IMG/VR virus record: IMGVR_UViG_3300020045_001505
Span: 1 to 43,467 of that record
DNA: 43,467 nucleotides
From: a virus
Lineage: Duplodnaviria; Caudoviricetes
Reading direction: 5' to 3' (one strand)
The notes beneath the pieces were generated by a model that saw only the letters and a list, made by a program, of their open reading frames with translations, made no database searches and was not told where the DNA came from. The position numbers and the translations under genes were made by a program. This document shows positions 1 through 43,467 of the stretch, piece by piece. The stretch's first letter is position 1. Each line of letters begins with the position of its first letter.

Positions 1-112
1 GGGGCAGGGGGTTGTATAGCCGGTATTCTGACGACATTTCCCCAACCCTTGAGATCATTAGGGGTAACAAGCCTTGGGATGAATCCCTTATTCAACGCCC
101 AGAGGCGACGAA

Positions 113-367
113 ATGAGTATATTCAAAGTTGGTGACGTTGTTCGTTTGAAATCCGGCGGGCCTGCAATGGTTGTGCGAGAAGCCAACACGAACTACGTGA
201 TATGCGTCTATACCGATGTCTTTGGGGACATTAAGGACGTTAGCATGGTGTCGGGATGGTTAACCCTAACCATGATGGACAAAACCCCTTGGGGGATGGG
301 CAGGAAAATTGAAACGATCAAGCAATATCCTCGAAACGGTTCAGCATCTTACGGACCTTATGGGTGA
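113..367 (+). CDS. YodC/DUF2158-like small beta-barrel protein
   Basis: N-terminus FKVGDVVRLKSGGPAMVV matches the DUF2158 signature; ATGA overlap with a partial upstream ORF ending at 116. Confidence 0.7.
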   Translation: MSIFKVGDVVRLKSGGPAMVVREANTNYVICVYTDVFGDIKDVSMVSGWLTLTMMDKTPWGMGRKIETIKQYPRNGSASYGPYG

Positions 368-372
368 GCCAG

Positions 373-489
373 ATGAACAACATCGTCGAAAAAGTAATCG
401 AGATGACCCTTGATGGTCGTCTCACATTGGTTTGGATTACCATCATCGGCATGGCAATTGTGCCTGTGCTGGATAAGTGGGGGAAGTGA
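373..489 (+). CDS. small membrane protein (38 aa)
   Basis: Read by hand: MNNIVEKVIEMTLDGRLTLVWITIIGMAIVPVLDKWGK; hydrophobic stretch; TGATG coupling to the next ORF. Confidence 0.45.
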   Translation: MNNIVEKVIEMTLDGRLTLVWITIIGMAIVPVLDKWGK

Positions 490-638
490 TGCAGTATATT
501 GAAGAGCTGCCTGATGGGCGGCGTGTCCAACGGACAGATTGGGACTACGTGCAGGTGAAACACCTGCGCAATTTTCAACAAATCATTGCGGCTGGGTCAG
601 TGTTGATCTATCGCCTCTTGCCCCCACGTAAGGTGTGA
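489..638 (+). CDS. hypothetical protein (49 aa)
   Basis: Read by hand: MQYIEELPDGRRVQRTDW...; overlaps its neighbours at both ends. Confidence 0.45.
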   Translation: MQYIEELPDGRRVQRTDWDYVQVKHLRNFQQIIAAGSVLIYRLLPPRKV

Positions 639-1102
639 AAATGGAGAGTCTCAAAAAGATTGAGGAAAAGATCTACCGTCTTCAGGAATCTCTTGATGGG
701 GTTCTTTATGAAGAGTTTGGTGCTGTGAGAGGTTTCTCTCCCCACTACACAGAGACGATCAAGCGGATTGAGTCTCTGATGGAAGAACGGAATAAGCTGA
801 TTGAGTTTCGTTCCGACCCATGCTATCTGAGTATTGTGTCAGCAGAAATTGAGGGTGGGAAAAACTGGAACGAGGATTGGGCAGAGATTTTCGGTGGGGT
901 TTGGGAGGACGCCCAGTCCGCCATTGAAGATGAGTCTGTTGACCTTGCAATAACGGTGTGTCAACACATTTTCCCCAATGCACACTACTCAATCTCCCCC
1001 GGTTTTACGAACCTTTCGGTGCCGCATTGTGAAACTCAAGGGGTATCAGGAGTCCCTGCCCGATCTCTGATGTCGGCAATTGTGCGGGCGTTGGTCAAAT
1101 AG
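635..1102 (+). CDS. hypothetical protein
   Basis: 155-aa ORF in the packed + strand run. Confidence 0.65.
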   Translation: MKMESLKKIEEKIYRLQESLDGVLYEEFGAVRGFSPHYTETIKRIESLMEERNKLIEFRSDPCYLSIVSAEIEGGKNWNEDWAEIFGGVWEDAQSAIEDESVDLAITVCQHIFPNAHYSISPGFTNLSVPHCETQGVSGVPARSLMSAIVRALVK

Positions 1103-1121
1103 AAAGAAAAGGGAAACAAGT

Positions 1122-1144
1122 GACACCTTCGGGTGTCTCTTTTT
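1122..1144 (+). terminator. putative intrinsic terminator
   Basis: GACACC-TTCG-GGTGTC hairpin followed by TCTTTTT. Confidence 0.6.
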
Positions 1145-1218
1145 CACCACCAATGTCCTGATGACAGGACGCACATCGGAGGATACCATGTTTTCTTTTC
1201 TTCGTAAGAGGGGGCCAA

Positions 1219-1410
1219 ATGTATAAAAAATTGATCCGAACCCAATACGTTAAACAACGTCTTGGGGATGGCCGTTGGCTGTTGAAGTCAGAGGTGACAC
1301 GCTGGGCAGATGATGGTTCCTCTCGTATCTTCACCAATTTTGTTGGTGAGGCTGACACAGAACAAGGAATTGACGCCCTGAAAAAGAAGGTGGAAAATGC
1401 AACTCGATGA
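1219..1410 (+). CDS. hypothetical protein
   Basis: 63-aa ORF with GAGGGG SD. Confidence 0.55.
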   Translation: MYKKLIRTQYVKQRLGDGRWLLKSEVTRWADDGSSRIFTNFVGEADTEQGIDALKKKVENATR

Positions 1411-1548
1411 AAAGAAGGTGCGATTTTGGGAGCTTGTTTTGGAGGTTGCATCTGCCGGGCGGAGGGGAGACGCAACACTCTCCCTCGAATTACGCTGGAA
1501 GAGGAACACGCTTTTTCTGGAGATCATTGAGGAAGAGAGGGCTAAGAA

Positions 1549-1785
1549 ATGGAACTGAAAGCTGGAAAGCGATACGAAACCGCCAATGGCGATGTTTTCA
1601 AGGTGCGGAAATTTGACCGTGAGTTCTTTGACTTTAACGACAATACGTCATACCTCTGGAAATCGGATGGCAAAGGTATTCACACCCCGGACCTAATCCG
1701 CCGTCATTACTGGAAACCGCAGCACATTGCCAAACTGGGCTTGAAGATGGTGACGAAGTTATTGGGGGTAAAAAGTGGTGGATGA
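1549..1785 (+). CDS. hypothetical protein
   Basis: MELKAGKRYETANGDV start typical of small phage beta-barrel proteins. Confidence 0.6.
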   Translation: MELKAGKRYETANGDVFKVRKFDREFFDFNDNTSYLWKSDGKGIHTPDLIRRHYWKPQHIAKLGLKMVTKLLGVKSGG

Positions 1786-1950
1786 AGACCTTAGAGAGAT
1801 GCTGGTTCAGGTTCTATTGGGACTCAGCTTTGTGGGTTGGTTCATTGTGGCAATCGCAACATTTCCGATTATCATTGTGATGATCTTTGGTGGGGTGATG
1901 GCTGCATTGCCAGTTTATGTTGGGTGGAAAATCTGGAAAGGGGTGGACAA

Positions 1951-2304
1951 ATGAAGGCATTTAGCAAACTAACCCGCGATGAGAAACTGGAACTGTTGAC
2001 CGCGTGGGTGGATGGGGGAGTGATTGAGTATGATGCCGGGAAAGGTTGGTTGAAAGTAGATCGGCCAACATGGAATCCAGATTTCACCTACCGCATCAAA
2101 TCCGCCATCCTAGAAGTCGGCAAGACGTATGCGGATAAATATGGCGACAAATGGACGTGTATTGCGGTAGATGACACATACGCTTACATGCGTCTTGGCA
2201 AGGGGGGTCCCGCATACGCTTGGCATCTTAACGGCGTATCTAAAGCACACATCAGCAGCACATACAACGTCAACCCCTCCAAACCTGTGGAAGTGGGCAA
2301 ATGA
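1951..2304 (+). CDS. hypothetical protein
   Basis: Start moved to ATG 1951 (MKAFSKLT) behind GGTGG; contains PTWNPDFTYRIK and LEVGKTYADKYG segments. Confidence 0.6.
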   Translation: MKAFSKLTRDEKLELLTAWVDGGVIEYDAGKGWLKVDRPTWNPDFTYRIKSAILEVGKTYADKYGDKWTCIAVDDTYAYMRLGKGGPAYAWHLNGVSKAHISSTYNVNPSKPVEVGK

Positions 2305-2597
2305 CCCCCTTTGGTGAGCTTACACAAAAAGAACAAGAAGCAGTGACTTACTACATGATTGAACACAGAAAGCAAACGTTGACCCCCACAGAGGGTTCTA
2401 AGCGTCGTTGCTATGACGGATGTTTTCATCCGGATGATTGGGAGTATGGTTGGACAAACTGGGATTGGCTAAACCTAAAGCTAACCCTAGAGCAAGCAAA
2501 AGAAAGACTTAAGTTCTGGGAAGAGCTTAGTTCTGGTGCGGGTAAACCCACTCAATACCGCATTAGTGTTGATACTGTCTATAATGGGACATGGTAA
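2301..2597 (+). CDS. hypothetical protein
   Basis: ATGA overlap with the previous gene. Confidence 0.55.
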   Translation: MTPFGELTQKEQEAVTYYMIEHRKQTLTPTEGSKRRCYDGCFHPDDWEYGWTNWDWLNLKLTLEQAKERLKFWEELSSGAGKPTQYRISVDTVYNGTW

Positions 2598-2980
2598 TGG
2601 AAAAACAATTTATCGAGACAGCCGCTAAAGAGGTGGCAATGGCGTTGAAAGATGCGGCGGCGGAATATGGGCCGCAGGCGTTGGATATGTTGACACTCGT
2701 TTATCGAATGTCTGCGCTTCAAAGTATTATTGTCGGGATCGTATTCGCCATTACCTCTTTGGCGATCTTTCGGGTGGCGTTTAAGGTTAAGGCGCTTCTA
2801 GCCCAACACAATGGGGATGGGGCGGAATACGTCCCGTTCGCTATTGGGTGTGGGCTCGCGGGTATTTTCGCTGTAACTGCTATCGCCCACATTGTAGACA
2901 TCTACAATTGGGCCGCAATCTTTGGCTACCCAGAAGTGCTGATTGCCTATAAGGCATTGGTCGCTGCTGGACTGATGTAA
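2597..2980 (+). CDS. membrane protein
   Basis: Two to three hydrophobic segments; TAATG coupling. Confidence 0.6.
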   Translation: MEKQFIETAAKEVAMALKDAAAEYGPQALDMLTLVYRMSALQSIIVGIVFAITSLAIFRVAFKVKALLAQHNGDGAEYVPFAIGCGLAGIFAVTAIAHIVDIYNWAAIFGYPEVLIAYKALVAAGLM

Positions 2981-2986
2981 CCTTTC

Positions 2987-3068
2987 GGGTGTGTATCTTA
3001 ACCGCCTTCTAAGCGGACGTTAAATAAGTAATTGGAGTATGCGGGTTCGAGTCCTGCCACACCCACCA
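2987..3068 (+). tRNA. non-canonical tRNA-Arg(UCU)-like RNA lacking a D-arm
   Basis: 7-bp acceptor GGGTGTG/CACACCC plus ACCA end; T-arm GCGGG-TTCGAGT-CCTGC; anticodon hairpin CCGC-CTTCTAA-GCGG starting only ~8 nt after the acceptor stem. Confidence 0.75.
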
Positions 3069-3082
3069 TTTTGGCTATTACA

Positions 3083-3502
3083 ATGAAAGCACTTCTTCTC
3101 CTCCCTCTTCTCTCGTCCCCCTCTTATGGTAAGGTAGTCACCTATGACGTAGGAGGGGAGGTTGATAAATACATTTCCATGGCAACCTCCCTTGAGAAAT
3201 CGGGGGAGGTTGTTGTCATTTCAGGCACATGTTTATCTGCTTGCACCCTTTTGCTTGCCTCTTCAACAACATGTGTCACAAAAGATTCTGTGCTAGGTTT
3301 TCATGGCCCCTCTACGAGAGTGGGCCTCCCCCTCCCCAAAACTATTTATGACAGGACGGTGAGGATGATGGCTTCTCAATACCCACCAGCACTAGCTGAG
3401 TGGTTCTTAAAGGGGCCAGCTAAAACTACTGACATCCACTACCTTAGTGGAGAGCAAGCAGCTTTCTATGGGGTGACAATTTGTGAGGAGAAACGAGGAT
3501 GA
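3083..3502 (+). CDS. exported ClpP/crotonase-fold-like protein
   Basis: Signal-peptide-like MKALLLLPLL; GG, GTCLSAC and LGFH motifs. Confidence 0.55.
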   Translation: MKALLLLPLLSSPSYGKVVTYDVGGEVDKYISMATSLEKSGEVVVISGTCLSACTLLLASSTTCVTKDSVLGFHGPSTRVGLPLPKTIYDRTVRMMASQYPPALAEWFLKGPAKTTDIHYLSGEQAAFYGVTICEEKRG

Positions 3503-3595
3503 GAAATGAGCATGGGTGAAACACCCCCGTCCGCGAAAATATTGGCGCTTATCGGTGTTAAGGCCGTGCAGGCAACCACATACATCAGGTGTTAG

Positions 3596-4048
3596 ATGGA
3601 AGAGTTCCCTGACCCTACTCCTGTGGGGATGGATGACCTCACGGACTCACAAATCTCCAAACTCTATGCGGAAATTGAAGGTATGCGCCTCCTAAAAGCC
3701 CGCTTCGAACGGAAATTTTACACTCTTCCAGCCCAAAAAGGCGTTGTGTCGGGAGGTTGTGGTGGTCCACTCCTAGAGACCCTTGCCGAAAGGGTTGTGC
3801 GCCTCGTCATGGAGAGGTATCAGCGTGAAAGTGCAGCCACACAGGCTGAGATATATACACGTAGCAGGGAATTTCTGAAAGAGGTCTACCCAGAGGTCTA
3901 TAAAGAATCCCTGTCCCAAGAGGCTAAACTACAACACATTAGGAAATGGGCCTCTGGACTAGTCCAAAAGGGAGTGCTAGTAAACACCCCAGAATACAGA
4001 GAAGAACGAAGGAAGTTCAAGGAACTAACCGGATATAGAGAGGTTTGA
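3596..4048 (+). CDS. hypothetical protein
   Basis: 150-aa ORF; start uncertain. Confidence 0.55.
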   Translation: MEEFPDPTPVGMDDLTDSQISKLYAEIEGMRLLKARFERKFYTLPAQKGVVSGGCGGPLLETLAERVVRLVMERYQRESAATQAEIYTRSREFLKEVYPEVYKESLSQEAKLQHIRKWASGLVQKGVLVNTPEYREERRKFKELTGYREV

Positions 4049-4176
4049 CGTGAAACAGTTTTCTCTTGAGTTGTCAGATGACATTTGGAGGGTGTATGAA
4101 GAAGAGCCTAACAAAGGTTCTTCTCCCCTTCTTCGTCGTTGTGTCTTCATCTCCCCCTTTAAGCAAGAGGCCCAAC

Positions 4177-4374
4177 ATGAATACGAAAAACGAAGATTGG
4201 CTAATCGTCATCCCTTCTGAAGGGGTGACATGCCATGTCTATGGGACATGGAAAGAGGTGAAGGAAGAGATCAATAACCCCGTGCTGTCTCTTGTCCATC
4301 TTGAGGACATGTGTATCCTCAGGAAAGTGAGGGGGAGTTGGGTTAATTACGAGGTTCCAAAATGTTTGAGGTAG
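4177..4374 (+). CDS. hypothetical protein
   Basis: ATG 4177 behind GAGG. Confidence 0.45.
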   Translation: MNTKNEDWLIVIPSEGVTCHVYGTWKEVKEEINNPVLSLVHLEDMCILRKVRGSWVNYEVPKCLR

Positions 4375-4589
4375 GTGATATTGTATGCCTAAAGTGGGGC
4401 AGCACCAACGCATACATTGCGGTAGTCACCAAGGTGGTGGACCACCTTGTAACCTGCAACTGGTTCGATTCAGACGTTAATATCGGGAGTGTTGATTACG
4501 ACGAATCAAAACTCACCAAAGCTCCTCCGAACCACCCCCTCTACCCCTCCATAATGGAATATTTTGGGAGTCTTGACCTATGGCTTTGA
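4362..4589 (+). CDS. YodC-like beta-barrel protein with LxxWL C-terminus
   Basis: MFEVGDIVCLK...VTCNWFD; ends SLDLWL*. Confidence 0.65.
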   Translation: MFEVGDIVCLKWGSTNAYIAVVTKVVDHLVTCNWFDSDVNIGSVDYDESKLTKAPPNHPLYPSIMEYFGSLDLWL

Positions 4590-4858
4590 AAAACCCTGCC
4601 AGATGGATTGAAGAGTGGGAACAAAATCGTCCTATACACTGGGGCGCTTTTCGTGAGCTGTCTGCGGTGGAAGTAGCAGAGAAAGTTCTTGAGAACCAAG
4701 AAAATATTATGGGACTCAGGTGGGATTGGCTTGAAAAGTTTATCCCTCAAGACTTGATAAGGGATTACCATGAAGGTAAAAGATGTGAGAGTGTTGGTGC
4801 CTTCTTTTTAGGGGTGCTTCAACTGTGTCAACCCAAAAGGCTAGAGGACTGGCTATGA
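4580..4858 (+). CDS. helical-family protein with LxxWL C-terminus
   Basis: Ends PKRLEDWL*; core aligns without gaps to ORFs 11443, 12194 and 12520. Confidence 0.65.
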   Translation: MALKNPARWIEEWEQNRPIHWGAFRELSAVEVAEKVLENQENIMGLRWDWLEKFIPQDLIRDYHEGKRCESVGAFFLGVLQLCQPKRLEDWL

Positions 4859-5214
4859 AACTGTTTGTCTATGGAACGCTGAAGAGTGGACACTACAACA
4901 ACCGTCTGCTTCTTCGTTCAACCTTGTTGGGGGAGGGGGTGACGAAAGACACCTACCTCCTCTACAATCGAGGGTTTCCTGTGGCTGTCGCAAGTCAATC
5001 TGCCAAGGCCCTCCCTGTAAGGGGGGAAGTGTGGGAAGTGGATGAAGACATCATCAGTATTGATCGGTTGGAGGGACACCCCAACTGGTATCAACGACAA
5101 GAGGTGAAGGTTGATGTCAACGGGGAAGAAGTGATTGCATGGATGTATCTCCAACCTAATAGTTTAGGAGACTACCTATGTAATAGTCTTAATAATGTTT
5201 ATTATTGGGACTAA
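4855..5214 (+). CDS. gamma-glutamylcyclotransferase (AIG2-like/GGACT)
   Basis: LFVYGTLK, VRGEVWEV, DRLEGHPNWYQR motifs; ATGA overlap and GAGGA SD. Confidence 0.9.
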   Translation: MKLFVYGTLKSGHYNNRLLLRSTLLGEGVTKDTYLLYNRGFPVAVASQSAKALPVRGEVWEVDEDIISIDRLEGHPNWYQRQEVKVDVNGEEVIAWMYLQPNSLGDYLCNSLNNVYYWD

Positions 5215-5230
5215 TTTTTAACCCCCTAAA

Positions 5231-5282
5231 CATATATAGGTTGTTTTCTCCCTTTGTCAAGGGGCAGGAGAAAATATTTTTT
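5231..5282 (-). promoter_or_regulatory. sigma70-type promoter, antisense orientation
   Basis: On the - strand: AAAAATATTT-N11-TTGACA(5260-5255)-N16-TATATA(5238-5233); same motif at 11749, 17310 and 38801. Confidence 0.65.
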
Positions 5283-5322
5283 AGGGTGTGAGGAGATGAG
5301 ATATATGTAGGAACAATGGTGA

Positions 5323-5394
5323 AGGCTCCCTCACAAAGAAATTCCCAACTACCTAACCCCAATAACGCACACACAACTAGAGGATTGGCTATGA
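5323..5394 (+). pseudogene. remnant of an LxxWL-tail gene
   Basis: Frame reads RLPHKEIPNYLTPITHTQLEDWL* with in-frame stops upstream (5308, 5320) and no start. Confidence 0.55.
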
Positions 5395-6251
5395 CTAATA
5401 TCATTCTCCGTCGCCCTAAGCTGGGACGAGCAACGAAACACGTTGTGGAGCAAGCAGCTTTTCTTGATAAGGTGGTTCGTAATGATAAACCCCTTCCCCC
5501 CAACTTGAACTACGTGTTTCGTTGGGGCACCACCACCAACGTAAATGCCACCCACATCGTCAACTCAGCGGGGGCAATTCACAAGGTTAATGACAAGGCA
5601 GGCTTCCGTCGCATCCTAATGGCTGCGCAGAGGCCCGGAGAGGCCCCTCTGAGCCCCTTTACGGTGTTCTCAGCCCCTACCCCTGCTGACGAAGCCAACG
5701 GCCTTGTATGGCCCCTTGTGGTGCGTCCTCAGACACATGCCCAAGGGAAGCATGTCTACAAGGTGAACAACCAAGCCGAGCTTGCAGCGGCTGCTGCCCG
5801 TTGTGGTGGTGGTTGGTATGCTGCCAACTACATCAACAAGGTGGCTGAATATCGTGTCACCTTTGTCCAAGGACGTGTGGTTTGGGTGGCTCGTAAAACC
5901 CCCGGCAACCCTGAAGATGTTGCATGGAATGTGGCGCGGGGCGGACGTTTTGATAACGTGCGTTTTGATGAATGGCCCCTCAAGGCTATTCGTATCTCCC
6001 GTGAGGCTTTCCTCCTTAGCTCCCTTGATTTTGGGGCTGTTGATGTGATGGTGGATGGGGATGGTAATGCGTATGTGTTGGAAATCAACAGCGCACCCTC
6101 TCAGACAAGTCCATATCGTCAAAGCTGTATGGCGAAGGCGTTTGACTACATCATTGCCAATGGGGCTGCACCTATTGGTGTGACACAAGATCGTGGTGGG
6201 TGGAAGAAGTTTGTCCATCCCGCTGTTTCCGAAGAAGCAATCATGGTGTGA
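5391..6251 (+). CDS. ATP-grasp peptide ligase
   Basis: VNDK, WPLVVRP, EYRV, DFGAVDV and VLEINSAP ATP-grasp motifs; start at ATG 5391 with GAGGA SD. Confidence 0.88.
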   Translation: MTNIILRRPKLGRATKHVVEQAAFLDKVVRNDKPLPPNLNYVFRWGTTTNVNATHIVNSAGAIHKVNDKAGFRRILMAAQRPGEAPLSPFTVFSAPTPADEANGLVWPLVVRPQTHAQGKHVYKVNNQAELAAAAARCGGGWYAANYINKVAEYRVTFVQGRVVWVARKTPGNPEDVAWNVARGGRFDNVRFDEWPLKAIRISREAFLLSSLDFGAVDVMVDGDGNAYVLEINSAPSQTSPYRQSCMAKAFDYIIANGAAPIGVTQDRGGWKKFVHPAVSEEAIMV

Positions 6252-6254
6252 GAC

Positions 6255-7109
6255 ATGTTTATTAAGGAACGGAAGGCCCTCCAAAAGACGGCCACGCAAG
6301 AGTGCAATGGTCATGGCAATAACAATGCCTACTTCTCGTGGATTTACGACACTGACACAGGCCCCAAGTTTGGCACCCCTCGCTGGGGGTATTGCCATGG
6401 CGACCTGATGTCTGACCGTGGGTATGTCCCCAAAAATACCACACACCTGTGTGTTGGCATCACCCCCTTGAAAGTGGATGAGACGGAAGCCCTTCGCTAC
6501 TATGACTGGCTTCTTAATCGTTCTCCCTTTGCGGACATCTTTTTGGAGAAAGATGTCTCCAATATCTTGGAGGTGGGGCTCCTGCTGTCAACTGACCATC
6601 CCAACAACCTTGTGTTGTTGGCCCTGATTGCTTCTCGATGGGCGACAGAAATCCACAGCAAAGAGATCACTGCTCGTTGGCCCACTTACCAGAAGCTGTT
6701 GAAAGCTGGGGCCACTGAGAACGAGGCCTTTATCTTTGCCCATCTGTTTAATGGGAAAGATGGTGGGACGGTGTTGCAACGCTTGCATAACGGACACTCA
6801 GTGTTTGACCTGCAAGACGCCAATGAGAAAGTATATCGTAACTTCCTCGAAAACACCCCAGAGAAACGTCTCCAAACGTTCAAAGAGAGGTGTGGTTACG
6901 CCAGCTCTGGCAATGTTGGGGCAAACACTTGGGGTGAACGGCGCTCAGACGCCTTCTTCTCTTGGATGAAAACCCTGAAACCCCGTCGCCTCGTGGTCCA
7001 ATGTGACCACAACATCTTCCGTAAGAAGTCCCAAGAGGGTTTTATTATTGCAGATGTCCCAGACCTCTCTGACATCATCAAACAAATCAAGGAGCGAATT
7101 TATGCCTAA
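6255..7109 (+). CDS. hypothetical protein of the ligase cluster
   Basis: 284-aa ORF between the ATP-grasp and GATase genes. Confidence 0.75.
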   Translation: MFIKERKALQKTATQECNGHGNNNAYFSWIYDTDTGPKFGTPRWGYCHGDLMSDRGYVPKNTTHLCVGITPLKVDETEALRYYDWLLNRSPFADIFLEKDVSNILEVGLLLSTDHPNNLVLLALIASRWATEIHSKEITARWPTYQKLLKAGATENEAFIFAHLFNGKDGGTVLQRLHNGHSVFDLQDANEKVYRNFLENTPEKRLQTFKERCGYASSGNVGANTWGERRSDAFFSWMKTLKPRRLVVQCDHNIFRKKSQEGFIIADVPDLSDIIKQIKERIYA

Positions 7110-7716
7110 GGTGGCAATCGTTGGACTTGACTTTCAAGTTCGTCAAATGTTTATGAAAAGAGGTTGGTCTGTCGTCGAGAATGACGGGGACGCCGATCTG
7201 ATTGTATTCACTGGGGGGTCTGATGTTGACCCCTCATATTACGGGGAAGCGAAACACCCTGCCACTCGTTCAGACCCTAGCAGGGATGCACGAGAGGCCA
7301 CTGTCTATAACCGGGAGAAGGGTGGTCCAGCTTTTGCAGGGATTTGTCGTGGTGGACAATTCCTGAATGTAATGAATGGCGGCAAGATGTGGCAGCATGT
7401 CACCGAACACGCCACTGGTCGTCTCCACCCTGCGACGTGCCTCCTTACGGATAAGGATGTCATTGTCACCTCGACACACCATCAGATGATGATCCCCGGC
7501 CCTGACGCCACCCTTCTCCTCGTCGCTGACATCTGCCAATCCAAGCAGGGGGCAGACAAGCAAGAGGTTGGGAACCAAAGCCCCGACGTGGAAGCCCTGT
7601 TCTATCCAGCCACTCGGTCGTTGTGTTTCCAGCCTCACCCTGAGTATGTAGGTATTGCGCATGAGTGCCAATGCCTGTTCTTTGAATACATTGAAAAACT
7701 TATGGAGATTAAGTGA
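7102..7716 (+). CDS. class I glutamine amidotransferase-like / peptidase C26
   Basis: TGGSDVDP, GICRGGQ (nucleophile elbow), STHHQ and FQPHPE triad motifs; AAGGAG SD. Confidence 0.9.
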   Translation: MPKVAIVGLDFQVRQMFMKRGWSVVENDGDADLIVFTGGSDVDPSYYGEAKHPATRSDPSRDAREATVYNREKGGPAFAGICRGGQFLNVMNGGKMWQHVTEHATGRLHPATCLLTDKDVIVTSTHHQMMIPGPDATLLLVADICQSKQGADKQEVGNQSPDVEALFYPATRSLCFQPHPEYVGIAHECQCLFFEYIEKLMEIK

Positions 7717-9140
7717 TGTGTGGGCTGGTTGGCGTAGCAGGTAAGAACCTGTCGATGCAAGAGGAGAAGGTGTTCCACACTCTTCTTATCCTTGACACCC
7801 TCCGAGGTGAAGATAGCACTGGGGCGGCGATCATCAAGCAGGCTTGGCATGATCCCGCTGTGGAAGTGTTGAAAGAAGTTGGAGGTGCTTCCGAACTGTT
7901 TTACAGCTACGGAAAGAAGGGAGTGATTGTCCAAGGGTTTGCAGATATTTTGCTTGGGCATAACCGCTTTGCCACGCAAGGGCTTATCAACACAGATAAC
8001 GCCCACCCCTTTGAGTTCGAGAATCTGGTGGGGGCACATAACGGCACCCTTCAAATGGATTCCCTCAAAGAGTTCCACGACTTCGATAAATACGATGTGG
8101 ATAGTAAGATTGTTTATTCCCATCTCAATCACACTGGTGACATCAAACAAGTGTGGAAAGATGCTGATGGTGCTTTGGCTCTAACGTGGTATGATAAGGT
8201 CACGAAAGAACTTAAGATGATCCGCAACAGCAAACGACCATTGTTTGTCGCCTACAGCAAGAATGATGGAACGGTGTTCTGGGCATCCGAGTCATGGATG
8301 ATCGCTGTTGCTACCAGCCGCAACAATGTTGAAATCCACCCCATCTTTGAGATCAACACTGATACCCTCTACACCTTCACCTCCAAGGCAAACGTTGGCT
8401 TCCCTGCTAACAAGATGAGCCACACGGAGGAGAAAATCCCCCCTTTCGTCCCAAAGGTCGTTGTTTGGAATGGGGGGAACAACTATGGTGGGCGATTTCA
8501 AGGCGGCTGGGAAGACTGGAACTACGACTACACCCCCACATCACAACGGCAAACCGTTCAGAAGGCTGTCCAAGAAAGAACGCCGACAGATAAGGCGTCA
8601 GAAAAAACAGACCTCCTGATCGTGAAAGAGATTCACGAGAACAACGTCATCCCCTCTGCTGTTGCATTTACACCCAAGGGGGAGTTTGTTCGTATCAACA
8701 TCCCTTCTCATATGTTGGGGCTTGCTAAGGACAAAATCCTTTCGAGTGCTGGGCAGGGCTTCTTTACGACCAAGCACATGAAAGAGAGTGCTGAACGTAA
8801 TGGCACCAAGTGGGTGAACTGGGGTGCCCTCCACCTTGTAAAGCTGAAGGATGGCTACAGCATCATCAAGAAAGATGGCCCCTTTAACAACTTCCTGTGG
8901 GAAATCAAAAAGACTTCCCCCGCCCCTACGTCAGTTGAATGGGCCAAGTGGCACGACCCCGCTGTGCTTTTGACGAAAGACGCATGGCTGGGTAAAGTGT
9001 CCTGCGGCTGTGTCAATTGTAACGTCGTCCCTGAGTGGCCCACCCATGACCAACTTGGATGGACTGATGCCAACACCTTTTTCTGTGCAGACTGTATGGA
9101 AACTGGATTCGTGCAAGACCTGATGAAAACTTATCACTGA
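7716..9140 (+). CDS. class II (Ntn) glutamine amidotransferase with C-terminal extension
   Basis: MCGLVG N-terminus, RGEDSTG, HNRFATQG, NAHPF, HNGTL, DS; C-terminal CxxC...CxxC. Confidence 0.9.
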   Translation: MCGLVGVAGKNLSMQEEKVFHTLLILDTLRGEDSTGAAIIKQAWHDPAVEVLKEVGGASELFYSYGKKGVIVQGFADILLGHNRFATQGLINTDNAHPFEFENLVGAHNGTLQMDSLKEFHDFDKYDVDSKIVYSHLNHTGDIKQVWKDADGALALTWYDKVTKELKMIRNSKRPLFVAYSKNDGTVFWASESWMIAVATSRNNVEIHPIFEINTDTLYTFTSKANVGFPANKMSHTEEKIPPFVPKVVVWNGGNNYGGRFQGGWEDWNYDYTPTSQRQTVQKAVQERTPTDKASEKTDLLIVKEIHENNVIPSAVAFTPKGEFVRINIPSHMLGLAKDKILSSAGQGFFTTKHMKESAERNGTKWVNWGALHLVKLKDGYSIIKKDGPFNNFLWEIKKTSPAPTSVEWAKWHDPAVLLTKDAWLGKVSCGCVNCNVVPEWPTHDQLGWTDANTFFCADCMETGFVQDLMKTYH

Positions 9141-9151
9141 GGAAAACAGAT

Positions 9152-10054
9152 ATGAAACTCACTGCTTCGAACGGCCAAACCTACGATTTCAAAATTGGTG
9201 CTGACCCCGAGTTCTTCGTCAAGAAGTTTGGTCAATTGACCTCCGCTTATGGGCTCATCCCCGGTTCCAAAGATAAGCCCTACCCCGTCAAAAAGGGTGC
9301 TGTCCAAGTGGATGGTATGGCGCTAGAGTTTAACATTGATCCCGCAGACTCGTATTCGGAGTTTGAAGAGAACATGTCTACGGTGCTTGACGGCATCATC
9401 GCCATGGTTCCGGGGTATGAAATCTTCGTTGAACCTGTGGCCGATTTTGGCCTTGAGTATATCAAGTCCCAACCCAAGGAAGCCTCTGATCTGGGTTGCT
9501 CCCCCGACTTCAACGCCTACACCAAGACGGCCAACCCCCGTCCCGATGTCAACACCCCCTTCCGCACTGCCTCGGGCCACGTTCACATTGGCTGGACGAA
9601 TGGGGTGGACATTAACGATGAAGGGCACTTGGAAGCTTGTCGTGCGCTTACCAAAGCACTTGACCTCTACCTTGGTGTCCCCTCCCTGACGTGGGACCGA
9701 GACGACCGTCGTCGTTCTCTGTATGGTGCTGCTGGCGCTTTCCGTCCCAAACACTATGGCATGGAATACCGAGTGTTGTCGAACAAGTGGATTATGAACC
9801 CCACATTGCGTAAGCTGGTGTATCACAACACCATTGACGCTATCAAGGCGGTGATTGAAAACCCCGACGTTGGTGACAAAGTTCTTATGGGTGGCCTCAC
9901 TGCCCGTCAGGTTATCGCCAAGGATAGCACCGATTTCGTGGAGTCCAAAGACCCCGCAGGCAATACGGTTAAAATCCCTATGTGGGAAGCTGCTGTAGGC
10001 GCAGTTTTCCGCACCTCTGTCAAGCCCCCGAAATTCTACCGTGAAGGTGTCTAA
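9152..10054 (+). CDS. phiEco32-like COOH-NH2 ligase type 2
   Basis: IGADPEFF, DGMALEFN, GCSPDFNAY, RTASGHVHIG, RRSLYG..GAFRPKHYGMEYRVLSN. Confidence 0.9.
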   Translation: MKLTASNGQTYDFKIGADPEFFVKKFGQLTSAYGLIPGSKDKPYPVKKGAVQVDGMALEFNIDPADSYSEFEENMSTVLDGIIAMVPGYEIFVEPVADFGLEYIKSQPKEASDLGCSPDFNAYTKTANPRPDVNTPFRTASGHVHIGWTNGVDINDEGHLEACRALTKALDLYLGVPSLTWDRDDRRRSLYGAAGAFRPKHYGMEYRVLSNKWIMNPTLRKLVYHNTIDAIKAVIENPDVGDKVLMGGLTARQVIAKDSTDFVESKDPAGNTVKIPMWEAAVGAVFRTSVKPPKFYREGV

Positions 10055-10605
10055 TGTATGACGATCTGGGATATGCCCAACGACGACTGAATAGCAGCCT
10101 TATCCGTGACGAAGCAGGAGACCCATTCTGGGTGAGGGAGGTGGATATTGACGCTGATGGGGATTTCATCTGCATTGGTGAAATCTACGGCCCTCGGGCG
10201 GGGCGTAAGACAGTTAAGCTGAACAAGGTTAATCTCAACCCAGTTCCTCTCGGGTTTGTTAACCTGCCAGATGGGGGCGGCATGGTGTTCACTTGTCGAA
10301 AGCCTGTGCGTCGTCCCCGCCAAGGCCTCTCCAATGAGGCTCTGGTGGTCACGGGGGAGGCTGCTGGGGGCTTCTCCTTTAAGCACCTTGTCCAACCCAT
10401 CTTCAACACCTACCCCTCATGGGGGGCCGCTCTACGGCTCTCCAAGGACCGTCCCTCTGTTGCCTTCAGCCGAGACTTTGGATTGAAGGGCGAGGAAATC
10501 TTCTACAGAGGTCATAGGGTGGGGCGGGTTGTTGACTCTCTTCCCATCTTGGATGATAAAATGTTCTTCTTGGGCGAAAGCCTGAAACTTAGCGCAGGGA
10601 TGTAA
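10054..10605 (+). CDS. hypothetical protein of the ligase cluster
   Basis: 183-aa ORF, TAATG coupled. Confidence 0.75.
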   Translation: MYDDLGYAQRRLNSSLIRDEAGDPFWVREVDIDADGDFICIGEIYGPRAGRKTVKLNKVNLNPVPLGFVNLPDGGGMVFTCRKPVRRPRQGLSNEALVVTGEAAGGFSFKHLVQPIFNTYPSWGAALRLSKDRPSVAFSRDFGLKGEEIFYRGHRVGRVVDSLPILDDKMFFLGESLKLSAGM

Positions 10606-10606
10606 A

Positions 10607-11446
10607 ATGAACGTTCAATCTCTTTTCCGTCTTCCTCCCACCACGGGGGATGTTGGCATTGAAATCGAGATGGAGGGAAAGAGTCTCCCTTCGGGAGAGG
10701 CTGTCTCTAAATACTGGACAAAAGAGGCCGATGGTTCTCTCCGTGGGGAAAGTGCGGAGTATGTCCTCCAAAAGCCAGTGGAAGTGAAAAACATTACGAA
10801 AGCTCTCAACGAGCTTGAGAAAGCTTTCAACTCCCACGGCACCACCTTCTACAAGAGCCATCGGGCAGGCATTCACGTTCACGTCAACGTGCAAGACCTG
10901 ACACCAAACCAACTGGTGAGCTTCATCACCGCCTACTGTGTTCTGGAAGAAGTGTTCCTGTCATACTGCGAGGAATCTCGTCGTGGGAACCACTTCTGTC
11001 TCCGTTTGTCTGACGCCTCGTGGCTCATGGACGAGATTGCCAAGGCAATTGAGGAGGGGGATTTGTCCCGCTTTCGTAACGACGACCTCCGTTATGCGTC
11101 AATCAACCTGACAGCCCTGCACAAATACGGGTCGGTTGAATTTCGTGCCTTGGAAAGCACAGATGATTTCGACAAGATCACTATTTGGGCTAAAGCCCTC
11201 CACCAACTTAAGGTGTGGGCTTCTGGTGTATCTGACCCCACGGAGGTGATTGCCCAGTCTTCTCTCTTGGGGTTCTTGCCCTTTGCCAAGAATATGTTGG
11301 GGGATTATTGGCAAGTGTTTGCCCCCCTTGCAACCGAAGAGAAGATCATTCGCGGTGTCCGGAACATCCAATACGCTGTCTACTCGCGTAAGTGGGGTGG
11401 GGTTAATCACAACATCTTTAGCAAAAATTCAGGGGTTTTTCAATGA
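10607..11446 (+). CDS. putative amidoligase (glutamine-synthetase-fold COOH-NH2 ligase)
   Basis: VGIEIEMEG, DGSL, GIHVHVN, RYASINL, GSVEFR. Confidence 0.88.
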   Translation: MNVQSLFRLPPTTGDVGIEIEMEGKSLPSGEAVSKYWTKEADGSLRGESAEYVLQKPVEVKNITKALNELEKAFNSHGTTFYKSHRAGIHVHVNVQDLTPNQLVSFITAYCVLEEVFLSYCEESRRGNHFCLRLSDASWLMDEIAKAIEEGDLSRFRNDDLRYASINLTALHKYGSVEFRALESTDDFDKITIWAKALHQLKVWASGVSDPTEVIAQSSLLGFLPFAKNMLGDYWQVFAPLATEEKIIRGVRNIQYAVYSRKWGGVNHNIFSKNSGVFQ

Positions 11447-11749
11447 ATGTGGGAGCTTTTGCGAACAACCCCAAGGAATGTCTGTTCCCCTATAAAACAG
11501 AGAAATTTAGGGGCCTGTCCGATGCGGATTTTATCGCCCTTTTGCTAGATCAACCTTACAACATTAACTGCCTTGAGTGGACAAGACTAAAAAATAATTA
11601 CGGTCTTCCACCAGCGGATGCACAAGCTTACTATAGATTCGCACTAGGGGGGGGAAGGGTATGCTAAGGAGGGGTTTGAACGGGTCAAAAACTTCCTAGA
11701 GCAGGCTCTTCACTACCTTAATCCAAAGGAGTTGGACGAATGGTTGTGA
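11443..11749 (+). CDS. helical-family LxxWL protein, frameshifted at a G8 tract
   Basis: As given it stops at 11667; removing one G from 11647-11654 gives 101 aa ending YLNPKELDEWL*. Confidence 0.65.
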
Positions 11750-11796
11750 AAAATATTTCTCTACCCCCTTGACAAACCCCTTAGATGAGCTATATA
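11749..11796 (+). promoter_or_regulatory. sigma70-type promoter upstream of the LxxWL array and replication genes
   Basis: AAAAATATTT-N10-TTGACA(11769-11774)-N16-TATATA(11791-11796). Confidence 0.7.
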
Positions 11797-11805
11797 GGAA
11801 ATAGA

Positions 11806-12012
11806 ATGAGATATAAAGATTGTGTTCTAGGGGGTTTGTATAAAGATCGTCATGGAGATATTTTCCAGACGATTGAACCACCTACTAGATGGATGAATGG
11901 GGCTTGGTGGGAGGTGAGGGCAAACTCAATCTCAATCAGGGGATGTATAACTTATAGGTTTTACCTACGAGACCTCACCCCCTTTGTAGAGGAGCTAGAT
12001 TCGTGGTTGTAA
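11806..12012 (+). CDS. small protein with LxxWL C-terminus
   Basis: MRYKDCVLGGLYKDRHG...LTPFVEELDSWL*; start placed downstream of the promoter. Confidence 0.65.
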   Translation: MRYKDCVLGGLYKDRHGDIFQTIEPPTRWMNGAWWEVRANSISIRGCITYRFYLRDLTPFVEELDSWL

Positions 12013-12197
12013 TTTGCGTCGATAATAGTGGGGCTGACTACTACCTCACTGTCGGGAAAGCGTATAAGGTGGTTAAGGAGGGTGAGTCTGGCGGTGTAAG
12101 TATTATATGGGTGGAGGATGATACGGGACGTTCCTTTGGCTTTTTTCCAAGCAGATTTTCCCCTTTTCCAGTAGAACAGTTGGAGGATTGGCTGTGA
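12003..12197 (+). CDS. SH3-like small protein with LxxWL C-terminus
   Basis: VICVDN..LTVGKAYKV..VEDDTG..RF; ends EQLEDWL*; GAGGAG SD. Confidence 0.7.
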   Translation: MVVICVDNSGADYYLTVGKAYKVVKEGESGGVSIIWVEDDTGRSFGFFPSRFSPFPVEQLEDWL

Positions 12198-12523
12198 ACT
12201 TTGTTGGACTAGCTGAACACCTCCTGACCCACTGGGATGAATATCTTTGGGGAGACGAGGAAACTGGTGAAACCCCTTTTCCGAAGCACCTCCCAGTTCC
12301 AGAGCAGGCTTTGATCCTACTTAATGACATCTCTCTGCTTAACTGCCTTAAATGGTATCACCTTTCTAAAGTGATGGGTGCATTCGATGTGTATGTAAGT
12401 ATGGATCAGTTCGAGGATGCCTTCGACCATCGCTCTTACACCTATGCACCTTTGTTGGAGAAAACCTTGTCCCTTGTTGTCTCTACTGGTTGGCCCCCTA
12501 CGAAACTAAAGGATTGGCTATGA
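12194..12523 (+). CDS. helical-family LxxWL protein
   Basis: GTGA overlap and GGAGG SD; GLAEHL..W..YLW shared with the next gene; ends TKLKDWL*. Confidence 0.7.
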   Translation: MNFVGLAEHLLTHWDEYLWGDEETGETPFPKHLPVPEQALILLNDISLLNCLKWYHLSKVMGAFDVYVSMDQFEDAFDHRSYTYAPLLEKTLSLVVSTGWPPTKLKDWL

Positions 12524-12852
12524 AAAATGCCCTTGGCCTCGCAGAGCATTTGCGGGAAAATTGGGAAGACTATTTGTGGCATGAGGCAATGGAGGACGAG
12601 GATTTTTCTAACCTCACCCCAGCCGAACAAGCGCAGGCCATGCTTACAGAACCAGTTAACCTGAATTATTTGAAGTGGAAAAGAGCTGCCAAGGCCATGC
12701 GAAGCTTTGGCTTCGCAGAAGAATGGGAACTTGAAAACTTGATGGGAGATGTTTATGAGGGAGAAGGTTGGGAGGCATTCCCAGACTTAGCAGACGTTCT
12801 AGATTTGGTTGTAAGCCTTGAACGTGTAAAAGGACTTGATGAATGGCTCTAG
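12520..12852 (+). CDS. helical-family LxxWL protein
   Basis: ATGA overlap; paralog of 12194; ends KGLDEWL*. Confidence 0.7.
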   Translation: MKNALGLAEHLRENWEDYLWHEAMEDEDFSNLTPAEQAQAMLTEPVNLNYLKWKRAAKAMRSFGFAEEWELENLMGDVYEGEGWEAFPDLADVLDLVVSLERVKGLDEWL

Positions 12853-13055
12853 TTGGATATGTTTTCGCCCCACACGTCAAAATGTCCCAGCAGTGGAAGG
12901 ACAGACATAATTGGACAGACTCAAGTATTCTCCTCCACATAGGTGAGAACAGATACACCATCATTGTTAAAGTTCCTACAGGGGAGGAGCGAATGTATTG
13001 GAATACAGACTTGATGCCTGTATACGAGAGTAGGGGGTTGGAAGAATGGCTCTAA
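12843..13055 (+). CDS. small protein with LxxWL C-terminus
   Basis: Ends RGLEEWL*; AAGGA SD. Confidence 0.65.
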   Translation: MALVGYVFAPHVKMSQQWKDRHNWTDSSILLHIGENRYTIIVKVPTGEERMYWNTDLMPVYESRGLEEWL

Positions 13056-13246
13056 CCCCTTATATTGCAATTCGGGACGTTGGCCACTTCTTCACCGAGG
13101 GACAGGTGTATTATGTAGAACCCCTAGACGAAAAGGGGAAATACTGGATGGTTACAGATAGGGGGTTTAGGCAATATGTAGATAAATCCGTGCTCAAAAC
13201 TTACCTGACACCTTTTGAAATTGAGGAGCTTGATGAATGGCTTTAG
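13046..13246 (+). CDS. SH3-like small protein with LxxWL C-terminus
   Basis: FTEGQVYYV..VTDRG; ends YLTPFEIEELDEWL*. Confidence 0.7.
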   Translation: MALTPYIAIRDVGHFFTEGQVYYVEPLDEKGKYWMVTDRGFRQYVDKSVLKTYLTPFEIEELDEWL

Positions 13247-13464
13247 CAACATTCCAGCCATCTAACACTTGGGACTATAAAGCATGGGTGGATTGGGGAA
13301 AGGGTGAGGGACTTAACGTGGGGGATATTGTCGAGACAGAAGACCACCCCACCAACCCCGCCCTCTGTCGAGTCTTCACTCCTCGCTCAAGAGTCCCCCT
13401 AAATATGCTTAGACAAGCATTTCCCCTGTATGTAGAACTTAAAAAATTAGAAGATTGGTTGTAA
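13237..13464 (+). CDS. small protein with LxxWL C-terminus
   Basis: GLNVGDIVE; ends KKLEDWL*; GAGGAG SD. Confidence 0.65.
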   Translation: MALATFQPSNTWDYKAWVDWGKGEGLNVGDIVETEDHPTNPALCRVFTPRSRVPLNMLRQAFPLYVELKKLEDWL

Positions 13465-15433
13465 TGGGAACACAGATTGACGCGTTGCCGCATAGTTGTG
13501 GCACTAAGAAGGGGCTTAAAGTATTTGCCCAAGACGATGGACGTGTAGATGGTTTCTGTTTCTCTTGTCACACGAAAGTGGCACATCCATACGGAGAAGA
13601 AAAAGTCCTAGAAGACCTCCCCAAAAAGCGGGAGAAAACAGAACTAGAAATCCAAGCAGAGATTGCTGAGGTGGAGGGGTTTCCCACGGTGGATATTCCT
13701 CAACGTAAGCTTAGGGCTTCCACACTAAATAAGTTCGGTGCCTACACCTCAATGTCTGAGAAGGACGGGGTGACACCCACAGCAATCTACTGGCCAGTGA
13801 CAAAAGAGGGGAAGCTTACGGGCTATCATGTAAAAAGTGTAGACAAATCCTTCTCCCCCTTTAACATTGGGGAGACTAAGGGGGCTGACCTCCTCAACTG
13901 GCAAAATGCTAAATCATCTGGGGCCTATCGACTAATCATCACTGAGGGGCCAGAAGACATGGCTTCTGTAGATCGTATTTACGAAATGCACGGAGACCCT
14001 GCCTACACCCCCGCTGTCGTATCTCTCCCTCATGGGTCAGCTAGTGCCAAAAAGGTTTTGACACGACATGCAGAAGACATCCGTAAGCTTTTCAAAGATG
14101 TCATCTTGTGCTTCGATGATGATGATGCTGGGAAGCGGGCAGTGAAAGAGGGGATGCTTGTTCTCTCTAATGCCAAAGCTGTCACACTACCTGTTAAGGA
14201 CGCCAATGAGGCCCTCCTGAAGGGTGTTGCTAAGGCTGCCTATAACGCCCTAGCCTTTAGGGCAGAGGCCCCTAAAAACACCTCTCTGGTGTTCGGAGAG
14301 GCCATTCACGATAAGGCAAGAGAGCCTGCCAAATTTGGTGAGCTGTCTTGGCCATTCCCTCACATGAATAAAGCTACCCGTGGCATCCGCTATGGAGAAA
14401 CTGTTTATGTTGGGGCGGGGGTTGGTTTAGCCCCATTCAGGTGAGAGCCTGTCTAAAAACTGTGTGAACTCAGGGGAACCCTAGAACAGGCAATCCTGAG
14501 CCAAGCCCTAAGAACCCTTAGTGGGTCGTGTTAGGGAAGGTGCAACGACTATCCCGTGAGGGAGTAGGGGGAAGTCCTCCGAAGCGCACAGCACCCTTTT
14601 AGGGGTGATGATATAGTCTGGTCTGCATAGGGATATGCAGCAATGTAAAACATTGGGGTGTGATTAACGACCACACTTTAACACAACGAAAGATGGGTAA
14701 GAGTGAGTTCCGCAACGAAATTGCAGCCCATTTTATCAAAAACCATGGTGTCAAGGTGTTTATGGCCTCTCCCGAAGAGGCTAATTCCAAAACCTATAAA
14801 CTGCTGGCCGGGAAATTGGAGGGGAAAATCTTCCATGACCCAGAAAAGGAATTTGATTATGATGCCTATGATCGTGCAGGCAAGCTTCTTCGTCCTAATC
14901 TCGCTGTTCTCAACCTCTATCAGCACATGGGGTGGGAAAGCCTAAAGAAGGACATGGTGTCCGCAGCAGAGTGGGGGGCTAAAGCCCACTTCATTGACCC
15001 CATTACCAACTTGACTAACGGTGTCAATTCGGGGGAAGCTAATACGATGTTGCAAGGGATTGCTCAGGATATTTCTGCCATGTCTCTTGACCTTGGTATT
15101 GTCGTCTTTATGTTCTGCCACTTGAAAGCCCCTGAAGGGAACATTTCGGCAGATCAACGAACAGCCAAATACAAATCTGGTAAGTATATTGGTTTGGGGA
15201 ATTGCCCTCACGAAATGGGGGGTGATGTGCTTTCTTCGCAATTTGCAGGTTCTCGGGCGATGATGCGTTCCGCAAACTTGATGATTGGCCTCGAAGGGAA
15301 TAAAGACCCCGAATTGCCAGAGGAAGTAAGGAATATTCGTAATATTCGAATCCTTGAAGACCGAGAGTTTGGGCTAAGTGAGAAGTTCCAGATTTTTTGG
15401 AACAGAGAAACGGGGAAATTTGCAGAGCTATGA
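13464..15433 (+). CDS. T7 gp4-like primase-helicase, spliced (exons 13464-14422 and 14689-15433, 567 aa)
   Basis: Zn-finger residues (HSC...CFSC), TOPRIM IITEGPED and CFDDD; splicing restores Walker A GAGVKMGKS; FIDPIT, FCHL and FAGSRAM helicase motifs. Confidence 0.9.
14423..14688 (+). mobile_element. group I intron (IA-like, 266 nt, no ORF)
   Basis: P1 GGGGU|UG with UAGCCCC (U.G at the splice site); P4 CTCAGG/CCTGAG; P3 CTGTGT/GCACAG; P7 GACTA(14547)/TAGTC(14614); P9 CTGCATA-GGGA-TATGCAG; terminal G 14688. Confidence 0.92.
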
Positions 15434-15882
15434 AAGCAATGGATGAGCTTCTAAAGCTCTACGAAGACAAAGATTACCTAGTCCGCCGCACCAGACGGTT
15501 CTGCCTTAACTACCAAATGGCAGAGGACGTTATTCAAGAGGCTTTCCTAAAAGCCTTTCGTCGGATTGATAAGTTTGACCCCAGTAGAGGGACAATGAAA
15601 GGGTGGATGAATAGACAAATCATGGATGCGCTTGCAGCGGTGAAATGGCGAGAGCGACAAACCTTTGTAGACATCCTTGAGCTTGAAATTTCTGATGGGT
15701 GGGGTAGAGAAGAGCCGTTGCCCACAAAGAATTTAGATGAGAAGGATGAAAAAATCGTAGACAACCGTTATCGTCTAGGCTACACCACCAGAGAAGCCTC
15801 TAAGGTGGCTGGGCTTAAAGAGTGGAGAGTGAGAGAGATCACCCGATCCTTCAAAAAGGGGGTGAAAAATGGGGGCATTTAA
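15430..15882 (+). CDS. ECF-like RNA polymerase sigma factor
   Basis: AEDVIQEAFLKAFRRIDKFDPSRGTMKGW (region 2); GYTTREASKVAG (region 4 HTH). Confidence 0.8.
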   Translation: MKAMDELLKLYEDKDYLVRRTRRFCLNYQMAEDVIQEAFLKAFRRIDKFDPSRGTMKGWMNRQIMDALAAVKWRERQTFVDILELEISDGWGREEPLPTKNLDEKDEKIVDNRYRLGYTTREASKVAGLKEWRVREITRSFKKGVKNGGI

Positions 15883-16126
15883 TGAAGTTACAGCTTTTGC
15901 CGCAGGTTTTCTCCTTGGCCACGTCTCTATGAGCCTTGTCGTTGAGCTGGTAAAACTTCTGTTTTGCCGTTTTAGGAAAAGAAAATGACCACAAAGATTG
16001 GAGAAACTACCCTCCACCCCACCACTCACGGTGTTCTACTATACACCGACAGTGGTAAAGAGGTTGAGGTGAAGGTTGAAGAGGTTGAATTGTTCTGTCG
16101 GTATTTCCAAAATATGAAGAAGAGAT

Positions 16127-16282
16127 ATGAGAGAAAAGATTGAATACCGCTTTGCATTGTTCCCAACTAAGATGATTAACGGGGAACGTGTGTGGCTAGA
16201 TTGGTATCTTGCCATTCTTGATGAGTGTGATTTGTGGGGCACCTCCTATATTAAGGAGCGTCGTAAGCGAGATGGCAGCTAA
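16127..16282 (+). CDS. hypothetical protein (51 aa)
   Basis: Read by hand: ...RFALFPTKMINGERVWLDWY... Confidence 0.45.
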   Translation: MREKIEYRFALFPTKMINGERVWLDWYLAILDECDLWGTSYIKERRKRDGS

Positions 16283-16619
16283 AACTAATGCTCAATTTGG
16301 GGAGAACATGGTTCTTTCTCCTTATTACAACAAAGATGATCTAGAAGACTTGTTCGTTAAAATCTGGGAGCAGGTTGAGAAAGCAGAAATTGCTGGCTGG
16401 ACGAACATCAGTGTAGAGTTTGAGTCCCAACGTGACCCTTATGAAGGCTGTCTTGGACCCGTCGAGGTGCTAATTATGGGGGATCGAGAGAAAACCCGCG
16501 AAGAGCATCGGCGAGATGCAGAGCATTCCCGTTTGACGGTGTTGGCCAAGACTTTGGGGGTCTCTTACTACGAAGCAGCTACGGTGGATCGTCTACAGAA
16601 AGCAGGGAAGATTAAGTGA
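16272..16619 (+). CDS. hypothetical protein
   Basis: ATG 16272, overlapping the previous small ORF. Confidence 0.55.
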   Translation: MAAKTNAQFGENMVLSPYYNKDDLEDLFVKIWEQVEKAEIAGWTNISVEFESQRDPYEGCLGPVEVLIMGDREKTREEHRRDAEHSRLTVLAKTLGVSYYEAATVDRLQKAGKIK

Positions 16620-16624
16620 AATAG

Positions 16625-17974
16625 ATGCCAGTCTTTGATTGCGAGGCAGATGGACTATTCCCTACTAAGTTCTACGTCTTGTCGTATCAAGACGGGGATG
16701 AAGTTAGGTCATTAACGACACACGAAGAGATGAGGGAATGGCTACTTTCTCAGAGAGAGCTTGTTGGCCATAACATCTCATCTTGGGACATTCCTCAACT
16801 AGAGCGTGTCCTACAAATCAAGATTACAGCTAAGATTATCGACACCCTCTACCTTTCGTGGTATCTCTACCCTAACCGGGTTAGGCATGGGCTAGAGTGG
16901 TGGGGACAAGATTTGGGGGTGGAGAAGCCGGAGATTAAAGATTGGTATTCTCTGACGTTGGAGGAATATGTCCACCGTTGTGAAGAGGACGTTAAGATTA
17001 ACATTCTCCTCTGGGAGAAGCAGAAAGCCTATCTACGTCTGCTCTACACCTCCCCCGATGCAGAGAGCCTTCCGATTATTTCCTACCTCATGTTCAAGGC
17101 AGATTGTGCCAGAGAGCAAGAGAGGAGTAGGTGGAAGCTTGATGTAGATTGGTGTAAGGCTGCAATTGAGAAGCTAGAGAGTGAACAAGCTCCACGTATT
17201 GAGTCCCTTAAGGCTGCAATGCCCAAAGTGATTAAAAGGGTTTTGAAAAACCCCCCCACCAAACCTTTCAAGAAAGATGGAACTCTGTCCGTTGAAGGGT
17301 TTAAGTGGCAAAATTATTTACGTGAACAGGGCTTGACAAACAACCATTCACTCCCTATATATGTAGTAACAGGAGAAGAGCCGCCTAATCCAGATAGCCC
17401 AGTTCAAGTGAAAGATTGGCTATACAGTTTGGGGTGGGAACCAGAAACATTCAAGTTTGAAAAGGAGGCTGATGGGAGTGAGAGAAAAATCCCTCAGGTC
17501 AAGATTCCTCAATCCCCTGATCTGTGCCCTAGCGTTCTACAATTGGCAGAAACAACCCCTGCCATCTTGGAACTTCAGGGACTATCTGTGGTCCGACACC
17601 GACTTGGTATTCTTCGTGGATTCCTCGAAAACATGTCGGAAGATGGGTGGGTCAAGGCCAGAATCCAAGGGCTGACTAACACCCTCCGCTTTAAGCACAC
17701 AGAGGTTGTAAATCTCCCCGGTGTGAATAAGCCCTACGGTGAAGAGGTCAGGGGGTGTCTTGTAGCCCCTGAGGGCTATGAGTTGGCTGGGACTGATATG
17801 GCTGCCCTTGAGAATAAGACGGGGGACCACTACGTGTATACACTAGACCCAAGATACGTCGAAGAGAAAAATACTCCGGGTTACGACCCCCATATTGAAA
17901 TGTGTGTAATGGCTGATTTGATTACGCAAGATGAGGCAGACTTTTATAAATGGTATCAGACCCAACCCCACTAA
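16625..17974 (+). CDS. polA: family A DNA polymerase, N-terminal part (3'-5' exonuclease to motif A)
   Basis: VFDCEADG, GHNISSWD, RCEEDV, TNTLRFKH..VNLP, GTDMAALE (motif A), DPH. Confidence 0.9.
   Translation: MPVFDCEADGLFPTKFYVLSYQDGDEVRSLTTHEEMREWLLSQRELVGHNISSWDIPQLERVLQIKITAKIIDTLYLSWYLYPNRVRHGLEWWGQDLGVEKPEIKDWYSLTLEEYVHRCEEDVKINILLWEKQKAYLRLLYTSPDAESLPIISYLMFKADCAREQERSRWKLDVDWCKAAIEKLESEQAPRIESLKAAMPKVIKRVLKNPPTKPFKKDGTLSVEGFKWQNYLREQGLTNNHSLPIYVVTGEEPPNPDSPVQVKDWLYSLGWEPETFKFEKEADGSERKIPQVKIPQSPDLCPSVLQLAETTPAILELQGLSVVRHRLGILRGFLENMSEDGWVKARIQGLTNTLRFKHTEVVNLPGVNKPYGEEVRGCLVAPEGYELAGTDMAALENKTGDHYVYTLDPRYVEEKNTPGYDPHIEMCVMADLITQDEADFYKWYQTQPH
17310..17361 (+). promoter_or_regulatory. 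internal promoter-like motif within the polymerase gene
   Basis: AAAATTATTT-N13-TTGACA(17333-17338)-N17-TATATA(17356-17361). Confidence 0.5.
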
Positions 17975-18417
17975 CGGGTTTCGCAACAACCCCCTTAATT
18001 GTTAAGCCCATGACCGCCACACCTTCTAAATACCCTCAAAAGGGGTTTAAAGAAAAGGCTTGTGGGTGGTGTGGAAAACAGTTTGCCCCACAAAGCCCCA
18101 GTCACCTTTACTGTAGTATCTCATGCAGAAAACAAGTCAATTCTGATAAGCACTACCAGAGAAGATATAAGGTTGGGCTAAGGTGGGTGCAAGAAAAATT
18201 AGATGAGCAAGGGTGGAAATGCGCCATCTGCAAGATCACACCTTTTAAGATGAGGGAGGATCATGTGTCAGGGTTAAATCTCGACCATTGCCACACAACA
18301 GGTAAAGCTAGAGCACTTTTATGCCACAACTGTAATCGAGGTATCGGGTTGTTACAAGATAGCCCAGAGATTTTAAGGGCAGCAGCAGACTATTTGGATT
18401 TCCACAATGACTCTTGA
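17950..18417 (+). CDS. endonuclease VII-like homing endonuclease inserted in the polymerase gene
   Basis: QGWKCAIC, LDHCHTTGKARALLCHNCNRGIG..DS..L.AA.YL; N-terminal CxxC..CSxxC; start 17950 or 18010. Confidence 0.88.
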   Translation: MVSDPTPLTGFATTPLIVKPMTATPSKYPQKGFKEKACGWCGKQFAPQSPSHLYCSISCRKQVNSDKHYQRRYKVGLRWVQEKLDEQGWKCAICKITPFKMREDHVSGLNLDHCHTTGKARALLCHNCNRGIGLLQDSPEILRAAADYLDFHNDS

Positions 18418-18967
18418 AGAAATGAAGGCGTTGCCCCCAGAAAAGCAGAAAGCCTTAATCTCTCGCATTAAAATCGCCAGACATAAAGGTAAGACTACCG
18501 TGTATTCTGCGACATACGGTGTGGGGGCTGCGAAGTTGGCCCGTGAGTTGAAGGTAGACACTAAAGAAGCCAAACGGCTTCTTGAAGCCTATTGGAAACG
18601 TAATTGGGCTGTAAGACAGATTGCCGATGAGTGTAAAACCAAGACAATTAACGGACAGATGTGGTTGTTCAACCCAGTCTCTAAGTTTTGGTATTCTCTT
18701 CGTGCAGAAAAAGACCGCTTCTCTACACTCAATCAGGGCACTGGTGTGTTCTGTTTTGATAGTTGGGTGAGGGAAGTGAGAAAAGTTAGACCACAACTCA
18801 CTGCACAGTTCCACGACGAGATCATCCAATGTGTTAAGATTGGACATAGAGAAGAAGCTACGAAGCTCCTTAAAGACGCCATTGATCGTGTGAACAGCAA
18901 ACTAAACTTGAACGTAAAACTTGGGATTGAAACTCAGTTCGGCCCTAGATACTCATCTATCCATTAA
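18407..18967 (+). CDS. polA: family A DNA polymerase, C-terminal part (motifs B and C)
   Basis: RHKGKTTVYSATYG (motif B, Tyr at the 762-equivalent position), STLNQGTG, QFHDE. Confidence 0.9.
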   Translation: MTLEEMKALPPEKQKALISRIKIARHKGKTTVYSATYGVGAAKLARELKVDTKEAKRLLEAYWKRNWAVRQIADECKTKTINGQMWLFNPVSKFWYSLRAEKDRFSTLNQGTGVFCFDSWVREVRKVRPQLTAQFHDEIIQCVKIGHREEATKLLKDAIDRVNSKLNLNVKLGIETQFGPRYSSIH

Positions 18968-18976
18968 GGAACATAA

Positions 18977-19681
18977 ATGCTTAACGCTAACAAAGTGCCC
19001 TCTTCCAACTCCTCCAACAGCAAACGTCCTGACCCTGTTGCTCCGGGCACCTACCCTGCCCGCCTTGTTCAGGTGGTTGGCCTTGGGACTCAGAAACAAC
19101 GCCCCTATAAGGGGGACGAGAAGCCCCCTGCCATGATGATCCGTGTCACCTACGAACTCTTGGATGAGTTTATGAAGGATGAGGATGGAAATGATCGTGA
19201 GGACGCCCCCCGTTGGATTTCCGAGGAGTTCAAGTTTCTCTCGTTGAAAGCTGATTTGGCTGTCTCTACCAAACGCTACGCAGCTCTCGACCCTACTAAA
19301 GCAGCCAATGGTGACTGGGCTGAGTTGGTTGGTGCCCCGTGTATGGTTACAATCATCAACGAGCAAGACAAGCGTCCGGGGTTTGAAGATCGTTTCTATG
19401 ATCGAGTTTCTTCTGTGTCGTCTATGCGAGAACGAGAAGCTGCCAAAGCTCCCGAGTTGAAAAACCCTTCTGTGGTGTTTGACTTCTACGAACCCAACCT
19501 TGAGAAGTTCAACGGCTTCCCTGAATGGATTCAGAACAAGATTAAAGATGCCGTAGACTTCCCCGGTTCTAAGTTGGAGGCTCTTCTCGGCGGGAAGGCT
19601 AAACCTGCACCTAAAGAGCAGCCTGCTCCCAAGGCTGCCCCTGCCCCTGCCCCCGACGCCGAGGAAGAAGAGCGTTGGTAA
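18977..19681 (+). CDS. putative single-stranded DNA-binding protein
   Basis: PGTYPARLVQVVGLGTQ N-terminus, Pro/Ala linker and acidic-aromatic tail EEEERW; follows the polymerase. Confidence 0.55.
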   Translation: MLNANKVPSSNSSNSKRPDPVAPGTYPARLVQVVGLGTQKQRPYKGDEKPPAMMIRVTYELLDEFMKDEDGNDREDAPRWISEEFKFLSLKADLAVSTKRYAALDPTKAANGDWAELVGAPCMVTIINEQDKRPGFEDRFYDRVSSVSSMREREAAKAPELKNPSVVFDFYEPNLEKFNGFPEWIQNKIKDAVDFPGSKLEALLGGKAKPAPKEQPAPKAAPAPAPDAEEEERW

Positions 19682-20583
19682 TGCGCCCCCTTCTAGATTC
19701 TGATGTCATTTTATACGAGGTCGGGTTCTCTTCGCAACAAGAGGAGGATGGTAAAATCACCCCAGCCTCGTGGGACTTCACTCAAGACTTGCTAGAAAAG
19801 AAACTAGCTTTGATCTGTGACGAGGTGGGGGCCACTGAGCCCCCCCTCATGTTCCTCACCAACACCCGAAGAATCAACAAGGAGAAAAATAAGCAACGTG
19901 CCCGAGAAGATGTTGCCCCCAAACCCTATGTAGAAAACTTTCGGGTGGAAGCAGCAAAAGAAAAGGAATACAAGGGGACGAGGAAAGCTGAGAAGCCTTT
20001 CCACTTCTACAACCTTCTTTCACACATTATGGGGGCCTATGAAACCTCTATCAATGAAGATGGGCTAGAGGCTGATGATGCCATGTGCATTCATCAGTAT
20101 TCCCGTTGGAAAGAGGGAAAACACGATACAATCATTTGCTCTCGTGATAAAGACGTTCGTCAGTGCCCCGGCAACCACTACTCGTGGGAGGTGGCAAAAC
20201 AAGCCTCAATTGGGCCAATCTTTGTGGAGCCCCTTGGCCAACTGATCCACAAGAATGCTGGTGAAGTTGACACCAAGGGTCGGGCCAAACCCCATAAAAT
20301 CTTTGGGACGGGGGATAAGTTCTTCTACTACCAAATGCTCGTAGGGGACACTGTAGACAACGTTGGGGGTATTAAGGGGAGAGGTCCAGCCTTTGCCTAC
20401 AACCTCCTTAAAAACGCTGTCTCGTCGCGTCAGTGCTATGAGTTGGTGGGGGAGCTTTATGTTAAACACCACGGTGACAATTGGAAGGAAAAATTTCGAG
20501 AGCAAGCAGACTTGCTGTGGATGATTAGAGAGTTGGATGAAGAAGGGAACAAAGTAAAATGGAAACCCCCAGCAAAATTGTGA
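19681..20583 (+). CDS. 5'-3' exonuclease (T7 gp6/FEN-like)
   Basis: LLDSDVILY, YKGTR, LEADD, SRDKD, GDTVDNVGG. Confidence 0.88.
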   Translation: MRPLLDSDVILYEVGFSSQQEEDGKITPASWDFTQDLLEKKLALICDEVGATEPPLMFLTNTRRINKEKNKQRAREDVAPKPYVENFRVEAAKEKEYKGTRKAEKPFHFYNLLSHIMGAYETSINEDGLEADDAMCIHQYSRWKEGKHDTIICSRDKDVRQCPGNHYSWEVAKQASIGPIFVEPLGQLIHKNAGEVDTKGRAKPHKIFGTGDKFFYYQMLVGDTVDNVGGIKGRGPAFAYNLLKNAVSSRQCYELVGELYVKHHGDNWKEKFREQADLLWMIRELDEEGNKVKWKPPAKL

Positions 20584-21221
20584 GGTTTGTGGGAGATATT
20601 CACGGAGATTTTGGATGGTATCAGCGGATCATTGAAGATGCTGAAACCTCCGTCCAAGTGGGTGATTATGGTGTTGGGTTTGACACCTTCACGGATGATC
20701 GTATGGAAGCTTGGGGGAAAGAAAACCTACAGCACCGTTTCATTCGAGGAAACCATGACGATAAGATGACGGCCCTTCGTATGGAAAACTTCATTCCTGA
20801 TGGTTCGTATGACCACCAAAATAACCTGATGTATGTTGGTGGGGCTTGGTCTATTGACTATGCCTTTAGAGAAGAGGGTAAGAACTGGTGGCACGATGAA
20901 GAGTGTTCCACCGCAGAGTTCTCCCTATACAAAGACCTCTACACACGCTTTAAGCCGCGTATCATGGTAACACATGATTGTCCAATGCAGATTATTGAGA
21001 AAGCTAATCTCCTTAATCCCGCATTTGGTGGGAAAGTGAATACTAGAACTGGTTTTCGTCTTGGTCAAATGTTCCACCTCCATAAGCCTAAGTTGTGGAT
21101 TTTTGGGCATTGGCACAAGCCAGTTGACATGGTGATTGGTGATACAAGGTTTATCTGCCTTGACATCGGCCAATCCGTTGATATTAACTTAGACACATTG
21201 GAGGATGTCTGTTGGGGCTGA
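20559..21221 (+). CDS. metallophosphoesterase
   Basis: GDIHG, VGDYG, RGNHD, THD, FGHWH. Confidence 0.9.
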   Translation: METPSKIVRFVGDIHGDFGWYQRIIEDAETSVQVGDYGVGFDTFTDDRMEAWGKENLQHRFIRGNHDDKMTALRMENFIPDGSYDHQNNLMYVGGAWSIDYAFREEGKNWWHDEECSTAEFSLYKDLYTRFKPRIMVTHDCPMQIIEKANLLNPAFGGKVNTRTGFRLGQMFHLHKPKLWIFGHWHKPVDMVIGDTRFICLDIGQSVDINLDTLEDVCWG

Positions 21222-21613
21222 AAAAGATTAAGATTCTAAAAGTTGACTACACCTACGACTACGATAGTGATTCCACTCGTACAATGTTGGGTGAAGGTAT
21301 TGATTGGCAAGAGGTTACGGATGAGGAGCTTAAGCGTATTCGAGACGCCCTTGCTTTTAAGTATCTCCTGCCAGCGGCCCACCCACTACATAAAGTGAAC
21401 TTAATGATTGTAGAAGAAGTGGTTCCCTATTCTCCCAGCTTGGAAGAGTTGCTTAAAGATTTGGAAGAGGCGGGGAGAAAACAAATAGAGAGTAAGAGAA
21501 AACGAGAGGCAGCCGCTGCTGCATCAAAGGCTTTGAAGGAAGAAAAGGCCTTGGAGCGTAAGAAGAAAACCCTAGAAAAGTTGAAAGCTGAATTGGAGGG
21601 GCAGGCTGGCTAA
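21212..21613 (+). CDS. hypothetical protein with coiled-coil C-terminus
   Basis: 133-aa ORF with K/E-rich end. Confidence 0.6.
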   Translation: MGLKKIKILKVDYTYDYDSDSTRTMLGEGIDWQEVTDEELKRIRDALAFKYLLPAAHPLHKVNLMIVEEVVPYSPSLEELLKDLEEAGRKQIESKRKREAAAAASKALKEEKALERKKKTLEKLKAELEGQAG

Positions 21614-21641
21614 ACCCCCTAAAACCCGTGCCTCTGGCACC

Positions 21642-22007
21642 ATGACTGAGGCTCAATATGTTGCCTTTGTTAAGGGCCATCTTCGGAGGGCCTCTCGTTG
21701 GTGGAAGCCAATCTCTGAGACTATTAAGAACGCGAGAACTAGGCGTGGCTACTACCTATGTAATGGGTGTGGACAAGAGGTCACTAACTCCATCGTAGTA
21801 GATGGTAAACGTAAGAAGCATGTCTTCTGTGACCACGTTCAACCTGTTGTTGACCCCACCACTGGATTCACTGGTTGGGACGACTTCGTGAACAACCTCT
21901 TCTGTGAAGAGTCTAACCTTCAGCTACTCTGTTCTACCTGCCACAATAAAAAATCATCTGAAGAACGGATGACCCGTTCACAATCAAAGAAAGAAAACAA
22001 TGACTGA
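21642..22007 (+). CDS. HNH endonuclease
   Basis: CNGC, DHVQPVV, NLQLLCSTCHNKKS. Confidence 0.82.
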   Translation: MTEAQYVAFVKGHLRRASRWWKPISETIKNARTRRGYYLCNGCGQEVTNSIVVDGKRKKHVFCDHVQPVVDPTTGFTGWDDFVNNLFCEESNLQLLCSTCHNKKSSEERMTRSQSKKENND

Positions 22008-22266
22008 ATTTAATCGCTTCGTTGACATCGCCCATCGCCCCCTGCAAGTGTATAACCGGGCTGTGATGTTCTTCAACTTGTATGAAGATCAAGGCAAGCA
22101 TGTGGCAGAAGAATATGCCAACTCCTTTACTAAAGAAGAACGTCTTCAGATGGCCCAAATTACAGCTTTGACCAAGCGTGTAGGCACCAAACGTGTTAAA
22201 GAGCTTGTCACTCATGGCATGGTATTCACTGATGACGATTACAAAGAGGAATCTCTGAATGGCTGA
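22000..22266 (+). CDS. hypothetical protein
   Basis: 88-aa coupled ORF. Confidence 0.65.
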   Translation: MTEFNRFVDIAHRPLQVYNRAVMFFNLYEDQGKHVAEEYANSFTKEERLQMAQITALTKRVGTKRVKELVTHGMVFTDDDYKEESLNG

Positions 22267-22573
22267 GGCAGGGAGAAAAGATGATGGGGGTAAAGCCCCC
22301 TACCATCTGATTGCACCAGAGTTGCTTGAAGAGGTGGCCAAAGTGCTAGAATTTGGTGCCCGCAAATACGCCCCAAGAAATTGGGAAGCTGGTATGTCTT
22401 GGGGACGGGTATTTAGTGCGCTTCAACGGCACCTTTGGGCGTGGTGGTGGGGTAAGGATAAAGATGAAGAGACTGGATTCTCTCACCTGTCCCACGCAGC
22501 TTGTTGTGTGATGTTCCTTTTGTCGTATGAGGCAAGAAAGGTTGGGCAAGATGATCGCGCAAAACCGTCCTGA
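22259..22573 (+). CDS. dATP/dGTP diphosphohydrolase-like (DUF5664)
   Basis: KDDGGK, VLEFGARKY..RNWE.G, ALQRHL, DEETGFSHLSHAACC. Confidence 0.85.
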   Translation: MAEAGRKDDGGKAPYHLIAPELLEEVAKVLEFGARKYAPRNWEAGMSWGRVFSALQRHLWAWWWGKDKDEETGFSHLSHAACCVMFLLSYEARKVGQDDRAKPS

Positions 22574-23153
22574 CATCAATGATGAGGGGGTTCTTATCGA
22601 CAAAGGGGGGAAAGATTGTTGGCTTCAAACCTTTAGTGGGCGCAGAGTCAGTGTTATGAACCCCCGCCCCGAGCAGATTAGTTTGGGGGATATTGCCAAC
22701 TCTATCTCTAAGCAGTGTCGTTTCAATGGTCACTGTGACGATTTCTATAGTGTTGCTCAACATTGCGTCCTTGGTGCAAACTTTGCCCTCAAACATTTCA
22801 CCCCTCAAGTGGCAAAAGAGTTTCTTCTGCACGATGCTACAGAGGCTTTTGTGGGGGACTTAATTCGCCCCGTAAAACGAATGATCCCACAATTCAGTGA
22901 AGTTGAGGCAGGCTTTTGGAAAGCTATCTCTGCCAAGTTCGGCTTGCCAGAGGTTCATTCTGCGGAGGTGCATGACCTAGATAACATTATGGTGACGTGG
23001 GAAAAGAGAGACCTCTTGCCAAACTCGGAAGATTGGCCTAACTTGCCTGACATTACGGTGTATGACCTGCCCGTAATGAAGCCTGTAGATTGGAGGGTTG
23101 CGAGAGAGCAATACCTCACCCTGCACAATCAACTATTTGGAGAGACTTATTGA
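22551..23153 (+). CDS. HD-domain 5'-deoxynucleotidase-like (YfdR-type)
   Basis: QTFSGR, CRFNGH, YSVAQH, LLHDATEAFVGD..PVK. Confidence 0.85.
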   Translation: MIAQNRPDINDEGVLIDKGGKDCWLQTFSGRRVSVMNPRPEQISLGDIANSISKQCRFNGHCDDFYSVAQHCVLGANFALKHFTPQVAKEFLLHDATEAFVGDLIRPVKRMIPQFSEVEAGFWKAISAKFGLPEVHSAEVHDLDNIMVTWEKRDLLPNSEDWPNLPDITVYDLPVMKPVDWRVAREQYLTLHNQLFGETY

Positions 23154-23212
23154 AAATTCTGTTGCTAGACATTGAGACTTTTAGTGATGGGAGGGGCAGG
23201 AACCTTGATTGA
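23150..23212 (+). pseudogene. displaced original 5' end of the exonuclease gene
   Basis: Reads MKILLLDIET-FSDGRGRNLD*, versus LKVLLLDIEV at 23642. Confidence 0.75.
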
Positions 23213-23645
23213 CCTCTTAGGCAATGAGGTCGTGGATTACACCCTAAGTGAAGATGGTCGAGTTTTTAGTCACAAACGTCAGAGATACCTCTCGCAGTGG
23301 TTAAACTCCTCTGGGTATCTGACAACAAAAATCGGCTGTCGAACCTCCTCTATACACCGCCTACTTGCACTTAACTTTATACCTAACCCTGATAACCTCG
23401 AAACAGTTAATCATAGAGACCTTAATAAACTTAACAATTCGCTTGACAATCTTGAGTGGTTGTCTCGTGAGGATAATGTAAAACACGCCTTGAAAAAGTC
23501 TTACCATCTTCGTTCTCCGCAAGGAGATATTGTGCTAATTACCGGGTTGGCAGAGTTTTGTCGCCAAATGGGGCTTACACAAGCAAACATGTCTAAAGTA
23601 ATTTTGGGTCAACGCCCGCACCACAAGAATTGGAGACTACCCTGA
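23205..23645 (+). CDS. HNH homing endonuclease
   Basis: SEDGRVFS, IHRLLALNFIPNP..TVNHRDLNKLNN..NLEW; C-terminal HTH-like segment. Confidence 0.88.
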   Translation: MIDLLGNEVVDYTLSEDGRVFSHKRQRYLSQWLNSSGYLTTKIGCRTSSIHRLLALNFIPNPDNLETVNHRDLNKLNNSLDNLEWLSREDNVKHALKKSYHLRSPQGDIVLITGLAEFCRQMGLTQANMSKVILGQRPHHKNWRLP

Positions 23646-24406
23646 AAGTTTTGCTACTAGATATTGAAGTCTCGCCGAAGCTTGCGATGGTGTGGAGGTT
23701 TTTCAAAGAGAACATCTCTGCCAAACAAGTGAAGTCTCATGGGCACATTATGTCCTTCGCAGCCAAGTGGTTGGGTGAGGGTGAGGTCTTTTACGAAGAG
23801 AATAGGAAAGAGGATGATCGGCGCATTGTTTCGCGCCTATGTGAGCTTCTTCACGAAGCTGATGTGGTAGTGGCCCATAACGGGGATGAGTTTGACCTCA
23901 AACAAATCCGGGCAAGGGCTGTGGTCCACGGGATTAAGCCCCCTGCCCCAGTTAAAACCGTTGACACTTATAAGGTGGCTAAACGAGAGTTTGGGTTTCC
24001 TTCCAACTCCCTTGAGTATCTGACCGGGGTGCTAAACTGCAACGTCAAGAAAGGGGGACACAAGAAATTCCCCGGTTTTGAGCTGTGGAAAGAGTGTTTG
24101 GCTGGCAACGACGAAGCTTGGGAGGAGATGAAACTCTACAACATTGACGATGTTCTGTCGCTAGAGGAGCTTTACAAGAAGCTGCGTCCTTGGGACACTA
24201 AACACCCCAATGTGTCTATTGTTGCTGAGAGTGAAGAGCCTCTGTGCCCCAAGTGTGGTGGTAAGCACATTCAATTCCGTGGCTATGCCTATAGCTCAGT
24301 TGGGAAGTTTCACCGTATTCAGTGTCAAGATTGTGGGGGTTGGAGCAGAACTCGGTTCTCGTTGCTTAAAAAGAATGACAACCTGTTGGCTAATCAGGTG
24401 AACTAA
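23630..24406 (+). CDS. RNase H/DnaQ-like 3'-5' exonuclease with C-terminal Zn ribbon
   Basis: LLDIE, AHNGDEFD, YNIDDV, CPKCG...CQDCG. Confidence 0.85.
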   Translation: METTLKVLLLDIEVSPKLAMVWRFFKENISAKQVKSHGHIMSFAAKWLGEGEVFYEENRKEDDRRIVSRLCELLHEADVVVAHNGDEFDLKQIRARAVVHGIKPPAPVKTVDTYKVAKREFGFPSNSLEYLTGVLNCNVKKGGHKKFPGFELWKECLAGNDEAWEEMKLYNIDDVLSLEELYKKLRPWDTKHPNVSIVAESEEPLCPKCGGKHIQFRGYAYSSVGKFHRIQCQDCGGWSRTRFSLLKKNDNLLANQVN

Positions 24407-24545
24407 TTGAGATTGACAAAGCTCCGTAAAACCCTTCAAGACACTAATGGTCTTGTGGCTCGTTATCAAAACGATAAATCAGATGAAACTGTGGAGGCGC
24501 TAGTCGCCTCCTTCCTCCCCCTCAAAACTGTTCTGGAAGATTTGA

Positions 24546-25208
24546 TTGACAAAGCTAACCGCTAAACTAGTGGGGGTGACAACCCCCCTAATCCCCCTTC
24601 AAGAGGAGGGGGCTGAAGGTTTGATTGCATACTGTGCCCGTGTGAGCAACCCACAGTTTCAAGATAAGCCAATTGGTCGGTTGTTCGACTATTGTATGGA
24701 GAACCATCACTGGTCCATCTTTGAGATGGCCGATGCTATTGTGGAAGTGGAGGCCCCCCGAGACATTACACGACAGATGATCCGACACACCTCTTTCCGT
24801 TTTCAGGAATTTAGTCAGAGGTATTCAGACGAGATTGAATTTACGGAGAGAGACTTCCGTGTGCAAGATGAGAAAAATCGTCAGAATAGTTTTGACACTT
24901 TCTCTGACGAGCAAAAGGACCAATTGAATGTTGGCCTAAAAGCTATCATTCAGGACATCAATGACGCGTATAAAGCCCTTCGTGCAATCGACGTGGCTAA
25001 GGAATGTGCCCGCGTAATTCTCCCTGAGGGGCTTACTATGTCTCGTCTCTACATGAAGGGCAGCCTACGTTCTTGGATGCACTATTTGGATGTAAGGGAA
25101 GGAAACGGGACACAACTAGAACACCAAATCCTTGCTAACAAGATTAGGGAAGCTCTCCTACCCGCTTTTCCCCGTGTTCTAGGAAATACTGTTAATGTGG
25201 AGACTTGA
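24546..25208 (+). CDS. thyX: flavin-dependent thymidylate synthase
   Basis: ARVS, HWSIFE, RHTSFRFQEFSQRY, ECARVILP, TQLEH. Confidence 0.93.
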   Translation: MTKLTAKLVGVTTPLIPLQEEGAEGLIAYCARVSNPQFQDKPIGRLFDYCMENHHWSIFEMADAIVEVEAPRDITRQMIRHTSFRFQEFSQRYSDEIEFTERDFRVQDEKNRQNSFDTFSDEQKDQLNVGLKAIIQDINDAYKALRAIDVAKECARVILPEGLTMSRLYMKGSLRSWMHYLDVREGNGTQLEHQILANKIREALLPAFPRVLGNTVNVET

Positions 25209-25680
25209 AGATTGTATAAGGTATGAGCCGAATACCGGGGTTTTGATTTGGAAAGAGAGGGTCAATAAAAACATCTCGATAGGTCAGATCATTGGGACAA
25301 AACATAGTAAAGGTTATTTGTTCTTTAGGTTGAACAGAAAGTTTTATTTTTGTCATAGGGTTGCTTGGTTCCTCCACACAGGTTTTTGGCCTGTTGGGGA
25401 GATTGACCACGAGAACGGAGTAAAGTCTGATAATCGGATTAACAACCTACGAGATGTGACGCACCAACAAAACATGTGGAACAAGACCTCACAGAAAAAC
25501 ACTAGTTCTGCTTATAAAGGGGTCCACAAGATCAAAACTAGTGGGAAATGGCGAGCAACTTTGTGGAATGGCTTTTCCAAGTTGCATCTTGGAACTTTTA
25601 CAGACGAAAAGGAAGCAGCATTAGCTTATGATGCAGAAGCAAGAAGGGTTTTTGGTGAATATGCAAGAGCAAACTTTTAG
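25195..25680 (+). CDS. HNH-AP2 homing endonuclease
   Basis: HRVAW, IDHENGVKSDNRINNLR; AP2 SAYKGV..WRA..HLGTF...AALAYD. Confidence 0.9.
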   Translation: MWRLEDCIRYEPNTGVLIWKERVNKNISIGQIIGTKHSKGYLFFRLNRKFYFCHRVAWFLHTGFWPVGEIDHENGVKSDNRINNLRDVTHQQNMWNKTSQKNTSSAYKGVHKIKTSGKWRATLWNGFSKLHLGTFTDEKEAALAYDAEARRVFGEYARANF

Positions 25681-25681
25681 A

Positions 25682-25765
25682 TGGGAGCACGTCGTCCTTG
25701 CACGTAAAATCAGAGAGGCGCTGCTTCCCGCGTTTCCACATGTATTGGGGATTAAAAATGGATGA
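25682..25765 (+). pseudogene. displaced original 3' end of thyX
   Basis: Reads WEHVVLARKIREALLPAFPHVLGIKNG*, 18/23 identical to the ThyX C-terminus. Confidence 0.85.
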
Positions 25766-26216
25766 TACAACGTTTCGACAAGAGTTTGAGGCCAAGCTTG
25801 CCACGACCCCACTGGGGTTTCCTCTTCTGTATGGCTCCCGTAAGTTTCACAATATGTCTACCGCAGAGAGTGACTGGGATTTTGCAGTGAGGGACGTCCG
25901 TGGGGCAGAGTGGGTCTTGGCCACTTTGGGGTTTGAGAAGAAACCAGAGTTTGATTATCGAGACTGCTCCACCATTTCTGTTTGGGATAAGGTAGATGTG
26001 GACGAGGACGGGAATAAACGTAAAATTCAAGTCTCTATCCGTATGGAACACTACTGGGAAGCTTTCTGCGCCTTGTGGAAAAACATGCCCGAAGAACTCT
26101 ATTCGCTCTATATCTGCAAACGTGGCCCCTACTACCGTGGAGGCGACGAGCTTTCAACCCTTGTTAGTAACCTTACATACCTGATGCAGGGAAACATAAT
26201 TGTGGGGTGGGATTGA
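25758..26216 (+). CDS. Pol-beta-like nucleotidyltransferase domain protein
   Basis: LLYGSR...SDWDF (GS..DxD). Confidence 0.65.
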   Translation: MDDTTFRQEFEAKLATTPLGFPLLYGSRKFHNMSTAESDWDFAVRDVRGAEWVLATLGFEKKPEFDYRDCSTISVWDKVDVDEDGNKRKIQVSIRMEHYWEAFCALWKNMPEELYSLYICKRGPYYRGGDELSTLVSNLTYLMQGNIIVGWD

Positions 26217-26744
26217 TTGGGTAAAAGGTCTGATTACGAAAGAAACCCTAGAGACCTCTACCCCACCCCACTAGAGGCTGTTCTCCCCCTGCGGGGGAAC
26301 GTCCTCCCCTATAGCTCTTTCTTTGAGCCGTGTGCGGGAGATGGGAGACTAGTTAAGTGGCTAGAGGAAACGCTTAAGCTCCAATGTTTTGGTGCTACAG
26401 ATATTGAGCCCCAAAATGGGACGGTGATACAACTAGACGCTAACAACTTGACACAAGACCATGTTGAGTATTGTGACTTGATTATCACTAATCCACCTTT
26501 TGCTTGGAACATGCTTAAGCCCCTGCTTGATAAGTTCATCTCTCTTCGTCCAACACTGCTCTTGTTGCCTGCCGATTTTATGCACAACAAGAGGATGGGA
26601 AGCTATATGGAAATTTGCGAAAGTATTATATCTATTGGCAGGGTTAAGTGGATTGAAGGAAGCAAAACTGCTGGGGTAGACAACTACGCTTGGTATTTGT
26701 TCGATAAAGAACACACCGGAAAAACAACTTTTATTGGAAGATGA
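26217..26744 (+). CDS. DNA amino-methyltransferase (N6-adenine type)
   Basis: DLYPTP, EPCAGDG, ITNPPF. Confidence 0.85.
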   Translation: MGKRSDYERNPRDLYPTPLEAVLPLRGNVLPYSSFFEPCAGDGRLVKWLEETLKLQCFGATDIEPQNGTVIQLDANNLTQDHVEYCDLIITNPPFAWNMLKPLLDKFISLRPTLLLLPADFMHNKRMGSYMEICESIISIGRVKWIEGSKTAGVDNYAWYLFDKEHTGKTTFIGR

Positions 26745-26969
26745 ATGACTACTAATGTGATTAGCCTTGGCTCTATGGACCAAGAAGACGAAACCTACGC
26801 CGCTCTGGTTGAAGCTGTCTCCGGGGAGAATGAACGAGCAGTGTTTTTGATTGAACGAAAAGACGGCAGTGTTGTAGTGGGGACCAACTCCACGGATCGA
26901 CGAGACATTGTGTATGACCTCTACCGTCTGCAAGAAGTGTGTCGTATGATGATTGGAGAAGCTGAATGA
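26745..26969 (+). CDS. hypothetical protein
   Basis: 74-aa coupled ORF. Confidence 0.6.
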   Translation: MTTNVISLGSMDQEDETYAALVEAVSGENERAVFLIERKDGSVVVGTNSTDRRDIVYDLYRLQEVCRMMIGEAE

Positions 26970-27412
26970 CCTACGAAACCTCTGCACGAGAGTTTAGTCG
27001 TGCGTTTAATCAACCTCTTGACAACACTGGCCCCACCGAAGACCTTCTTGCCCTACGGTATAAGCTCCTCTTTGAGGAGGTAATTGAGCTTCGTAACGAG
27101 ATGGCCATCGCCATGGCAGAGAGCCACTTCAAAGACGGCATCCAACCAAAAACTTGGGAACGTCTCCTTAAAGAGCTGGCAGATGTCCAATACGTTGTTA
27201 GTGGCTTGGCTGTCACCTTTGGACTGCCCCTAGAGGAGGCCTTCAATCGTGTTCACAAAAGTAACATGAGCAAGCTAGGGGAAGATGGCACCCCCATCTA
27301 TCGTGAAGATGGGAAGGTTCTTAAAGGGCCTAACTACGCTCCCCCCGATCTTGAAGACCTCGTAACTAAATACGCTGCTATCCCCGGAACTGAATACTGG
27401 ATTTCTGAATGA
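26966..27412 (+). CDS. MazG/HisE-like NTP pyrophosphohydrolase
   Basis: EEVIE, KELADVQYV, VHKSNMSK, REDGKVLKGPNY. Confidence 0.88.
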   Translation: MTYETSAREFSRAFNQPLDNTGPTEDLLALRYKLLFEEVIELRNEMAIAMAESHFKDGIQPKTWERLLKELADVQYVVSGLAVTFGLPLEEAFNRVHKSNMSKLGEDGTPIYREDGKVLKGPNYAPPDLEDLVTKYAAIPGTEYWISE

Positions 27413-30090
27413 CCCAATACGGACCTACCCTCCCAATCTCTGACTGGATTCACACCCTTAAATACCGAGGAGAGGGGGAGACCTTCAAAGAGGCCATGAT
27501 CCGTGTGGCTGACGGACTAAAAGATGGTGATACCCATTACCTTGCGTTTAAGGACATCCTCCTCAATATGCGGTTTATGCCAGCAGGTCGGGTCCAGTCC
27601 GCAATTGGGGCTCCTCGGGCTGTCACCCCCTACAACTGTTTTGTCTCGAATACGATCAAAGATTCCATGAATGGCATCATGGAAGCTGTAAAAGAGGCAG
27701 CCGAGACCATGAGGTTGGGTGGTGGTATTGGGTATGACTTTTCAACTCTTCGCCCCAAGAATGACCTGATTCGAAGCCTCGACACGAAAAGCTCTGGCCC
27801 CGTCTCTTTCATGGGCATCTTTGACGCGGTTTGTAAGACTATTGCTTCGGCTGGTCATCGTCGAGGGGCTCAAATGGGGGTGCTTAGAGTCGATCACCCG
27901 GACATCGAAGAGTTTGTCCGTGCCAAAGCAAACAAAGATAACCTCACCCAGTTTAACCTGAGTGTCGGTGTCACAGATAAGTTCATGGAAGCAGTTGAGG
28001 CAGACAGCACCTTTGATCTTGTCTTTGAGGGACGTGTATACAAAACTGTTCGTGCCCGTCCCTTGTGGAACGAAATCCTTCGGACTACGTGGGATTGGGC
28101 AGAACCGGGCATTTTGTTTATCGACAAGATGAACCGCAAGAATAACCTTTGGTATTGCGAAAAGATTGCGGCTACCAATCCTTGCGTCTCCGGGGAAACA
28201 CCTATTCTGACTAAAAATGGGTATGTCCCCATTATTGATCTAGTGGGAAAATCCGTGGACATCTGGAATGGGGAAGAGTGGTCGAAAGTTACACCCTTCG
28301 AGACCGGAGAAAACGATCTTGTCCGTGTTCACCTTTCGGATGGTAACAGCCTCGATTGCACTTGGCATCACCGTTGGGTGATTGATGGCAAGGGGTTTGT
28401 TGAGACTAAAGACCTCTCCATTGGTATGGCACTTGAAAAATTTGCCATGCCTGTTGTCACCGAAGGGACGACCCCAAACTCTGACCCCTACTCGCAAGGG
28501 TTTTACTCTGGGGATGGCAACCGTGGGTATAAAACTTCATACCTGTATTCTCCGAAGTATGTTTGTGAACCTCGGTTGATTGGGGAGTGTGTTAACGACG
28601 CCGAAGGACGAAAACGCTGGAAACATGGGCCCATGCTGGACAAGTCCTATGTCCCGACTGAAGCCAACTTGCAATATCGCCTTGAGTGGTTGGCTGGGCT
28701 GCTTGACAGTGATGGGACTGTGACGAGAGATGTTAACGGCAGTGGATTTCAAATCACAAGTGTCGATCATCAATTTCTTCGTGACCTCCAACTGATGCTT
28801 ACCACTATGGGTGTCCGGGCTAAGATCGCTCTTGGGAATAGGGAGGGATTTCGTCCTATGCCTGATGGGGCAGGTGGCGTAAAAGACTATTTCTGCAAAG
28901 AAGTTAGACGCATCCTGATTGGCAATAGCGATGCCCATGACTTGATGGAGCTGGGACTTAAGCTTTCTCGCCTAGTCCACGACGGGTCCAAACCTCAGCG
29001 AGATGCACGACGTTTTGTTCGAGTCACTAGTATCGAACCCCTTGACCGCCACGAAACTACGTATTGCTTTACGGAGCCTAAAACCAACCGTGGGACTTTC
29101 AATGGGATTGTGACTGGGCAGTGTGGAGAGCAACCCCTCCCTCCCTATGGTGCTTGCTTGCTTGGCTCTCTGAACCTCACCCGTTACGTAAAGAAGACGG
29201 AAGATGGTTGGGTGTTTGACTACGAGCAATTGGAGCAAGACTTGCCGCACATTATCCGTGCTATGGATAATGTCGTTGATCGCGCCATCTACCCCCTGCC
29301 ACAGCAAGAGGCGGAGGCAAAGAATAAACGTCGCATGGGGATTGGTGTTACAGGTGTTGCCAACGCTGGCGAAGCCCTTGGCCTCCCCTATGGGAGTGAG
29401 GGGTTCAACTCGTGGCTGGCCTCTGTTATGGAGGCAATTCGTGACGGTGCTTACCGTGCTTCTATTAACCTCGCTAAAGAGAAAGGGCCTTTCCCCCTCT
29501 TCAGCGTGGAGCTTCTTGAATCTGAGTTTGCTAAAACCCTCCCCGAGGATATTAGAAAAGATATTGCTACCTACGGTCTCCGTAACAGCCACCTCCTCTC
29601 CGTGGCCCCTACAGGGACAATCAGCTTGAGTGCTGACAACATCTCCTCTGGTATCGAACCCGTCTTTTCCCACTCCTATAATCGAACCATTCAAACTGGT
29701 AGTGGGGAGATTAACACCTTGGTCGAAGACTACGGTGTTCGTGTGTTTGGTGTTAAGGGGCGGACAGCAGATCAGTGCTCTGTGTTTGACCACGTTGACG
29801 TTCTCACCCTTGCAAGTCAATACGTAGACTCTGCTTGTTCCAAAACTTGTAACGTCGGAGATGATGTTACATGGGACGAGTTTAAGGAGGTCTATATGCG
29901 AGCTTGGAGAGGGGGTGCCTCTGGTTGCACCACTTTCCGTGCCTCAGGTAAGCGTTATGGCATCCTTAATGCGGCTAAGGCAGAGGAGGTCGTGGAGGAG
30001 CCTGAGAAGGAAGTTGACACCTTCATCGACGAGAAGGAGGGTGGTGCTTGCTACTACGACCCTGAAACTGGCAAAAGGACTTGTGAGTGA
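27409..30090 (+). CDS. nrdJ: class II (adenosylcobalamin) ribonucleotide reductase with intein
   Basis: PAGR, NCFV, GGGIG, RRGAQMG, TNP|CGEQ, GACLLGS, RRMGIG, APTGT, GCTTFR and C-terminal Cys pair; no nrdB nearby. Confidence 0.9.
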   Translation: MTQYGPTLPISDWIHTLKYRGEGETFKEAMIRVADGLKDGDTHYLAFKDILLNMRFMPAGRVQSAIGAPRAVTPYNCFVSNTIKDSMNGIMEAVKEAAETMRLGGGIGYDFSTLRPKNDLIRSLDTKSSGPVSFMGIFDAVCKTIASAGHRRGAQMGVLRVDHPDIEEFVRAKANKDNLTQFNLSVGVTDKFMEAVEADSTFDLVFEGRVYKTVRARPLWNEILRTTWDWAEPGILFIDKMNRKNNLWYCEKIAATNPCVSGETPILTKNGYVPIIDLVGKSVDIWNGEEWSKVTPFETGENDLVRVHLSDGNSLDCTWHHRWVIDGKGFVETKDLSIGMALEKFAMPVVTEGTTPNSDPYSQGFYSGDGNRGYKTSYLYSPKYVCEPRLIGECVNDAEGRKRWKHGPMLDKSYVPTEANLQYRLEWLAGLLDSDGTVTRDVNGSGFQITSVDHQFLRDLQLMLTTMGVRAKIALGNREGFRPMPDGAGGVKDYFCKEVRRILIGNSDAHDLMELGLKLSRLVHDGSKPQRDARRFVRVTSIEPLDRHETTYCFTEPKTNRGTFNGIVTGQCGEQPLPPYGACLLGSLNLTRYVKKTEDGWVFDYEQLEQDLPHIIRAMDNVVDRAIYPLPQQEAEAKNKRRMGIGVTGVANAGEALGLPYGSEGFNSWLASVMEAIRDGAYRASINLAKEKGPFPLFSVELLESEFAKTLPEDIRKDIATYGLRNSHLLSVAPTGTISLSADNISSGIEPVFSHSYNRTIQTGSGEINTLVEDYGVRVFGVKGRTADQCSVFDHVDVLTLASQYVDSACSKTCNVGDDVTWDEFKEVYMRAWRGGASGCTTFRASGKRYGILNAAKAEEVVEEPEKEVDTFIDEKEGGACYYDPETGKRTCE
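28183..29121 (+). mobile_element. LAGLIDADG intein (313 aa) at the RNR thiyl-radical Cys
   Basis: NP|CVSGETPIL start, CTWHHRW block B, WLAGLLDSDG, FNGIVTGQ|CGEQ end. Confidence 0.93.
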
Positions 30091-30248
30091 TGTATACAGT
30101 TATCGTCATGTCCACCTCTGCTAACCTAATTGATGTGGTCAACTCCCACTTGAAAGACGGGTGGGAGTTGGTCGGAGGTGTCTCTATTACGGGGCACCAA
30201 GCTTCTCAAGCTATGTATAAACCCCCTACCAAAAAGGTGACTAAATGA
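30090..30248 (+). CDS. DUF1737-like small protein
   Basis: Read by hand: ...VNSHLKDGWELVGGVSI...QAMYK. Confidence 0.6.
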   Translation: MYTVIVMSTSANLIDVVNSHLKDGWELVGGVSITGHQASQAMYKPPTKKVTK

Positions 30249-30472
30249 TTATCGACTTCATTCAATACAACGCTGCTGAGGCCATCCTAGTCCTCACCCT
30301 CATCAACACCTATCTGCTGTTTAAGCTCTTTAAGTGAACTACTTCCTCCCGTCTGTCTATGAGCGGGAACACTACAGGGAGTCATTTGTGTTACAAGCAG
30401 ATGGCTCCCCTTTCTTAATTGTCCCTAAACGAAACAAAATGGGTTTCGACCTCTCACCTAAGAAAGACCGTG

Positions 30473-31158
30473 ATGACCTCATCTCGTCGCACCCCCAAAT
30501 ACAAGAAGGCTAACGAGGAAGCCAGCTCCAAGCTCTTCCCCCTTATTCCTAAAACGGATAACCAAGCTCGTTACATCGACGCCCTCGACACGAAAGACCA
30601 AATCGTAGTGTTTGGCCATAGCGGAACGGGAAAGACCTTCCTTGCTGCTTGTCATGCGGCCAACCAATACCTCTCTCGTGCAATTGATAAAATCGTAGTC
30701 ACCCGTCCCAACGTATCTGTTGGTCGTGACCTTGGGTATTTCCCGGAGATTTGAACGAGAAGTTTAGTCCTTGGGCCGCCCCAGTCCTTGATGTGTTGTC
30801 CGCACAGCTTGGTAAGGGGGTTGTTGAAACAGCAATCAAAAGCGGGAACATCGAACTTGCCCCAATGTCTATTATGAGGGGAAGGTCTTTCAAAGACACA
30901 TTCATCATCCTAGATGAAGCCCAGAACACCACCCCTGAGGAGATTAAGATGTTCCTCACTCGTATCGGTGAGGGTTGTCAAGTGGTGGTGAATGGAGATA
31001 TTAAGCAAGCTGACATCAAAGGCACGTCTGGTCTCTCTACGATCATTCGTCTTATCAAAGAAAATGACATGGACATCCCACTAATTGAGTTTGGTATTGA
31101 GGACATTGTTCGTAGTGACATTTGCAAACAATGGATTATCGCCTTCGAGAAAAACTAA
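30473..31158 (+). CDS. phoH: PhoH-like ATPase with a -1 frameshift near 30745
   Basis: GHSGTGKT, TRP, LGYFP|GDLNEKF, MRGRSF, ILDEAQN, FLTRIG, GDIKQAD, DIVRS spread over two frames. Confidence 0.88.
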
Positions 31159-31170
31159 CCAGTAGAAATG

Positions 31171-31212
31171 AAAAGGGCCCGGAGAGCGTTATGCTCTGCC
31201 GGGCCTTCTTCT
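31171..31212. terminator. bidirectional intrinsic terminator between the converging arms
   Basis: AAAAG-GGCCCGGAGAGC-GTTAT-GCTCTGCCGGGCC-TTCTTCTT. Confidence 0.8.
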
Positions 31213-34200
31213 TATTTAGCTCTCTCAAGCATTACATCATCTCGTTGTTCTTCGAGGTCAATGTAACGTTTGATAGCGTCAATCTGTTCAATACTAAGCT
31301 GATGGTCAGGGGTTCGAATACCAAGGCTCTCCTTGGCCCTGTTTCTGGCAGAGCTATCAAGGATGAGGAGCTTTCGTCTTTCGTTGATAACTCTCTCATC
31401 TACCCCATCAATCTGATAACCTTCCAACATCGTATTGATGTCATTCTTTGTCTGCTTCAACAAATCATCTACCATTTTAATCTGTCGAGACTTAGGAAGT
31501 TTTTTGAAGGCTTCATTACGAAGAAGACTTTTAGCCCTTTGTTCAAGCATAGGGAACAACTCCTCGTTAACAAACGAGTCGTATTCAGGGATGCCTGAGG
31601 TAAAGCTTTCTGCCAAATAAGGGGGCTTATCAACCATACCCAAGAGGGTATCAATGGCTGTGTGTTTACCCCCAGTCTTTCTTCCCAACATCGCATTGAG
31701 CCAAGAAGATTGCTTAACAGGGCCTTCTTCTGTCGCAGAATATCTGGGTGTGCCCACAAGCCTCACCCCATCCTGTTCTTCCCCTAGCAAAGCGTTAATA
31801 AGGCCTGTCGTATAACGGGTCAAGCCCGCCACCATACGATCAACACTTCCACCCTCTTTACGGTTGGGAATGGCCCCTTCACCACCAACTTCCTTAGACC
31901 CCACTACCCTTGAGAAGGGCTCAAAAGGACGAGTGAAGCCCGCTGCAATACCAGTGAGAGACTCAGCAGCATAGGCAGCTACAGTGAGAATGTCAGATTT
32001 ATCCTCAATCGAAGATTGATCTGCGGCAAGGTATTTGAAGATGTCCTTCAAGAGAGAAGGATTAGCAACTGTGTCAATAGCGTCCAGAGGACCAATGAGT
32101 TGTTTCATTGTATCAAGGAGGCTAATAGACATCCCCTCCCCCTGTGCGTAATTGTGGCCAATACGACCAGCCAGTGCATACAGGTTTTCCGGGGAGAGGT
32201 TGGTAATGTCCTCTACACCCCCCATACCATCGGGACGTTCAAACCACTGGTATCCTTGCTCTTGAAGCTTCCCTTGGCTAACTACCATGTATCCAAGAGC
32301 CATAGCCCCTACAGCAGACCTAGAGGCCACCTTCCCCAAATCGTCGTCCACCTTCCCAGTGATTGCTCGTGCCATAGGCATAACAATCGACAAAGGACTA
32401 TACCGCCAAGTGAAGGCAAGTAGGTTATTCATAAACCCGCCGAAAGGAATGACATACCCACCAACAGGGTGGGCAGACAAATCCTGAACCACTTTAGCGA
32501 GAAGGCCAAGACCATGGGGGCCAGACAAATCTTCAGAGAACGTATCTTGCAAAGATTGTTTGATCGACTTCTCCCACATGTCTTCTGTGAGAAGATGGGT
32601 TTCCCCCGAGTCAATCAGGTCTTTCAAGCTTCTGCCAAAAGCTTCACGGGATTGTAGGTCAAGCTCTGTAAGACCAGAAATACCTTTTGTCCAAGCATCC
32701 TGATGCTTCACCAAACTGAACGTAGCAGCTCGTCCCTTATAGGCTTCAAACCATCTAAACCCCAGAGCAGTGGGGTCTACACCGTAAGCTTCTGCTGTCC
32801 CCCTCTCCACACCACCAAACAATTCCTTAGACACCTTCTTCAAAGAAGAGGGTGAAGAACGAGACATCAGATCAAAGAAGGTCTCTGCTGACAAGTGAGG
32901 ATCGAGCATTGTTTGAAGGGAGAACCCAATGTTTTTACCAATGGCATTAGCACGGAGAACTTTCTGAGACAGCTTTCCCTTAGCCAAACTCTCTACAGCC
33001 CCCACACCATAGAGGGTGGTCATACGGACAACATCAGACACTTTGTTAGCAGCATATGCCATTTGCCAACCACGAACGTTAGCAGCCGTGGTAAATGGGG
33101 TGGAAGTGAGAAGGCCTTTCCACGAGGACAAGAAATAGCGAGGGAGGTCTCTAGGAACTTCCACACCCTTTCCCGCAGCCTCCTCTGCAAGCTGCTTCTC
33201 AATAGCCTCCAAATGACGATCTAGGCGTTTTCTCCCGACACCAATGTTCTGCACTTCGTGGACATACTTAACCGCCTTAGAAGCCATGTTAAGGTCTTGA
33301 CCCGCTGTAGACATCATAGACGCCATAACATTCATAGCATCAGAGAAGTTGGTCCCAAGAGGTTTTAGCATCTTGTCATAAACTTCTCGCTCTGTATCAC
33401 TCATACCAGCAGCAAATTCCATCAAGGATTTGGTGAAGGCTTGACCACCAGCACGGGTCTCAATACGAGCTCCCGCTGCCGTGATAATCCGCAAGAAGCT
33501 GTCTTTATCGTTAACGTCGAGAAACCATCTACCAATAGACTGCTGAAGGGGTGTGTTGGCACCAAAGGCAAGACCTTCATGCACCATTTTCGTCCATTCA
33601 ACTTGCTTCTTGGCAAGCACTTCTTTAAGGCGACGGGAAGCTTTCTTAGCAGCAACTTGAGCCCTTTGAGCCGCAGCCCTGTCTACCTTCATCCCCGTAT
33701 CGTTAAACTTGCCCTCAATCCCCAGCTTAGTCTTTCCCCACCCCAAGCCTGCACCAAGGGCAGCACCAAGAGCCACTTGAGCCGAGAGGTCAACAAAACT
33801 AAATTGTTCTTGAGCCCCCGTATCAATACGAGCTTTCTGGTAAGCAACATTCTCGATAACAGACACACCAGCTTCGAATGCTGTGGTGGCTGCTACAGTT
33901 TTAAGGGTGGTGCCACGGACAACAGAAGCCATCATCTGATCTCTCAGGGCCTTCTGGGCAGGCTCCTTCACCCCCCTCTTGGCAGCAGCAGCAACAGCCA
34001 TGTCAATCGTCTTTTTAGCAGCAGCTTTCCCAGCCGCCCCTGTAAAGGCCTTCTCGATAAGTTTACCACCACCAAAGGTGAGGTAGGTAGTAGGGTCAGC
34101 AAGAACGGCAGAGGCATAGTCTTTAGTGGTTGACCAATAGTCGTCTTCAGCAGACCCTGTAGCCATCTCGTCCCAAAGCTTAAACCCCTCCCCATACTTG

Positions 34201-34559
34201 ATTCTGTCTTCGTCTGTCCCTGTGGCAATGCTATATGCCGTAGAGCCTACAGAGGCGGTGTTGGAAGAGAACCAACGCATATACGAGGAAAACTCTTCCA
34301 GGGCCTCTTTATCGGACAAAGACGCTTTATTAGTGTCACGGAGGGTGACATAATCTCTCACCCTTTTCATATCCTCGGGGTTAGCGAGGACATCTTCAAA
34401 AGATTTAGTGGGGATGGACTGAGCAGGCTTATAAGCCGCCACCTGACTAAAGACAGAAGAGGGAGCCTGTGTTAGAGGCTCCCTTTCCATGGCAACCTCT
34501 TCTTTTTCCTCTTTAGGGGCAATGCCCTTGGAGGAGAGAAATTCGTCAATAGTTGCCAT
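31212..34559 (-). CDS. large internal virion (ejection) protein
   Basis: 1115 aa, Ala/Gly-rich and helical, last gene of the structural arm. Confidence 0.65.
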   Translation of the reverse strand: MATIDEFLSSKGIAPKEEKEEVAMEREPLTQAPSSVFSQVAAYKPAQSIPTKSFEDVLANPEDMKRVRDYVTLRDTNKASLSDKEALEEFSSYMRWFSSNTASVGSTAYSIATGTDEDRIKYGEGFKLWDEMATGSAEDDYWSTTKDYASAVLADPTTYLTFGGGKLIEKAFTGAAGKAAAKKTIDMAVAAAAKRGVKEPAQKALRDQMMASVVRGTTLKTVAATTAFEAGVSVIENVAYQKARIDTGAQEQFSFVDLSAQVALGAALGAGLGWGKTKLGIEGKFNDTGMKVDRAAAQRAQVAAKKASRRLKEVLAKKQVEWTKMVHEGLAFGANTPLQQSIGRWFLDVNDKDSFLRIITAAGARIETRAGGQAFTKSLMEFAAGMSDTEREVYDKMLKPLGTNFSDAMNVMASMMSTAGQDLNMASKAVKYVHEVQNIGVGRKRLDRHLEAIEKQLAEEAAGKGVEVPRDLPRYFLSSWKGLLTSTPFTTAANVRGWQMAYAANKVSDVVRMTTLYGVGAVESLAKGKLSQKVLRANAIGKNIGFSLQTMLDPHLSAETFFDLMSRSSPSSLKKVSKELFGGVERGTAEAYGVDPTALGFRWFEAYKGRAATFSLVKHQDAWTKGISGLTELDLQSREAFGRSLKDLIDSGETHLLTEDMWEKSIKQSLQDTFSEDLSGPHGLGLLAKVVQDLSAHPVGGYVIPFGGFMNNLLAFTWRYSPLSIVMPMARAITGKVDDDLGKVASRSAVGAMALGYMVVSQGKLQEQGYQWFERPDGMGGVEDITNLSPENLYALAGRIGHNYAQGEGMSISLLDTMKQLIGPLDAIDTVANPSLLKDIFKYLAADQSSIEDKSDILTVAAYAAESLTGIAAGFTRPFEPFSRVVGSKEVGGEGAIPNRKEGGSVDRMVAGLTRYTTGLINALLGEEQDGVRLVGTPRYSATEEGPVKQSSWLNAMLGRKTGGKHTAIDTLLGMVDKPPYLAESFTSGIPEYDSFVNEELFPMLEQRAKSLLRNEAFKKLPKSRQIKMVDDLLKQTKNDINTMLEGYQIDGVDERVINERRKLLILDSSARNRAKESLGIRTPDHQLSIEQIDAIKRYIDLEEQRDDVMLERAK

Positions 34560-34568
34560 TACAAGTCC

Positions 34569-35810
34569 TTATCTAAATTGTTTTTGAAGGGCTCTAAATT
34601 CATCCATGGTCCCAGTAATCTCTTCACCATCTTTAGTGGTGTAGGTCACAGTTCCATCGTCGTTATTAGATTGCCACAAAAGTGTATACCCCTCCCCCTC
34701 TGCGTTCTTCACCGTGAAGGCTTGCATGTTGGGCTCTTCAACAGGGTCAAAGAAGGGAGAACCCTTTGTGGGGGCTACAGGCTCACTAGAGGGGGCTACA
34801 GAGGCCTCTGAGGGGGTGGGGGTGGGGGTAGGTGCTGGAACATCTTCACCCCCCTCTACGGGGCTATTTTGGGCCTCTCCTGCAAGCTCAGTCAAAGGGG
34901 GGTAGCCCTTAGACGCGAGAGCCTTATCAATGAGGGTTGTGAGAAGCTCATCCGACACTACTTCCGAATACGGGCCAGAACGGAAATCAGAGACAACTTG
35001 CTCTACAATCTTAGCAGCAGCCTCTGGGGTTTTGTTGTCCCCTTCATCTACAGCCCACTTAGGATCAGCATTTAGTGTGTCGATAGCTACACCAAGGAGC
35101 CCATCCACTTCTTCCGACAGAGCCTTACGCTCAGAGAGGGTGAAATCATCCACGCCATTGTTCTTATCTCTTGTGGGAATAGCTTCGTAGTTTGTAGTGA
35201 CGACAGCATTACCACGTTGAGGTGTGGCCATCCCATCACCATACTGAAGCAATTGTTCCGCTGTGAGACCGTCATAAACTTCGGTTTGACCAAGACGAGC
35301 GTCAGCTTGTTCACGGAGACCGTTACCAAACATCATCGAGACAAAGTTGCCCTTGGGGTCAATATCAAAGTCTTCTTGTTGGATAGCAGACGAAAGGGGG
35401 TCGTATGTCCGTTGAATGAATGTAGCCAAATCCTCGTTAGGATCGCCATACTCGCCAGAAATAGTGTAGATGCTTTTCCAAATCTCAGGGGTGAGGGGCT
35501 TCCCTGCTTCCGCAGCAGCAGCCCTCATCTTTTCAGCCCCCTCATAAAAGGAGGCCAGCCCCTCTGGGTTGGAGCTAACCTGAGCCATGATGATCTCTTT
35601 AGGAACACCTGCGGCTTCAAGTTGTTTGGCAATTCCCAAATACCCTTGTGTAGCCTGTTGAGCCCTACGACGGTTCTCAACCCCTACAGTGCGAGCAAGC
35701 TCCATTTGACGATTGAAATACTCTCTTGCATCGTCTTTCTTCTTCGTGATATTCTCTGCCATTGTATTGGCAAAGCCTTGGGCAAACCCCTGTGCAAATC
35801 CACCCATCAT
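34569..35810 (-). CDS. internal virion protein
   Basis: GGFAQGFAQGF N-terminus; position. Confidence 0.6.
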   Translation of the reverse strand: MMGGFAQGFAQGFANTMAENITKKKDDAREYFNRQMELARTVGVENRRRAQQATQGYLGIAKQLEAAGVPKEIIMAQVSSNPEGLASFYEGAEKMRAAAAEAGKPLTPEIWKSIYTISGEYGDPNEDLATFIQRTYDPLSSAIQQEDFDIDPKGNFVSMMFGNGLREQADARLGQTEVYDGLTAEQLLQYGDGMATPQRGNAVVTTNYEAIPTRDKNNGVDDFTLSERKALSEEVDGLLGVAIDTLNADPKWAVDEGDNKTPEAAAKIVEQVVSDFRSGPYSEVVSDELLTTLIDKALASKGYPPLTELAGEAQNSPVEGGEDVPAPTPTPTPSEASVAPSSEPVAPTKGSPFFDPVEEPNMQAFTVKNAEGEGYTLLWQSNNDDGTVTYTTKDGEEITGTMDEFRALQKQFR

Positions 35811-36301
35811 TCTCTCCGTTTAATTAGGGGAGCGTCCTGTTCATCCAGAAGCTCTTGGGCTTCCTCTGTATCTTCAGGGGTGATCTCCTCGGTAGGAGAG
35901 TTGAGGGCCTGAGACAGAAGGAATTTAGTCCGCTGGTCCATGCGGTCTTTATCTCGTTTCTCACGAGAAGGTCCAGATTTTTCTACGGGCTCAAAACCAG
36001 CAGCAATACACAGGTTGTAAATATAGTCGTGAAGAACAGGCCCCAACAACACCTTTACATCAATCGAGTGATACCCCTCCATAACACCAATAGATGTAAG
36101 ACCATCAACAAAGGTGGCAAGAGGAAGTTTGTTCTCCAAAAGAAACAAGAAATCATCTAGCTTTTCTTCATCGTCAAACTTCTTTAGGTAAAACGAAAGG
36201 GCCTCTTCGGGGGAGGTGTAAAGCGGGGGCTGTTCGTATGGGGCATTCCCCGGCTCCTTTGTAAGGGACATACCGGGGATGGGGGCCATTAGTTCTTTCA
36301 T
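35807..36301 (-). CDS. conserved phage protein
   Basis: APIPGMSLT.EPGNAPYEQPP N-terminus. Confidence 0.65.
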   Translation of the reverse strand: MKELMAPIPGMSLTKEPGNAPYEQPPLYTSPEEALSFYLKKFDDEEKLDDFLFLLENKLPLATFVDGLTSIGVMEGYHSIDVKVLLGPVLHDYIYNLCIAAGFEPVEKSGPSREKRDKDRMDQRTKFLLSQALNSPTEEITPEDTEEAQELLDEQDAPLIKRRE

Positions 36302-36302
36302 G

Positions 36303-37112
36303 TCATTCCTTCGGAGCGTTAATCAGGGAAATTAAGGTGTCGTCATCGACATTCTTAAACCCTTCCCAAGCCCCCCTCAAAGCAGAGAGCTTACCACTAA
36401 TTGTATTAGAACGAGACAAGGTTTGTTCTAGATAATGTTTGAACATGGCATCTTGAACTTCGGGGGAGAACACTGTATCCCCACTAATCCCCATCTCTTT
36501 AGCTTTCTCTTGAAGGGTGGTCCCCACAAACTGATAACGTCCCATAGGGGTGGCAACACGTCCAACTTGCCCCTTCACCCACTGGCCGTATTCGCCGCTA
36601 GGTTTGGCAAACTCAGCTAGTTCGTCGATTGTCATGGATGAGACATCTACCCCTCCAAAGGCTCTGCCCCCTTTTTGGGAGAAGCCAAAGAGTGTGTCAT
36701 ACTCACCACCACCTTCAACCTTATCCAAAATCCCCACCCAATCCCTTACATCAGCAGAGGGGGCATGGGCAGAAGGACGCCCTCTACGAGCAATCAGATT
36801 TTCTTGAATAGCTTCTTGAGGAACATCAGGACCATAATTTTCCAGCTTAGGCGGGATTTTCCGAGGTTGGACAATGACGGCAGATTGTTCAGCTCTTTGG
36901 TCAATGTTTCGACTGGTTTTTTCGTTTCTTTTGGCAACCGCATCTGCTTTATCCCTAATATCTTTCAACCAGTTTTTGCTTTGTTCCAAGAAGGACTCAG
37001 TTGTCTGAGCCGCTGCTTGAACACCGCGAGGAGAGATGAGGCCCGGAGCTGCAACAGCTTGCACAGGCAAAGCAACATCTCTCAATTGCTTTAGTGCTTC
37101 AAAATAATCCAT
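36303..37112 (-). CDS. virion-associated lysozyme-like protein
   Basis: VEGGGEYDTLFG, MTIDEL, PMGRYQFVGTTL, FSPEVQD, WEGF. Confidence 0.7.
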   Translation of the reverse strand: MDYFEALKQLRDVALPVQAVAAPGLISPRGVQAAAQTTESFLEQSKNWLKDIRDKADAVAKRNEKTSRNIDQRAEQSAVIVQPRKIPPKLENYGPDVPQEAIQENLIARRGRPSAHAPSADVRDWVGILDKVEGGGEYDTLFGFSQKGGRAFGGVDVSSMTIDELAEFAKPSGEYGQWVKGQVGRVATPMGRYQFVGTTLQEKAKEMGISGDTVFSPEVQDAMFKHYLEQTLSRSNTISGKLSALRGAWEGFKNVDDDTLISLINAPKE

Positions 37113-37118
37113 TCACCC

Positions 37119-38573
37119 TCACCACGGAGTTGAGAAGATAGCACCTGCCAAATTGCCAAGGGCATTTCCTGTGGCAGCGTCCATCTCTGTATCAGCAGCC
37201 AACTTAGCCATAAACAACTGACTAGCCCTCTCTTGCGCATTCTCAGATGCTTGGAAGGCAAACGAGTAGAAATCCCGCTCTTGCTGCATCATATTATTAT
37301 AAGCCGCCATGGTCATAGCAGAGAGGCTTTGAGCGTCAAGACGATTGGCTTCATTCTGAGCCTGAGTGTTGGCCAATGTAACTTGCTGACGCCATGTGGC
37401 ATTAGCTTGGTCAACAACCAGTCGATTAGTGGCGTTAAATTGGTCTCTAGCTGCGTTCATTTGCTTGTTAAACATCGAAACAGAATTAACCTGATCCGTG
37501 TTAAACTGAGACATAGAGTTCTTTTGTGCGATATTAAATTGGTCTGTAGAAGACTTCAACGAAGCGAAGAACTGGTTTGTCTGGTTTTCACTAGAAGCGT
37601 TAAACTGTTTAGCTGCATTCTGAGCCGCTTGGTCACTGAACAAACTTTGAATAATAGATTGCCCTTTGAACATCGCCGTCTGTTGACGGTTGTCTAGGTT
37701 GGCCAAATCCATCTGCAAAAAGGCCTGTGCATTTTGCAAAGCAGCTTGTTGCCGATTGTTCAGGTTTTGCATCTCAAAAGACGAATACGTAGCAGCATCT
37801 TGGACAGCAACACCAATGGCACTTTCCATAGCTGCTTGCGTCGTAGCAGAAGCTGCCATAGACGAAGAGCCCATGCCACGAGAAGCCATAAGAGCATTTA
37901 CATTACGCATTGCCCCAGCCGCCCAAGCAGGGGTTTGACCCCCTTCAAAACCCTTCATAAGCTTTTCAAGCTGGCCTTGAACAGTGGCATTAGCGGAAGG
38001 CTGGGCTGTAGCAGCAACAGCTTGAGCTTGTGTGCTAACCGTCCCTTGTGCGGCTTTCATTTTTTGGGTGGCGTCTTTAACTTCGTCCGTCACCGTAGAA
38101 GCTTTATATTTAGCTGCCTCTGTGGCTTCAATATCCGCAGCCTGAGAGGCTGTGGCCGTAGAGGCCTTCACATCAGGCGTAGAGGCCACCTGACCGCTAT
38201 TAGTATCTACCACTGTGTCAGGGGTTACAGACGCTGTAACGACCTCTGTGGGGGTGCTATAGGCCTCAGGGTTGGCAATCATATCTGCCGTTGTTTGAGA
38301 GCCCTCCGAGTTTTGTGCATTCTCTTGGATAGTGGCTACATCAGTGATTGTAGTTGTTCCACCAGCCGCAAAAGCAGGGAGAGGTTTAGGTTTTTGAAGG
38401 GCTGTCCCCTCTACCATCTGCTTTGCTTTATTCTCGTATTGAAGAAAGCGGGAAGAATTGGCAGGGGAAGATTGCAAAAACTGCCCAAACCCTGCCATTG
38501 GCCCGGTAAACCCCATCTTACGAGCTAGGATTTCTTTCTGTTCTGGGGTAAACCCGCCAAATTTCTTAGCCAT
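37119..38573 (-). CDS. internal virion protein (Q/A/N-rich)
   Basis: Repeated QFNA-type helical segments and a Gly-rich hydrophobic C-terminus. Confidence 0.6.
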   Translation of the reverse strand: MAKKFGGFTPEQKEILARKMGFTGPMAGFGQFLQSSPANSSRFLQYENKAKQMVEGTALQKPKPLPAFAAGGTTTITDVATIQENAQNSEGSQTTADMIANPEAYSTPTEVVTASVTPDTVVDTNSGQVASTPDVKASTATASQAADIEATEAAKYKASTVTDEVKDATQKMKAAQGTVSTQAQAVAATAQPSANATVQGQLEKLMKGFEGGQTPAWAAGAMRNVNALMASRGMGSSSMAASATTQAAMESAIGVAVQDAATYSSFEMQNLNNRQQAALQNAQAFLQMDLANLDNRQQTAMFKGQSIIQSLFSDQAAQNAAKQFNASSENQTNQFFASLKSSTDQFNIAQKNSMSQFNTDQVNSVSMFNKQMNAARDQFNATNRLVVDQANATWRQQVTLANTQAQNEANRLDAQSLSAMTMAAYNNMMQQERDFYSFAFQASENAQERASQLFMAKLAADTEMDAATGNALGNLAGAIFSTPW

Positions 38574-38790
38574 TCACGTCCTCAGTTTGTTTTTCGTGGG
38601 TGAGGTAGCCAGTGAGAACCATAACCAACCCTTGCAGCCAAATGTCAAGGTCATCCATGACAGGAGCAAAGGGGTGGTCAGGCCAAAAATATCTAAGCCC
38701 AGCTTGGATACCACCTATAATCATCCCAGACAAGATGACGGCAAGCATCTTCCTAGTGGGAAGTCTTGTCTTCTGTTTTACAAGGGCCAT
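38566..38790 (-). CDS. holin-like membrane protein
   Basis: PTRK motif followed by two hydrophobic segments; downstream of the endolysin. Confidence 0.55.
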   Translation of the reverse strand: MALVKQKTRLPTRKMLAVILSGMIIGGIQAGLRYFWPDHPFAPVMDDLDIWLQGLVMVLTGYLTHEKQTEDVNG

Positions 38791-38800
38791 GTCCGCCTCA

Positions 38801-38849
38801 AAAAATATTTATTTTTACCCCTTGACAAGGGTGATTTTTGCGCTATATA
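38801..38849 (+). promoter_or_regulatory. sigma70-type promoter antisense to the lysis and structural arm
   Basis: AAAAATATTT-N11-TTGACA(38822-38827)-N16-TATATA(38844-38849). Confidence 0.7.
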
Positions 38850-38919
38850 TGTATAAGGTTGGTTTTATAAAAATTATGCCAACCCTAAGAATATAACCAT
38901 ATACTAGTATATCTTAGTA

Positions 38920-39540
38920 TTATAGGCGACTATGTAGTAGCCCTTGTTCAAAGACTTTAGCATACGAAGCAATGGTAGAAGCTTTGTCAGTTCCGTTAAT
39001 CACCCTACGAGCATTAACATAGTCAATCTTCGTGTCTGACAGATAGTCAGACAATTTCTTCCCCGTGAACCAACCTTCCGTAGTGCCTAGAACCAGAATC
39101 TTAGCAGCTAGGTCAGGACGAAGAGCAAGGTCAGGGGAACGAATGAAGTCAACACCAAGCTTCGTGGAAGCTTTCTGGTAGTTGGCTCTCCCAGTAATCT
39201 GGACAAACCCCCTCCCACGATACAGATAACCATCCCCATCTTTCTCAGGAGTGTTGCCCAAGTTCTTGGCCAACGTTCCTACATCGTATTTATCAAAATA
39301 CTTCACCCCACCATACTCTGTAATAGGTTGCATGGTGTGAGCTGTCTCGTGATACGAGGTAGCAAGGAGGTAGGCCACCTGTTGCACAGGGAGGGCTTTG
39401 GTAGCCAAAAGGAGGGCTTTCACCCCCTCCTTCTGACTATCTTTCGTAATCAACGCCTTCGTCTTCTCAAACAACTTACTGGTGTCGTAAGAAGGCTTCA
39501 AGGCTATCAAGCTTTGCAGAAATTTTAGAAAAGGATTCAC
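38920..39540 (-). CDS. endolysin, glycoside hydrolase family 19
   Basis: AYLLAT..HET, PITE, DGYLYRGRGFVQITGRANY, ARRVING; start uncertain. Confidence 0.88.
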   Translation of the reverse strand: MNPFLKFLQSLIALKPSYDTSKLFEKTKALITKDSQKEGVKALLLATKALPVQQVAYLLATSYHETAHTMQPITEYGGVKYFDKYDVGTLAKNLGNTPEKDGDGYLYRGRGFVQITGRANYQKASTKLGVDFIRSPDLALRPDLAAKILVLGTTEGWFTGKKLSDYLSDTKIDYVNARRVINGTDKASTIASYAKVFEQGLLHSRL

Positions 39541-39724
39541 GATTATCCAATCTGATTGCTTCTAGCTCTCGCGTGTGCATTTCCTTTGTCCCCTCTAATT
39601 GAGAACGTAGGATAGCGATTTCCACCTCGTGAGACTGTTGGTTTCTTAGAAGGTAGGCAATTACACCCGCCGCAGGAATGATGCCGTAACGGAGGGCAAA
39701 ATCTACAAGATTCAGGTCCGCCAT
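39476..39724 (-). CDS. small membrane/coiled-coil protein (possible holin or antiholin)
   Basis: One N-terminal hydrophobic helix then a coiled coil; immediately upstream of the endolysin. Confidence 0.5.
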   Translation of the reverse strand: MADLNLVDFALRYGIIPAAGVIAYLLRNQQSHEVEIAILRSQLEGTKEMHTRELEAIRLDNRESFSKISAKLDSLEAFLRHQ

Positions 39725-39725
39725 G

Positions 39726-41552
39726 TTATGCCATCGCGGAAAGGCGAACCCGCCAGTTAGCGTTGGTGAGTGCAGTGGGGGCACCAGTGGACTTGTCAGG
39801 GACCATAAATGCGTTAGCTGCGTTCGTGTATTGCATCGTCAGGTTTGTAGCGTCCATCAAGATAGCGCTATGACGATTGGTCGCTGTATTTGTGCTATTA
39901 AGGGATACCGAGATAACATCCCCCACAGAATAACCAGCTTCCACCGTGGTGCAAACCAGCGACACTGTGACAAGAGCAGGGACAACCCCCAACCCGTGTG
40001 CCGTTGCAGCCGTCCCACCAGATGTAATAGTCAAATTCCCGGACGTAAAGATACGAGCAGAAATTTGAGCCGCTGTCCTCAAAGGAGTCATAGCTTTTGT
40101 GTTGATAGTGCCAGCTTGAGCTTCAGCGTTGGTAGCAATATCAAGGGCAAATGTGGGATTGCCGGAGACACCATCACCATTTGTCACTACAACACCTGTG
40201 CCACCAGTCATTGTCCGAGACACAGCCGTTGTGGCGGAGGTCAGGGCAGGGAAGGCTGTGGAAAGGCCAGCGAGTGCTGTAAGTGTGGCGTCAAAAGCTT
40301 GGACGTTTGTGCCAATTGCAACACCCAAAGCTGTTCTAGCAGCCGCTGCTGTGCCTGCACCAGTCCCCCCAGATGCAATATCAATCGGAACATCAGAGGT
40401 GAGGCCAGAGCTAAAAGCGGCTACGCCAGAGGCCCTGTTAATTGTGAAGGGGAAGTCAATAACCCCACCAGCGTCATCATGCCGATAGATTGCAAAATTG
40501 GAGCCTGAATTAGCACCTGTTTCGGCAGAGCCGCTAGTAATCATTCTCCAACGAGTTAGGCCACCAGACTGGAAGTTGATTGCACGAGATTGACCCGCCG
40601 CACCATTGATTGTTGCCGATCTAGCACCTGTGCCAGCCCCAATCACAACATCCGTTGCTGTAACATCCGTGAAGTCACCCGTAGACTTAGTTGTTGCGCC
40701 AATAGGCACACCGTCAACGGCTCCACCAGTGATTGCCACAGCATTGGAGTTTTGTGTAGCAATGGTCCCAAGGCCCAAAGCTGTTCTGGCACCAGAAGCC
40801 GTTGTAGCCCCTGTGCCACCAGAGGTGACGGGGAGCGGAGAAGAGAGGGCAAGGTTAGCTAGTGTGACGGCACCAGTGGAACGTTCAATTGCCACCGGGG
40901 AGTCAATCACTGTCCCCGCATCGTCATAACGAGAGATGCGGAAGTTAGAACCTGCATTAGCACCTGTTTCAGCTTCGTTATTAGCTGTGGCAGCCCACCG
41001 TCTATTTCCCGCTGTCCTGAAAGTGATGGACCGTTGAGTTGCAGCCGCCCCATTAACATACACATCAACAGAGCCTGTCCCGTCCCCAGCTTTCAACGAA
41101 GTGAAAGTCCCTGCAACAGGTGTAGTTTGACCAATGGTCGTGTTGTTGATTGTCCCGCCAGAGATAGCTACAGTTGTGGCAGCCAGTGTCCCAGCCGCAA
41201 GGGCTGTGGTTGTCACAAGAGCTGTGGTAACACTTGTTGTGGCGGATAGGGTGTCTGCATAGGTGTTCCCTGAAAACCAGCCATCTTTGAATTTCAAAGA
41301 AGCTGTCCCCAGAGAAAGGATGTCTGTAGTTTTAGGTGTGGCGGTAGAAACCCCCACCACAAAATTCTGAGAGGGGCCTACAACCGTAATAGGCGACCCC
41401 TCTCCCGCAGAACCATTGTGGGTGTGGCCAGAAGCTGCATCAAAAGCTAGTTCTAGAGCGTTATACTCCGAGTTAAGGGGGGCTGCTTCCACGACATTGC
41501 CTGTAGCAATTTCATGGGTGACATCTTGTCTCGTATATCCGTTAGACATCAA
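39726..41552 (-). CDS. tail fibre
   Basis: GHTHNG, T/G/A-rich sequence, two GGTGA..A..ARTALG modules, AHGLG..P C-terminal domain. Confidence 0.85.
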   Translation of the reverse strand: MMSNGYTRQDVTHEIATGNVVEAAPLNSEYNALELAFDAASGHTHNGSAGEGSPITVVGPSQNFVVGVSTATPKTTDILSLGTASLKFKDGWFSGNTYADTLSATTSVTTALVTTTALAAGTLAATTVAISGGTINNTTIGQTTPVAGTFTSLKAGDGTGSVDVYVNGAAATQRSITFRTAGNRRWAATANNEAETGANAGSNFRISRYDDAGTVIDSPVAIERSTGAVTLANLALSSPLPVTSGGTGATTASGARTALGLGTIATQNSNAVAITGGAVDGVPIGATTKSTGDFTDVTATDVVIGAGTGARSATINGAAGQSRAINFQSGGLTRWRMITSGSAETGANSGSNFAIYRHDDAGGVIDFPFTINRASGVAAFSSGLTSDVPIDIASGGTGAGTAAAARTALGVAIGTNVQAFDATLTALAGLSTAFPALTSATTAVSRTMTGGTGVVVTNGDGVSGNPTFALDIATNAEAQAGTINTKAMTPLRTAAQISARIFTSGNLTITSGGTAATAHGLGVVPALVTVSLVCTTVEAGYSVGDVISVSLNSTNTATNRHSAILMDATNLTMQYTNAANAFMVPDKSTGAPTALTNANWRVRLSAMA

Positions 41553-43063
41553 GTCCTCTCGTTATTTCGGTATTCAAGTGTAAGGAAGTTAATGTTAAAA
41601 GGGGAACTGATAGACTTATTGTAGTAACGGAAAGAGATGGTTTTACCACTCCCAAGAATGTTGTTTGTCACAACTTCCTCTTCCAACTCGCTAAACACGG
41701 ACGTGCCATAGATAGTAGAGGGAGAGCCATACAAATTAGCCCCCTGCCCAACACTTAGGGTAAAGGATGTAGCAGGATTGGCGACAGACTCATAATCTAC
41801 CAACATACTCGCGGTAATATCCACTGGTCCAGTGGGGGTTACATACAAGTGATGTTTGTAGAGGGTTTTCCTAACCAGTGGGTCAGAGATTGGCATGAAA
41901 GGGGTTTGAAACACAGCCTCAACTTGCCCACCATCAAACGTAGACCCAGACTCTGCACGATATACAAACCCTGTATCAGACACAAACAACACTGTTTCAG
42001 CCACTGTGTCAGAATATTTACTACAATCCGCGACTTTCATACCACGAATTTTAGCCCAAGCTGTCCCGGAAGAAGATTGGTCCGAGTATTTTGTCGCCAA
42101 AAACCCCTCGGATTCCCCGGAGGGAACAGACGACAAGAAAGAGAAAAGTCTATATTGACCTTTTTCCGAGAGTGTGTGGGCAGAGAATTTAGCACCTGCA
42201 ACAAGCAAGCCTGTAATCTGGTCTTGGATATTTTTAGATGCCCGTGTAAGCCCGAAATCGTTCTCGTTTGCAGAAGAGCTTAAGTATCTAATGCCATCTC
42301 TGGCCAGATACATAATATCCCCGCCAATCTCACAAATAGTCCCGCCAGCAATACAACCAGTGTTAGTTGTGACGGGGCTCAGGGTGAAGTCACTGACAGA
42401 ATTACCCGCCAGCACTTGAATACTGTTTTCACAAAAGATAAAAAGCTGGTCACGGAACACAGCCATCCCAGTGATATTCTCAGACAGGTTAACAGCCCCA
42501 GCACCGATAGCTACATCAAAGCTTTCAGAGAAGGGGGCCGTAAATGTCAACATTCTCCCCGTAGAGAAGAAGATGTGGGATTTGAACACCTTCACGAAAG
42601 ATGCCCCAATAGCATCAGAGGGAACCCCGACCATATAAGCAAGTGTCTTAGCAGGGTAGTCAAACACCATTGGTGTATTTACCCCATCTACGATAACAAA
42701 TTTCTTCGTCCCATTAAAGTTATAGGTGTCTGAACGGAGGAAAGAGCCTCCGGTTGAGACAGAAATAAGCTTAGTAGACCAAGCTCCGCCAGAGCTGTAG
42801 AAGAGCCTGCCACCCCGTTCAGCTAAAGCTTCAGATTGACTGAGGGTGACAACACCACCAATTTGAGCGGGTCCAAGAGGAACTTGGGAAGCAGAAAACT
42901 TGCTGTAGCCTTGAATACGGGAATAACCCCCTTTTACGTCAGGCTCAAAATTCTGGAGGTGAATTGCACTTCCGGGAAGACTGGCCCCCTGTTCAAGCTT
43001 CCCCATTGTGGAAATCAAACCACCTTCCAATTTAATGGGAAAGGTTGTCCAGTTAGTAGCCAT
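41549..43063 (-). CDS. tail tubular protein B / nozzle
   Basis: Beta-rich 504 aa with GCIAGGTI and GDIMYLARDGIR; position before the fibre gene. Confidence 0.65.
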   Translation of the reverse strand: MATNWTTFPIKLEGGLISTMGKLEQGASLPGSAIHLQNFEPDVKGGYSRIQGYSKFSASQVPLGPAQIGGVVTLSQSEALAERGGRLFYSSGGAWSTKLISVSTGGSFLRSDTYNFNGTKKFVIVDGVNTPMVFDYPAKTLAYMVGVPSDAIGASFVKVFKSHIFFSTGRMLTFTAPFSESFDVAIGAGAVNLSENITGMAVFRDQLFIFCENSIQVLAGNSVSDFTLSPVTTNTGCIAGGTICEIGGDIMYLARDGIRYLSSSANENDFGLTRASKNIQDQITGLLVAGAKFSAHTLSEKGQYRLFSFLSSVPSGESEGFLATKYSDQSSSGTAWAKIRGMKVADCSKYSDTVAETVLFVSDTGFVYRAESGSTFDGGQVEAVFQTPFMPISDPLVRKTLYKHHLYVTPTGPVDITASMLVDYESVANPATSFTLSVGQGANLYGSPSTIYGTSVFSELEEEVVTNNILGSGKTISFRYYNKSISSPFNINFLTLEYRNNERT

Positions 43064-43073
43064 CTAAATCCCC

Positions 43074-43467
43074 TTAGGAGCGAATAACCGTAGAACGGAC
43101 ATATTCCGTCCGGTTCATAAAAATCTTTCGCATATCTTTGACACCGTTCTCAAAGAGCTGATTAGCTGCCCCCGCCTCCTCTGTAGCTCCCCGGAAGATG
43201 TAAGCATGATACATAGCCCCTTCCAGAATTACCCAACGGAAATTGTCAGGAATGGAGGGCTCTTCGTCCCAAGCAACCATATCTACAGGGAGCTTGTAGT
43301 ATTCGTAGACAAGGGTGTATGCTTGGTCAGGGGGAGGGGAGAGGGTGAAAGAGAGGTTACGATTACGAATGACGTATTGAGGGGCATCAGCATAATCAGC
43401 GGGATTAAATTCTTCATCCCCCCTTTCCTGTAGCCACTCCTCATAATCCATCACTTGCAATCGTGTC
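43074..43467 (-). CDS. tail adaptor / tubular protein A (5' truncated by the window)
   Basis: LSPPPDQAYTLVYEYY..P, PSIPDNFRWVILEGA. Confidence 0.6.
   Translation of the reverse strand, partial: TRLQVMDYEEWLQERGDEEFNPADYADAPQYVIRNRNLSFTLSPPPDQAYTLVYEYYKLPVDMVAWDEEPSIPDNFRWVILEGAMYHAYIFRGATEEAGAANQLFENGVKDMRKIFMNRTEYVRSTVIRS

Follow-up and report, generated by a model that had tools for sequence, protein, structure and literature searches.

The window analysed here is the whole 43,467-nt stretch of IMGVR_UViG_3300020045_001505 (Caudoviricetes), a genome fragment of an uncultured phage. On its plus strand, one block (4855-11446) encodes a gamma-glutamyl cyclotransferase (GGACT; 4855..5214, PF06094 E 1.1e-22), a 286-aa ATP-grasp ligase whose start was set by alignment (5391..6251, phrog_2599 E 6.7e-18, with weak Pfam RimK/Dala matches), a conserved 284-aa protein of no known family (6255..7109, model pLDDT 85.8), a class I glutamine amidotransferase/peptidase C26 (7102..7716, PF07722 E 4.5e-16), a class II glutamine amidotransferase (7716..9140, PF13522 E 4.3e-16), a phiEco32-like COOH-NH2 ligase (9152..10054, PF14395 E 1.1e-9), a conserved 183-aa protein (10054..10605) and an Amidoligase_2 enzyme (10607..11446, PF12224 E 1.9e-12). 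Amidoligase_2 and the COOH-NH2 ligase thus occur together, in one block with the ATP-grasp ligase, the glutamine amidotransferases and GGACT, the Pfam matches of the last two types being above the cut-off. All six enzyme types are also those of the phiEco32/PA11/RIO-1/phiM6 cassette, for which Iyer et al. 2009 is reportedly the reference. The window phage is a PA11/RIO-1-like podovirus with this known amide-ligase cassette. Such cassettes are common in podoviruses, and their role is no more than proposed: modification of host peptidoglycan, as for the seven-ORF cassette of phiM6 (PMC6256558). The genome announcement of phiM6 leaves tails and arrays of the kind described below unmentioned (PMC6256558), and these arrays set the window apart from that account.

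For the two conserved proteins without an assigned enzyme type, fold searches returned no clear match for the 284-aa protein (best Z 4.7) and only a generic SH3/Tudor-like barrel for the 183-aa protein (Z up to 6.2, rmsd 2.0, 53 aligned), results that are no evidence of a new fold. The modelled 183-aa protein combines this N-terminal barrel with a conserved basic R-x-P-x-R-R segment; it had two matches in a homologue search and none at 0.9 in the protein atlas.

The cassette is bracketed by small genes that share a C-terminal tail. A six-frame scan of the window found L-x-x-W-L followed by a stop codon 11 times, all on the plus strand (4589, 4858, 5394, 11749, 12012, 12197, 12523, 12852, 13055, 13246 and 13464), and no further instance in any frame. 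These ends belong to nine intact genes, one frameshifted gene (11749) and one remnant (5394), exactly as an earlier note on this DNA had read them, including its remark that no other gene of the window ends in this way. Within positions 1-31200, 9/60 plus-strand gene calls carry the ending, against 0.011 expected. The note's count of five codons for the last Leu and all three stops was reproduced, and the upstream Pro that it reported for nine of ten genes was found 8-14 residues before the end, at no fixed position, in 8/9 intact genes and in the piece ending at 11749.

Specifically, the first array comprises a 75-aa YodC/DUF2158-like small barrel ending in SLDLWL (4362..4589; phrog_3261 E 1.1e-10, DUF2158 E 0.014, below the cut-off) and a 92-aa protein ending in RLEDWL (4580..4858), by sequence comparison a weak member of a helical family. 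Between GGACT and the ATP-grasp gene, a reading-frame scan identified the QLEDWL tail of a lost gene with 23 open codons (5326..5394); in relatives, between one and four intact tagged genes occupy this position. A frameshifted helical-family gene follows the amidoligase (11443..11749); it is broken at a G8 run (11647-11654) into a piece at 11443-11667 and a second piece, to which the ELDEWL end at 11749 belongs. Both pieces match the helical protein at 12520 (E 1.6e-4 and 0.003), and the G8 site was covered by none of three DNA sequencing runs; among the runs listed, none was of RNA. The second array continues with an ORF ending in ELDSWL (11785..12012, likely start ATG 11806), a 64-aa ORF ending in QLEDWL (12003..12197), for which an SH3-like fold is weakly indicated (DUF6501 E 0.061), two helical-family ORFs ending in KLKDWL (12188..12523) and GLDEWL (12520..12852), a 70-aa ORF ending in GLEEWL (12843..13055), a 66-aa ORF ending in ELDEWL (13046..13246) and a 75-aa ORF ending in KLEDWL (13237..13464).

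The tagged bodies form several families, among them one helical paralogue family and SH3-like barrels, in line with the at least two classes proposed earlier. The description of them as ten unrelated proteins holds for most bodies, which are dissimilar, but is too strong because 11443, 12188, 12520 and, weakly, 4580 share the helical family and the proteins at 12003 and 13046 are alike (E 2e-4, tail counted in). Homologue searches with ORF 12003 returned itself and one chimeric-looking record, and those with ORF 12520 returned itself, its window paralogue and four weak repeat-like matches; in the protein atlas, ORF 12003 scored 0.91-0.94 with low recognition. None of 11 proteins matched PADLOC anti-phage defence profiles at E 0.01. 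The heads are under purifying selection, with dN/dS of 0.08-0.52 in the 9 estimable of 13 orthologue pairs. Moreover, the contigs L002 and L115 share 99.5% DNA identity in the ATP-grasp gene, but the proteins of the tagged gene next to it are only 59% identical, and islands of 88% DNA identity lie at both tails. Heads are therefore swapped between phages, so that the variability which the earlier note ascribed to them extends to exchange.

The tagged genes overlap their neighbours, as had been described for GGACT (ATGA at 4855-4858), the ATP-grasp gene (5391-5394) and the amidoligase (11443-11446); the last tagged ORF also overlaps the primase start. Two promoter-like elements of the same type, recognised by sequence pattern, lie beside the arrays. 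One, on the minus strand (5230..5285; AAAATATTT..CCCCTTGACA-17-CTATAT), faces backwards, towards GGACT and the first array, would function as a promoter there, and recurs with the same type and orientation in 14/16 relative genomes examined. The other, on the plus strand (11751..11797; TTGACA at 11769), stands in front of the second array, which runs from it into the primase and replication genes. A generic promoter scanner did not call the 11751..11797 element; L002 and L126 carry a similar element directly after the amidoligase. In relatives, tagged genes are also found between helicase and sigma factor.

Arrays with L-x-x-[YWF]-[LM]-stop recur across a clade of uncultured relatives, so the tail is conserved at the protein level in homologues, and its flavour is specific to the genome. 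The window has W-L in 11/11 ends, G003 has Y-L/M (14/15 Y), and the tails read L-K-D-Y-M in L089, T-S-L-E-E-Y-M in L091, L-D-x-F-M in L094 and K-E-D-W-L, without Leu at -5, in L126. Because the copies within one genome change flavour together and genomes differ from one another, we propose one reader of the tail per phage. A scan of 12 phage proteins for charge compensation was uninformative, as nothing tracked the basic L089 flavour. Additionally, phiM6 (13), RHph_N3_13 (15) and L014 (15) have arrays with different, longer acidic tails next to this cassette; in RHph_N3_13 one tagged gene follows each of six cassette genes. Three unrelated tail sequences are thus known here, of 5-9, 13 and 15 residues. 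No cultured phage with an L-x-x-aromatic-[LM] tail was found, the ATP-grasp search giving only RIO-1/HP1, and RIO-1 has no array. In the openly accessible literature searched, no description of such tails was found.

Three cassette-blind pattern scans found no tail array away from cassette-bearing phages: arrays appeared in four contigs with the L-x-x-aromatic tail and five with a GDxDDDI tail, and cassette genes were present in 8/9 within the sequence covered. The paired-motif scans gave 43 and 32 stretches, of which 38 and 29 were without a tagged ORF. Most distant cassettes, by contrast, lack an array: it was absent, beside a complete cassette, from 14/15 more distant IMG/VR cassette loci, from 6/6 long (>6 kb) metagenome cassette loci with 51-54% ATP-grasp identity and from 7/9 GenBank phage records with the cassette. 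Moreover, the co-occurrence is not independent, because in a quick ATP-grasp tree the tagged phages fall into two or three clades. An HMO-2011-like tail-fibre start, and perhaps a host group, is common to them as well.

Within the phage lineage, the tail is kept as a peptide at the exact C-terminus, with Leu at -5, an aromatic residue at -2 and Leu/Met at -1. Anchoring on [DE][DE][YW]x-stop, Leu at -5 was found in 45/48 cases, with both CTN and TTR codons, and anchoring on L[DE][DE]xx-stop, an aromatic residue at -2 in 48/49. Among 60 tails, whose rows at -2 were picked for W/Y/F, 53 end in Leu or Met and the other 7 in Ala, Lys, Val or Glu; one tail has Cys at -2 (L092). In each of five genomes, comparison of the five terminal codons shows saturated synonymous sites (pS 0.84-1.05; tail pN is low by construction, and only pS was used). 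The two residues between Leu and the aromatic are usually acidic, and their codons also provide the ribosome-binding site of the gene that follows. The tail might be a functionless by-product of that site and of overlapping starts, spread as a recombination joint. A Shine-Dalgarno 4-mer occurs in 35/60 tails and the basic L089 flavour retains AGGA; some tails overlap an M-T-T-F-K or M-A-L start of the next gene; three amidoligases end in EPLEDY exactly over GGAGG-7nt-ATG; the 5394 remnant persists where its tail codons hold the predicted site of the ATP-grasp gene; and the DNA identity islands centre on tails. However, the tail codons serve as the site in 33/42 overlapping junctions and in only 1/8 at which the following gene brings a separate one (Fisher p 7e-4), and in these eight the peptide stays (7/8 acidic-acidic, 8/8 L/M). 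Since codon choice tracks the need for a ribosome site while the peptide is unchanged, and synonymous sites are saturated, selection on the peptide, as first suspected from the codons of the window, is supported. The same peptide is found across five start registers, only 1/109 other coupled genes of the same genomes ends so, itself a tail variant, and a five-base site cannot give rise to tails of 13-15 residues such as those in phiM6 and RHph_N3_13. A by-product, or any DNA-level motif tied to one start register, is thus largely refuted and very unlikely.

Our preferred reading, held tentatively and at somewhat less than even chance, is that the tail is a C-terminal docking motif by which these proteins serve as interchangeable adaptors of a single reader, in all likelihood one encoded in the cassette. 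The earlier note's proposal of variable heads on a common docking tail is thereby supported in part, while the host-takeover or anti-defence role that it suggested stays a conjecture. The three hydrophobic residues and free carboxylate of the tail would fit a pocket of that reader, for which the ATP-grasp ligase (5391) and, at 10054, the 183-aa barrel protein are candidates. F-box proteins are substrate adaptors for a ubiquitin ligase; by analogy, the heads, small SH3-like barrels and the helical family, would differ in the targets they recognise and would therefore act as substrate adaptors for the cassette ligases. Viral families of variable bodies with one shared short address are known from the poxvirus ankyrin/F-box arrays and the T4 capsid-targeting sequence; the poxvirus arrays serve a eukaryotic ubiquitin ligase, and neither system is homologous to the window proteins. 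Against a strict ligase link stand the cassettes without arrays, the second array's own promoter-like element and the tagged genes between helicase and sigma factor. As a bolder and rather doubtful extension, cassette phages might have evolved, more than once, a ubiquitin-ligase-like modification system in which 10-20 swappable receptors, each fastened to the phage ligase complex through a C-terminal tag typical of its lineage, steer modification of the glutamyl type to chosen host proteins, e.g. defence factors.

Some of the same observations would fit a tail that binds a hub protein of the host, for which a protease or its adaptor site (ClpX N-domain, Lon, PDZ-type clamp) is the best candidate; the heads would then bring host proteins to degradation or block the hub, and the cassette would be a mere early-middle neighbour. 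This is somewhat unlikely. Tagged genes do occur away from the cassette, with a promoter-like element of their own in front, and in most relatives the cassette functions in their absence. The L091 tails may resemble the alphaproteobacterial SspB tail, a likeness that PMC5422525 did not confirm. ClpX N-domains bind adaptors in a species-specific manner (PMC5422525), which could explain flavours by host. SspB-type ClpXP adaptors likewise combine a variable target-binding head with a short C-terminal tether (PMC5422525); here there is no sequence family match, copies are many, and tails differ wholly between phage clades. A host hub is also hard to reconcile with three unrelated tail sequences, of which two belong to phages whose rhizobial hosts are close relatives (phiM6 and RHph_N3_13, both cultured), with flavours that change between close phage relatives, and with the lack of Leu at -5 in L126.

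In a further reading, decidedly unlikely in our judgement, the tail itself is what the cassette modifies: one of the ligases would attach glutamate or an amine to the tail's carboxylates, either the terminal one or those of side chains, GGACT/C26 would remove it, and the small proteins would be carriers or tags like LysW for LysX or S6 for RimK. A RimK-like PHROG ATP-grasp and two carboxylate-amine ligases adjoin the arrays, the stop position is fixed and all three tail types are mostly acidic. RimK and TTL modify C-termini (PMC4431377), and LysW, which is small and whose C-terminus is acidic and contains Trp (EDWGE), is encoded beside and read by the RimK-type ATP-grasp LysX (PMC10433800). 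LysW has a terminal Glu and zinc-binding cysteines (PMC10433800), whereas the tails here mostly end in Leu or Met and CxxC is absent from the nine intact tagged ORFs. The loop equivalent to GSWGR of LysX reads H-[AS]-Q-G-[KR] in 21 aligned ATP-grasp rows (R-A-Q-G-R in one), in tagged and untagged phages alike, and identity with a LysW-like carrier was rejected on these three grounds. Moreover, the acidic residues needed for side-chain ligation are lost altogether from some tails (L-K-G-Y-M, L-A-S-Y-L), and LysW is one carrier and would not need dozens of unrelated bodies. Pup, the tag used by PafA, is one disordered protein ending in a di-glycine-Gln/Glu motif, unlike the window tails, which end in aromatic-L/M on folded-looking, unrelated bodies. 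In T4 gp45 clients and PIP-box-type motifs, short C-terminal Leu-x-x-aromatic-hydrophobic tails bring unrelated phage proteins to one partner, a clamp. In yet another reading, to which we assign a low probability, the reader would be a replication or virion protein of the phage, and the small proteins would be tethered to the replisome or targeted into the head for ejection. In its favour, the phage single-strand-binding protein ends acidic-Trp (GEDW in G002/G003 and EEERW in the window), the second array has the same orientation as the primase gene and overlaps it, the portals of G003 and G004 contain an internal KNLDDYL, and tagged lineages share a virion module type. However, internal matches are about as frequent as chance for a five-residue pattern, the tagged genes sit in the early-middle region, and the tails are borne by 10-20 small accessory proteins per genome and by no replication or virion protein of at least 200 aa (G003, G004, L089, L091). 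The T4 capsid-targeting sequence is an N-terminal, cleaved signal on proteins packaged into the head, and the motif here is C-terminal.

Small hypothetical genes make up the bulk of phage dark matter, and a shared, selected tag joins dozens of them into one functional class and offers a single handle for naming the reader. If the adaptors are read by the cassette, as we prefer, the cassette would gain its first substrates; if by a host protease, nature would have supplied a library of adaptors for targeted degradation. Direct tests are feasible because the same architecture occurs in two cultured phages on tractable, non-pathogenic hosts, phiM6 (Sinorhizobium meliloti) and RHph_N3_13 (Rhizobium phaseoli). 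In counts from single low-depth contigs, kept out of the argument, strain differences in the DNA runs were non-synonymous in 5/5 cases in tagged ORFs 4362 and 13237, synonymous in 3/3 in 4580, and 17 synonymous to 4 non-synonymous in cassette genes. One related contig lies in a Crocinitomix MAG, and the tail-fibre start resembles that of Roseobacter phages.

The L-x-x-W-L tail is genuine: a tag that selection keeps at the protein level throughout a phage lineage, carried by arrays of small proteins that phages exchange. A six-frame scan of the window, a 43.5-kb virus record, confirmed the eleven L-x-x-W-L-stop ends reported in an earlier note, all on the plus strand from 4589 to 13464. Nine of them close intact ORFs of 64-111 aa, whereas 0.011 such ends would be expected by chance among the 60 plus-strand gene calls (1-31200). 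The end at 11749 belongs to ORF 11443 (ORFs are named by start), whose reading frame is broken at a G8 run (11647-11654) and whose two pieces are both similar to ORF 12520; for this run in a helical-family gene, a slipped-strand switch, decay and assembly error are alternatives. The end at 5394 closes a remnant of 23 codons, which runs into the start of the ATP-grasp gene.

Conservation at the protein level was found in four IMG/VR relatives (G002-G005), whose arrays occupy the same slots as in the window; some relatives' tagged genes lie between the helicase and the sigma factor. Of 65 pattern matches from these genomes and the window, 60 were kept; two short frames and three matches lying on the other strand were dropped. 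A metagenome scan with the ATP-grasp returned 37 loci, of which, by inspection, 18 carried tails (one duplicating G003) and 19 carried none; the latter included fragments too short to hold much upstream DNA, as well as every one of the six loci longer than 6 kb at 51-54% identity. A quick ATP-grasp tree united 20 tagged rows with a single row that lacked upstream DNA in one clade (SH-aLRT 96) and placed tagged locus L126 outside it. The core across relatives is L-x-x-[YWF]-[LM]-stop, often preceded by K/T-S/N, with genome-specific flavours: W-L in the window (11/11), Tyr in G003 (14/15), L-K-D-Y-M in L089, T-S-L-E-E-Y-M in L091, L-D-x-F-M in L094 and K-E-D-W-L in L126. Internal segments, KNLDDYL fitting the consensus in the probable portal protein (L030 of G003, 2248-4320; L081 of G004, 53-1354) and LDEFM in the single-strand-binding protein, probably resemble the tail by chance.

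The tail might be a by-product of a GAG GAT ribosome-binding site and a TGG-supplied overlapping start. Such a site is present in 35 of the 60 tails, and AGGA is retained in the basic flavour of L089. Additionally, the amidoligase ends in EPLEDY over the GGAGG site of the next gene in L004 (10043-10930), L005 (11405-12292) and L019 (639-1523), three array-free relatives. However, the peptide stays the same while the next start varies from -4 (20) and -1 (15) to after the stop (13), -10 (6) and -14 (3), among 58 tagged genes of which one had no assigned register. Site-forming codons were found in 33/42 tails whose stop is overlapped by the following start vs 1/8 where the next gene has its own site (p = 7e-4); in the latter group, tails are still acidic-acidic in 7/8 and end in L or M in 8/8. 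Among 109 other coupled genes, the one with such an end is itself a tail variant. In rows anchored on other positions, position -5 is Leu in 45/48, via both CTN and TTR codons, and position -2 is aromatic in 48/49, where TGG and TAY codons are frequent and TGY is absent. Synonymous divergence is saturated among copies within one genome (pS 0.84-1.05), so the tail is not a DNA repeat. Site and overlap account for part of the pattern, not for the tail itself, and are improbable as its sole origin; the peptide-level selection proposed earlier is borne out.

The description of the bodies as unrelated was overstated, since ORFs 11443, 12188, 12520 and, weakly, 4580 form one helical family, and 12003 and 13046 are alike. 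At least two body classes do exist, namely the helical family and the YodC/DUF2158-like ORF 4362, with 12003 and 13046 SH3-like on weak evidence. An untailed small DUF2158 protein (113-367) is akin to ORF 4362 (36% over 36 aa), so this head family occurs both tagged and untagged in one genome. With tails stripped, 131 tagged rows, picked with a loose pattern and including at least one false row, fell into many small clusters. The dN/dS of tagged orthologue pairs was 0.08-0.52 (9/13 estimable). Between L002 and L115 the ATP-grasp is 99.5% identical and the adjacent tagged protein 59%, with 88% DNA islands at both tails; heads are thus swapped between phages, and tails can serve as joints.

Between the arrays, the cassette (4855-11446, plus strand) encodes GGACT, the ATP-grasp, a 284-aa hypothetical protein (6255-7109), glutamine amidotransferases of class I and class II, a COOH-NH2 ligase, a hypothetical protein of 183 aa (10054-10605) and Amidoligase_2; the primase-helicase and then the sigma factor follow the second array. 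The cassette is of the phiEco32/PA11 type, and the window's closest cultured matches are PA11/CW02-like Zobellviridae (~40% for the amidoligase, 47-54% for the primase). An N-I-F-x-K segment near the terminus of both the 284-aa protein and the amidoligase (10607-11446), conserved in tagged relatives, is a second shared short motif within the cassette.

Other tails were found in two cultured phages, which make the tail question directly testable. In Sinorhizobium phage phiM6 (L076, 4514-9119), 13 ORFs carry a 15-residue acidic tail containing D-Q-E-P (Y-[KR]-x-D-Q-E-P-x-[ED]3-x-L); its announcement describes the cassette as seven peptide-bond ORFs with a proposed role in modifying host peptidoglycan, and tails go unmentioned in its main text (PMC6256558). 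In Rhizobium phage RHph_N3_13 (L127, 1231-17110), 15 ORFs end in Q-x-G-D-T-[DE]-[DE]-D-I, one behind each of six cassette genes. L014 has 15 ORFs with this tail type, and RHph_N3_13 shares the form Y-x-P-x-Q-x-G-D-T-[DE]2-D-I with six contigs or records of uncultured origin.

The co-occurrence of array and cassette proposed earlier held in part. Cassette-blind IMG/VR scans found the window tail in arrays on four contigs, all with the cassette, and the RHph_N3_13-type tail on five, of which four show cassette genes within the stretch examined. Conversely, 14/15 distant IMG/VR cassette loci and 7/9 GenBank cassette records (RIO-1, KZY1, O4, MW202697, PKM.Hi.22.6, PJNS034 and Slicky01) had no array, and the second window array (11785-13464) lies downstream of its own promoter-like element (11751-11797, plus strand), which argues against a strict link. 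Because the tagged phages represent two or three clades and many cassettes are array-free, the association is suggestive and non-independent.

The fixed terminal position, three conserved hydrophobics and concerted within-genome shifts suggest that one reader per phage would grip the chain end of all tagged proteins. The heads of these proteins may bind host targets. Since tails of unrelated sequence turn up repeatedly next to the cassette, even where the phages infect related rhizobial hosts, a cassette protein is tentatively ranked first as reader; candidates are the ATP-grasp and the 183-aa protein, which combines a conserved basic segment with an SH3/Tudor-like barrel (model pLDDT 95.8; Z up to 6.2). 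Less likely as reader is a host protease or hub; tethering by the ClpX N-domain is established (PMC5422525). Ligation of the tail itself is rather improbable, and a replisome or virion protein as reader ranks lower again; C-terminal ligation by RimK/TTL-type enzymes is established (PMC4431377). A charge-swap scan for compensating changes across 12 phage proteins found nothing.

Parallels may be drawn between the tail and SspB, clamp-binding tails, Pup, F-box arrays and the capsid signal of T4. A LysW/LysX-type carrier was rejected, since, relative to the account in PMC10433800, window-type tails lack the terminal Glu, the tagged proteins lack cysteine pairs, and the ATP-grasp lacks the LysX GSWGR loop. 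The portions of PMC7824862 and PMC9960094 consulted contain nothing on tails, which are undescribed in the titles and abstract openings searched.

The promoter-like element, AAAATATTT-N-CCCC-TTGACA-17-CTATAT, has four copies in the window. Besides the copy ahead of the second array, one lies after GGACT (5230-5285, minus strand) against gene flow, an orientation kept in 14/16 relative genomes; one inside the polymerase gene (17311-17362, plus strand, copy at 17333) is kept in relatives; and one (38800-38851, plus strand, copy at 38822) points against the minus-strand late genes. A possible role is to shut off early genes in antisense. The N-terminus of the tail fibre (39726-41552, minus strand) resembles the HMO-2011-type ones of phiM6 and Roseobacter CRP phages, while the replication block is PA11-like. 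Labelled by eye, the primase-helicase (13455-15433) is split with a gap at 14444-14660, an endonuclease-like ORF (17950-18417) interrupts the DNA polymerase (16625-18967) and is followed by two more HNH-like ORFs (23172-23645 and 25195-25680), the ribonucleotide reductase (27409-30090) has an apparent intein, and the PhoH-like gene (30419-31158) is in two pieces.
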